The position numbers were made by a program, and so were the translations under genes. Shown here piece by piece: positions 1-64,000 of a stretch of 64,000 nucleotides of DNA. The DNA is taken from NCBI GenBank assembly GCA_047967505.1, contig CM106538.1. One strand, 5' to 3'. The notes beneath the pieces were generated by a model that was given only the letters and a program-made list of their open reading frames with translations, was not told the DNA's origin and searched no databases. This stretch comes from Dipteris shenzhenensis. Its lineage: Eukaryota. Positions within the stretch are counted from its first letter, which is position 1; each line of letters starts with the position of its first letter.

Positions 1-900
1 CTCATGTTGAACCAAATATGATCATCCACCAGTTCTTTCAAAACACAGGGCCTAGCTCAACATGGGCACGATTGCCTTTGAAATCAAGGAGGGATACTTT
101 CACTCAATTGCCTAGGAGGTTTTAGAGGTGATTGTCTTCCTTTACGTCAATTGTTCAAGGCCTTGAGATAGAAGCTACATGAGAGGAGGCTTGTGACTAA
201 GATGAGTAGAATTTTGCATTATCCCATGTACATCTCTTGAGGTGTTAGAGTGTGGTTTGGAAGGAGATGCATATGTATTCCAAAGTAAAGCAATGTAGTG
301 CTCATATCATCCTCTAAAATGGAGTGCAAGAGCCAAGAGCCTTGAGAAGGTAAGCTGTGAGTTGTCGTCGTGGTATTTCAATCTTAAGTGCATTGGTTCA
401 AGTATAGAGAAAGACATATAGAGTCCAAGTGCCAATCTCAATGGTTTTTGAGGGTTAGAAAGGTGTGACAGATAGATCTAAGGGTTAATATGCACAATCT
501 CTCAAGCAAATGGGAGTTTTGGTATGCAAAGAAGAGCTCAATGGTCCAAGGAAATAGAGAAATTTGCAAGAAGGTGCTCAAAGGCTCCAAGAAAATAGAG
601 CAATTTGCAAGAAGGTGCTCGAAGGTTCTAAGAATTAGAGTATGGGTTGCTTCAGAGTTGCAATGGTTGCTTGAGAAGGGTTGCAATGTTCAATAGTTAA
701 TTGTTCAAGGTTTAGAAAAAGATGCAAGAGATTGGTGAAAGAGTGATGGGAAGTCATAAGGCAATAGGTGTTTTGAGGTTGTGAGAAATGAAAAGTGGTT
801 CTAATGCTTGTGAAAGAAATGAAAAGTAGAGCACAATTGTGGCAACAAGCAAAAGACATAGAACACACACACTTATAAACTCTCAAAGAAGAATGTTCAT
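1..900. mobile_element. Heavily degenerate retroelement-like remnant
   Basis: Purine-skewed, CpG-depleted sequence with no long ORF. It resembles decayed LTR-retrotransposon internal sequence, but no diagnostic motif is readable. Confidence 0.25.
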
Positions 901-1289
901 TTTCCATTGTTGCATATGCACATTCATCAAGGACATATGCCTCATTCTTGACCTAGTGAAGCTTTATACTAGACTTCTATTCTAGGCTGATCGATATACG
1001 ATTGTGCCTTTTGTGCGTATCCTTTATAGTCCTAAATCTTCGTGTAATACCTATTTCATAAGATTAAATTATTGTTGTCTTGTAATGTCCTCAATATATA
1101 CTCAATTTAGTACACGCATGCTACTAGTCTACAAAACACTCTAAGTTGTATAGATTTGCTAAAATAAAAAATTGCAAAAAAGGTATAAATCATGTCCTGT
1201 ATATATAAAAATTCAAGTCATTTCTTTCAAGTGTGCTTTTGACCCAATAAGTTATTCCTATGAAATGGAAGTTTAATTTGTTCAAGATT

Positions 1290-1413
1290 ATACATTCATA
1301 CATACATATGTATGCATGCATGGATATCTGTATGCATACACATATAAATATAAATATAAATAGATAAATAGATAGATAGAGAAATAAATAAATATATACA
1401 TACTAATGTATGT

Positions 1414-1458
<45 letters not shown>
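1290..1458. repeat. Compound microsatellite (CATA/TAAA/TAGA) ending in (CA)n
   Basis: Seen directly; a pure (CA)n tract at ~1416-1458 abuts the LINE poly(A). Confidence 0.95.
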
Positions 1459-1459
<1 letters not shown>

Positions 1460-1540
1460 TTTTTTGGGGGTAATTCCATGGGCTTGTATTATAAGATTAA
1501 TATTGTACAAAGAGACTCTCCTAAAAGTGGAGAGCCCAAA

Positions 1541-3851
1541 TCAAAAACATAAATAAACTATCTCCATGCAGGACCTGTCTAAATCTCCTTCCTTACAGGA
1601 ATCATAAACAGATTGCCTTAAGGAAGCTCTGAAGAATTCATAGGGTTGATGGAAGTGTTTGTGCAAGTATGCCATATCATGTTCAGTCCAGAAGGTCCAT
1701 AGAGCCCAAAATCTAATCCAGTGAAGGAGTAGAGAATAAGGTCTCAATGGAGTAGGACATCCACCAAAAAGCCAAAAAATTTCCCAAATCTGGTATTCGG
1801 GAATCTAAGACATAAGAACCTTGAAATCTTTGTAGTCAAAAGCCTGGAGCATTGACAAAACCATAATAAGTGTGGTATTGTCTCTGCATGTGCCTGGCAT
1901 CGTAAACAGGTAGTGGTGGTAGTAGCTATCTTCCTCTTAACCAAAGTAATTCCAACTGGCAATGTTCCAGTAATGCAACGCCAAAGAAATAGTCTTTGTT
2001 TGAGAGGCAGCTTGGCCTTCCATAAAATACTCAAGTTCCTTGACCACCAAGAGAGGGGTTTTTGCATATGCCACAAATAATTTGCACGAGTGTGTATTTA
2101 CGGCATGGGCTGCAGAAGTCTGTATGTTGTCATAAAGGTGAGTTTGCTTATAGGCACAGGGTGCATATTCAGCCCTTTGTGACATAACTTCCAGTCAGCT
2201 AACTTGTTATCATGTGAGAACTGGGGAATAGGCAATAAAGGCTGCAAAAGATCTTTTATTTTCTTCCAGATAGGCCTGTGGTGCATTCCAAGATTGTATT
2301 TGGCCATGATCTGAGGAAAAGTAAGAAGTTGCCCCTGATCATCTATCACATCTGCAATGCACCTGACACCCATTTTGCTCAAATTATATGATTTGACACG
2401 CTCCTGACAAGCAAGGGGAGGATCAAAAATTGCACTCCAATATATGCTCTCACTTCTCAAAGAGTTGTTATGCGGGTTTGCAGGATCCCATTTGATATTA
2501 GATAGGACCTCTTTCCAATCATGAATGAGTGCCAAGGCAAAGGGGCAGTTTGGGATTTTTCCCATAAATTTTCCAAGTAAAAGCTCCCAAACATCCACTT
2601 CCCATTTACCATAAAAAAGTGTCTGCATAGTCTGACACATATAGGAAAGCATTCTTGTCCACAGTTGTTCTTGCTTAAAGAAGGCGAGCAGCATTGATAC
2701 CTTTCGTGAGAGTGCATGATAGTGAATATTGAGCACATTCAAAGCACCACATTTCCGAGGAGAACAGATGAGGTCCATATTCAACAAATGGAATGCCTTC
2801 TTGGAGGCCTTTTTCATCCATAGCATGTCCATGGCTTTTGCCATATAGCTGCAATTTCTTGATCTGTCCAATGTAAAGTGGCAGAAAGAATTGTATGTAT
2901 GCCATAACAATGGATTGCACAATCCTGATGCGGACATGAAGTGGCCAAATGCCAGTTTTCCAATAATTTAGCTTTGCATTTAGCTTGTCTAATATCCAAT
3001 TAAGCTATTGTTTTCTAGTGACCAACCAGCCAATAGGATATCCCAGGTGCTTGATCAGAACATGAGGATCTAAAATCTCTCCTGGCCAAAGTATGGCGTG
3101 CCAATCTCAACTCTTTAAGGGTATGGGTTTGGATTTCTCAAAATTAACATACAGTCCTGCTGCCAATCCAAACAAAGATAAAGCATCCATTAAAGTGTTC
3201 AGTTCTTGCTGTGTATTTTGAGGCATAAAAAAGGAGTCATTTGCATATGCTTGGGCCACAAGGCAACTGTAAACCTTTTAATTTCCCATGTGAGGTAAGA
3301 TGATCCATATAGATTAGTAGGGGGTGAGTGGCAATGTCATAAAGTAGCGCACTGAGAGGGCAACCTTGCCTCACTGACTTACCCAATGTCTAAGATGTAG
3401 ACAAATGATTAGCCAAAATACATTGGACTGAAGAGTCTTTATATAGCCAATAGATAACCTGCACCATTTTTGGCCCAAATCCCATCTTGTGCATTGTTTG
3501 TGTGAAATCCCACTGAACAGTGTCGAAAGCTTTATCTATGTCTACCTGTAAGATTAAAATATCTTGTTCATTGTATTTGGCATACTCAATGGCAGTCATG
3601 GCATTGGCAATGTTATCATATATTTGCCTTCTAGGCACAAATCCATATTGAAAAGGATGTAGCCCATCATGCAAAAAGGTATGCACTCTATGCACCAGCA
3701 TTTTGGTGATGAGCTTATATTGCACTGGCATGAGAGTAATGGGCTCCAGTCAAAAATATTTTCTTTGGAATAAGCTTGACCAGTCCATGTTTCCATGAAT
3801 TAGGCATACAATTGTTATTCCAGGCATCATTAATCATTTGTAGCATGACAT
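1541..3851 (-). pseudogene. LINE ORF2, 3' part: reverse transcriptase and C-terminal zinc finger (zf-RVT-like), frameshifted
   Basis: Motifs MPNSWKHGLVKLIPK, QYGFVPRRQIYDNI, QVDIDKAFDTVQWDF, IKHLGYP, LWKAKLPLKQRLFLWR and CLRCQAHAETIPHLLWFC. Confidence 0.9.
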
Positions 3852-4074
3852 CATTAGGGGAGAATTGGGGTCTCAAAAGGGCCTCATAAGGAATGTATTA
3901 ACAAATGAATTAGTCATAATGAAAGGGCCAAGGTAGGTCCCAAAAAGTCCTAACTCCCCCTCACCTAGGTGGGTTAAGCCCACAAGTGACCCCACCTCTT
4001 ACACAACTCTCTTACACAACTCTTACTCCTAGGTGGGAGCCAAAAAATTCAAAATTCAAAAATTCAAAATTTGA

Positions 4075-4700
4075 ATTCCCTCCCTCCTCTCTCCTCCCTC
4101 CCTCCCTCCCCCTCCTCCCTCCCCCTCCCTCCCTCCCCCTCCTCACTCCCTCCTCCCCCTCCCTCCCTCCCTCCTCCCCCTCCCCTCTCCTCCCCTCCCC
4201 CTCCTCACTCCCTCCTCCCCTTTCCTCCTCCTCCCCTTACCTCCCTCCCTCCTCCATGCCTGCTCCTTTTGCCCTCCCTCTCCCTCCCTCCCCCACGCCT
4301 GCTCATCCTGCCCTCCCCCTCCCTCCTTCTCCACTGCTGTTCCTCCTCCCCCCTCCCTCCTGCTCCTCCCTCCCTCCTTCCTCCTCCACACCTACTCCTC
4401 CTCCTTCTAGCTCCTCCTCCCTCCTTCCTCTCCCTCCTTCTCCGGCCACCCAGGATCCCTCTCCTCTGCTCCTCCCTCCTGTAGAATCTCTCCCCTCCTC
4501 CTCCCTCTTTTAGCATCTCTCCCCTTCTCCTCCCTTCTACAGCAGCTCCTTCCCTCCCTTCTACACCCGTCGCCCTACTCTTCTCCTCCTCTTCCTCTTG
4601 CCCTCATCTACTTCTCCTCCTCCCTCTTCCTTGCTATTCTCTCCCTCTCACTGCTCCATCTTTGCCAGCTCTCCCCTACATTTTAGCTTACATCACTGAT
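4075..4700 (+). repeat. C/T-rich low-complexity tract (possibly a decayed proline-rich N-terminus of the transposase)
   Basis: Almost pure pyrimidine sequence; gives Pro/Ser/Leu-rich translations in several frames. Confidence 0.85.
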
Positions 4701-4718
4701 ACCTCTCTTTAAGTACTC

Positions 4719-6845
4719 ATGGCACCATTCGAGGACATATCCAACAAGTACCATGTGAACCTACAACTGGAGGCAGAATATGCAAGCACACATTCTTCGG
4801 GATATAGTCGAACTCCTCAAAGTGTGCTCCACAGTCTTCGATTGCAAGGGAAGAAGCATCTTGACCTTTGGGTGGATGGAAACTTGTATCCTTTAGACCC
4901 TGCCGCCCAAAAGAGTCCTCCTTTTCATACAGTGCATGATGTTGTTCGGTTTGTTGGCAAGGGACATGCTGGATTGCTCGGTTATTGCAATCGATTGAAC
5001 CATATTCAGACATTGGCTATGCAAGCAAGCGAGGTGTAGAGAGCCCAAGCAGAAGAACTTGCACATTTGGGAAATATTACTATTGTGGCAATGCATAATA
5101 GTAATCTCCAATTGCAAAACAAAGAACTCAGTGACAAAGCATATGCACTGGACTTGGAGCGACATGAATTGGAAGAATCAATCCAGAAGCTTGCTGAAAG
5201 CAAACAAGATTTGGAAAGGTCTATCTATGGCCAAGTTCAACGTGCTGTGGAGAAGGAAAAAGAGAAGTCGATAGAACGAGTACAAAAGTTGAAGGGAACA
5301 TCTTCGGGACTGAAGGAGAGGAAAAGACAATTGCAATCTATGGATGCATTGTCAACCAATAGTGGTGCCCAAAAGAGGAGAATATGGGCTGCAAGGTTAG
5401 TTCCCCAAATTTTCAATGAAATTTCTTACCCCAAAATATCTGTGGTGTTGCATTCTTTCCATAAGACTCATTTGTACTGTACTTTAGGAATTTCATGGAG
5501 GATGTGATGGGAACCCCTAGACAAAAAGGGCTATGCAAACAAGTTGCTAGAGAGGTAATGAAGGATTTCAAGGGCCTCGTCCAAGCAAAGGAGGTGCTTG
5601 GAGCTTGTGATGCTGCTGGTGTAAGTCGTGAAGCTTACAACTCTGTTTTAAAAATTTTCAAGTCTGCTATGGAGGAAAAGTATAAGATATCTACAATGCC
5701 ATTGCCAACACCGTGGTCTGTAAGGCTTGCACATCAAGAAACAAACCAATGTGCTAGAGAAAACCTTCGAGGATACCATTGTGTAAGTGGTACAATGACT
5801 TGGAAGAGTAAAAAGAAATCTGGCATCCAAATGTTTGAGATGAATGCTTTCAATAATGTTTACGTGGATGTAGAGAATTTGCAGAGAGCCATGGTCAAAT
5901 TCTATGGGATGAGACAAGAAGGTAAGAGAAATTCCCTCCACATTCAACTTTATTTCTTCTGATTTCTATATCCTTACTGAATTTCTCTTTCATTGTACAG
6001 ATGGCAAGCTAGTATTTGTTATAAAAATGGATGAAGCTCAGTTGGTAAAAGAGCACAAGCTAGAGAGGGTGAGCATTTGTATTATGAACGATGCCTTGCA
6101 TTTTGCTCAAGGGGATGAGGAAGTTGAGCAAGGTTTCTCAGTCCAATCTGAGAAGGACATATGGTGGCTTGTAGCCTTTGAGACCCCAAAGGAGTGCCAC
6201 GAGACATTGAAGTGGGTTTTGGAGAGAACCGGCATCCCGTTGATTATTCGAAGACAAGAGGCAGGGCAAACATTAATTGTGGATGGGCATGGAACGTTTC
6301 AAGTTGAATGGCATCTAGATCATGATTTAAAGACCCTCAAGTGCTTGTATGGTTGTGATACAGGTGCAGATGCAAAATGGACATGCTTGTGTTGCGCCCA
6401 CTCTCAGAAGATGCAAAAGGGAAGCCTACAGTGGGAAAATGGCATCCTTTCTTGCAACCAAAGTGCAGCCCTTGATCGTCACAAAAAGGATCCTAAGTGG
6501 GACACCATTCTACCAATTCCATCCATTTGGAATACTCAAGGAATGGAGAAATTACACTATAGAGCAAAGGCAACATACTTCAAGAATACAAGGCATGGGG
6601 GTGGTATCACGTGAAGCAATGCACTACATGAAATGTTCGATTGGTTTTATAAATGTCTAGAGGCCAAGACTCTCAAGCGCGATAAGGTAGAGGTCTCAAG
6701 TCTCGCAAAAGCGGTTCAACATGTCAAGAAGACAAGGAGATGTGCTGCTTGGAAGTCCTCAATAGGGAGCCAAGGGGTTGTGCTTTGGTTGTAACGTAGA
6801 GTCAGACGGGGGAGGCGTTGGGTCCTAAGAGAGCCCGAAATGTAA
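4719..6845 (+). pseudogene. Spliced RAG1/Transib-like DDE transposase, pseudogenised
   Basis: GT-AG introns 5396-5487 and 5922-6000 join the ORFs in frame. Motifs: LVFVIKMDE (D1); WHLDHDLKTLKCLYG..KWTCLCC (D2 + CxxC, cf. RAG1 GYDEKLVREVEG..YICTLC); WNTQGMEKLH (E, cf. RAG1 WASEGNESGNK). In-frame stops at 5037, 6612 and 6792, and an apparent internal deletion near 6520. Confidence 0.72.
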
Positions 6846-7020
6846 AATGTTTGATGAATAAACTTAACACTATTTTGAGTCAATTATAGATTCCAAAATT
6901 CACAAATTTGTTTGGAAATTGCAAAATTGCATGTGCGACATGGTAGGGCAGAGGGGTGAGTGGGTTGGGAGGGAGGGCGGTGAAGGTTAAGTATTACCGA
7001 ACTGGGAGGAGGTGCACTAA

Positions 7021-7106
7021 AAAAACCCTAATTTAAAAGAAAAACCCTAAAGTGCTTTAAAAAAGACTATATAAAGCACTTCAAAACCCTAAAATCCCTC
7101 ATTTCT
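7021..7106 (+). promoter_or_regulatory. Putative promoter: repeated AAACCCTAA (telo-box-like) motifs and TATA box
   Basis: AAACCCTAA at ~7023, ~7042 and ~7085, and TATAAA at ~7070, upstream of the ATG at 7107. Confidence 0.45.
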
Positions 7107-7800
7107 ATGGCACGAGTTAAACAAATTGCTAGACCCATTAGATGTTGTTTAGACGCTACTCGTTGACCTCCTCACAACACATGGCCTCCAAACACACTGC
7201 AAGCCCCAGTGGCCAAGAGGGCAATGATCACCAAGGATCTGAAGGTGGTTGTCCTCATCGGGAGTCCAAGCAATGCGAGGCCCCACCATCCGACTCTCAT
7301 GGGGGATCCCAGGGATCTCAGGACCATGAGGAATCCCAGCACGATGAAGGATCCAAGCACGATGAGGGGTCCTCTCAGTCCTTCCACACAACTAATCGTG
7401 GAAGTAGAGAGGTCTCTCGAGAAGAGCAAAATAGTTTACTCATCCTGATCAACTACCCCTCCCTCCTTCGTGGAGTCCTGGGGTAGAGCAACTAGAACAG
7501 CAAGGGGAGCAAGAAAGGCAAAGAGAGGAGATGGAGAGATTACAGGGGCCACAATAAGAGGAAGTATTTGGCAGGCTCGCAGATATAATGAACCTTGGCC
7601 CCAATCTTCCAACCAAGTAGACCGCACGCAAGAGAACCATCAACCCTCTGTGCCTCGAGATGATCAGATATGAGGAGCCTCTAGTACGAGCTAAGCAAGA
7701 GCCTCAGCCTGCTGTCTCACAGCCTCACAAGGAAAAGAGACCAAGGAGAAAGCAGACCCCTAGGCGCGAGAGGCCACCTCAAATGACCCAATGTAATAAT
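7107..7800 (+). pseudogene. Decayed accessory ORF starting MARVKQIAR (histone H3 N-tail-like), followed by a low-complexity S/Q/E/G/H region
   Basis: ATG at 7107 reads MARVKQIARPIR. A GC-richer coding-like island runs to ~7790 with stops and frameshifts, then AT-rich sequence. Confidence 0.45.
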
Positions 7801-8516
7801 ACTATGCATATATAATTACTTATTAACACATTTATATCATATGGCAATATATTTTTAGTGTTTTTATAGCATATTTATGGACATGTTTCTAAAGAAGTTT
7901 AAATTACTATAAATAAGTATTAACTTGGGCTTATATATCACTCTCATAAAATACATGTAATATTTAATACTATATATGAAAGATTTTCCAAAATATAACT
8001 CCATAGATGTGCTCAAATGGGGTGTTCCGATCAATTTGAGTGGTTGAACGACTATATTTGGACATTGGATATGAAAGTTATGTCACTTTTAAAAGTGCTG
8101 TCCAAGGTAGTTTCGCCAGCGAAACTACCTTGGGAGACTTGCTTCAAAGGGGTTTCGCTGGCGAAACTACCTGGATGGCTTGCTTCAATGAGTTTTCTTT
8201 GAAGAAACTCTTTCATGAAGATAGGTTGAGAGAGGGTTTTCAATGTCACCCCCTATTAAGTAAAAGTTGTAAGAAGGATCATAAGGGAATTTTCATAGAG
8301 GAGTCTACTCTACATGTGGGTTTCTTCAAAAGCCATCCCATTATGCTCTCACCATTCCTACAGATTCACCTAAAGATTTTTGTATAAAATAGGCATAGCT
8401 ATAATACTTTGCATATTTCTAAGTGAAACTATGTTTTCTTCTGATCGATTTTGGCCATATTTATGCATAGTTGGAAGCTTTTTTTTTCCTTCGCTCGGAC
8501 GCTTGGAAGATTTCGC

Positions 8517-9943
8517 TCAGAAAATGCTCGTCCCTGCTCTAAACCTAGTCGATAGAGAGTCATTGCTATTGTCGTTGCTAGCTAGGGACATGGCTGTTGC
8601 CATCAATGCCATACCTTGAAAATTGGTTCCAAAGGCATTTAGGGCAGCCATGCGGTTCACCAAAATGACCTTGTCAGCATTGCGATTGATGTCAGCATGA
8701 CCAATCACTCTTGACAAGGCCTTGCACTTCAAGAGGTCATTAGTGCCATGTGGAGAAAACTTTTTATGGATAACCACAAAGCGCCCTTTTGCTTGGCCAA
8801 GGTAATGTGCCAGTGAGTGAAGCGACTGCAAACAAGGCATTGTCGAGATGAGAATAGGTCGACCTCAAATGCCTCCTGCAATAGTCTAACATTACATTAG
8901 AATTTCATTAAAGCAAAAGTATACCAAGAGAGAAGAAATTCAAAGCTCATAGTTTCTTACCACTATGGAGTCATCATGCTCAATCGCTTCCTCTTTGTCA
9001 ATGAGGATGGATCCAAAGGCCTCCTGCTGTCTGGAGTGAGATGTGGAGGCTTTTTCTGGAACATCAGGTAGGTCGGAGTAGATTGATGTCTCTGCATCTT
9101 TGATTTGGGCCAATGTTAAAGCAAGAACCTCTTCTATTGAATCATCTACTCCCAAAAACCCAGGTTCTTGCATAGTCGTCTCCACCTCATATCCACATAG
9201 GATACCAAGAGCTTCATCCTCCTAGAGACCAAACATAACCTCTATGTCATGGAGAAAGAGGTATTGTTCTCCATCCACAAGAAAGGGAGCAAGAAACCAT
9301 ATCATTATTGTGGGGTCAACAGAGGTGGTGCCCAAGGTGGATGGAATTTGAGAAGTAGAATGGGGTTCAGGAGGTTGCTGGAGCACTTCCAGGGCCAATG
9401 CAGCTTCCCGCTCCTCAGCTTCTTCATCTATGGGCTCTTCATTGTAGATGTTGGGCTCATCTACGGAAATAAGAGGATCGAAAAGGGTAGGGGCAGGGTC
9501 AAGGCTTGAGGTCGAGGCCTCCTCTTCCATTTGTCCCTCATAGAGAAGGAAAATAAAGGTCATTTCCCAGGATAGGAACCTATTTCCTGTGTTTCCGATG
9601 ACTCCACATGCTAGGAGGTCATCATGTCCACCTCCCTAAACCCTAGGGGTGTGAGTTGGGCTCGAAAGCGATCTAAACGCTTCACGAACCTGGGTTCTTC
9701 ATTGAACAAGTACTTCAAATAATCAATTGGGACCCATCTTTTTGTAGACTCATCAAGTTGATATGCAAAACTCGCGATGTAGTCTTGCATGTACTTGATG
9801 AGGTCTTCAAAATCATCTCGGGCTCCCAAGCAGGTGCCTAGGACATCTATGCTCTTATCAAAGACTTGAAATAACTCCTACTCTCTATCAATTAATGGAG
9901 TATGGGAGATGAAATCATGGAAGGCAGACCTAGCAGAATCCAT
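8517..9943 (-). pseudogene. Decayed accessory gene of unknown function (helical N-terminus, acidic middle)
   Basis: Chain of minus-strand ORFs (9611-9829, 9222-9563, 8940-9185, 8517-8840) with protein-like composition. ATG at 9943 (MDSARSAFHDF). Confidence 0.5.
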
Positions 9944-10176
9944 GGTAGTTTGGTAGCTAGGAGAACTATGGCTATGATAGTGAAACTTTGAAACTAAAGT
10001 AACTTTATAACCTATGTATACCCAAATGTTCTATATATAAAAAATAAAAAGAATTATAAAATTTTGGGGAAAAACTTGACATTGACATGAAACAAAACCA
10101 TTCAAAACATCAAAATTAATTGCACCACTATTAATTGGAAAATGTCAAAATCCACAATTGTTCCACCCCACATTTT

Positions 10177-12212
10177 CTAGACAATCTTCAATATTGTAGG
10201 AGGGATAAAAGTGGCACTATGCACGAGCTTCTCTACACGCTTTCCTACCTTTTCACCATTTAAGGTAAAGTGAAAGGACTCAGACATGCCATCCTCCATG
10301 ACCAATAGGTGTTCCCGCATGTCCCTAAGAGTCCATTGTGATGTGACAATCACATTCTTAACATCTCCTAAATGAGAACCAATACATAAACTTACCCCTG
10401 TATTATCATCATCATTAGAGTCAAGGGGGAGCCAATCAAGTCACTTATTTTCTTCTAGTGTCTATATTGGAAAGCAAAATATATCATTTGGTAGGAGATG
10501 TGGTACTTGACAACCACATTGTCCTTACATATATGGCATTGAAACAGATCACCCTTTTGTTCACCTGACCTGCTTCCCCAATTCACCCCAAGCAATTCCT
10601 CAAGGGCATTCTCATGTAGGCACTTGCATGACCACATGGTCTTTATTCTGTGCATCTGGATATTATGAAAACAAGAAGCAAAAATATGCAGAGGCATAAA
10701 CCAAGACAACCTTACCCATTTAGAGCCAAATTTTTTGTTCTGTGCATCTGGATATTATGAAAACAAGAAGCAAAAATGTGCAGAGGCATAAACCAAGACA
10801 ACCTTACCCATTTAGAGCCAAATGTAAACTTCATGGCCATGCCCACATCCTTTGCAATCTTTTCCTTGTATGATTGCATTGTTCTTGTGTCCACCATGCT
10901 GCAATCCATGTCTTCAAGTTGTGGTGTTACAATGCATTGAAGATGGCCATAGCCTGATGCTGTCCTTGGAGTAATGTACTTGGCATTATACCAATAGATA
11001 TTTCTCCGTTTCAAAGCAGAGGGCTTCTCTCCAGCATGCATTTGCCTTCCTAAATCCTCATGAATGGTAGTAAACTTACCTAAGAAGCACTCGACTGGTT
11101 CCCACTCCTCAAAGTTTGAAGGAAATAGATCTGTTATGCACAAGTGCTATTTCAAAATACAATTTCAAACAGCCTCATTACACTGGTTTTATTTCAAAAT
11201 ACAATTTCAAGCTGACTCATTACACTTCAAAATCTTACACAAAATGTAGACTTACAATGTGATGGTATTGTCGATTGAGTGCTTAACAGAAGAAGGCGCA
11301 TGTCCTTCCCCATGTAGATGTGTTGTACCTTTGCAAGCAATCCTTTCTTCCCACGCTTGAACTTCATGATGCGGCACTTTCATTCATGCAAAAGATCACC
11401 TCTTTTGCTCTTGGGAAGCTTATGTGGACCCTTGGTAGATCCTCTCATGACTATCCAATCATTCAAGTTGTAGGTGCAAGGCACCCATTCACCCAGTGCA
11501 TTTATGCTTCTATGGGACATAGAGTACATGTATGGTCTCCTCACCATGCTTGTACAAAGGTCACAATAGCAATAGTGGACTAGAAAGTGCAGCTTGGAGG
11601 GAGCGAGTAGCTCTGATAGAGGAAGAGAGAGAGACAAGGTATAGAGGGTGCAACTGAAGCTTGAGAGAAGCTCCAAGAGGTGCTGTAGCTAGGAATGGAG
11701 GGAGAAAGAGTAGAGGGGGATGAACAGCTGCTCCAGGAGGTGTTGTAGCTAGGAATGGAGGGAGAAAGTGTAGAGGGGGATGAGCAACCACTATAGGAGG
11801 TACTATAGCTAGGAATGGAGGAAGAAAGAGCAGAGGGGGATGAGCAGCTACTGCTGTAGGAGGTGCTATAGCTAGGAGTGGAGAGAGAATGAGCAGATGC
11901 TACAAGAGGTGCTAGAGAGGGAGAAACACAATGGACCAGAGTAGGAGGGGGCAGAGAAGATGCCAAATGCGTTCCCACATTTGAAAAATGGAGGGAGAAT
12001 GGAGCTGGACCAGAGAAGAGGAGGGGGTAGGCCTGTAACAAGCTGAGAGGGGGAAAAATTTCACCCAGAAGGGCCCACCGACTCTTGAATGACTTGTAGG
12101 TTTGTTTGGGGAAGGTGCATATGGGAGAAGGGTCAAGCATGGGTTGAGAGGGGGGGGGATGGTTTGAGTGGTCCCTGGTGTAAGAGGAGTAGCCAATAGG
12201 GGCTCTTTGCAA
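10177..12212 (-). pseudogene. Convergent accessory gene: Pro/Ser-rich repeats, putative BAH-like domain, C-terminal ubiquitin-like domain
   Basis: Intron 11131-11255 joins YNLNDWIVMR...E*KCRIMKF...AKVQHIY to YLFPSNFEEWEPVECFLGKFTTIH...IYWYNAKY (BAH-like pattern). The C-terminal VSLCIG..KNVIVTSQWTLRDMREHL..FHFTLNGEKV..ILKIV* resembles a beta-grasp fold. Disrupted by stops and a 92-bp duplication. Confidence 0.55.
11680..11880. repeat. ~60-bp coding minisatellite, ~3.3 copies
   Basis: TAGCTAGGAATGGAGG..GAAAG..AGAGGGGGATGA recurs with a 60-bp period. Confidence 0.85.
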
Positions 12213-12354
12213 GTCTTCCCACCCTCCACCTCAACATGGCATTGCCCCACAGAAGGGAGCACTCCCATTGGTACACCTCAAATACCTCACTAATCCCTTG
12301 AAAGTAGGAAACACTAATTGGGGGTCCTTTGGAGACCCCAATTCTCCCCTAATG

Positions 12355-13274
12355 CTTTAAGGTCATCCCACAATGCCAAATAGAATTCCACTGTTAGACC
12401 ATCCCATCCTGGAGATTTCCCTTTGCTAAGATGGAGCAAGGCATTATGTAATTCTTCTGCTGCGAGTGACTGATCCATGGATAAGGCATCCTACTAAAGC
12501 ATGATTGGTTGCACATGTCTCAAAAGAGCTTGTTGTGCATCTATCATTGGCTGAGTGGGAGCTGAGGGGGCTATAAATAGCTTGTGAAATTGATCATAGC
12601 ATTCATGATCAAGATCAGAGAGAGAATGAGTCCAGGTGCCTCAATCTTCCATACTCTTAGACAGGAGCTCTTCCTTCTCGATGAGAATGTAACCCCTGGC
12701 AAAAGATTTGGAAGAGCATCCTTTATCCATGAATGGTGTCATCCGTGCACAAACTTGCCACTTGTTGAGTTTCCTTTGATTGTTTTCTTATAACAATGAT
12801 CGATAATGCAATACACTTTGTTGTTGGACTGGAGATAAATTATGAACCTGTGATAACTCAGTGAGGGACTGCACTTGATATTTGGCATCTATTATTTTTT
12901 TCCTCCAATCAGCCATATATGATCTGCCATATAGCGTAATAACATGCTGAATATAGTGCACAAAGGAATCCCATGCATAATTTAAGTCATAATGGGCATG
13001 TGCCTTTAATGGGGCAATGGCATCTTGTATCATGTTTCTGAAAGAGGCATGCTGAAAATATGCTACATTTACATGTTTAAGCCAAATAGTATGAGTAGGC
13101 AAATCATGAGTAGGCATACCGAAATCCAGTGTCAACCAAACAGGAGCATGATCTGATAGAGATAGAGAATGATCCACCGTGATTTGAATGGTGAAATCAG
13201 TAAATTGCTACATGTGTAGCAAGTACCATCTATCTAGCCTTGCCCAGTAATTGTGGATAGGATTATGATGATAT
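12355..13274 (-). pseudogene. LINE ORF2 middle fragment (end of APE endonuclease, linker, start of RT)
   Basis: NYWARLDRWY, SLSDHAPVWLTL and KGKSPGWDGLTVEFYLALWDDLK. Confidence 0.9.
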
Positions 13275-13372
13275 GGGAGGTAGCAAGCTAAGGGTGTCCA
13301 CTTCCGGACCACTTTCGGGTGAGTGTGACACCCGCTCGAGTGAAAATACAAAGGTTTTGCTTCGGTCTCCAA

Positions 13373-14010
13373 TACCTCGATCGAGGTATAAGCTCCAATG
13401 AAAATCACACACGAGCACAACCGAGCCAAGCCAATACCTCGATCGAGGTACTGCGCTTTTTCACCGGACCGAGCCTCTACCTCGATCGAGGCTTGCTGGC
13501 AAGCCAGCTATACATGCCACATCTACCTCGTTCGAGGTATCGTGGCAATCCAGCTCAACCTCGATCGAGGTCAGGTGGCATGTCCAGCATACCTCGATCG
13601 AGGTATGTGCCATCCGACAGGGCAGCCAACAGGGCGGATGACATACCTCGATCGAGGTATGCTGGACATATGACTGGGCATCCCGCTTCTGCCAACATAC
13701 CACGATCGAGGTATCGTGGCATGTCAAAACCTCCATCGACGTGGATGTACCGAGATGTATGGGCATGCCACAATACCTCGATCGAGGTATTGTGGCATGG
13801 CAATACCTCGATCGAGGTAGATGTACCGAGATGTATGGGCATGTCAAGAATACCTCGATCGAGGTATCGTGGCATGCCAATACCTCGATCGAGGTAGATG
13901 TGCCGAGATGTATGGGCATGTCAAGAATACCTCGATCGAGGTAGCTAAACCCTAATTTTTCTTATAAAAGGAGAGCGACCCCCCTCATTCCGCATACCTC
14001 GATCGAGCTC
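13373..14010. repeat. Subterminal array of the 16-bp palindrome TACCTCGATCGAGGTA (~15 copies, some degenerate)
   Basis: Seen directly. Spacers are variable, and there is a 77-bp higher-order duplication at ~13770-13943. Confidence 0.95.
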
Positions 14011-14122
14011 TGCCTCATCCATCGATTTCGGATTTGCCGGACTTCGACGGAATTGCGCGAGCGAAGGAGAGCCACGAACGGACATTGACGGAGATGGACG
14101 GAGCCGGAGCGGGAGAGTCCAG
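13946..14122 (+). promoter_or_regulatory. Putative promoter and first exon of the cargo gene
   Basis: TAAACCCTAA at ~13946, TATAAAA at ~13963, GC-rich leader, ATG at 14094 (MDGAGAGES) ending at AG|GTAGGG (14123). Confidence 0.5.
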
Positions 14123-14129
14123 GTAGGGT

Positions 14130-15160
14130 TTTTTTTTATGTAGCATTTTCTTTTTGGTAGAATTTGATTAAATTTTAGTTATAAGAAAAATTATAAAATG
14201 CATTTTAATGTTTTTCTGAAATTTATGAATTACGAGATTTTTTATTTAAAATGTGAAAATTAAATTTTTTTTTTAAATAGAGCTTTTTTTAGTAAATAAA
14301 AAAATATTCATATTAATAATTATAAAATATTTATAAATTTGAAATGCATTTGTAATTTTTTTTTAATTTTTAAATTACGACATTTATAATTTAAAAAATG
14401 TTTAATGAGGCATTTTTTATTCAAAATGTGAAAATGTTCAATATTTCTGTTTTTTTTATGTAGCATTTTCTTTTTGGTAGAATTTAATTAAATTTTAGGT
14501 TAAAAGAAAAATAATAAAAATTTTCTAAATTTCAAATGCAATATAATGTTTTTTTGAAATTTATGAATTACGACATTTTTTATTTAAAATGTGAAAATGA
14601 AAATTTTTTTTCAAAATAGAGCATTTTTAGTAAATAAAAAAACATTCATATTAATAATTATAAAATATTTATAAATTTGAAATGCATTTGTAAATTTTTT
14701 TAAAATTTTTGAACTACGACATTTATAATTTAAAATGTGAAAATTTTAAATTTAAAAAACGTTTAATTAGGCATTTTTTATTCAAAATGTGAAAATGTTC
14801 TATATTTCTGTTTTTTTTATGTAGCATTTTCTTTTTGGTAGAATTTAATTAAATTTTAGTTTATAAGGAAAATTATAAAAAATTTCTAAATTTATAATGC
14901 ATTTTAATGTTTTTTTGAAATTTATAAATTACGACATTTTTTATTTAAAATGTGAAAATGAAATTTTTTTTTTAAAATAGAGCTATTTTTATTAAATAAA
15001 AAAACGTTCATAGGAATAATTATAAAGTATTTATAAATTTGAAATGCATTTGTAAATTTTTTTTTAATTTTTGAATTACGACATTTATAATTTAAAATGT
15101 GAAAATTTTAAATTTAAAAAACGTTTAATGAGGCATTTTTTATTCAAAATGTAAAAATTA
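14130..15160. repeat. AT-rich tandem triplication (~320-360 bp unit)
   Basis: Unit start TTTTTTTATGTAGCATTTTCTTTTTGGTAGAATTT at ~14130, ~14450 and ~14811. Confidence 0.9.
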
Positions 15161-17526
15161 GGTTTTTAAAAATCATCTTTAGGAATGGCCACTAGTTGAG
15201 GTGGATTGCCCAACCAAAATAGGAAATGAAGATACAAGACATTTTGTATAAGACTCACTCGACTTATCAAATTAATACACAAACATAAACCTACTAGTCA
15301 ACTATTGGAGTTGGACATTAAAGATTGACTAGTGACATGGTTGGTGACCAAAGCTTGAAGTTGACTAGACACTTTGGGACAAGCAAGTTCTTTAGAAGGA
15401 AACTAGGTTTAAGCTTGGGTAATCATCCCTAATATATTGGGAAATTACTAATGATAAATCATCCTTTAACTATTTGGCAATTAGTAAGGATCGATTCTAC
15501 TAGGAAATATGTTGAAGGCATATGTCCCCTATTAGTCAATAGATTGATTAGACTAAGCATGCATGATAAGGCTATAGCTTGGAAATGCCTAGATAGTGGC
15601 TTAGTCCAAATCTTCAATATCCCTTAAGAAGACATGAGATAGTGGCTTAGACCTTAAGAAGACATGGAATAGTTTGCAAATGTCTAATTCTTCTAAGTTA
15701 TGCATAGACTCTAGCATAACTGAAAAAAGAATATTACAAGATTGAGAATATTTGGGTGGGTCTTCAAGAACTCGAATATTACGGTCTGTGCCTATAAACT
15801 GTTTGAGATTCTTATGCTATCACTATGGCATGCTTTAGATCTAGCACTTTGATCATGTTTGTTGTCTAGTTCCATAATTCATCTACTTCTCTTATATGTA
15901 TAAGAAGAAAGAAATACGCCATAGAGAAACTGAAAGTTTAACTAGAATACCTAACATTCATCGCACATGGGACTCTAGTGGATCTATATTCATTCCACAT
16001 TCATGCTAATATATGCAAGTGTTTTGATCAACTATAGACCTAAGTTCAAATAGAGCCTGTTAATGACTGAATCTCTCCTAATCATCCCTTAATGATTATA
16101 GATAATAGTATGGGCCACTATAAGGATTGGTTAGGAGCTATTTTTGAAATGCCAAACTTTGAAATGAAGTCAATATTCATTGTGTTGAGGAATATTTGTC
16201 GGGTGGATCTAGTTGAAGAGAGAAATCCATGTTGCATAAGATTTGTCTGAGTTGAGCAGCCTCAAATTGACTTAAGAGAGAGAGAACTCCATAACCTTCA
16301 AGAGTCGACATTTGAAGCATCCCATTCCATGTTGTTTGCTACATGGCAGCTCGCCATGTGGCACACATACATCCCTTTTTGCACTGTAGGGAAACCTATG
16401 ACTAATGTTAACAACATTTATCTTGTCTTTTACAAATGACTAAGATGTTTTCCCAAAAAGACTTTGTAATAATAATCACGTGAACCACCTCATAACCAAA
16501 ATAATATGGATGCTACATATCTCCTTTCCCTCGTTGAAACTATGTCACACATGGAATGTCAACCACATGCTCAAGGAATTATATGCTAGTTTCATTGTAA
16601 GCAAGGGTGGTCTCTTTCTTGCTAGTCCAACCATAGGCAACGGTGACGCTTATTACTTGAGCTCAACCAAAATTAACATTAGTTATCGTATGCAACCCTT
16701 CCCATTGCATAGGGACATCCAAGGATTTAATTTTCAAAGTTTTTGAATCCTCTTCTAGGGATCTTGTGCCCTTTGTTGTTGCTACGTATGTGGATGATCT
16801 CATTCCAAAACTATTTTTACAACTAGAAGTCGAGTGAGTCTTATACAAAATGTCTTGAACCAAGTGATGATCTATAGGAATGGCCACTAGTTGAGGTGGA
16901 TTGCCCAACCAAAATAGATAATATTGAAAAGGCTTATTATTTTCTCAAAGTTCTCGCTTTAAAAGGTCTGTAGTGTGAACCCGCTCTCTTTTTTAATGTG
17001 TAGTCCGAGAAATACTAGATGCGCCTTGCTTGTGTATCATTCAAAGTAATGTATTAGGTATCCTTCTATCTCCTCCATATCTATTGCAAACCCAAGGCAG
17101 TAAAGCATTCAAAGAAGGTCTTATTAACCAAACCTCTCCACTATCTGTCCTTAGTATAGGGGCCATTAGTGGACAATGTGGTCCTTACACCACATGTGGA
17201 AAAGTTTCATATTGGATAAAAAGTGAAAAAAGGGAAACATATAAGGAAAAAATATTTGAGACATCTAAATTTAAAAATGCAACAACTAGAGTGAAAAAAT
17301 TCTAATCAAAATTAAGAATTATTAATAATATTGATTAATATTGAGCCACACATTTGGCCCATCTACCGGTAGGTGCATAGGATCTACCTCATCAAGGAGT
17401 ACGTACAAATAGTTTTCATTACGTAAATAGATTATAAGTCATATTGAATAGAATATTATTTTCATTACCCAAATAGAATATTAATTTCCATGTGTTTTTT
17501 TTGTGCATGCGCCAACCAGCGCACAG

Positions 17527-19468
17527 GTTCTAGCACCACTATTCGTATGCAGATAGAGATGCTGAGAGCTGAGATGAGGGCACTGCAGGATGCTAGGGCA
17601 CCCCCTCACTTGGTTGCGAGCCTGGATTCAGTTATTGAGGCTCTGAGTCGATTGGACACAGTTGAGGACGTTGTGGATAGCTTTCAGGCACAGGCTGAGG
17701 CAGAGATCACTGGTGGTGGCTTGGATTGGAGAGCCATTCAACAGTTGTTTGAGCGGGAGTCACATCACAGGGAGGCCTTGGAGGATATGTTTTGGGATGG
17801 TCACACCGAGGCGATGCGACCACGATCAGGGCTCCCCTTGCATATTTTACGGTGTAGGCATCCCATCATAGCAGCACACATTTATCCTAGATATCTCGCT
17901 ACGAATGGTGGTCGATTGCCTCACAACCGCCAGATAGCCAGGTCGTTTGCCATGCAGCTTTACGCTGAGTTTGTCCTTGGTCATCGGGTGGACTACCTCA
18001 GTACCCGTCCAGGATCAGGAGCGGGACGTGGTAGGATGGGGCGTCAGGAGTGTCAGATTGTAGGTGTTTGGCGTCGACGTGAGGGACTAGAGTTGCACAC
18101 CATCCCTGCACCGGCATTGCGAGCGGTGGGAGGACAGATTAGGGGGGATGTTCATTCAGTGGCATCATCCTTGCAGCACATGGTCTCTGCCCTATCGAGA
18201 TCTATTGCGATTCCACCTCCCCCACCTCGATCATCGATGGAGCATCCCACATCTACACCACCTCCCACATCTACGGTGCCTCAGCACGAGTTGGAGGCTC
18301 GAGACACACGGATTGCAGAGTTGGAGGCATTATTGGCCGAGTCTAGGGACGAGGTTAGTTATTTTGATTATGTTAGTTTATTTTTTTGTAGCGTGTTTTG
18401 AACTGAAGTTTTTTGGTTAATTCTCACCATGTACGCGACATGTTTGCATTGCAGGCACATCTATTGCGTCAAGAGATGGAGTCTCGCGTACGACTGTTGC
18501 AGACAGATTTGGAGGAGTAGAGGATTCGGACACGCATAGCATACCATCGCGCAGAGCACTATATTTTGCAGTTGAGGCATATTAGTCGTGATCCGCCGTC
18601 GTGCCATAGGATCGACCCCAGCGTGGCCCTATACCCTGGTCCTCCTGTAGATGTGCCGACTAGGACACCCATAGACGCAGCAGTCGTAGCGAGGCTTCCT
18701 ACTGCCACTTGTGTCCTCTGCCACGAGGACTTTGACACCGTAGGGTGGTTTGGACTAGGGTGCGGCCACATCGCACATCTCCATTGCATGACCCGCCACA
18801 TGGTGGCACGTTCAGTGTGCCCTGTATGCTTTGCTGACATTGATGTGGCGACATACACAGGACTGGGCATGGATGATCTATATCCTGGTCATCGTCAGGC
18901 TATTGATCCATTCGCCCGTGTAGTCTTGATAGAGCACTATAGGGAGGAGGCACAGAGAGCGTTGCTGATGCAGGAGGGTGCGGATACATCGGTGGTTGCA
19001 TCATGCGTTCCACGACGCTTTTCGTACGGTGATTTCATGCCAGGTGACGAGGCACGAGCGGAGGAGGCACGCCGGATTGAGCGAGAGGCAGAGCTGCAGA
19101 CATCATTGCAGCAGTGGGTGGAGCAGCAGCTAGGGCGGGGCCGAGACCAGCGTCTTTCACATGTAGAGACGATTACTCGCGCTGGATTTGAGGCACGAGT
19201 ATTCGCAGATGCACGGCTATGGGAGCTGAGACGCGCGTACATAGAGGAGGCGAGGGAGGCAGAGATGGCAGCAGTGACGCGTGCAGCATGCCCTCCTCTT
19301 CATCAGGATGAGGCTGGCCCATCTCATGCAGGTGATGAGGCTGGCCCATCTGAGCCGGCTTTGCCTGAGGGCACACAGCGGACGGTTGGGCAGCGGGTCA
19401 TACAGGAGCCACGTCAGCGTTCCACTAGAGGATCATATGTAGAGTTATCAGATTCGGATTCAGATTGA
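17527..19468 (+). pseudogene. Cargo gene encoding a coiled-coil and RING-H2 (C3H2C3) protein; one premature stop
   Basis: Exon to 18353, intron 18354-18454, and a final exon in frame with ORF 18566-19468 apart from TAG at 18518. RING: CVLCHEDFDTVGWFGLGCGHIAHLHCMTRHMVARSVCPVC. 5' exon structure unresolved. Confidence 0.75.
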
Positions 19469-21235
19469 TTGTTTAGGCTTCACACGTTTCTTGTATAGGG
19501 ATGCACTTTTGTAGCATGATGATGATGATGTACAGATTCATTTTGGTACTTTCATGATATTGTTCCCACTTTTATGATGTATGAGCATTTTCGTACTTTC
19601 ATGATGTTCTTCACACTTTGTTTATCTCAGTTTATCTCAGTCTATAGTTTGTTTAATACATAAGGTATTTAAAAAAGAATGCCATGTGAAGTAATTGTAA
19701 ACATTAAACATTAATTGTAAACATTAAACATTAAACATATCAAAATTCATCTTTTTTTGTATGAAAATTTTATTTTGCTGATAAAAGTTTTTCATTTTTT
19801 AAACAAAAATTTTATTCTATTCATGTTTGTCAATAAAGTGTGTTTCAAAATCCAAATTTTCATCAATTTTTCAAAAAGACAACTATTGTCATATTCATGC
19901 TTCCAAATCTAGCCTTCCGATCTTAATATCAAAATATGTTGAAATTCAACCATTTGATAAACTAATTTGTATAAAAAGAAAATTACTTTTTTTAGACAAT
20001 GCCATAGCCCAATGTAAAATTGTTTCATCAAATGAAATTAGATATTAAAGTAACATCAATTTTACCAACTTTCAATTTATGCTATTTACAAAAAGTATTC
20101 TAGAAATGTATATTGGTACAAAACTTATCCATGACTCCGAGGGCAATGTTGTTACCTATGTGTAAATCAATTGATAAAAAATTCTTTCAACACCAATGAA
20201 CTTGAGGGAATGTGTGATCTAGAGATACTTAAACAACATGACAAAAGGAAAAAATTCGAGAAATCACCAATGTGTGGACATGCTTAGTTTGTAGGGTGTA
20301 GAAATTCTTGTATATGGATTTGATATGGGCACTTGCATAGAAAACAATTGGTATTTCAAAGAAAAAGCTCTAGCAACTCTCTTAGTTGAATGAAGCAGTT
20401 TCTTCTCCTTTGCAATTTGTCATGTTTTTTAAATTAAAGGAGAGAATACTTTTTGCAAATGATAATACTAGACATTTTTAGGTTCTGCAATAAAATATAA
20501 GTAATATTTTATGCATTCTTTTTTCACAATTCTAGTTTTTTAATAATATTGACATGAAGCGTATATTTTGTCCCTACAATTTTTAAAAAATATAAATTTT
20601 TTGGGGATTTTTTTCAAAAATGGAGTTAGACTTGTCCTTTGCATGATTTTGCTGTTATTTATTATGACTCAGTGTTTAATTTGTCTCTTATTGTTAACAA
20701 TACTTGTGCTAATTGGTGATCAAAGAAAACAAGACCTAATTATTTGTCATATTCGAACCACAATCACATGTGCCTTCCAAATCACAATCGCATATGCCTT
20801 CCAAGTTTCTAAGGACTATTTCAATTTCCTTAATAACATTTGCCAATGCACCAATCTAATTATTATGCATGTATAAAAGATAATGAACATAAAGAAGAGA
20901 AATCAACACAATTGGCAATTAATGCATGTATATGGGAATACAAGGAAGGTGTGGCATGCTAGCCCACCATTTTATTTCACTATTTTCTTTTGCATTTAGT
21001 GGTTTATGTACAAGAGAAAGGATTGGCGGTTGGTATAAGGAAAAGTGTTGGTATTTGGTTTATGTAAAAAGAAAGGGTTGTTGTGGCTATGCACCAAAAA
21101 AATATACACATATTAACAATCCCACTTCTCCCTCTTAAACTCTACTCATGTATGGGAGTACAAGGAAGGTGTGACATGTTAGGCCACAATTTAATTTTAC
21201 TATTTTCTTTTGACTTTGGTGGTACGCTAACGTGT

Positions 21236-22218
21236 AGTCGTGCTAGTAGGGATTGCTTCTACGTGGCGCAAACCAAATCAGTTGGAGACCAAATCTTGTG
21301 TGGATGTACGTCTAGGGTAGCCTAAGAGGCGTGTGAAGTTTCGTCCCCAACAGGGTTTAGGATTTAGGGTCCAGGGTTTAGGGTTTAGGGTTTAGGGTTT
21401 AGTCGTGCTAGTAGGGATTGCTTCTACGTGGCGCAAACCAAATCAGTTGGAGACCAAATCTTGCGTGGATGTACATCTAGGGTAGCCTAAGAGGCGTGTG
21501 AAGTTTCATCCCCAACAGGGTTTAGGATTTAGGGTCCAGGGTTTAGGGTTTAGGGTTTAGGGTTTAGTCGTGCTAGAAGGGATTGCTTCTACGTGGCGCA
21601 AACCAAATCAGTTGGAGACCAGATCTTGTGTGGATGTACATCTAGGGTAGCCTAAGAGGCGTGTGAAGTTTCGTCCCCAACAGGGTTTAGCATTTAGGGT
21701 CCAGGGTTTAGGGTTTAGGATTTAGGGTTTAGTCATGCTAGTAGGGATTGCTTTTACATGGCACAAACCAAATCAGTTGGAGACCAAATCTTGCGTGGAT
21801 GTACAGCTAGGGTAGCCTAAGAGGCGTGTGAAGTTTCGTCCCCAACAGGGTTTAGGATTTAGGGTCCAGGGTTTAGGGTTTAGGGTTTAGGATTTAGTCG
21901 TGCTAGTAGGGATTGCTTCTACGTGGCGCAAACCAAATCAGTTGGAGACCAAATCTTGCATGGATGTATGTCTAGGGTAGCCTAAGAGGCGTGTGAAGTT
22001 TCGTCCCCAACAGGGTTTAGCATTTAGGGTCCAGGGTTTAGGGTTTAGGGTTTAGGGTTTAGTCGTGCTAGTAGGGATTGCTTCTACGTGGCGCAAACAA
22101 AATCAGTTGGAGACCAAATCTTGCGTGGATGTACGTCTAGGGTAGCCTAAGAGGCGTGTGAAGTTTCGTGCCCAACAGGGTTTAGGATTTAGGGTCCAGG
22201 GTTTAGGGTTTAGGGTTT
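21236..22218 (+). repeat. Tandem satellite type A: 6 x 165 bp, each ending in ~6-7 TTTAGGG-type telomeric repeats
   Basis: Unit starts at 21236, 21401, 21566, 21731, 21896 and 22061. The last unit is 158 bp, one heptamer shorter. Confidence 0.97.
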
Positions 22219-23515
22219 AGTCGTGCTAGTAGGGATTGTAAAAATGTATGCATTTGTCCTTCCACGTGGCGCATACCAAATCAGTTGGAGACCAAATCTT
22301 GCGTGGATGTATGTCTAGGGTAGCCTAAGAGGCGTGTGAAGTTTCGTCCCCAACAGATAAGTCCACGTGCGTATTTCATTAGTACGTGCGCCATTTTTCA
22401 TACGTAGTCGTGCTAGTAGGGATTGTAAAAATGTACGCAACTGTCCTTCCATGTGGCGCATACCAAATCAGTTGGGCACCAAATCTTGTGTGGATGTACG
22501 TCTACGGTAGCCTAAGAGTCGTGCGAAGTTTCATTCCCAACAGATAAGTCCACACATGTATTTCGTTAGTACATGCGCCATAGCTCATACGTAGTCGTGC
22601 TAGTAGGGATTGTAAAAATGTACGCATTGTACCTTCCACGTGGCGCATACCAAATCAATTCAGACCAAATCTTGCGTGGATGTACGTCTACGGTAGCCTT
22701 AGAGCCGTGCAAAGTTTAATCTCCAACAGATAAGTCCACATGCATATTTGGTTAGTACGTGCGCCATTTCTCACATGTAGTTGTGCTAGTAGGGATTGTA
22801 AAAATGTACGCATTATACCTTCCACGTGGCGCATACCAAATAAGTTGGAGACCAAATCTTGCGTGGATGTATGTCTAGGGTGGCCTAAGAGTCGTGCGAA
22901 GTTTCATTCCCAACAGATAAATCCACATGTGTATTTCGTTAGTACATGCGCCATAGCTCATACGTAGTCGTGCTAGTAGGGATTGTAAAAATGTACACAG
23001 CTGTCCTTCCATGTGGCGCATACCAAATCAGTTGGGCACCAAATCTTGCGTGGATGTACGTCTACGGTAGCCTAAGAGCCGTGCAAAGTTTAATCTCCAA
23101 CAAATAAGTCCACATGCATATTTGGTTAGTACGTGCGCCATTTCTCACACGTAGTCGTGCTAGTAGGGATTGTAAAAATGTACGCATTATTCCTTCCACG
23201 TGGCGCATACCAAATAAGTTGGAGACCAAATCTTGCGTGGATGTATGTCTAGGGTGGCCTAAGAGTCGTGCGAAGTTTCATTCCCAATAGATAAGTCCAC
23301 ACGCGCATTTCGTTAGTACATGCGCCATAGCTCATACGTAGTCACGAGTGCTAGTAGGGATTGTAAAAATGTACGCATTGTACCTTCCACGTGGCGCATA
23401 CCAAATCAATTCAGACCAAATCTCGCGTGGATGTATGTCTAGGGTGGCCTAAGAGTCGTGCGAAGTTTCATTCCCAACAAGCAAGTCCACACGCGTATTT
23501 CGTTAGTACGTGCGT
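22219..23515 (+). repeat. Tandem satellite type B: 7 x ~187 bp, homologous to type A but without telomeric repeats
   Basis: Unit starts at 22219, 22406, 22593, 22779, 22966, 23153 and 23340. Confidence 0.97.
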
Positions 23516-23849
23516 GAATTTTCTTAGTCACATTTTTAAAATGTCCTAAAGCACAAAACAAATTACAACATTACTACTAATAAACAATTTTTTGTATTAC
23601 AAACACAACAAATCCCATTGAGAAGACATCGGACATCATGTTAAAAATAGAATCTAATACAATGATGTGTATGAACGTGTATACAGCCATCATAGTGAAA
23701 TACAAAATATGAGTCCATGAAAATTACAATGGTACGGTCACACAGTGAGCCTATACATATCGAATACAAAAAAGTGTAATCAACTAGTGATACCCAATAA
23801 AAATCAATCTGATCAACTGATGATCCCAAAAAATATGATATGTAATGTG

Positions 23850-26774
23850 CTACTCCTTAGGATCAGCTCTCATGCCAATAGTTGCAAGTATGCTCTCATG
23901 ATCCGCCACTGCAAGGCGCCATCGTGGAGTGGACGTCGCCTTGCGAGTGCGAACACGACTCAAAGTAATCTTGATCTCAACAACAAGATGAGAATACATG
24001 TATGCCTCCTGATCCGCCATGTACTCCTGGAACTCAATATAGCGACCACGCCTCTGTATCTGCTGAAAATAGTGGCCACCTACGATCATGCTATGAGCAT
24101 TGAAGTGCATCCCATGCCCATCCACTGTATCCTCATTCAGCACACTCTTCAGCATAGAGCATCGCAACAAGTAATAATCCACACCCTCCTCATTGCCCTC
24201 TGAAGCAATAACCGTGAAGATATCACCAATACGCAAAATATCTGTAAGCTGGCCATAATCTCTAGAGGAACTGAATCCCGCATCCTAATCATCATGTATC
24301 TCCTCCCAAGGCTGGAAGGGAGAAAGCACTCGCCGTACCCATGGATCGGCCCATGGTATCATGGAGCACCCTCCCCAATCATCATCAATGCATGCAGAGC
24401 AAAAACATGCAAACCGTCGAGAAAAGATCGTGGGGTGAGACTCACCTACGCTCCTGATGGAATGGAAATCAAGAGTGCCAGGCACAGAACGACAATCAAA
24501 AGGCCTCGACCGATCAAGACTCCCAATGTCCACGCACCAAAAATACCGGCTCACCACCCTATCGTCACGCGACTAAAACGAGGACGCAGCACTAGTGGAT
24601 AAGTGCTGGCTGCACCACCGCACCACATCATGTGCATCCTTGAAGCGATCGGCACTGTGACGCAATTGGTATCGACGCAAAGCACGCTTCACGCAAGCAC
24701 CTGCACCATCGTGCTCTCCCTTACTGTGCCCTGTCTCGAAGTAGCTCCATGTGATCGGAATGCCTGTCTCACGGTGCCATCTGCAGAACCAATAAAACTG
24801 TCTAGCGGATTTGAACTGACCACCGCAACCGTCTGACCAGATCCAGCGCCGCTGCCATGTGACACCATGATCCCTCAAGAAACTATCATGCAAAGTGAAG
24901 CAATGCTGCACAAAATGGGCATCATGCGATCGATCATCACTAATGTAGAAGTGATACTCTCGCACAATGATGCGTGAGTCCATGGTGCTATCAATGCCAT
25001 CCACATGAGCCTGTGCATGACGATAGCTAATGTGCACAAATATAGCAACCTGCAATATGGCATTGAAAAAAAAATATGACTATTGAAATAATTCAATATA
25101 ATGAGGCGGGGAAAAAATCAATACTCAATCACACGTCACCTGTTCGGAGAAATAATACTCCGATTGGATCTCATGCTGTGGTGCAAAGGTGTAATTCTCC
25201 ACAAAGTCCACCACTTAGACAACCACCCCTATAGGAAATGTCCTCAAACATGCACGAAACTGACGATCCTCCCATTTCGCAGTGTGCGAGTGGCGTATGT
25301 AGCGGTACAGCTTCCCTCGAAAACAGTCAATGAATATAACACGTGGTGTCTCCTTCCCCACAAGCTGCAACCTCCTCGACTGTGCACCACCATCTAATGT
25401 CAAGGTACAGTACTCATAATGCTGCCAACGAACCATCTGCACATCACAAGTATCTAGTGCAACTCGTGGCACTCTAGCAAAGTCACCACACAAAGTACAC
25501 GTGCCTTCCACACAATCAAGGGAGTGTAATAAAGCATCACCATCTCATGTACACAATATGGAATGAATGAAGTCGCGAGGGCTAGTAGGAACCACTCCCC
25601 TATGACCATCAAGGGAACGGAATACGTCATACATCAATCCAAAATCCACATGGTAGCGACAACAGCATGTGTCACGCTCCTGAGAGCATCGCACAAACCA
25701 TGGCCTGCATTGCTCAAATGACCTCTGCCCAATCTTGAACTCCGGGTGGGCCTCTACAAACTGAGTGTACAACTCAGTCTGGGTACACTCCAAAAAACAT
25801 GCACCATGCTCAATGTACACACCGCGTGACACCCTCTTCCACAATGCCTTTTTGAACACCGGGGATGCTCTGCAATGCTCCTCCCAAAACTGTTGTATGA
25901 AGGACCTAGTGGAATCATCCAACAATCGATTGCTGCAAGGTGCACGACCACTCGAAGCCCAAAGAGCATCAGTCTCACTATCCTCTAGACTCTGCCTCCT
26001 AATGATGCCTGCTCGCAATGTGCGTGGTGCAATCTGAAGAAGACGTGAAGCGGTACGCACATGGCCTATCATATGAGGTCTACTAATGGTAGCCACAATA
26101 GCACGACGTGCTGCCAAGGCATCACTGGAGTTCCTATGCTTAATAGAAGCATAGGAACGTCGAACACTACTAAGGACCTCGCTAGATACAACCCTATCTC
26201 TATGTGCACCAAGACCAACAAGCCTCCTACACTCTACCAAGTCAGGGTGATCAATCAGGGACGTAAGAAGAGAAGACTGCGAAGCTGGCGTGAGGTCACA
26301 AAAAAAAGACTGCACAATCTTGCTAGTACGACGACGGATAGTGGACTTCGGCAAGTCACGTCGTGAAGCAACATTGCTGCTGCAAGGTGGGGCAAGGGGA
26401 TCAATGGGAGATGGTAGGGTGGACGGGGGAAGGGAGGCGCCAAGCGGAGCGGGGGGAGGGGGAGGGGGAGGGGGAGGGGGGAGGGTGGAGGGGGAAGAGG
26501 TAGAGGTGGAGGCCAAAATGTAGGTGGCTAGGGGAAGGGCGGAGGCTAGAGGTAGGAGAGCGGATGAGCATGGGGGGACAATGGAGGTGGGGGTGGGGGT
26601 GGAGGTGGGATGTAGAGGTAGAGCTGGAGGTGGATCAGTGGTGGCAGCGCGAGCTCGAGCTCTAGAGGCTCTCTTGCGCTCACGAGCCTTCCGCTTGCGC
26701 TCCTCGTCAATGAGATTTGGGGGGGGGTTCCTACATCTTTCATGTCTACTAGCTCTACGGCTTTGAGAACCCAT
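23850..26774 (-). pseudogene. Sola2-like DDD transposase (~945 codons), one intron, four in-frame stops, no frameshift
   Basis: Intron 25050-25139. Motifs VDFVENY..QHEIQSEYY, YISDDRSHD, WIWSDGCGGQFKS, WSYFETGHSKGEHDGAG, TCCCRYH and RRFACFCSAC. Stops at 25545, 25215, 24573 and 24285. Confidence 0.82.
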
Positions 26775-27023
26775 TCTCAATGAAAGTCGGATGGAAGGTG
26801 TGACAAAGTGATGAGGAGGCAAGAATGGCTAAGAATGGGTGAAATGAACCAAAACGTGGTGTCTTATAGAGAGCCTCAACTCATCCACTAGATTGCTCTT
26901 AGATTGCTCTTCATTATTATTAGTGGAGAGGTGCTAAGATTGATACTAATTGGCTTAGTTTTGGTGGAGAGGTCTGCTATGCCCAGAGCCCCGATCATAT
27001 ACCTTGATCCTTGATCAGACCTT

Positions 27024-27220
27024 ATACCTCGATCGAGGTATTCAGTGCATTGCGCATGTATGTATGAACCTCGATCGAGGTATCTCTAGGTGTCGAGGTA
27101 TTCAGTGCATTGCGCATGTATGTATGAACCTCGATCGAGGTATCTCTAGGTGTCCTCGGTCACATACCTCGAACGAGGTATTGTATGCCTCACCCAGGTT
27201 ATATACCTCGATCGAGGTAT
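27024..27220. repeat. Right-hand cluster of TACCTCGATCGAGGTA palindromes (~5), including a 60-bp tandem duplication
   Basis: Same motif as 13373-14010; lies just upstream of the transposase start. Confidence 0.92.
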
Positions 27221-28521
27221 TGTATGCCTCGCACATCGTCATGTATATACATCTGGCTGATGTGGCACCATGCATGGTCATGATGTGGTAATATAGTCTC
27301 TTCCTGCATGGTCATGATGTGGTATTGGGCCTCTTCGATGACATTGAAAGGTGATGTGGCATGATGAGTTGGCATTCATGAGGTGGTAGATTGACATGGC
27401 AAATTGAGGTGGAGGGATTGGTGACGTGGCAAGGTTGAGGAGGTATGCCAAGGTGGCATTGTGTGATCACATGGCTGATGATGTGGAATGATGAGGTGGC
27501 ACATGTGGCAGCACGTGTGGCAATGTAAGGTGACATGGCAAGGAGTGATGTCACATCTGCTTGATGAGATGGCACCACGTGGTCTAACAACGTGGCATGG
27601 TTTTGATGACTCAGCCTTCCACATGGGCAGCATGCAGACTCCAAAGGCTTGCCACTAGGATCGGTGATGCTCCTAGCCTACCTCACCAAGCCTAATACCA
27701 AGCCTACCTTGTCTTGGTATTAGGCTTGGGTGGCCCTTTTTCCCCCACAAAAGGGAGATTTAATTGTTGGAGGCCATTTCGTACGTTTCCCTTACTCAAA
27801 TTTAACCAAAATTTTTTCCTCTTATTCATCATGCAGAGGACTAAAAATATTGACATTTTTGAAATGTTTGGTTATGTTTGAGAATTACTAGATTTATTTT
27901 TAATATTCTTTGTTGATCCTCTAAGGAGTAAAAGTAAAAATTAAACTTCAATCTTCCTAAATCTAACCGTTGGATTTGGGATTTGATGATTCAACCACAC
28001 ACCCTTATGTGCCTACTAACCTTCCACCGAATTGGATTTGCTTAATTATTCAAAATACTAAAAAAAAGTGGTGTGCTACTAAAATGCATGTATTTTATGA
28101 CTTTATTTATTATAAATAATTATTTATAATTAGATAAATCATTCAAAAAATTACCAATAAATCAAGTTAAGCTCTACATAATGCAAAGAGACCACTTACA
28201 AAGTTTCAATAACATTTAATCTAAAATGAGTGAGAAATTTAGAATTTAATATGACACTCTTTGTTCGTGACAAACGTGTGACCACCCTGGAACCATGCCG
28301 TGTGACACAAAGAAATTTTCTGTGTGTGCATCGAATTTTCGATCAGACTATACGATTGTGTGCACAATAGCAAGTGTGATGTTGTGTCAGAAGACTTCAA
28401 AGACTAGATCCATAGGGAAGTAGGTGAGATTTGCATTTTTATGTGCTAAAAAGCTTGTTTTTCCACCTCCTTAGGATTGGGGAGTGAACAAAAAGTGGAC
28501 ACCCTTAGCTTGCTACCACCC

Positions 28522-29080
28522 ATATGTATATCCAGGCAAATCATGCTGCAAAGAAAGCCAAATGTCTCCTGCTTGTGTATGTGCCATAAGATGATTCCAT
28601 TTTCTTTGCTCAAGCTAAAGCATGTGTGAGTTTCCTGTAGTGTTATCTCTAGGCCTAGGAGAGTTGTTGAAGTCCCCTCCAAGGAAGGCAACTGATCTCC
28701 AGGGATATGCAGCAATAGACGCCCACATGTCAGCCCTGTGGGTAGATACCTGAGAGGCATAAACAGCAGCAATCTCATAAATGTCACCAAGGATACATAT
28801 TTGCATAACCATCCATCTCCCTAGGGAATCATTGTAAGCAACCTGGGGCTGTAAATCATGTTTGACTAGCATAGCAAGGCCTGAATAGTCAGTCACCTGA
28901 ATAAAAGATATCGTATCCTCTAAAGTAACTAACATCTCCAGCCATAGCATGTTGATTATGCTCTTGCAGACATATCACATCAGGCTGGTACCTCATAACA
29001 TAACTCCAAAATAGCCTCCATTTGTTTCTATTACAGAGGCCCTGTATGTTATAGGTAATACACTTGTTTGTAGTGATCAT
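28522..29080 (-). pseudogene. LINE ORF2 5' part: APE-type endonuclease
   Basis: CITYNIQGL, PDVICLQEH, SGLAMLV, AAVYAS and AFLGGDFN. Confidence 0.92.
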
Positions 29081-29199
29081 AATGGGATGTATAGATGATA
29101 GGAACACAAGTATATACAAAAGTAGAAAGCATCTAACATCAAAGTAAAAAAAGCCAACATGGCTATGTCTCAGCCATGGCATCTGCATCACCTAAAGTT

Positions 29200-30385
29200 G
29201 CAAAAGCATTGGCATCTTCATAAACAGGAATGTTCCTTTGGATGACAATATTCAAAGGCTCCTCAAGAAATGTCTATGAGGAGGAGGCTACATTTGTCTA
29301 TCTTGGTAAAGCAGAATCCACATCCCAATGCCTAGATTGCAAAGGTCTATTCCATAGGTTAATCTTTTTCCTTTGAGTCTGCCACTCTAGTTGAGAGTCT
29401 GAGCCATAATCAACTATTTTGGCCTTTCCTTTGTCTTTAACGTTGACTTCCTGCATGCAAAGAAACCTTATTTCTAATTTGTGTCACAGCTTTAGCATTC
29501 TTCTCACTAGGCTTGTTAATAACTTTTTTCCCCTCCTTAGGCTAAATAGGAGCAGTGTCCCTTGATATGGCAGTAGGAGGTGGCTGATGTAATACAGACA
29601 GACACTCAAAAGCCAAGTGTCCAAACTTATGACATGAGAAGCAAGCACCAGCAAAAACACCCCATTTTAATTTGAAATATTTCTCCCCTAGATTGATACC
29701 ATCAATCTCAACTGCTATAGAAGATGGTGTTTCTCTATCTATGTCCCATAGTATGCAAAACCTGTTCCTGTTGCCAACATTGCGAGGCTTGCATATAACT
29801 TGTCCAAGTGTAGATGCAATGGTAGCTAGCTGTGGACGCATGGTCAGGAAAATCAACCACCTCTACCCAAAGTGCACAGTTATGTTTAATAAGACTCTGA
29901 TAGTCTTTGTTGGGCGACCAGGGCATAACATGAACCATCTGTCTGCCATAGAACAAAGGTGACATCTCTAGCATGCGTTGCTTTTGAAGGGCATCCAACA
30001 AGTGAACTTTATAAAAGCCTCTTGAAGCAAAGTACACCCCCTTCACAAAAGAGCCCTCAAGCAGGGAATTAATCCACTGTCCAACATCGCTTGCAGAAGG
30101 CAATTTTCCAGGGAAGAAGATGATTATTGCTGTTTGTGAGAGTGTTTTCAAGGGATCCACCAAAGAGGGCAAGCTCAATTTCACCTTAACCGAAGGTGTT
30201 GCATCAGTCCAATGCTGTCGAGTAAGCTGAAAATAATCTTTTAGCATGTTGTATACATACTTGGCATCATCCATATCTACATTTTCACTTGTAACTTGAA
30301 ATGCTGAAGCCTCATAGCATTGTCGTTTTGCTTCTGAGGAGTGCTCCTTGCGGGTGTAAGCAATCATCTGAGCAGCATTATCCAT
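29200..30385 (-). pseudogene. LINE ORF1 (nucleic-acid-binding protein with CCHC knuckle), frameshifted
   Basis: RGFYKVHL..SPLFYGRQMVHVMPWSP..ALWVEVVDFP and CFSCHKFGHLAFEC, located upstream of ORF2. Confidence 0.85.
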
Positions 30386-30842
30386 GTTGCAAATCGAAGC
30401 AGGAAAGGAAGGAAGGAAGGGGCAAATCAGCAGCTACGTGGGTCAGGTATCAGCAGCGGCAAGAGAGACACGCTGGGTGGGTAGAGACCAATAGAAGCTG
30501 TGTAATAGAAGTGGTCAAACAGATACAGAAGGCAGATAGTAAGTACGCGGGGCAGGTATCAGCAGCTACGTGGGAGAGACACTTTGGGTGGGTAGAGACC
30601 AACAGAAGCTGCGGAATAAAACTGGTCGAACAGAAACGGAAAGGAGACAGCAGCGTCGGTTTACAGACGGACACTGAGGGCATCGTAGGACTGATGAAAA
30701 TGGAGAAGCTTAAAGCAGTTCGACCAGGAAGAGGTATCGAATCAATCAACAAACCAAAGAGTGGACGATAAGCAGGGCGTGCAGGAGATATCGATGCTGT
30801 GGGAGACGCAGGCTGTTGACGAAGCTCTCCATCGCCACACCT

Positions 30843-30915
30843 CACACACACACACACACACACATTCACACACACACACACACACGCATGCACGCACGCA
30901 GTAATCACACACACA
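30843..30915. repeat. (CA)n microsatellite at the LINE 5' boundary
   Basis: Seen directly. Confidence 0.95.
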
Positions 30916-33499
30916 TCCCCTTGGAGACCATGGTGTCCTCCAACTGGTGGTTGGGTGATGATGTGTATACTTAAGCACTGGATGCATTTATATTCAATCT
31001 TATTGAATGGGAGAATTTTGCTTTTGGCATTGATTTAACATGGAATTAGTCTAGTAAAGATAATGGAGAAACATGGCCTTGACCAAATGAAAAATTAGAA
31101 GAGGGCCATATATATGAAAAGATCATGTGTTAATACTTATTAAATACTATCAAGGACATATTGTCGTCGAGATTAGTGACTAGTGTACATATTGTAGTGT
31201 CAATGGCAAGGAATTTAATGGTAATATATAAGTCATGAACATGAAGGACCCCAAGTGCCCCCACTTTCTTTGAGATGAATGCCCATGGACTAGTAGATAG
31301 TGAAATCCAACGGAATGTGACTAATGGAAGTTGTAAAAATGCAAGTTGTTGAGCACTTACCTTGGCTGCTTTCTAGCAAAGAGTAAATGCATGGGGAAGT
31401 ACATCTTCCTCCTCGCTCTCTCTCCCTATTACCAAGATGGAATTTCCAATGCACTTTACACAAGAAGGATAAAGGTGGACTGCATACACAGCTCCCAAGC
31501 ACATGTTGCAAGGGGATGGGACTACTCCACCGCTCTATGAGAAGATTTGGAATAATGGACTTGCACCCTCGACATGGACCAGTCGGGAGGACTTGGAACG
31601 AAAAGGTAAGGAGACTTTTGCCCTCCTTCCTCAAAAATCTTTCTGTGAAGGGCGAGATGATCGTTCAAGATTAAACTTCAGAGAGTCATACCTGCTGCCT
31701 AAGCGTGAGACAATGAGCTCTGTTAAGGCTTCCCCTAAGCCGTCGACCATTGTCTTCTTCACGGGTCGTGGCTTCCTGCTCATAAAGTAGATCATGCACT
31801 ATAGCTCCTTTTCTGTCTTCACGTGGCTATTCGAACTATTCATGAGCTTCTACAGCTCCATGCTTGGCAAGACTCGTCTATGTAGCTGACGGTGTCTTTT
31901 AGTTACTCTGCGTAGCTCTGCAACCTTATAACCACCTCCCGTCAAAATGCCGTAGTCATCCTTAGCCACAAAAAGCAGGGCAACTATGAACTGCCAAAAG
32001 CAAGGCTTTCGTAGCATCTCGTTCTCTCATGTTCTTTCTCCCGAGTCTCTAGATAGTCTTATAACCTAGTCTTATAACCCGAGAGATTACACGAACTGAT
32101 CACCGTGCCCTCGCTTATATCTGCTACTCACGAACTCACGGCAGATATTCTTATATTGAAGCTAATGCTTCGTGTTTGGTCACGAATGGAGGAGCAGTAT
32201 TTATCCCCTGTGGCGCACCTCATAGTAATTGTGACCATCGAGATTTTACTTCTCTGGCTCACCCCAGGAGAGATCATTAGTTCGAGCTGAGAGCAGGCAG
32301 ATGGTCCGTCAGTAAGCTCTGTGCAACAGTATTAGTTGGGAGGCTCCCGGCTAGCTCTATTCCACGAGATAGTATTTCTGCATATATTGTGATATTTGCT
32401 ACACAACACGATAGACCAACACGATAGACACAAGGGATGATTTGAGTTCACAAAGTTTCCTCAGTCGAATAGATGAACTCATTTAATCGTAGGTGAGATT
32501 CGCAAGAGACCAGAACAGTCGCCTTCCCTCCACTATTGCCAGAACAGTCTCTCGATGCAGGTCCAGGTAATAGTCACTCGACTATTAGATTGTAGGAATG
32601 GTGAGTTGAAACATCCGACACTCCAGCTGCACCTATGAAACACGGTCGTTTCGAGTCTCCTCCTCTCTGTTAGGTTCATAATGCTCCAACCTACAAGTCT
32701 GGGGCTTGTTTAAAACGCTATCTACTCGGTAATGCTTGTCGCCTACGCTGGCCGGCTTTAACTTCAGAAATCATGTTTGGACCTTGGAGATCTACTGCGT
32801 AGCAAAACTCAAGCCGCCTTTGGGTTCGAAGTCTCTACTAAGATAAACACTAGATAAGGAGGCGAAGAAGGAACACTACATAATTTTATTTTGGGTTCGA
32901 TATATACGGAAACTGGAACCGTGAAAGCGAAGAAATGGTCATCTTCACAGTTCCCTTGTCTTCTTCACTTGTCTCTCTTTACTTTTCAAGCATGCGAGAA
33001 TCACACCACGGTCGCTTTCTGAGAAAAGATGTCGCTGGTGCAACCGAAACGCTCACAATAGCCCTGATCTGTAATGATAAATATGCGCCTTGTTGCATGT
33101 ATCCTTGGGCGGCCAAGGATCGTCTGGTTGCCCGAGAAAGGTTACCCATGCATAACGACAGAAGTCGATCTGCACTTGGTTCTAGGAACGGGGAAGGGAA
33201 GATTTCGGTGACCTCGACGTATTGCGCCCTGTCGTATTGTTTTACGCATAAGAAAGAATTTCCTTGGCTACATTACGACGTTGAGATTGTAGGAGGTTGT
33301 AAGCCCAGAGGCTCTGAACTCAGTACACGGTCCCTTCCTGCACACACACACACAGATCTCTAGGAAGGCAGTATATTTCACTTCAACATTGAGGCTTCTT
33401 CTTTACGTGTAGAAAGTCATCACGTTAAGGCATCACGATAGTCTAATTGAATCCAAAATGTTTCTTTCAAGAATTTATACGATATTTTATAGTTGTTAA

Positions 33500-35300
33500 T
33501 AGTTAACACACCTGTTAAAAGGTTGTCATATGACTATATCGTGTTTCTAAGAATTTTGCTCATAGCATGGAAGAGTACTATGATTTGGGTGAATGGATCA
33601 TGAGATATCGGCGGGACATGTTTTAAGTGTGGATAAGTTACCATAGAATAAGGTGCTATGGCTCTTTAGTTGCCATGGGATAACTTGCCATGGATTTTTA
33701 TATTTCTTAAGTACACGAATTTTTCAAAGGATGCCATGAAAATTTATGTTTCCCATGAAGCTTGTTGCATGATATTTTTGGGAGATAGGATAGGATTGGA
33801 TATGAGCACGGTCCATTTTCAGGATTACTCAAGCAAGAAAATGGATGAAGTCCTTGGTATTTTTTGGGCATTCATTAATATATGATTTCGACCAAAGTAA
33901 TTAGGAATTTCTCTTTATTATAAAGATTCCGTTAGAGAAATTCCTAAGCGCAGGAATCAGGACCTTGTGATTTCTTTGGAGTATAAGGAAAATTTCCTTC
34001 GTGATGAAATGTAATTATGATCCCCCTAACCTTTTACTACTCACTCATCTTACCTCTTGGCTTCATGCCATTACTCGAGCCTTTGAGCATGCTTATGGAA
34101 GAGGATGTAAGGGTCTCATTGAAGGTCCCCTAGCATTGGATTCTCCTTATATGGTTTCCTAGCGCATTCCCTTCCCAAAACTGATAAGTATATGCAAGTG
34201 GGGCAAGTTTATTATGTTAAGAGGGAAACTTTACTCTTAGACATTCTCTTACTACAGTTTGTTACTTGGGAATCATACACTTACACTAAGGCTACTTGGG
34301 ATTCCTATACTATAGACATGAAGTTCATTGCTTGAAAAGAACAATATAAAGATGGCATTTCTAGTATTATAGAGATTAATGTTTTTGTTAGGTTTAGGAT
34401 TTGGGTGACTTTGGTAAGATTTCCGTTTCGACCATATGGTGAGATTGTTTTGGCATTCTTTAATCCAAGGTGATAAACACTATACCATTGGAACTTGGAA
34501 TTTGTGTTTAAATTGAAACAAGGGAATGGGAAACATGAGGAGAAAGAGCAATGTCTTTGATGATTATTATTTGAGGATTTCTTTATGGTACAAATTTTCC
34601 TTTATGGTGAATGGATTGATGCTTTTAGGTGCCACTTGTTTGGCCTCTATGCTATCCTCCTACCCATTGGCATCTTATCACAATATGTTATGCCTAGGAT
34701 GTCATTGACGTTTGAAGAGATTTTCGGGCCCTATGTTCTAGATTATTCAAGTGAAAAATGTGATCATCTTGGATATATGTTGAGTCAAGATACATATTAT
34801 CTACCCTTTCATCTATATGCAGGTTTATATCCATTTTTTTAGGGTTCTTGTGTGCAGGCCTAACATGATGCAACATCATGATTGGTTGAGGTTTGATCAA
34901 AAGACTTGGTTGGAATACCCAAATTTATGGTTTACTTGAGATTCCCACTTATTAATTGGATTAACTAAAATTTTATATGCATTTCTTCATATCTTTAATT
35001 GCCCACCTCTGATTACTATTGAATAGTAAAATGCCAAGATTTGATTATGCTATTCTAGATCGAGTGACACGGATAACAACTGTGTGCCAGTATTGAAGCC
35101 TGTAATCCCACAATTCATAGCATACATGTTCTAACGGGCTATGTTTGTGAATGGATGCAGGTGAGTTGGCATACCTCTCCATCAGGTTTGCATTAGAAAA
35201 TCTAATGCAAGAAGACACGGTGTTGGCAACTTCGAGAAACACTCTACAATGGATTTTCTCCAAGTATTGTTAAATGTAATTGAACTCTGTATTGGAGACT
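33500..35300 (+). mobile_element. Very degenerate retrotransposon-like remnant
   Basis: Decayed coding-like, CpG-depleted sequence with no confidently readable catalytic motif. Confidence 0.25.
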
Positions 35301-36404
35301 AATCATCAGTATCATTGTACTTTTTGCAATGTCCTGAGATAAATGTGAGTATAATAATAGACTCCCACTTTGACACTTTGTTAAGAGGAATGATATGATT
35401 CTCACTTATGAAGTATTGAGGTTGGTGATTAACGGACTATGCTCACTAGTTGTTTGGAAAGGGCAATAGTAGATGTTTGTAATTGATTGACTTTGACATT
35501 GAAAACCGGTCCAGTAGTGTAATAGGATAGATGTTTGATAGGTTAAAACACACACACACACACACACTCTTACACACATTTATGTATGCACATACACACA
35601 CACACACTCCCATACACTCTTACACACTTTTGAAATACATTCACTTCCCCCTATTTTACACTCATTCCCCCTCTCACCTATTTAAAAAGGTTTAAAGAAC
35701 CTTCCCTTTTCAAAACCCCCCCTCTCCACCAACTTCCTCTCCTCATTGTCAACTTTTTTTATTTGCTTGGAACTTCTTGAGCATTTTTCTTGGCTTGTGA
35801 GCCTTTGGTTTGTGGCCGTTGGAGGCCGCTACCTTCTTCTTTTAAACCCCACGTTTCATGCTTTTGGTTTTTGGCAATCTTCTTCATGCAAGAGTCTTCT
35901 TTTTTCATATGTTATTTGCCTTCTCTATTTTAAAATAGTACCCCAAACAAGGTGTACAATTTAAACCAATCCTACTTGGTAGAACAATTTCGTTTGTTCT
36001 TTAAACCACTCTCGATTTTCATCTAATGTGATAATGAAAAAAAATTCATACAGTATAGTATGCCCTATGCAACATACTAATAACTCTTTATTCACATGAT
36101 TAGTGCATTTAAGACTAGCTAGGATTAAGACTCATTTTACCTTGGTTTGGATGAATGTAAGTCTCACCACCTATTCCCCTTGGATTGTCAACTCTCCCCT
36201 CTTGTTTAGGCTCAACACCCCCTACCTAGTTTACCTCACCTAACCGCACTTTTAGCTAACCCACAATGGCAAGACAACTTTTTTTCTAACCCCCACCCAC
36301 TGCCCACGTCTGGACCTTGCCTCACTTTATAACTCATGCCCACCGCCTTTAAAACCTCCTCTTGTTTTGTATGTAGCCCGTCTTATTCTTACCTCTGATT
36401 TACC

Positions 36405-36651
36405 CTCGGGGGGGGGCACTCATCACATGTAACCCTATCACGTGAGTTCAGCAGAAGGATATTTTTTATTTCTAAAATTTACAGAAATAAATATACATAA
36501 GGGACTATTTAAAATAGTTTTGGGAAAAATTTACAGATTTGTATAAAAAAGGGGTACATTTTATTAATGAAAAATTTACAGATAAGGGATTTTAAAAATA
36601 GGCCTTGAACGCACATGGTATAGAGGGTTTATACATAGTGACCCCCCTGAG
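36405..36651. mobile_element. MITE, 247 bp, degenerate TIRs, 8-bp TSD
   Basis: Ends CTCGGGGGGGGGCACT / AGTGACCCCCCTGAG. Flanks GATTTACC (36397-36404) and GATTCACC (36652-36659). AT-rich core. Confidence 0.7.
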
Positions 36652-37556
36652 GATTCACCACTCTTTTACGTGATCGCTTCTTCTACAACCCACTTTTTTT
36701 GCAAAGTTCCACAAAGGAAAACTTAAGCCTGTCGTTGCTCTCTAGCTTGTCCGGCACCTTGGCTGCCTCAGGTTTTCCTTGCACCTGATGTAATCCCCCC
36801 TTGGTACTCTACTGCAATTCCTTTATGGCTCTTCTGCTTGACACTCCATTGGATGCTTCTCAGGCACCCGCTATTACTACCATGTTGCCAACTACATGGA
36901 GGCCTCTTCCACTTGATTTCTTCCACTTGTGGGTTCTGCCTTGATCTTCGTCGGCTTCGTTATTTGCTTCCCTGCTTGGTTGCCTCTGTCTTCGTCACAA
37001 GTGACTTCAACTTGCACTTCGGTGGCATTTTTTCTTCTAGCATGTGTAGCTTCTTATCTTTCTATTACTCTTCGTACTTCATGTTCCGACTCAGCGCCAT
37101 GTGCCCAACGCTCGTGGAGGGGACTTTTTTTGTTTAGTTGATAATACACGATGAGTTCAAAGTCAGCCACCTTTTTCTTTTGCTCTCTGTAAGTTTTATG
37201 TGTGTTTAATCTACTAAAGCGCCATGTCGCCAGAAATCGAGAGGTCGCCAGCTTTTTCTTTTACTTTAGCTCATATGTGAGCTTCGTAGTTTGCCACCTC
37301 AGCTTGCTAGCCCGTTGCGACTCACTGAGAGTTTTGTTGTTTGCAAGAAGGATGATTCCAGCTGCTTACTCGCGACGGCCCCGTCCTTGCTTGTGCACAC
37401 TTAGCCTCAGTCTTTTTCCCTATGTCATGCCTTATAAATAATTAAAAATATATATAAATGTTAGTTAGCTATACTTATGTACACACTCATATTTACACAC
37501 TTAGTTAGTAAGGTATTTTTAACTCCTTTAGATGCGTAGACATCGTTTTATTTTAT

Positions 37557-37617
37557 TATATATATATACATATATATGTATATATATACATCCATATATA
37601 TATATATATATATATAT
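37557..37617. repeat. (TA)n microsatellite
   Basis: Seen directly. Confidence 0.9.
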
Positions 37618-38794
37618 GATTTTCTTTATCGTCCCTCTTTTTTCACTTTTTAGGTACGGTTTGGCTCTTTACTCTCTTAAAGTCGTTAAGGACTTTATAA
37701 CTCTAATTGTTTATATATTTTTTCTTTTTAAACTTTATTAACCCTTCCCCTGATTCCCCTTTTCATGTGTATATATGTTATTGCTCACACAAGGTCATAG
37801 AATTTATTTAAATTGGATCTTTCCTTTTAAGGTTTTTTGTCTGACCTTTTTTCCTATTTAATTACATATAGATAATTGAGATATACTCTACTTAAACATA
37901 CAGTAGGCTTTTTTAGTTCTTTATCTTTTGAGATAAATTGTTTTTTCACTTTCTTAAAATAATTTTGGTTCCTTGAAAGAAGGGTGTACCCCCCAATTTA
38001 ACTCTTTTAATTCAATTATCTCATGATGGTGAGGACCATGCCCTCATTGCATCTCTTTATGGGTGTGGAATACCCCCCATGCACTATTTGTGCCTTTAAT
38101 CTTCAATAATTCTCATTCTTTTACAAGGGTGTGGAATATCCCCCTTGCTTGTTTGTTTTTATAAAAAAGAGTGAATTTAATTTTGTCCTAGATTTAAGGG
38201 TATGGACTAACCCCCTCAATAATATTTTTTGTGGTGGTTTCCATAGCTAGTTTCATTTTTGCTCTTTTATCTCTAGTAATTCTGGTAAAATTTCCTTTAG
38301 GAGGTTATTCTTTTATTTTGAGATTTTGAAAGGTCTATCAATTATGGATATGGAATACCCTTCATGTCACATGTGATGCTACTTTTGCATTATTCTCTTA
38401 TGGTTTTTTCAAAGATTTACTTGTGAATCTAGACGGTTGTCTATGTTCCTTGGTAAAGCAATAATACACCAGGGGATACAGGCATTACCTATCTACCCAT
38501 TTGAAATGATGATATTCTAATACTTCATTTTTCCTGGATGGTGGTAGGTAAGTGGACCCTGACCTCGGAGCTTGGACTACCTGATGGATTTGACACGTTT
38601 GTACTATATCTTTGCTTAAATTCACAACCTCAATACAATGAAAAATTCTATTGCTGATCATATTACTCAGGTCAAAGTTATGTCAATTTTGGTTTTCTTA
38701 AAAATTTCAATCCATTTATTATATGCAACTTTTTATTATCCAAATTATTGAATTAATTGTATGGTTCATTTATTGATGGGATTATTAAATCTAA

Positions 38795-38872
38795 ACACAC
38801 ACACACACACACCCACGTAAACATAGACATAGACATAGACATAGACCTAGACATAGATATAGACATAGACAC
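38795..38872. repeat. (CA)n + (GACATA)n microsatellite
   Basis: Seen directly. Confidence 0.9.
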
Positions 38873-38964
38873 AAACACTATTGCAGATGAAATGACAACA
38901 TTGCGTGGGTTCTCAAAAAAAGGTTCCATTAACTTCTTAAGAATACTTCCTTATTTTTTAAAGT

Positions 38965-39420
38965 AGTCTATTTTTTCACAGGTCTATCTCCCTAAAAAAA
39001 AGATTCTACAAGTGAGCATAAACTTAAGCAATGCAACTTTTTAAAGTGGACTAAATACACATAGTTTAGTCTTTGTACTTAGCTACACATGGATGTGGTC
39101 TTCATAACACATGCCAGGTTATGATTTTCTTTTTTGGATTGCAATAAATATTTTACATTCTCAAAACTACCCTAAGATTCTGTCATTGTTGATGGTATAC
39201 AAAATATTTTTTCACAAGTCTATCTTAAAAAAAAGGATTCTACAAAAGAGCAAATATATATAGTGCTACTTTTCTGAAAAGTGGTTTAAATACATATAGT
39301 TAGGTCTTCATACTGAACTACACATGATTGTTGTCTTCAAAACACATACCAAATTATTGGATTACAAGAAATATTTTATGCCCACAAAAATAGATTAGGA
39401 TTTCATCATTGCGGATGGAA
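38965..39420. repeat. Old ~236-bp tandem duplication
   Basis: TATTTTTTCACA(G/A)GTCTATCT..GATTCTACAA at ~38969 and ~39205, with continuing similarity downstream. Confidence 0.75.
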
Positions 39421-40824
39421 TAGAAATTTATTTCAAAGAAAATTAATGTGAAAGGTATTTTTCTTTAAAAAAACTTATGCAACAACAAGATAACACCACC
39501 ACTTCCCTTCATTGCTAATGTTTCACTCATATGCACTAAATTACCTACTTGCATAGCAACCTTTGACAACTTCATCACACATAACCTGGTGATGACCGAA
39601 GAGTAGTTGGAGACTCTACATTGGTAGATCTCCATCTATCCAACTACTTCTAGAGCTTTTCGAGGTACACAAGATCGTTATGGCATAGTAGAGTGTTGCA
39701 CAAGTGAGCTTTCTCAAACCTTTGAAAATTATAAATCCTCTCATTATTTTATCATAAACATATGACATAACTCAATGTTGTTATTGAGTTGTGTCATAAG
39801 TTTCACAAAAATATTGGAAATTTTTTCCCTTAAAAATACCCCTGCCTTCCCCCCCCACCTCCCCCAAAAAAGAAAAAACATGAAAATGATGACAGACCTT
39901 GATAATGGCATTTAGTTGCATCAGATCTCCAAAATTTTTTTTTTGATGATGCAACTCGATGCTGTTATTGAGTTGTGCTTTTCTTCTCTTTTTTTCTTTT
40001 TGTATTGTGATGATGCAACACGATGCTATTCTCAAGTTGTGTCACAAATTTCATGTTTTTGATGACATATATTTGAAGCTTAGGAAAATTTCATGACATG
40101 CCCATCGAATTGTATTGTATGTTTTCTTTTCAAAAATGAAAACACATGAAACTCATGACACAAAAATGTGCCATGGTTGTGCTACCTAGGATTACTCTAG
40201 AATCCAATTGGTTGAGGCTCACATTGTAAGCGATTAGGGAACAACCCCATGCAATTTATTTGTGTCTTAGAACTAATCTTGAGTTTACTTGTTGTTATAG
40301 ATTTTTTCATTGATTTTTTGCATTATTTATGAATCTTCAAGAGGATTTTGTGCACCACATTCACGAAGTACAAAGAGGAATGAGGAAAATGTGATTGTTG
40401 ATAATATCAAGGAGGATGGATAAACTACTTCATCTCCTAAAGATCATCATCATTGTTAATGAAGAGCTTAGGGGTGTGGATATAAATGAGGATGCTACAC
40501 ATGATGGTTTCTAAGATCTTTTGCATAATTGTAGGCTAGAAATAAAAAAAGTGCTTCTTTGATTTTGATATAATGGTGCTTGAGAAATTGAGATCACTTT
40601 AACTTATTCCCATCTGCATACCATGGGTTAATGGAAAATATGCTCTTCAATATAAATTTTTAGATTGAGTAGAATAAAAAGCATGATTTATATTTTTGGA
40701 CTTATGATAGGAAGCCATGTTTCCTAAAATGATTTAAATTGGTACTTTTTACTGGTACAAAAAGAAATATTCGATTTAGTTCTCATTTGTGCGCAATAGT
40801 TCTCACTTCATTTTTAATAGTGTC

Positions 40825-41087
<263 letters not shown>

Positions 41088-41720
41088 TTCCTATTCACTT
41101 TTTACCTTACAGTTACTTTACCTTTTTTCCCTTCTCCCCCCCCCTCCCCCCCCCCCCCCCCCCTTTTTTACCTTCTCTCTCAAAATTCCTCTCCCCCCTT
41201 ACATATACACTCCTTGTCTTTTTATCTGATTGACACTCCCCAACCCCTTAATTTCCCCTAAATTCCTAAGTCCCCTATTAATTTTTTCCTATCTTCTAAT
41301 TTTTTCCTATTTTCTTGTTCTTTGTCCTTTCTATTTGCCCAATTTTTTTCTAGTTTCTTATTTGTCCCTATTTTCCTTTTTTCCTAAACTCCCTAAACTT
41401 TTTTGCTAAATTCCCTATTTTTTCCTTTTGTTGAATTTCCCAATTTTCCTAATTTTTTCTTTTTCCTATCCCCCCCCTAGTCTCTTTTTCCCTTCTCCAA
41501 TTTTTGCCTAATCTTTCCTTCTTAATCTCTTAATTTTCTTAAAATTATGATTTTTTCTTTTTTTTTACTATGTCTCGTTAATTTTGCCCCACTCCAATAC
41601 CCTCCTCTTATTCTCTGCCTAATTTCATCACTTCAACTTACCCCTACTTTACCTTATTTGCACTCCATGACTATTCCCTATTTTTCCCTACCCCCCCCCC
41701 CCCCCGCCCCGCCTTTTCCC

Positions 41721-41820
41721 CTTAGTTTAAAAGGGGACTTTAAACACTAAATACCCCTAGTACCCCCTTCTTAGTTTAAAAGGGGACTTTAAACACTAAA
41801 TACCCCTAGTACCCCCTTCT
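41721..41820. repeat. ~49-bp tandem duplication
   Basis: CTTAGTTTAAAAGGGGACTTTAAACACTAAATACCCCTAGTACCCCCTT occurs twice. Confidence 0.9.
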
Positions 41821-44800
41821 TACTTTACCTCGCTACGCGAACCTATCAAAGTTCCTCGTTGCACGAGCTCTACACCTCCCTCACATCCCCCTAGACCTCT
41901 CACCTCTCACCTCCCCCGACTCTCCTATTTACCCTCTTATCCCCTAATTCACTTAATTAACTAACTCTAGTCCTACCTTACTATCCCCGCCCATTCACAC
42001 ACTTCTCCCTTATCACTAATGCTCCTCCTCGACATGCGTGGCCTTTGATGGCTCATCTCCCCAAACTACCAAAACCCCCCTACCTACCCTGACACTCCGC
42101 AGCCTGACTGACCCGACCCCTCTCCCCTATAAGTACTGGCACTCCTAGCCTCTCACTCCCACTTCACACACTCCAAGCCTTTTCATTACTTCGCATGACC
42201 TTTCCTCTTACTGTGTCTCTTCACAGCTATGCTGCTCGCTGCTACTCCCTGCCACAGTTCCACTGCTCTCCCCAATACTTCGGTCCACTGTGCAGCCTCG
42301 ATCTCGGCTCCCATGTATGTGTATGTCCCACACAGTCCACATACCTCTCTAGTTTGCTTTGGTTCTCTCTTGTCTGCTCTGCTCTAGTCTATACCTCGCA
42401 TTGCATCCGCACAAGCAGCACAGCTTCCCCCTTCGAAGGTGCTCTTATCTTCTGTACTTTAGCATAGACTTCGTGCCCGCCATGGACTCTCAAGTCCTTT
42501 CTTATTTAATTTTTCCTTTCATATAACCCACCCCTCTTTCTTTCACCACACCTATGCTAGTCCTTTTATATTAGTCATTTTTTACATTAGTCTTTTAGTT
42601 TTCCTTCTTTTTCATTCTCCTCTCTTAATTCTCTTAATTTTAGTCCTTTTTCTTAATCTCCACTTCTAATCCGTCCCTTTTAATTTCCTTTTTACTTCCC
42701 ATGTTATCCCCCTTCTTTACCTATTCTTTTCTTATTTAGGTTTACCCCTTAATTTTCCTCTGTTTCTTAATTATTCATGTAAACTCCCTTTTTGATTTTC
42801 TTTATTTATCTAAACACTCCCTTTTCCCTTTTATTAATTTCCCCTCCTCACTAATCTAATCCCCCCTCCCCCCTCCCCTCCCCTTTCTTTCTTAATTTTC
42901 TCTCCTCTCAAACATTAACCCCCCCTTTTTTTAATAAACTTGTTGGGTGATTCCACTTTTGAGGTTAGAATTATAGCTGAAAAAATCTTCCATTGCTTTG
43001 TGCCATCGGTGGTCCAACATGTAAATTTGTCACTTTTTTAATTTATGTTATCAGCGTGTAGTAGGACACTATGCACACCTAACTTTGAGCTGTTTTTTCT
43101 TCGATAATGTCATCGCTGTGTCGATGTTCCATTATCATGGATCTAGTGCTACCATTGATTGATTGTTTTACTTAGTGGCATTGTGGCTATATTTGGCTTA
43201 CACAGTCAGTGGGGATAGATTGTCTCAAGAGAGATAGATAGTTTGGAAAGGTAATTTAGATAATGACATGTGCTAGGCAGTCATGATTTATTGCATTGAT
43301 ACTAGACATCCTTCTACATAATAGCAACTGGAGGCAAATAGCACCTCAAACGTTCTATATATAGACTACTCTAACTTTTAGAGCTCCCTTTGGTATCACA
43401 TCTTCACAATATGAACTTATTTCGCAATACTGTCCATGCATATCGACATATCTTCCTCGATTGAGAATTTAAGGTTTACTTAATTGAGTTGTAATGATTT
43501 TGTGACATATGGGCTTGTAGCCTCTCTTTTGCATGTCTGCAGTTTGTGCCTTAGGTTTATGGGTGGACTCTGGTATCATCCGATTGCCTTAAAAACATGT
43601 GTAAATTGATATATTTCAGCATGTGAAAGGTGGTCCGATATCTTTTACTGAGTTCTCCATTTATCTTTGGATTGCACAATTATGGGTGGAATTCATGCAT
43701 GAAATGATCTCTGAACAATTGTAGAAAATGCGGTTAAGTCCCTCTTTGAATTTAGCAGTAGATATGTTGGTGATTTCGTAAGTTACCCTTGATGGCATGA
43801 CTCAAATAATTAGGGTGTAAACTACTATATATGCAACCTTTATCATGGTTCCCTTGAAAGTGTGGATGGCCTGAGTTTTAGACGATTGAGCATGCGAGCT
43901 CTCTAACATCCGTGCTGCTTTTCTATGTTCTTGAAATATTAAGAGAGAGTCTTCCTTACATGGCACTAATCAACTATGTACTTAGTCCTTTAGTTTTTCT
44001 TTTTGCTTGTACCTTATCTTAATGGCTCCCTTTATACTAGGCAATCTAATCTTTGGCTCATGAAATTTGGACTTGTGAGCTTGGCAACTCTATCTAGCTT
44101 AGAACTTTGAGCAATTATTCTCTTTTCAGGCTAATTATGATATAGCTAGGTCTCTTGGTTGACCTACTGGGTCATATTCCAAACTACAATAACAAGAAAT
44201 CGGGGTCTATGACACCTGCACTCCCAAGCTAGAAGATGTATGTAGTCTAACATAACCTTCTCTTGGATGGATGTAGGTACCAGTCCCCAACACTAGTATA
44301 TGTCTCGATGTAGCTGCCAATGAGATCATGTCTTCATTGCTATATGTGCTCTTCATTACTCCTAATTAGGAGTTGTAATTTCTATATGATTTCTACCTTA
44401 TTTTATTTCTCATGTCACTATAAGTGTAATATTAAGATTTGCAAGGAGTTTTTTTGACCTGTAATATCAGGTTCAAAACCACTACCTATTCTCAGGCCGG
44501 TTTCTGTAAGCCTAACACACACACACACACACACACACCATGCACATAGGGTGATAGGATGACCTAGAGGTTATCCCAAACTATCGGCCTTGGTTTGCAA
44601 GAATGCAATTGTAGAGATTAAGAGATGAGAGTGGAAAGATTCACCTTGACCCTCAACAGATTCTAGAGATGACCATGGAATTCTATTAGAGCTTGTTTCA
44701 ATTTGAGGAACTTTCTCCCTAGAGATGACCATGGAATTCTATTAGAGCTTCTTCATGTAGCCCCAGAGGCAATGTGGACCCACATCCTAATAGTGGTCTC

Positions 44801-45089
44801 CTAGAGCATGAGTAGACAAATAGACGAGCCTTTCATTAATGAAAAGGTCTAGTAAGACCTCACATAGCTCCTTTTATAAAAGTGTCCGAGACCTATCCTA
44901 GAGAGGATGGATTAATACCATCCTTCTTTAGGCACTTCTGGGTGTTTATCCACAATCCCCCTTCTACTAACCTTTTAAGAGATTTTTTACTTAGGTTCTT
45001 TTGTGGTCTCTGAGCTATGGTTGAATCACTCTACTAGACACCACATACAAGATTTTGGTCAAGATCTTGAGTTAGGGGTTGCAGCCTCA

Positions 45090-46330
45090 CCTAGTAGATA
45101 TTATTCATGACATGCAGGTAGGCTTTGTCTAGGAGTGCAGTAACTTGGACAACATCTTTACATTTTGGTTGGATTGGATTAGGCTAGAGAGGAGGCTTAG
45201 CCTTTGGCCATCATTCTCGTAGATTTTGAGAAGGCTTACGATAGGGTTGAGTGGTCCTTTATGGAGGGCACTATGGAGAGACTTGATTTTTTAGATAGAT
45301 GGATCAGAGGGGTCTTAGCCCTTTATGAATAGAGTTCCATTCATATGCTTATTGGTGGCTATTTGAGTGAGTCTTTTTCTCTCTCCCATTTAATTTGACA
45401 AGGCTAGCCTCTTGCCCCCTTTCTCTTACTCTTCATAGAGCTGAGACAATGGGATACTTTTTCTACTCTTAGGCTATAGGCCTCATTGAGATGAGGCTCA
45501 CAGTTTTGATAGGAGAAGGAGACGTTAGATGCGAAATTTGAAGACAACACAACCCTTTATGTGGAGGTATAAGTCTTGAGGCATTCAACAGCAAGTCTTG
45601 AGGTGGTCAAGGGTGCCTTTTACTATATTGCAAGGCCTCTGGGGCTAGGATCAACTAGACCAAATCAATGGGCTTCCTTATAAGTGATAGACAAGGTTCA
45701 AGAGATTTGAGATTTAGGGGCAGCCCTTAGCTTTCTTTGGATCTTGTGGGGGGGGGGGATAGTGAGATATTTAGGTTGCTAGGTGGGTATAAACATTTCA
45801 ATAGAGCAACGGATTACCCTAATTTTGGAGAGTGTAGCACAATCTTCTTTATTAGATCTTGGCAAACTCTCTCTATTAAGTAGGTCTTTGGTGGCCAACC
45901 ATGCCCTTCTTGCAATGTCCTGCTACATAGCATCTTGGTGGTGTTTTCCCAAATTCATGAGAACTTTTTGCAAAGAGCAACCAATCTCTAAGAAAGATGA
46001 TGACTCCTAGTCCAGGTACTTACATTTCCTGTAACTAGATATGAAGATCTTCACAACAATTTACTTGAATGGATTTAATCCCATTGCGATTTTCTCTTGA
46101 TGCACATCCATCAATTGTTATGCTTGAAGAATGGGTGAGGAATAAGAAGGGCCTCCTTATGACAAATGTTTGGTTCCTTAGGAGGGTATATTATGTTTTC
46201 TTTTTAAGAGAGTAGACATGGTTGCCAAAGCACTACATTAGGGTCTCTAGACAATAAGAAGGTCCCTAAAGCTCAACCCCAACAAGCAAAGGTCGACAAA
46301 AATGTTTGCTTGCATTGAATTTCTAGATCT
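45090..46330 (+). pseudogene. Degenerate LINE reverse-transcriptase fragment
   Basis: VDFEKAYDRVEWSFM (~45219), QG*PLAPFL (~45399), FEDNT (decayed YADD), SGARIN*TKS and RYLG. Confidence 0.8.
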
Positions 46331-49300
46331 TTCCCTCTCTCTTTGTAATTAAGTAAGCTCTCTGTAGTTGTCTAGGGGAGGTTGTGGGATTTGAGAAGGA
46401 GCAATTTATGAACCCAAGGGGAAAACCTTGGGTTTTTGTTTGGCTTTGATTTGTTGGCTGAGGTCTTGCCTAACACTTTAGCTATTCCCTTGCCCTGTTC
46501 ATGCTAAGGATAGTACCACACTCTCCTTTTGTCTATGGGTTTCAATCTAGCCTCTAAAGTCTTGCTTATGACCTTGACTTCTTGAAGGGGAAGCACTATA
46601 ATTCTCCAATTCTCTAATAAAAGGGAGGTACTATAATTCACTAGATCACCTAGGATGTCTAATTCATACATTAGATCAGCCAAACCAGATGCTTCTTGGC
46701 TTACCTCTTGCACCATCCATGAAGTACTAAGATGGGCGTCAGGATCCTCTTCTGAGCATAACTCCACCATAGTGATGGCTAAGGATCCTAAGGCCCCCAT
46801 CCAATCCAAGATGACATTTGGCTATAGCTAGCATAAGCAACTACATGCCTACCAGCATTGAAACCCTTAAGTAGGAAAGGACCTTCAAAAAGTGAGAGAG
46901 ACTTGCTATTATATAATATCAAAGAGTAGGAGTGACCTATATATCAATATTGAAAGGAAGGGCTTGCAAAAGTGGAAGAGACACACTACAAAAATATCAA
47001 AGAGTAGGAGTTGTCCATTATATAAACATCAAAGAGTAAGAGTGACCCACTGTATTAATATTAAAACAAGTGATCTACTATATTAATATTAAAACAAACA
47101 AGAAAATATCACTTTGTGGAGAACTCTAAAACAAGAGGTACTAGGAGTCCAAATGGTTGTTTAAGTATTATGCCAATTGAATGGAGTGGCTAAAGATAAA
47201 CATGCTACAAGGTGTGGCTATTTGGGCTCTCTAAATAACTAATGTACACATTCTTTAGAGTTATATTAAACTCATGATTAAGTTATTATTCTCCAATGAT
47301 TGTGCCATAAATCTTGGGATGGCTATTAAGCCAAGATCTAGCCAAACACTAGTAAGGGGAGAGTAAGGGGTGGCCACCTTGGCCTCCTAAGGAAGTAAGG
47401 AGAAATTTTGAAGGCTTGACAAGATAATAGTTGGCTTAAATACTTCTTTTTTTAACTTCTCAATAATGTAAGGACATCTTTTTTTCCATGTACTCCCTCT
47501 CTTCTTGGTTGCTGGTTGTCAAGGTGGTGGCTCTACATTGTCACCAGATTGCAATGTCACAAACCCTATACTCCATGAAGTGGAGCTGGATAATATTGCG
47601 AGACATGTATGAGGAAGCACATAAATGAATTAGAGGAGGAATCTTATGTTCAAGACCTATAGATGCAACGCATATATGAACTAGACCAGTTGTGCTATGG
47701 AATATCATCTATGTACTTTTCTCATTCAAAGCACTCTCAACACCCAAATGCTATCTCACCCCCACCATGCCTAGACTCCCCATAAAAACAACTCCCAATA
47801 ACCTACATTGCATGAACAATGGCAAACGTCCCTAGAAAATGAAAGGAATTAGAGATGACCAAAGCACCAAAAATAAATAAAGAGAGGGTGATAGATGAAG
47901 GGAATCAATATAACAAAGTTCCACTGGTAACAATCAATTGGTTGCATCTCACACGAATACATGAATTCTAGAGCTCCCATGGAGGCTCATGCTCAAGCGA
48001 GCAATGGAAGTGGAAGAAATTGACATGTATGATGGAGAACTAAGACACAATAATATCAGCATTAAAAAATCCAAAGTAGCCTCAATCTTCAAGCTGTTAT
48101 TACAATACAAGAATTCACAAGATCCCACCAGAGACAAATGTGATGACCTCTTCCTAGAGGGAGCCTGATTTGTAAGACTAAGGGTGTATCATGACTAAAG
48201 AAAAGGATTCAAAAGAAAATAAAATTTTCCCATTTCCTATGATAATGGATCCAATTGAAGACCTTGGACACTTTTGTTTCCAAGCAATTGGTGCAAAAAG
48301 GTTCAAAAGTAGCTATAGGAGCACAAGTCAAAGGGTTGAAGCTTTGGCTTTGCAAAGTCAAGACCAAGTGGAGTATCTAAGGGTGAGAAAGTAGAAAGTG
48401 TGTTGGGTGAGAAAGTTTGTTGTTTGGGAGCACACCTATTACCTCTTGCCAAAAGGAAAAAAGAGTTTCATAGAAGTTAGCTACTAGTTGGCCTCAAGTA
48501 GTGAGCTTGTAGCTAGCTGACTAGGCATAATAGAAACCAACCAATCAACCATAGCCACAACCATAGTCATTGCCACATCAAAGCTCCCAAGAAGAGCAAC
48601 CAAATGATCAACCAAAAGATGATAAAAAGAAGAACCCAATACAAGAGCAAGGTCAAGAAGATAGCACCCCATCATAATACTTCTAGATCAATTGATGAAA
48701 GCTGTTAGAAATCCTTTGGATTGGCATCAAATCTTCCAAAAAAGGCAATGCCAAATTTTATTTCTCTATGAGTAAGGCCATGTCATAATATAGGCCATCA
48801 ATGTCTTGTGCCACATCCAAGGGAGCTTCATGCCTCCTATCATGGAATAGTTCTGAACATACTAGGAAAACAAAGAGAGGGAATGACTCCAAGCGATGTG
48901 TACAACTATATAGATGTTTGAAGGCATTCATCAACAAAGGGACATAAAGGTGGAGTACTCTTTTAACTATTAACAATGATAGGGCCCTATAGTCCGTAGC
49001 CCAAAAAATATGAAGACCCCAGATGAGTGCAAGATCTTGGGAATCCACCCGGATGACCCTAGAAACCTTAATGGTTAGGATCAGCCACTAAGAAAACATC
49101 CACGAATAGTAGGGATAGCCATAAGGGGAGAAAGAGAAAACATGACTGGACTAGCCCAAGAGAGCTACTCCTCAACTAGCAACAAATAAAATAATTAGAC
49201 AAAGAAAGAAGTCAGGTGGTCAACCTCACGAAGGTTTAGCCTAAGGAATCAAAAGAAGCACCACTGATTCCCATTGCCCTACAAAGTTGATGATAGATCT

Positions 49301-51779
49301 TGCTCATAACACATCAAATGGGGCATTGTAAAATAACAATGAGGGAATTGGTATCACTAATCTCTTTGAGAACTCCTTTATATACTGAATAGGCATGGAG
49401 AAGGGTGATCCAAGTTCACATTGCAAAAGCACAAAAGATGTGGGAAGTGTAAACCAACCACTAAACCATGTTGTTGGACATAATTGACAAGATTCCAAGA
49501 TTTGCAAACCAAAGCTGAAATCATCTTACACTTTAAATTGTGAAAGGTAAATCTACAAGATGCATTGCATCTCAAAAGACAAGACCATCTAGATATAGAC
49601 CTTGCTTGGCAAGTGCAATGACTTTGGAATAAAAACATTGAGATGAGCTACATAATGCAATAGCAAGACATTCAAGCCATGAGGACATGGCTAGAATGAT
49701 AGGTGGGGCTAATGTTGGACCCCCTATACCAAGGGTTTCAATAGTAGAAAATGAACATAAAGCCAAATGAAGGTTGGAAGCTAAAGCCAAATAATGAAAG
49801 GTGCCGACAACCAAGTGCATAATGAAGAGAGAGTGTGAGCACAACCAAGTTCTTAATGAAGAGAGAGTTTGAGAAAAGCAGAAGAAATCCAATTTCTCAA
49901 GTCAACATAGTGTGGACAAAATCCATATGAACATTGCTAGTATGCACCAATTTGAGTGATGGGGGTTGCATGTGGTAGTAAGGAGCAATTCAATAGTGGA
50001 CTTAATGGCACCGATGCTATTGATGGGTACGCGTAGATGAACAAAAATGCGAGAGGAACTCGCCAGACCTTATTAGAGTGGTTTGTATATATGAGGGTCA
50101 TCCTTATTTGCTATTACAAGCATTGGGTATGTTGTGTTCATCCATAGAGTCGATTGTAATTAGCAACATGCTCCTAATACAAAATAGTTCTATAATTCCA
50201 TTGTCTTGAGTACTTCCCTTTCTCTTTCCATTCATTTTTAGCAACTCTTGTTCACTTTCTTTGTATTCTATTATTTTCTTATTCACTGCTGCAACCATCA
50301 CAAAACATGCTCTCCACTAAACACATATCATTACTTGATCAAAATTTTTAAAAAATGTGCCTTCCAAGTGGGGTTACTTGCTTTGTGTTATAAAAGCACA
50401 GTAAGTTGATACACTCCCCAATTATGGATGACTCTGTCATTTACATCACCCCAAATTTCATCACAAAGGTTAGGTCACTTGCCTCCACATGTGCACTCTT
50501 GATGTCATAAAATTAATTAATTGCAAGCATAAGAACGAAAGTGGATGGTTCCATGATCCAAATCCTAATCTTTTCTCATTCACCCTTGAACCGCCATCCA
50601 CAATGGCTCCTCTAATTCATACCACTTCCAAAATAACAATAAATTTAGGAGTATGGACATCCACTGCCTTTGCCCCAAGAAGATTGGACAGAACAAAGCT
50701 CATAGAAAGTTTTAAGAATCATAGTTCAAGGCTATGAGGATGCAACACATCGACATGCAAGATCCTGTAAGAAAAGAGGCAACAATAGACACTCAAAAAA
50801 TTGAGTAGAGAATCATAGCCTCACTCAGTATAGGCTAAACTAATCCTCATCCATGTGCCAATGCCTAAGTCTTTGCCTCATGTATAACTTTATCACTCAA
50901 CTCTAAGTATACATTCAAGTGTAAGCACAACCTCCCACTCTCATCCCCGATAGGGTTAATCATGAACATATGACCTAGCACGTTAGTGCATTGAGGGATA
51001 TTTTTTAAATAGGGTAACTTCCATGCTCTTTACATGCATGAGGGGATTTATAAAATAGCAACTGAATGTAAATTAACTTTATATGTCTAGATTTATGATA
51101 AGATTGAAAAACATATACATGCAAGAATAGGCTTATCAATTACATGAGAATTGTAAAAAAAAGGCAAGATAGGGGTACTTTTAATTCATGCTTGCCTCGC
51201 ATGTGCTATGTGGGTTTTTATGAAGGGTGACCATGCTTTGCTCAAGTGTATACTCAAGTGTAATTGAGTATACCAATGCTTATATGCACTAATGCCCTTC
51301 AAAAAAAGCTTTTCAAAACCTCTTATCCTAGCTAAATCCTTTACAAATCCTAATATGTCAAAGTTTTTGTTCTCATTTCAAAGGCCAATATTTAGCACTA
51401 TTCCACAACATATCCAAGGCACCCAAAGTCTATTCTAAAGAACCTTTCCAAAAGTGGTATGATGCCTATTCCAAAATAAAGCAAAGGCAATCTTAATAAC
51501 TCTAAAGAGTATGTTAGATATAAAATTTATACCAATTTTCAAGTGAATAAAAATATCCATCAAAGCAAAAGATTCCCTTGTTTGAATCATGTCCTAATAG
51601 CTTCAAAATTGGAAATCCCATGAGGTATCTCAAGGTGTTCCAAGGCAACTCTTAAAGCACGAAGAAGGTATATCAAGGTGTTCCAAGGCCCCTTAAAGCA
51701 AAAAGAAGGTATAATTCAAATTCAATTAATAAAAGGTGTTTTGACATCTAATATCTCAAGAGAGAGACTACACACCAAG

Positions 51780-52830
51780 GATAGTTGTGAGAAAATACAA
51801 CACAGTAAGAGCAATTGTGAACAATTCATAGGATGAAGTTCACATGCAATAGAAACCAAGTTTTTAGGTAAAAGGAAATGAATATATGATATATCAAATT
51901 AAAGAAATTACATTATGGCTTTAAATAGGCTCCAAGAGCTTGATATAGTAAGATTGATGTGTACTTTAAGTCAAAAAATAATTTGTCAATAGTGTAGATG
52001 GTTACATGTTATACACTTTTAATCAAAATGGAAATCTAGCAATCATTACATTTTATGTGGATAACAATTTGATCATTGTAGGAAACAACATAGAGCTGAT
52101 AAAACAAACCAAGTTAGACTTACGTAAGCAATGTAACATTAAAGATTTGTTAGAGTTGCATTAAATTTTGGGCATTGAATTCAATAGAATTAAGAAAAAA
52201 TGAAGATGGATCCGTTATGAATTAGAGAAAATTAATGTCTTGATATGCAAAATCTACTAGCACAATTGAAATAGGTCACAATACCTTTAGGATTGACAAT
52301 GAACAATTCCAAGGTGTTGCATGATATTGGCAGAAGTTGGCAAAGTGATGTATTTGATGGAACAAATTGGATCATGTATTTGTTATGTCATATGCTTGGT
52401 TAGTTGGCTCATGGAAAACCTTTGTGAGAATAATTAGAAATTGGTGAAGAGGACCTTCACATACGTAAAAGGTACAATGGACCATAAATTGCCATATATG
52501 AAGGATACTAATCAAGAACCATAACTAAAGGAATTCTAATGAAGGTGAAGAGGAAAAGTCAAAATTTGGTTTCACATTCTTGCTCCATCATCATTAGGTA
52601 GTATGGTCAAGCAAGAAGTGAGACATAGTTGTCAAAGTGTGCTTGTCAAGCATATGGCTAGGAGGACTTCTAGGTGAACTTAGTTCAGTCCAAAGGAAAG
52701 CAACTACAATCTTGTTGTATAACACGAGGCATTTGATTTAGGATATAATCTCAAAGATCATGGAAGGTGAAGCACATTAACATTTTTTATCATTCCATTT
52801 GGTAATTAAACTAAAACCTGAGTCATGGCC
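51780..52830 (+). pseudogene. Degenerate Ty1/Copia RT-RNase H remnant
   Basis: LKKLHYGFK*APRA*Y (cf. LKKSLYGLKQAPRAWY), FYVDN (cf. YVDD), WSSKK and KHI. Confidence 0.75.
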
Positions 52831-52849
52831 AACTAATTATGTGTTGGGA

Positions 52850-53535
52850 ATTGAATCATTGTTGGATGATTGGAAAGACTAACCTAAGAAATACCTTGGC
52901 CCAGATGATGTACAAGAAGCTTATATGGAGTAGTGGTCCTTGGTGGGGTTATTGAATAACAAATGGAAATTGAGGCAGAGTTCATGTTGGTGGCGGGATA
53001 GGATAAAGGAGATTTGGAAGGGGTGTACAATTGGCATGCCTAGTTTTGTGATACAGAAGGTGATACATCATTTGTTGTCAAAAAGGGGCCAATTCACAAA
53101 ATAGGTGGCACAATGGGTAGTCCAAAAAAATTTGGGGGGAGCTATATGCAGTGCTAGTCTGATAGCGAGGTTCTCCTAGCTCAAATTAGATGGTATCTCT
53201 GAGTAGGGATTCCTGTGATATGCAGTCTTTGCTAGCAGCATAACCCTATAGGCAATTCGGATGGTAAGAAACCAAGTGGTATTTAAGGATGGGGTTACAA
53301 GAGGAAACAACGGGTTTGCTCTTGTGGGTTTTCTTAATGTGACATTGGTTGATTTTTTAGTACTGACTTGCAAGAAATTCCCTATGTTCAATATTAATAT
53401 CCATGAGGCTACTTGTCACTTGTATAGGACTACTTTTGTAGTGTTGTAGTTGGTGTTTTTTTGGGTCTCCCCCTTTTCTATATTGATAAAAGCCGACTTA
53501 TTTTAATTTACTTTATTTTTTATCTTAAAAAAAAA
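52850..53535 (+). mobile_element. Possible 3' fragment of a LINE with A-rich tail
   Basis: MVRNQVVF (cf. the LINE C-terminal WxxRNxxVF motif), a T-rich 3'UTR-like stretch and A9 at 53527-53535. Confidence 0.4.
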
Positions 53536-53569
53536 GATATTAAATACACCAAGAGGTAAGGCAAAGGTG

Positions 53570-53667
53570 GTGTATGTGTGTGTGTGTGCGCACGTGTGCA
53601 TATGTGTGCATGTGTGTGGGCGTGTGCATGTGCATGCACATGCAAACACACATGCACATACACACAC

Positions 53668-53704
<37 letters not shown>

Positions 53705-53745
53705 TTCACATATGCATACGCATACGCATACACATATGCATACGC
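53570..53745. repeat. Compound (TG)n/(CA)n/(CATACA)n microsatellite
   Basis: Seen directly. Confidence 0.93.
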
Positions 53746-53790
53746 TGTTATGGATAAAATTGTCTAAGGAAAAAGGCATTAATATGTGTG

Positions 53791-54529
53791 ATGACGCATC
53801 GATATGTGGATCGAGCGGCCATGCTCCTGGACCATTTAATTGCCATGCAGGAGGACAATGCTAAATTTTGAGTTGGAATGACTCAGCATGTGTTGGGCTA
53901 CCTTGTAGCAAGAGCAAGTGACGAATTCCGCCTCAAGCTTAAATGGGAGAATCCAAAAACTATGGTGCTAGCAAATGAGATTGCTCAAAAGTTTGATGAA
54001 GTTCAGTCTGATCCCACTTCAAAGAAGACGATTGTCCCTCTGCAACCCCCTCAATTCTTGCAACAATAACCTGGGGGGTCTAACTCAGGGGCATACCCCC
54101 ACCCCTCATCATGGATGTATCCACCACCTCCACCTCAAATGTATGGTCCTCCCTTAGATGCTTACCCTCAACAAGGTGTATATTCTCACCCTTCGCCTCA
54201 AAGATTTCCCTAGCCTTGCCCACGAGCCCCCCTCCTTTCTACTCCCTCAGCCCCTCCACCTAAAGAGGCCCCTCCTGCAAAAGAACGCGGAGTCAATGAC
54301 CTAGCCAAGGCCCTGAATGGTCTTCAGCTTGAGATGGTGGGCATCAAAAATCAAGCCAACCGCCCTCCAAGAGATCGAGCTAATGTTGTATGCTATGAGT
54401 GCCACCAGAAAGGTCATTATTACACATAATCTCCCAATATTCCAAGGGTGAATCTTCTAAGTGAATCTGGCACTGAGGATTCTGATGTAGAAATCCTTGA
54501 CCTTAGGAAAAGAAGTCATACCACCTCGG
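53791..54529 (+). pseudogene. Gypsy gag fragment
   Basis: LKWENPKTMVLANEIAQKFDE, a Pro-rich linker and a CX2CX4H knuckle. Confidence 0.65.
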
Positions 54530-54880
54530 TGTAAAGATAGTGGGAGAGAAGGAAGGAGTCTCACTTGCAGCTTTCTCACATACACAATGGGGGAATACAC
54601 ACAAAGGTGGAGGCTGGAAACACTTTTCCTCTTCTTAGTTGTGAAAGCTAAAAGAACTCTAGTACAAAGAAATAGAAGAACCCTATATGTGGGTCTCAAC
54701 CAAACTCAGCTAACTAAGGTGGCATACTAATTGAGCCACGAACTAGAGTACATAAGGATAGCTATCATCCAACTATTATTCATGGGCGGTGTACCAACCG
54801 CATCTACAGCTAACAAGTCGGTGACATAAATGCACAATGGTCACCTTGGCATATCACGAGTGGAGCTCGATATCTCAACA
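54530..54880 (-). repeat. Copia 3' LTR (351 bp)
   Basis: Highly similar to 58936-59190 over the shared 255 bp. Confidence 0.95.
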
Positions 54881-54969
54881 CTCCCCCTCGAGCTCAATAC
54901 CAATTCCTACACACCAAGCAGGTCTCTGAACTTGTGCAGCTTCTCTGCGCCTAATGCCTTCATGAATAT

Positions 54970-55360
54970 GTATGGATACACTGATGCTGATTGGACTAGT
55001 AGTATTTCTGATAGACGATCTACCAGTGGATATGTGTTCTCTTTTGGGAGTGTTGCAGTCATTTGGAGCAGTAAGAAACAGCCTACAGTTGCCTTGTCGA
55101 GCACAGAGGTTGAGTACAGGGGTGCAGCAATGGTTGCATGTGAGGTAGCTTGGTTGCATAAGCTACTTTATGATATGCATCAGTCTACAGATGGGCCAGT
55201 TGTCATTTATTGTGACAACATGAGCACTATACACTTGGCAAATAACCCAGTCTATCATGCTAGAACAAAGCACATTGAGGTGCATTATCACTATGTGCAG
55301 GAGAAGGTTTTACTAGGTCTTATTAATCTAGTTTATGTCAGCACAGAGGATCAGGTAGCT
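54970..55360 (+). pseudogene. Copia RNase H segment, inverted relative to its element
   Basis: YTDADW..DRRSTSGY..WSSKKQPTVALSSTEVEY..CDN..HARTKHIEVHYH..EDQVA on the + strand; its continuation IFMKALGAEKL is on the - strand at 54907-54968. Confidence 0.92.
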
Positions 55361-58300
55361 AGCCATAGCAATGACTACTCTTACAGTTGCCATCCTTGCA
55401 ACCGGACTGAATGTTTCTTCATAATCAATGCCATATGTCTGTGCATACCCCTTGACAACTAATCTTGCCTTGTATCTATTCACAGAACCAGCTGCATTGT
55501 GCTTCACCTTATAAACCCACTTATAGCCAATTGCATTCTTGTCTTTAGGCAAAGATACCAATTCCCATGTAGCATTTGCTTCCAAGGCATCCATTTCTTC
55601 ATCCATGGCTTTCTCCGATTTTTCGTTTCCCATGGCTTGCTCAAAAGAAGTGGGTTCTGGTTCCTGTATCACTTTGACCATATAGGCATAATGAATGGTT
55701 ATAAATCCATGATATTTCAGCCTATCCATAGGATACTTGACTCTGGTAGACCTGCACAAAATAGGCTCACTACCAGGTGCTCTTAAAACATCCCTGGTCT
55801 TCCTTACTCCAGGTGTAACAACAGAAGGAATACCCAACTCATCATTAATGCTCTGTTCTGAGCCACTGGATTCACCATCCACATAAGAGTGACCTGCATT
55901 CACATCAAACATGGGCTGATCTACCTTCTCTTTTCCTTTGTGTGATACCTGCATACCACTATCTGCATTGCTTTGAGGAGATTCTCTTGATCTCAATCTA
56001 CTGTCCATGGTGAAGTATGTGAACCACTGCTAGAGGACACTGCAGGTCCACTAATATTTTGTGATTGCTACTGTGAATTCTATGCAGCATTACCATTTTG
56101 TGCATCTACATCATCAATCACATTTACTGGTTTATACTAGCTGCTCATCTCATCAAAAACAACATCTCTGCTCATTGTAAACTTACGAGTAGAAGGGTTA
56201 TAGCATCTATACCCTTTCTGCTACAGAGAATAACCAATAAAGATGCACTGCTCAACTTTTCGATCCAACGTGGACCTCAACTCATCTGGCACATGAACAT
56301 AGGCAATGCAACCAAAAATTTTCAAATGAGAAATATCTAGTATACATCTCCTCTGGCGTCATGCCATGTATTGCTACAGTGGGAGTCCTATTCATTATGT
56401 AAACTGTTGTAGCAACTGCTTCAGCCCAATAATAATCTGGTAGGTCTTTTTCATTTAGCATGGCCCGAGATACCTCTCCAATATGCCTGTTTTTCCTTTC
56501 TGCAAGTCCATTTTGCTATGGGTTATGACTGCATGAATATTGCTGCTTCATGCCATCCTCTTGTAGGAACCTTGCAAACTCATTTGAGAGGTACTCTCCC
56601 CCTCCATCTGACCTTAGGCATTTTAATTGTAGGCGTGTTTCTTTTTTAACCATAGCTTCAAAAGCTTTGAAATGCCCAAACACTTTACTTTTATTTTTCA
56701 TAAAATACACCCAAAATTTTCTGCTATAGTCATCAATAAAAGTGATAAAATAATGAGAGCCTCCAATAGATGCAGCTTTAGTAGTCCACACATCAGAGTG
56801 GATTAATTCCAATGGCTTTTTATACTCTTGAACATGTCTAGGAAATGGTTTCCTTGCCTGTTTTCCAAATTGACAGGCTTCACATAACTTATGCATTTCT
56901 GCAACCTTGAATTTAGGCAATCCTGCAATAATATTTTGGGCCTGCATTGATTTAAGTCATTGTACATTAACATGACCAATGTGTTTATGCCAGATATCAA
57001 TATCTACAACTACACCGGTCCCATGTGCAAACATTGCTGAACTCAATTCAGGCATGTCCGCATCTAACATAAACATCCTGCCTTCTTCTTTCCTTTTGCT
57101 ATCAAGAGACCATTATTTTTCATATCCTCAACAAAGCATCCATGAGGATTAAATCTGACCTGCAAGCCCTACTCAACCATTTGACCAATAGAAACCAGGT
57201 TCTTGGTGATATTTGGGACATGAAATACATCAGACAGGTATTTCTTTTTCCCATCCTGCATAGACAAAGGAATTTTACCAATCTGCACAATAGGATGTGC
57301 AGTATCATCACCAATCTCCACAAATCCTAGTCTTTCTATTTTCCTTGCATCGTGCATCCATTCTGCATGACCTGTCATGTGGTTTGATGCACCTAAGTCA
57401 ACATACCACACATCATTGCTTTCTTCTGCACTTGTCACCGAATTGGTCATGTGCTGCACCATAAATAAATGCTCATTTCTGTCATCACCCTGTATACTAG
57501 AGGATGCATAATTGCCTTGCTGCAATTTTCCATTCATTATGTCATTCTGCTTTTTGTAGCAGTCTTTAGCCATATGACCCATTTTACCACAATAGTAGCA
57601 TTCAACATTGCTGTTTGCATTTCGACCTCTCTGCCATCCACCACGGCCTCTTTGGCTCCCCTTGCCTCTAGAGTTACCACACCCTCCTCCAAAGGACTGG
57701 TTTTCTTGAGTTTGCTACATATTTTGATTTCTACCACGGCCTCTAGATCGGCCTCCTCTACCTCTGCCTCTACCTCTTCCAGCATTTGAGTAGAAGATAG
57801 TTTCTTTTGAAGTTCCTCCTGAAGAAGATGCACCACCATTTCTCTGCTCTTTAGAAATTAGAAGAGCAAACAACTCAAAATCAGGAAATTTTTCACGGAC
57901 GGCAATGGATATCCGGAACTGTGCATAATTTTTTCCTAGACCATTCAAGGTCACAAAAACTAGATCATCATCTACCACTGGCGACCCAATGGAAGCAAGT
58001 GCATCTGCAATTTTCTTCACCGTCATGTGGTAGTCATTGATGCTCATATTTTCTCTCTGCACATTGTGCAACTCCTGCTTAATCTGCATTTTCCTAGCTT
58101 GCATATTTGTGCTGTACATTTTGCCCAAAATATCCCATGCCTCCCTTGGCGTACTTGCATCCTGAATATGCACAATCATAGAATCTGAAATACTGATAGA
58201 CAGCCAGTACATAACTTTTCTGGCTCTCTCATGCCATCCTTTAAATGCGAGCATTTCCTATTAATTGGGAACATTAGGAAGAACTGGTTCTTCTTCATTT

Positions 58301-58421
58301 CCTGTAATGAACTCCCAATAGCCTTTTCCCATAAGGAAATTCGTCATTCTAAACTTCCATGCTTGGAAGTTGTTCTTGTCAAGCTTTTCAGTGACAATCT
58401 ATGAAAGAGAATCAGACGCCA
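55361..58421 (-). pseudogene. Copia gag-protease-integrase-RT(5') polyprotein, interrupted
   Basis: [80 protein letters not shown]. Confidence 0.93.
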
Positions 58422-58935
58422 TTACAAAACACTGTAAAATATTCAGTCACTGCAAAAAACACAGCTTCTGCCTCACAAGGGCAAATCTGCAAAACTAACG
58501 AAAGTGGTATTTGACCACACAGTCACTTCCTAGTGATGATTTTGCATCAATAGGCAATAAGGATGATTTTGTAACTCCCAGTATCTCTGCGCATAGGCAT
58601 ACGATGCAATTTATGTGGCAACTTTTCATCGACCTGTAGAGCAGTGGTCGCACAGCAAAAATAGGGCCTTTTTCTTAGTGCTTGCGGAGAACTTCCGCCT
58701 CCAAAACGGGCCTCGAAATGGCCCTGAAATGGCCCACAGCATATATTGCCCTCTCACCACACTGCGAAGGGCATCTCAATTTGAGACAATGCACTCTTGC
58801 ACTTTTCGGCTATGCTACCTGCAAAGATTTGCTCCCAAACTCGAAAAAGGAAAGCAACATTGGTCCTCTTACTAGGACACTGTGAAATTGGTTTGCTTTC
58901 TTGAGCTCCTTACCATGAACCAGGCTCTGATACCA

Positions 58936-59190
58936 TGTGAAGATAGTGGGAGAGAAGGAAGGAGTCTCACTTGCGGCTTTCTCACATACACAATGGGGGA
59001 ATACATACAAAGGTGGAGGCTGGAAACAGTTTTCCTCTTCTTAGTTGTGAAAGCCAAAAGAACTCTAGTACAAAGAAATAGAAGAACCCTATATGTGGGT
59101 CTCAACCAAACTCAGCTAACTAAGGTGGCATACTAACTGAGCCAAGAACTAGAGTACATAAGGATAGCTGTCATATAGCTATTATTCATG
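58936..59190 (-). repeat. Copia 5' LTR, truncated by deletion
   Basis: Matches 54530-54784, then similarity stops abruptly. Confidence 0.92.
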
Positions 59191-59848
59191 ATGTGGCCTT
59201 CAATGAGAAGAAGATACATAAGACACCCAAGAGGGATGTGGAACTTGAGTTCAAAGAGTTTGGTTAGGTGACACAGGGTTTGGTTAGGTTACAAGTTGGT
59301 TGAGTTTCAATGTGAAGCCCATTATCATCACTAGCTATAGCAACCCTGATTCCTTAGCGTCTAGCCTTCGTCCTCTACTGTTTCCAGCATGCCATCGAAG
59401 CTTCGCACACAAGAGCGCACGGCTGGGAGGCAGCGCCATGTATCAGTTTTATAGTAATCAAAATTTTGATTCTCGATACTATTTGCTTTTCTCTCTTGCA
59501 TACGAGATCCTATTATCTGATAAAATAATATTTCACCTCAATGTGTTTCGTCTTGGCATGAAACACAGGATTACGTGCTAGCTAAATAGCACTCTCTCAT
59601 AATCCGATGATGGGAGCTCGATGCAACTCTCCCCCAATCACCGACTCTAACTACCAATCAACAACAAGGGACAGCAGCTTAGACGGTCTAGCCAAATTGA
59701 CATATGCTCAGAAAGGCAAAGCAATTCAGGTGGAAAACACCAACTATGCTCTTATGACTACCATCATGGCTACAGAAGAGCCAGTGTACTTCGAAGATGC
59801 AGTAGACAAGCCAGAATGGCAAATTGCTATGAATGAAGAAATGGATGC
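59191..59848 (+). mobile_element. Fragment of a second Copia (integrase-RT linker) fused to Gypsy sequence
   Basis: DVAFNEK at ~59190 and EEPVYFEDAVDKPEWQIAMNEEMDA at ~59776-59848. Confidence 0.7.
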
Positions 59849-62800
59849 TTGGATTTTCCCATCGGCTCGGGGCAAGAAGACTATTCGGTCATTCAGGACC
59901 TTGCTCATCGTTCTTTGAGCATCACGCTCCCTCAACTAATATCATTAAGCCCTAAGGTGAGACGTGAGCTGCAGCAAGGGCTCTCAACAAGGAGGAGCAA
60001 GAAAAAGGGAAAGGTACGAGAGGTATCTTCTATCTCTGAAGAAATTGATTGGCACCCACATACAGTAGATGTCATCATAGATAATTGCCGTGTCAAAAAT
60101 GTGTGTGTTGATGGGGGAGCTGCATATAATATCATGGTGCCCCAAATCATGAAGAAATTGAATTTGAAATGTACAAGGCGTTCCTCCACTCAAATCAAGG
60201 TAGCAGATGGTCGATGATTCGCCACCCTAGGAGTCATTGAGGATTTGCCCATCACTGTCAATGGGTTGACCACCACCATAAATTTCTATGTAGTGGACAT
60301 TGAAGATATAGGTAGGAGTTATCCAGCCATACTCGGGAGACCATGGTTGAGAAAGAGTGATGCAGTCAGCTATTGGAAGATAGGACACATGTCTTTTGGT
60401 GCTTCTAAGGAGATCCCGGTGCAACCAGGTGCCGCAGAACTAGAAGAAGAAGAGGAGCAAGATAGTGATACTCTCTCATCCTCAGTGTCTGAATCAATGG
60501 AAGAATCAGACGGGGGGGAGGAATTCTCAGAGGAGGAAGTTTACATGATGGGGGTGTCTCTGACCCCGCCACCTGCAGAAAAGGTAACAGCTAGTCCTCA
60601 ACAACTTGAATCTATGCTTTCCCCGGACCTCACTGCAAGTGAGAGAGATGAGTTCCTAGAAATGTTCAAAGATTTCCCTGACCTTTTCGCAACTAGCTAC
60701 CGCCACCTTTGCCATGTGACTGCCATAGAACACAAGATAGAGCTGAAACCTGATGCGAAGCCTATGGCTCAGAAGTATCGGAGATTAGGGCCCCTACAGA
60801 CCTATGCATTGTGCTCAGATTTGCAGAAACTTGTAGAAGCTGGGTTTATTGTTTCGGTTCACAATACTGAATGGGTTTCACCTGTGGTAGTCACCCCAAA
60901 GAAAAACAACAAGTGGCGGGTCTGCATCGACTATAAGAAACTCAATTCGGCCACCAAGAGGGATCATCATCCTCTTCCCTTTCAAGACCTCATTCTTGAG
61001 AAGGTAAGTGGTCATGAGACGTATACTTTCTGTGATGGTTACTCTAGGTTTTATCAAATCAGAATTGCCGAAGAAGATGTGCTTAAAACCACATTTGCCA
61101 CACCCTGGGGGACATTTGCATTCAAAGTAATGCCATTTGGCCTCATCGATGCCCCTGCTACCTTTCAAAGATTTATGCAGATGGTGTTTGCTCCTTATTT
61201 GGGGGATTTCTTGGAGGTGTTTTTAGATGATTTTTGTATATTCTCATCATGTAAAGAGCACATCATGAAGGTTAGATTGGCCTTCCAAAGGGTCAATGAT
61301 GTGAATGGCAGTCTCAACCCTGAGAAATCCACCATTGGAGCCACTCAAGGGAGGTTACTAAGACATATTGTCTCATCTGAGGGCGTAAGCCTACCTCGAG
61401 AAGGTAGAAGCCATCCTCAAGCTCTCCCCACCAACAACCAAACATCAGGTATGCTCCTTTGTCAATCTAGCAGGATACTATCGCCGCTTCATTGATCAAT
61501 ATGCTGCTTTGACATGACCCATGACTATGCTATTAAAAGATGGGGTTGATTTCTCTTACGATGAGGATTGTGATCATGGGTTTGCACAAATCAAGAATGC
61601 TCTGGCTTCAGAACCCATTCTACACAATCCAGATTGGTCAAAGACTTTCTATATCAATCCTGGGTTTGGTGAGCACACTCTAGCAGGTATTCTTCTCTAG
61701 CAAGGGGAGGATCGGTTCATGTATCCTGTTCGATTTGCTTCTTGACAATTGCTCAACACTGAGTGATGCTATTCAGAGGCTGACAAGCATGCCTTGTCTT
61801 TAGTGTTCTACATTGAGAAATTTAAGCATTATGTGGCTGGAAAGTCCTTCATTATACTCACTAGCACTGGTCTTGCAAAGCAGGTTCTTCAATCACCAAA
61901 TCCCATGGGCCGGTTGGCCAAATGGTTGGTAGTTCTACAAGAATATGATTTTTCTTTCAAAATTGTAAAAGGGGGTTGTTCCAACTTGAAGAATGCTTTG
62001 ATTGATTTAGAGGAGTGCCTCGATGTAACCCTTGTAGTGGCCATAGAAGTTGGGTATCCATGGTATGGTGGTATCTACAGGTTTCTGACTGCTTTCTCCT
62101 TTCCTCCAGAAAGTACTAGCTATGAGAGAAAGAAGATCCGCAGAGATAGTAGGCACTACACCTTTGATGGGGTGTTGTACCGTCAAGGCGTAAATGGGGT
62201 ACTAAGACGGGCCATTGATGCAGATGAAGTGCCTAAGGTATTGAAGCATTATCATGATGGATTTTGTAGAGGCCACTATGCCAGTGACTATATAGCTAAG
62301 AAGATTTTACATGCTGGATACTATTGGCCGACCTTGTTCAAGGATGTCACGTATTGCAAAACCTGTGAACCATGCTAATTCTTTGGTAGGAAGGATTTGC
62401 GTCCTGGGCAACATCACCCAGTGATGTCCATCCATCTGTTTCAGAAGTGGGAATAGATTTTGTCGGGCCCTTGCCCATGACTACCCGCAAAAAAAAGTAT
62501 CTTTTGGTAGCCACTCAATATGTCACTAAGTGGGCTGAAGCTATCGCCCTCCCCGTTGCAAATGGTAAGGCAGTTTCAAATTTCATATTTTAACGTATCT
62601 GTACAAGGTTTGGGACACCATGGAAATAGTATCTAACCATGGGAGTCCATTCTTAAATGAAGCAGTGGAATTGCTCATGGATCGCGTGGCTATTGATCAT
62701 CGCACTTCTAGCATCTATTATGCAGCATCCAGGGTCAAACGGAGTGGACCAATGGCCTCCTTTATAAAACCATGGGAAAAATGGCCACAGGGAATAGGAG

Positions 62801-63340
62801 CCTGTGGGATCAGAAGGTCACTGAAGCTGTGTGGGCTTACAACATCACTCATAAAAAATCTACAGGTCACACTCTTTTTGAGTTGGTGTATGGAACTGAG
62901 GCAGTTTTACCACTAGAGATAGAGATTCTGGCCTTGAGATTGGCACAAGAACAGAGGATGACAGAAGATGAACATGTAGAGGCCAGATTGGTGCAACTTG
63001 AGAAGCTAGATGAAACCCAACACCTTGCACTACACCAAACAGAGATCCAAAAGAATCGACAAAAGGCCCGCTTGGATGCTAAGATTCACAAGGGATAGGA
63101 AAGATGCTTTGCTGAGGGGGATGTTGTGCTATGCTTTGATAACAGATTGGACCACCAAATGGATAAGAAGATTCTGCCACTGTGGACCAGTCCATACAGT
63201 CATCAAGGAACGTAGCCATGGGTCTGTACAAGTTCAAGAGCTACATGAGCCATATGGCAAGAAGGTGATCAACAAGCATAATCTCAAGCCCTTCTTTGTG
63301 CGTGATGGACCCAGGCATGGAAATGCTATGCATTCCTTGC
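59849..63340 (+). pseudogene. Gypsy pol: aspartic protease, RT, RNase H, integrase (stops and frameshifts)
   Basis: VCVDGGAAYNIM, WVSPVVVTPKKNNKWRVCIDYKKLN, VMPFGL, FLDDFCIF, GRLAKWLVVLQEYDF, HDGFCRGHY..CKTCEPC and AVWAYNITHKKSTGHT. Confidence 0.95.
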
Positions 63341-63354
63341 CTCGGGGGGGGAAC

Positions 63355-64000
63355 TGTTATGGATAAAATTGTCTAAGGAAAAAAGCATTAATATGTGTGT
63401 GTGTTTGTATGTGTGGCAATAGTATAATAAAATATGGTGTGCATAGGGCCCAGGGTTGAGGTGGTAGGGCATGACCATGTGCCACCCTTCCATGTAAGAG
63501 GACCCATAAGGTGTGATCCATGGTAGTAATATTATAAAATGTAAGGTGGCATGGCTCCTCCATGTGCCACCCTTCCACCTAGGCTGCATTTAGTGAGATA
63601 TGGCTCAAAGTCCGTGGGAGAAGTAATATAAAATAGGTGGAGATGGATATTATATTGGGTTATTCCCTCCATATAGGATAGGCCCATGTGGGGGAGGTAT
63701 GGAAGGTCCAAGAGAGCAAGTTAAATAATGGGGAAAGTAGGATGAGATGGCAAGATTCCTTGTGCCAACTCTCCACTTGTCCTCCTAGAGGTTTGAACGT
63801 ATTATAAAATTGGAAAGAGACCAAGGGATATCATAGACTTGAGATATGGGGCTTGATTTATGTGGAAAAATGAGGCAAAGGGTTGTCGCACACAATTGAG
63901 AGTGTGTAACCGCCTAGCCCACATGGGAGACTTTTCCACACACACCATGCATGTGGGAGGATGCATTTATTGGGAGAGACCCCCTCTCTTGGCTATAAAA
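63355..64000 (+). repeat. Gypsy 3' LTR (partial)
   Basis: Starts TGTTATGGATAAAATTG immediately after the purine tract GGGGGGGGAA. Confidence 0.88.

Follow-up and report, generated by a model that had tools for sequence, protein, structure and literature searches.

Research on the origin of V(D)J recombination has yet to explain how RAG1 came to need RAG2 and which job RAG2 had in the ancestral transposon. A plant RAG1-family transposase whose partner has an unrelated chromatin-reader fold would be an independent natural experiment. The locus studied here, part of a 64,000-nucleotide stretch of the fern Dipteris shenzhenensis (the window), raises the question whether the second gene of a transposon encodes such a partner. 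An initial annotation had proposed that this gene carries a BAH domain, possibly acting like the RAG2 PHD finger or as an anti-silencing factor. The answer which we hold to be the probable one is that the gene belongs to a conserved family with a BAH-fold N-terminus, a middle and a ubiquitin-like domain, and that it is the second gene of a RAG1/Transib-type transposon, with a role in steering the element with respect to chromatin.

The element and its transposase

The two genes are convergent, the transposase on the plus strand (4743-6761) and the partner on the minus strand (11547-10177), and both are enclosed by the 32-nt inverted repeats of an 8.5-kb insertion which splits the reverse-transcriptase ORF of a LINE (Table 1). 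The 23-nt core of the inverted repeats occurs exactly twice in the window and never in 100 shuffles. Both ends of the element read CATTAGGGGAG, with CATTAGG and no CAC resembling an RSS heptamer. The LINE ORF has its downstream part (...VMLQMINDAW...LIPKK) directly next to the left repeat, and on reading the sequence the two ORF halves join in frame across the element with nothing duplicated. No 5-bp target-site duplication was found, nor any 2-5 bp direct repeat flanking 3852 and 12354 at symmetric offsets, which, concerning one old copy only, says little about the element family. A second copy of the flanking LINE, representing the empty site, is not present within the window.

Table 1. Position of the element, its genes and its flanks in the window.
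Feature	Position	Strand	Remarks
LINE reverse-transcriptase ORF, downstream part (flank)	3390..3851	-	Pfam RVT_1, E 1.6e-13
Left terminal inverted repeat	3852..3883	+	CATTAGGGGAGAATTGGGGTCTC...; pair I15, 32 nt, 94% complementary
RAG1/Transib-like transposase gene (predicted fold), decayed	4743..6761	+	tblastn of P0104, P0105, P0109, P0156, P0158
Stretch downstream of partner gene	9057..9314	-	resembles alternative C-terminal part of P0064/P0098
Partner gene, predicted C-terminal ubiquitin-like (beta-grasp) domain	10189..10434	-	tblastn of P0003 residues 210-288
Partner gene, middle domain, no fold match	10435..10939	-	overlapping tblastn segments; repeat D17
Partner gene, exon 2 start, second half of predicted BAH fold	10940..11130	-	YLFPSNFEEWEPVECFLGKFTTIH ... 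IYWYNAKY; P0040 model residues 7-189
Partner gene, phase-1 intron, GTAAGT...CAG	11131..11255	-	holds 42-bp tandem repeat (repeat D19)
Partner gene, exon 1	11256..11547	-	conserved start M-x-RRP and first half of predicted BAH fold; TGA 11380-11382 at conserved Trp
Right terminal inverted repeat	12323..12354	-	pair I15
Same LINE ORF, upstream part (flank)	12355..12490	-	...SPGWDGLTVEFYLALWDDLK, abuts right repeat

That the neighbouring gene is a transposase, as had been assumed, is supported by the predicted fold of its relatives, which is of the RAG1/Transib type. Such relatives are present, for instance, in Adiantum. The ORF at 5913-6614 is 47% identical to the relative P0104 (E 9.1e-47), and an internal deletion at 6521/6522 has removed about 195 codons (P0104 residues 576-770). 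The model of P0104 has a pLDDT of 85-98 across most of residues ~356-750, lower at ~510-550. At E<=1e-3 Foldseek found 36 matches to this model, and those listed are all RAG1 or BbRAGL chains; HzTransib came next with 1.1e-3, and unrelated chains began at 0.15. VIA-align gave a Z of 12.8 for RAG1 (399 aligned, RAG1 residues 460-945), 11.3 for BbRAGL (BbRAG1L) and 10.8 for HzTransib, the P element transposase being next with 6.0. According to the predicted model, the transposase is thus a member of the RAG1/Transib fold family. PIF/Harbinger (TTA/TAA target), CACTA and Tc1-like elements (TA target), which had been considered as the class of the element, were rejected because the fold came out RAG1-like.

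Searches by sequence did not recover this relationship: run against PDB sequences, a profile built from the transposase family gave coiled-coil noise and no RAG1, and phmmer with the transposase ORF gave chance matches there, while Pfam on four transposase relatives gave sub-threshold coiled-coil families and no RAG1 model. In the ESM Atlas P0104 led to a nematode DUF1280/PHD cluster (0.96) and to RAG1 clusters (0.85-0.88), which were used as a lead only, the RAG1 fold then being tested by Foldseek and VIA-align. Ten aligned transposase sequences all share D404, D501 and C524, and nearly all share C521. P0104 contains D-19-CxxC and HxxxxH-18-E, motifs which we take to correspond to D600/D708/E962 and C727/C730/H937/H942 of RAG1, the region of the E being of low confidence in the model. 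The HxxxxH part is absent from the window copy by tblastn.

The partner gene and its family

All peptides quoted in the initial annotation are present and in the stated order in the translation of the minus strand from 11547 to 10940. Exon 1 encodes WVPCTYNLNDWIVMR, LLHE(TGA)KCRIMKF and AKVQHIYMGKD, and past the intron exon 2 encodes YLFPSNFEEWEPVECFLGKFTTIH and then IYWYNAKY. The domain had been placed in the right region, and its limits (10960-11600) are corrected here to the ATG at 11547 and to about 10940. The intron, too, had been correctly recognised: in addition to its typical ends, relatives align straight through the junction, and exon 1 ends in phase 1, so that T+AT across the junction gives the Tyr read there before. 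In a public contig (run X3, record 16, 845 nt), which may be RNA or DNA as the run kinds are guessed and the shares small (0.05-0.19), 11127 is joined to 11256 with three other letters between, and this contig therefore lacks exactly the intron. The relative P0012 reads into the intron, as a retained intron would. A GTAAGG at ~10808 was rejected as a splice donor, as it lies within a 92-bp tandem duplication.

The in-frame stop noticed in exon 1 is the TGA at 11380-11382. It faces the conserved Trp of HHWRGRI in P0012, to which exon 1 is 43% identical over 81 residues (BLASTP, E 1e-18), and represents a change from TGG to TGA; the contigs of all three runs covering the site have C instead of T at 11380, that is TGG on the coding strand. 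The second nonsense codon, TAG at 10455-10457, also stands in place of a Trp. The 92-bp duplication lies in the middle domain (10642-10731 / 10734-10823), and an insertion of 2 bp near 10437 shifts the frame. Related public contigs are without the 92-bp duplicate and the 2 bp, have C at 10456 and read TGG at both nonsense codons. Subtracting intron, duplicate and 2 bp from 11547-10177 leaves 1152 nt or 384 codons, ending with the stop codon at 10177-10179, and the tblastn alignments of P0012 and P0003 together span 11487 to 10189. With two nonsense codons, the 92-bp duplication, the 2-bp frameshift and the deleted transposase core, the copy in the window is dead and non-autonomous, a relic whose partner gene is a pseudogene. 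From the point of view of genome annotation there is nothing unusual about the region, where a defunct transposon copy sits inside a LINE.

Both exons belong to an unnamed family of proteins ~370-420 aa long, with P0043 of the moss Ceratodon purpureus as one member. In the sources these proteins are called "hypothetical protein", and the family corresponds to none of the Pfam families. A search with exon 2 by itself yields 98 proteins at E<=1e-3 and 30 at <=1e-10, the best at 6.7e-31 with 43% identity. The family is multi-copy, with clusters of 17 and 29 near-identical members, some on 16-19 contigs. Of the scans made to see whether transposase and partner occur together elsewhere, that of metagenomes gave three loci of 1.2-2.6 kb and two of viral contigs gave none. 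The copies L001 and L002 are near-identical, too alike for an estimate of dN/dS. Downstream of the partner gene, the stretch at 9057-9314 matches residues 235-311 of P0098 (E 5.9e-4) and 242-273 of P0064 (E 0.003) by tblastn. The ORFs there have no Pfam match; the stretch may represent an additional exon or else a third ORF.

A predicted BAH fold with a probably altered cage

The fold was studied on the relative P0040, which is 21-27% identical to the window pieces (alignment A1), so that the evidence reaches the window copy transitively, via the family. Its AlphaFold2 model, based on 51 sequences, has a pLDDT of 88.6 and a pTM of 0.80. Foldseek against the PDB gave 65 matches at E<=1e-3 (best 3.3e-5, TM on target up to 0.62), and all listed ones are BAH-containing chains, among them TNRC18, BAHCC1, EBS, Orc1, Sir3, DNMT1, AIPP3, SHL, ASH1L, ORC1b, DIM2 and ZMET2. 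With VIA-align, residues 7-189 reach a Z of 13.7 both to 5znr_B (rmsd 3.0, 126 aligned) and to 5hh7_A (rmsd 2.8, 130 aligned). A VIA scan of 48,161 chains, independent of Foldseek, has BAH chains on ranks 1-12, again with 13.7, followed by UBX, UBL and SUMO chains which match residues 334-418 of the model with Z 9-10.6. For the middle domain (residues 190-335) the ESM Atlas gave no usable match. This model supports a BAH fold of the N-terminal part and, for the whole protein, the predicted order of a BAH domain, a middle domain without fold match and a ubiquitin-like domain. A fold is thereby proposed for a protein family so far uncharacterised.

The profile of the family finds three weak matches among PDB sequences, the best two being BAH chains. 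In the alignment to BAHCC1, VqHvY, ypS...W.pv.si.G and fFY..kY of the family pair with VKWFY, YQS...I.HKC and YYL..TY, which is exactly the motif mapping given by the initial annotation. A Pfam search, which had also been suggested, did not bear the domain out on the window pieces P0001 and P0002, where BAH has no match at E<=1; one of nine relatives, P0043, reaches 15.5 bits (E 0.017) where the cut-off is 30.8. Neither the window exons taken singly nor six further ORFs of the element gave a usable Pfam match, and phmmer of P0001 and P0043 against PDB sequences gave unrelated chance matches. BAH matches were obtained by profile as well as by structure comparison, and on the predicted model the absence of a BAH domain is already refuted at the level of the family.

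Of the aromatic cage which the initial annotation had thought worth looking for, the aromatic or His positions are conserved; the canonical Trp at the back is not kept, being His in 10 of 13 sequences. In column W65 ten of 12 sequences have W and two have Y; in column H99 ten of 13 have H and one each has Y, F and N; in column F101 11 of 13 have Y and two have F, so that the cage Tyr is matched by Tyr or Phe in all 13. The W/Y of HWKGRI, conserved in 12/12 sequences, is probably the position of the first cage Tyr, and in the window copy this position is taken by the TGA. As far as the alignment can tell, the Tyr, Trp and Tyr of the canonical cage are probably replaced by an aromatic residue, a His and a second aromatic residue. 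The domain is therefore unlikely to recognise its ligand in the way EBS, SHL and BAHCC1 do; candidates are a tail of a lower methylation state, a tail that is unmodified, and the surface of the nucleosome. In BAHD1, W667G at the cage Trp or Y669A at the Tyr abolishes binding of H3K27me3 (PMC8096256), and for BAHCC1 a His is described as recognising H3P30 (PMC13068663). The His which follows the cage Tyr in BAHCC1 (WFYH) is not kept in the partner family. We take it to be the one that recognises H3P30. The partner family documents a BAH variant in which His replaces the cage Trp.

Possible roles of the partner and known systems

In intact elements, the BAH domain would dock the partner protein onto a histone tail or onto nucleosomes, contact with the transposase would be made by the middle or the ubiquitin-like domain, and cutting and insertion would thereby be steered to, or licensed by, a state of chromatin. 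This would equal the role of the PHD finger of RAG2 for RAG1, carried out by an unrelated fold. The analogy is apt because the neighbouring gene is, by its predicted fold, a RAG1/Transib-type transposase, and a RAG2-like tethering to chromatin is plausible, though inferred. The pairing of the transposase with a BAH partner was seen at one locus only, and a complex prediction of the P0104 core with P0040, which are not a cognate pair, gave no verdict, with a score of 0.00. More tentatively, ferns and mosses may hold a RAG1-family transposon with an obligatory chromatin-binding second subunit of the BAH-UBL type, unrelated to RAG2. If so, RAG1-type transposases gained a chromatin-reading partner at least twice independently, and licensing by chromatin would be a general requirement of RAG1-type enzymes rather than a vertebrate refinement. 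The locus hints that RAG1-type enzymes acquired chromatin readers as partners on more than one occasion. A BAH partner of a transposase is not described in the searchable literature, the supplements of Tao et al. 2022 aside, nor was a paper found there which combines "Transib" and "BAH domain".

The strongest alternative, in our view rather unlikely, is that the BAH-UBL protein keeps host heterochromatin off the element, for example by covering marks on which BAH readers or methyltransferases of the host rely, and does not help the chemistry of transposition. Anti-silencing genes are known from some plant DNA transposons, one of them being VANC of the VANDAL elements, and the closest folds of the partner include plant BAH readers linked to silencing, namely SHL, EBS, AIPP3, ASI1 and the BAH domains of ZMET2 and MET1. 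The cage is, however, unlike that of the readers of H3K27me3 and H3K9me, so that straightforward competition for a shared mark would not be an obvious mechanism. Against such a protective function also speaks the convergent layout, which parallels RAG1L-RAG2L, where the partner is an enzyme subunit.

A role as an adaptor between proteins, the BAH domain binding a peptide from either the transposase or a host factor, is less likely still. Here the loss of the canonical cage Trp would fit, as would the matches to Orc1-Sir1 (1zbx, 1zhi) and to the BAH domain of ASI1 with a SUVH6 peptide (7xpk), all with Z 10.9-11.1. These Z-scores lie within ~2-3 units of each other and do not separate the BAH subtypes, and three aromatic or His positions of the cage are still conserved, which suggests a pocket that has been kept.

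We consider it improbable that the partner gene is a passenger, be it a captured host gene or fragment without a role or a neighbour by nested insertion. Nested repeats are indeed abundant throughout the window, and the single locus would suit this reading. On the other side, one pair of inverted repeats encloses both genes and no repeat boundary was found between them; the family is multi-copy, and its many divergent, often fragmentary members resemble a transposon family and not a single-copy host gene; P0064 and P0098, in addition, share the stretch that lies downstream of this gene. The last possibility is that no BAH domain exists and the order of motifs arose by chance in decayed transposon sequence. 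The phmmer results and the Pfam search on the window pieces, which found nothing, might suggest this, but it can practically be dismissed in view of the Z of 13.7 reached by two routes, the BAH-only Foldseek matches listed and the motif order reproduced by the profile alignment.

The preferred reading, a chromatin-steering second subunit, can be set against three known systems. With Transib the transposase shares the predicted fold of the catalytic core. Canonical Transibs encode no protein besides the transposase and have ends resembling the CAC heptamer and 5-bp target duplications (PMC4411706), and for plants Tao et al. 2022 give 39 Transib-like proteins (PMC9435367). The window copy differs from the canonical ones by its partner gene, its CATTAGG ends and the lack of a detectable duplication.

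With the plant and animal BAH histone readers SHL, EBS, AIPP3, ORC1b, BAHCC1, TNRC18 and ORC1 the partner family shares, by the model, the distorted beta-barrel (Z 11.6-13.7, residues 7-189) and, by the profile alignment, the order of the sequence motifs. Unlike these, it lies below the Pfam cut-off, has His for the cage Trp, is encoded by a transposon and has no adjoining PHD finger, bromodomain or methyltransferase domain.

In ProtoRAG the RAG1L and RAG2L genes are convergent (PMC9435367). Like RAG2 and RAG2-like genes, the partner is the second gene of a RAG1-family element, lying convergently between the inverted repeats, and like RAG2 it appears to carry a domain of the chromatin-reader class. 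RAG2 itself consists of a Kelch propeller and a PHD finger. Neither propeller nor PHD chains are among the listed structure matches of P0040, and its middle domain of 144 residues is, by our estimate, presumably too short for a six-bladed propeller. In contrast to RAG2, with which it has no homology, the partner is thus predicted to be built of a BAH domain (7-189), this middle domain and a ubiquitin-like domain (334-418).

Structure and decay of the partner gene

The window resembles plant nuclear DNA in composition (G+C about 40%, GT..AG introns, nested repeats). Translating the 11547 ORF and exon 2 of the partner gene, which accompanies the transposase, recovered on the minus strand all the peptide strings quoted in the initial annotation, in the order given there. 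The intron proposed with them is supported as well: in an 845-nt contig of public run X3, position 11127 is linked to 11256 through three differing letters, and exactly this segment is missing. At the junction T+AT form the Tyr of YLFPSNFEEWEPVECFLGKFTTIHEDLGRQMHAGEKPSALKRRNIYWYNAKY, exon 1 ending in phase 1. A GTAAGG near 10808 was rejected as splice donor because it lies inside the 92-bp duplication of this gene. The intron itself holds a 42-bp tandem duplication, one unit of which is absent from a contig of run X1 that skips 11169-11212.

Contigs of four public runs, the kinds of which are guesses, were aligned to 10150-11650. The in-frame TGA of exon 1 aligns with the Trp of 'HHWRGRI' in the relative P0012 (BLASTP), and at position 11380 the contigs of all three runs covering the site (X1, X2, X3) have C for T, changing TGA to TGG. 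A second stop (TAG, 10455-10457) is likewise TGG in X2 and X3, due to a C at 10456, and contigs of both runs lack 2 bp near 10437. The 845-nt contig also lacks one unit of the 92-bp duplication. Without intron, duplicate and these 2 bp, 11547-10177 comprises 1152 nt or, by our arithmetic, 384 codons, in agreement with the family length. The lesions, and the contigs free of them, show that the window copy is a pseudogene and that intact versions of the gene exist elsewhere.

Features of the partner gene, the enclosing element and other parts of the window
Feature	Coordinates	Strand	Remarks
Terminal inverted repeats	3852-3883 and 12323-12354		32 nt, 94% complementary; enclose both genes
Left subterminal region (D3)	3923-4600		C/T-rich (CCCTCC)n-like low-complexity tract
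Transposase ORFs	4743-6761	+	match proteins of 565-900 aa
ORFs 3' of partner gene, inside element	9611-9877, 9222-9635	-	no Pfam match
Partner gene, exon 2	from 11130 to stop at 10177	-	originally uninterrupted
92-bp tandem duplication	10642-10731 / 10734-10823		in partner gene
Partner gene, intron	11131-11255	-	begins GTAAGT, terminates CAG at 11131
42-bp tandem duplication (D19)	11139-11222		in intron
Partner gene, exon 1	11547-11256	-	ATG at 11547, M-V-R-R-P start, then WVPCTYNLNDWIVMRGSTKGPHKLPKSKRGDLLHE-TGA-KCRIMKFKRGKKGLLAKVQHIYMGKD...STIPSH
Right subterminal region (D13/D14)	11663-11900		four 60-bp tandem units
Inverted repeat I13	13271-13303 / 28493-28525		33 nt, 97% complementary, 15.2 kb apart
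Arrays of ATACCTCGATCGAGGTAT (D8-D12, D15)	13360-14011 and 27012-27235		54-77-bp tandem units
317-aa ORF	17448-18401		no Pfam match
315-aa ORF	18521-19468	+	weak zf-RING_2, E 5.1e-6, 27.1 bits vs cut-off 27.3
Satellite-like arrays (D1, D2, D4)	21232-23526		adjoining; periods 165 bp (6 copies) and 187 bp (6-7 copies)

A search of 1.84 billion proteins with exon 2 alone yielded 98 representatives at E<=1e-3, 30 of them at <=1e-10 (best 6.7e-31, 43% identity). Many are fragments, while the full-length proteins have 373-419 aa and the M..RRP start of the window ORF. The moss Ceratodon purpureus has one member, annotated as 'hypothetical protein', and others were found in assemblies from Logan, ENA and JGI; near-identical members group in clusters, some of 17 and 29 sequences. 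The relatives P0012 and P0003 cover the window from 11487 to 10189 (tblastn). In two others (P0064, P0098) the BAH part is followed by a different C-terminus resembling window 9314-9057, where an alternative exon may lie, or else a third ORF; the wider region 9057-9877 (-) may be either a third gene or a set of alternative exons. Two metagenome contigs carry near-identical family copies, in both of which the BAH part is divided between two reading frames at one common position; either a frameshift present in both or an intron placed differently from that of the window could account for this.

The BAH fold and its putative pocket

Pfam gave no match for the window pieces of the partner gene, and for nine relatives a single BAH match (P0043, 15.5 bits vs a cut-off of 30.8, E 0.017), aligning residues 27-131 with profile positions 2-90 of 121. 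A 17-sequence family profile found three weak matches among all PDB sequences, the third unrelated and the two best being BAH chains (BAHCC1 6vil, E 0.23; polybromo-1, E 0.66). The BAHCC1 alignment pairs VqHvY of the family with VKWFY, ypS..eW.pvesilG with YQS......VQTISHKC and fFYdhkY with YYLAGTY, and so reproduces the motif mapping by which a BAH domain had been placed at 10960-11600.

The AlphaFold2 model of the relative P0040 (51-sequence alignment, pLDDT 88.6, pTM 0.80) gave 65 Foldseek matches in the PDB at E<=1e-3, and all those listed are BAH-containing chains (among them TNRC18, BAHCC1, EBS, Orc1, Sir3, DNMT1, AIPP3, SHL, ASH1L, ORC1b, DIM2 and ZMET2). In VIA-align, residues 7-189 superimpose on SHL (5znr_B, Z 13.7, rmsd 3.0, 126 aligned), ORC1b (5hh7_A, Z 13.7, rmsd 2.8, 130 aligned), EBS (Z 13.3) and BAHCC1 (Z 12.7), and a Foldseek-independent scan of 48,161 representative chains placed BAH chains at ranks 1-12. 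The proposed BAH domain is thus borne out by the fold of a relative (Z 13.7), although the Pfam cut-off is not reached; P0040 shares only 21-27% identity with the window pieces, and the window peptide is linked to the fold via the family.

Residues 334-418 of P0040, corresponding to window 10434-10189 (tblastn), match UBX, UBL and SUMO chains (PUX5 UBX, Z 10.6, rmsd 2.1, 77 aligned; many further ones at Z 9-10 in the 48,161-chain scan). For residues 190-333 there was no structural match among those listed for the whole model and no usable one in the ESM Atlas.

According to the available text of PMC13068663, a 2026 review, the cage of H3K27me3-reading BAH domains has a back Trp flanked by two Tyr, while His and Asp read H3P30; in BAHD1, W667G or Y669A abolished binding (PMC8096256, available text). 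The aromatic cage sought in the partner family seems to be only partly of this type. Its Tyr position holds Tyr in 11 sequences of 13 and Phe in the other 2, and the 'HWKGRI' position W in 10 and Y in 2 of 12, but the canonical Trp, two residues before the Tyr, is mostly His (10/13; Y, F and N once each). We expect the W/Y of 'HWKGRI' to be the first cage Tyr, from the usual 'pYvArI' strand. In the window copy this presumed position is the TGA codon. BAHCC1 has a His directly after the cage Tyr (WFYH), in our reading the one recognizing H3P30, which is absent from the partner family. From the conservation of aromatic residues and His in these columns, a pocket seems to be kept, yet a non-canonical one.

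The transposase and the repeat-bounded element

The transposase ORF 5913-6614 matches the relative P0104 (E 9.1e-47, 47% identity); the window copy breaks at 6521/6522 and lacks the part matching residues 576-770. Pfam assigned no family to the transposase relatives. A profile search found 48 of them, two of which are annotated as 'hypothetical proteins' in the fern Adiantum nelumboides. The AlphaFold2 model of P0104 (42 sequences) has a mean pLDDT of 71.4, with most of about 356-750 at 85-98, a dip at about 510-550 and a poor C-terminus (150 residues). Of its 36 Foldseek matches at E<=1e-3, every one listed is RAG1 or amphioxus BbRAGL (best 1.7e-8), followed by HzTransib (1.1e-3 to 3.1e-3) and the first unrelated chain (E 0.15). 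VIA-align places model residues 219-759 on RAG1 460-945 (6xnx_C, Z 12.8, rmsd 5.2, 399 aligned), ahead of BbRAGL (Z 11.3), HzTransib (Z 10.8, 350 aligned) and the P element transposase (Z 6.0). By the modelled fold of this relative, the neighbour of the partner gene is a RAG1-family transposase. In P0104, 19 residues separate D501 from the CxxC behind it, and 18 separate HxxxxH from the next E, a spacing which in our view may be like that of RAG1 D708/C727/C730 and H937/H942/E962. D404, D501 and C524 are invariant across 10 transposase sequences.

Apart from the terminal repeats themselves, the window has no copy of their 23-nt core. A minus-strand LINE ORF is split by the element: ...SPGWDGLTVEFYLALWDDLK adjoins the right repeat, and the remainder, ...VMLQMINDAW...LIPKK with an RVT_1 domain (E 1.6e-13) after it, adjoins the left one. 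Being broken at both repeats, the LINE ORF marks the 8.5-kb unit as one insertion. Transibs typically have 5-bp duplications and heptamer-like ends (PMC4411706, available text). At the flanks no 5-bp or other target duplication was seen, the LINE frame closing with nothing duplicated, and the ends read CATTAGG in contrast to CAC... of canonical Transibs, both speaking against a canonical Transib, though as features of a single old copy too little to settle this.

Both subterminal repeat regions read as Pro/Ser-rich pseudo-ORFs, and may be transposase-binding sites or merely simple sequence. Elsewhere, the palindromic ATACCTCGATCGAGGTAT forms dense arrays in two regions some 13 kb apart, which are probably the termini of a further repeat element, and I13 could bound another large element adjacent to the one studied. 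The 165-bp and 187-bp arrays have a 114-nt core in common.

Proposed role and comparison with known systems

The analysis establishes a BAH-X-UBL family, a RAG1-fold transposase family, the location of the two genes within a single unit bounded by repeats, and the decay of the window copy. On the most likely reading, the partner would be an accessory subunit whose BAH domain anchors or licenses the transposase on chromatin. This reading rests on a pairing seen at one locus, its weakest link, as the other loci retrieved are short contigs only. The partner could instead be an anti-silencing factor, as the initial annotation also considered, the BAH domain could serve as a protein-peptide adaptor, or the partner could be a passenger gene.

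Literature searches found no paper joining 'Transib' and 'BAH domain' and, more broadly, nothing on a BAH partner of a transposase. Plant Transib-like proteins are known (39 counted in the available text of PMC9435367). We rate as new a second gene of chromatin-reader type in a RAG1/Transib-family transposon, here as a dead copy. Transposase and partner gene converge, as do RAG1L and RAG2L of ProtoRAG (PMC9435367, available text). If the partner acts as an accessory subunit, the partner with its BAH domain would be analogous in role, but not homologous, to RAG2 with its PHD finger, the parallel already drawn in the initial annotation.
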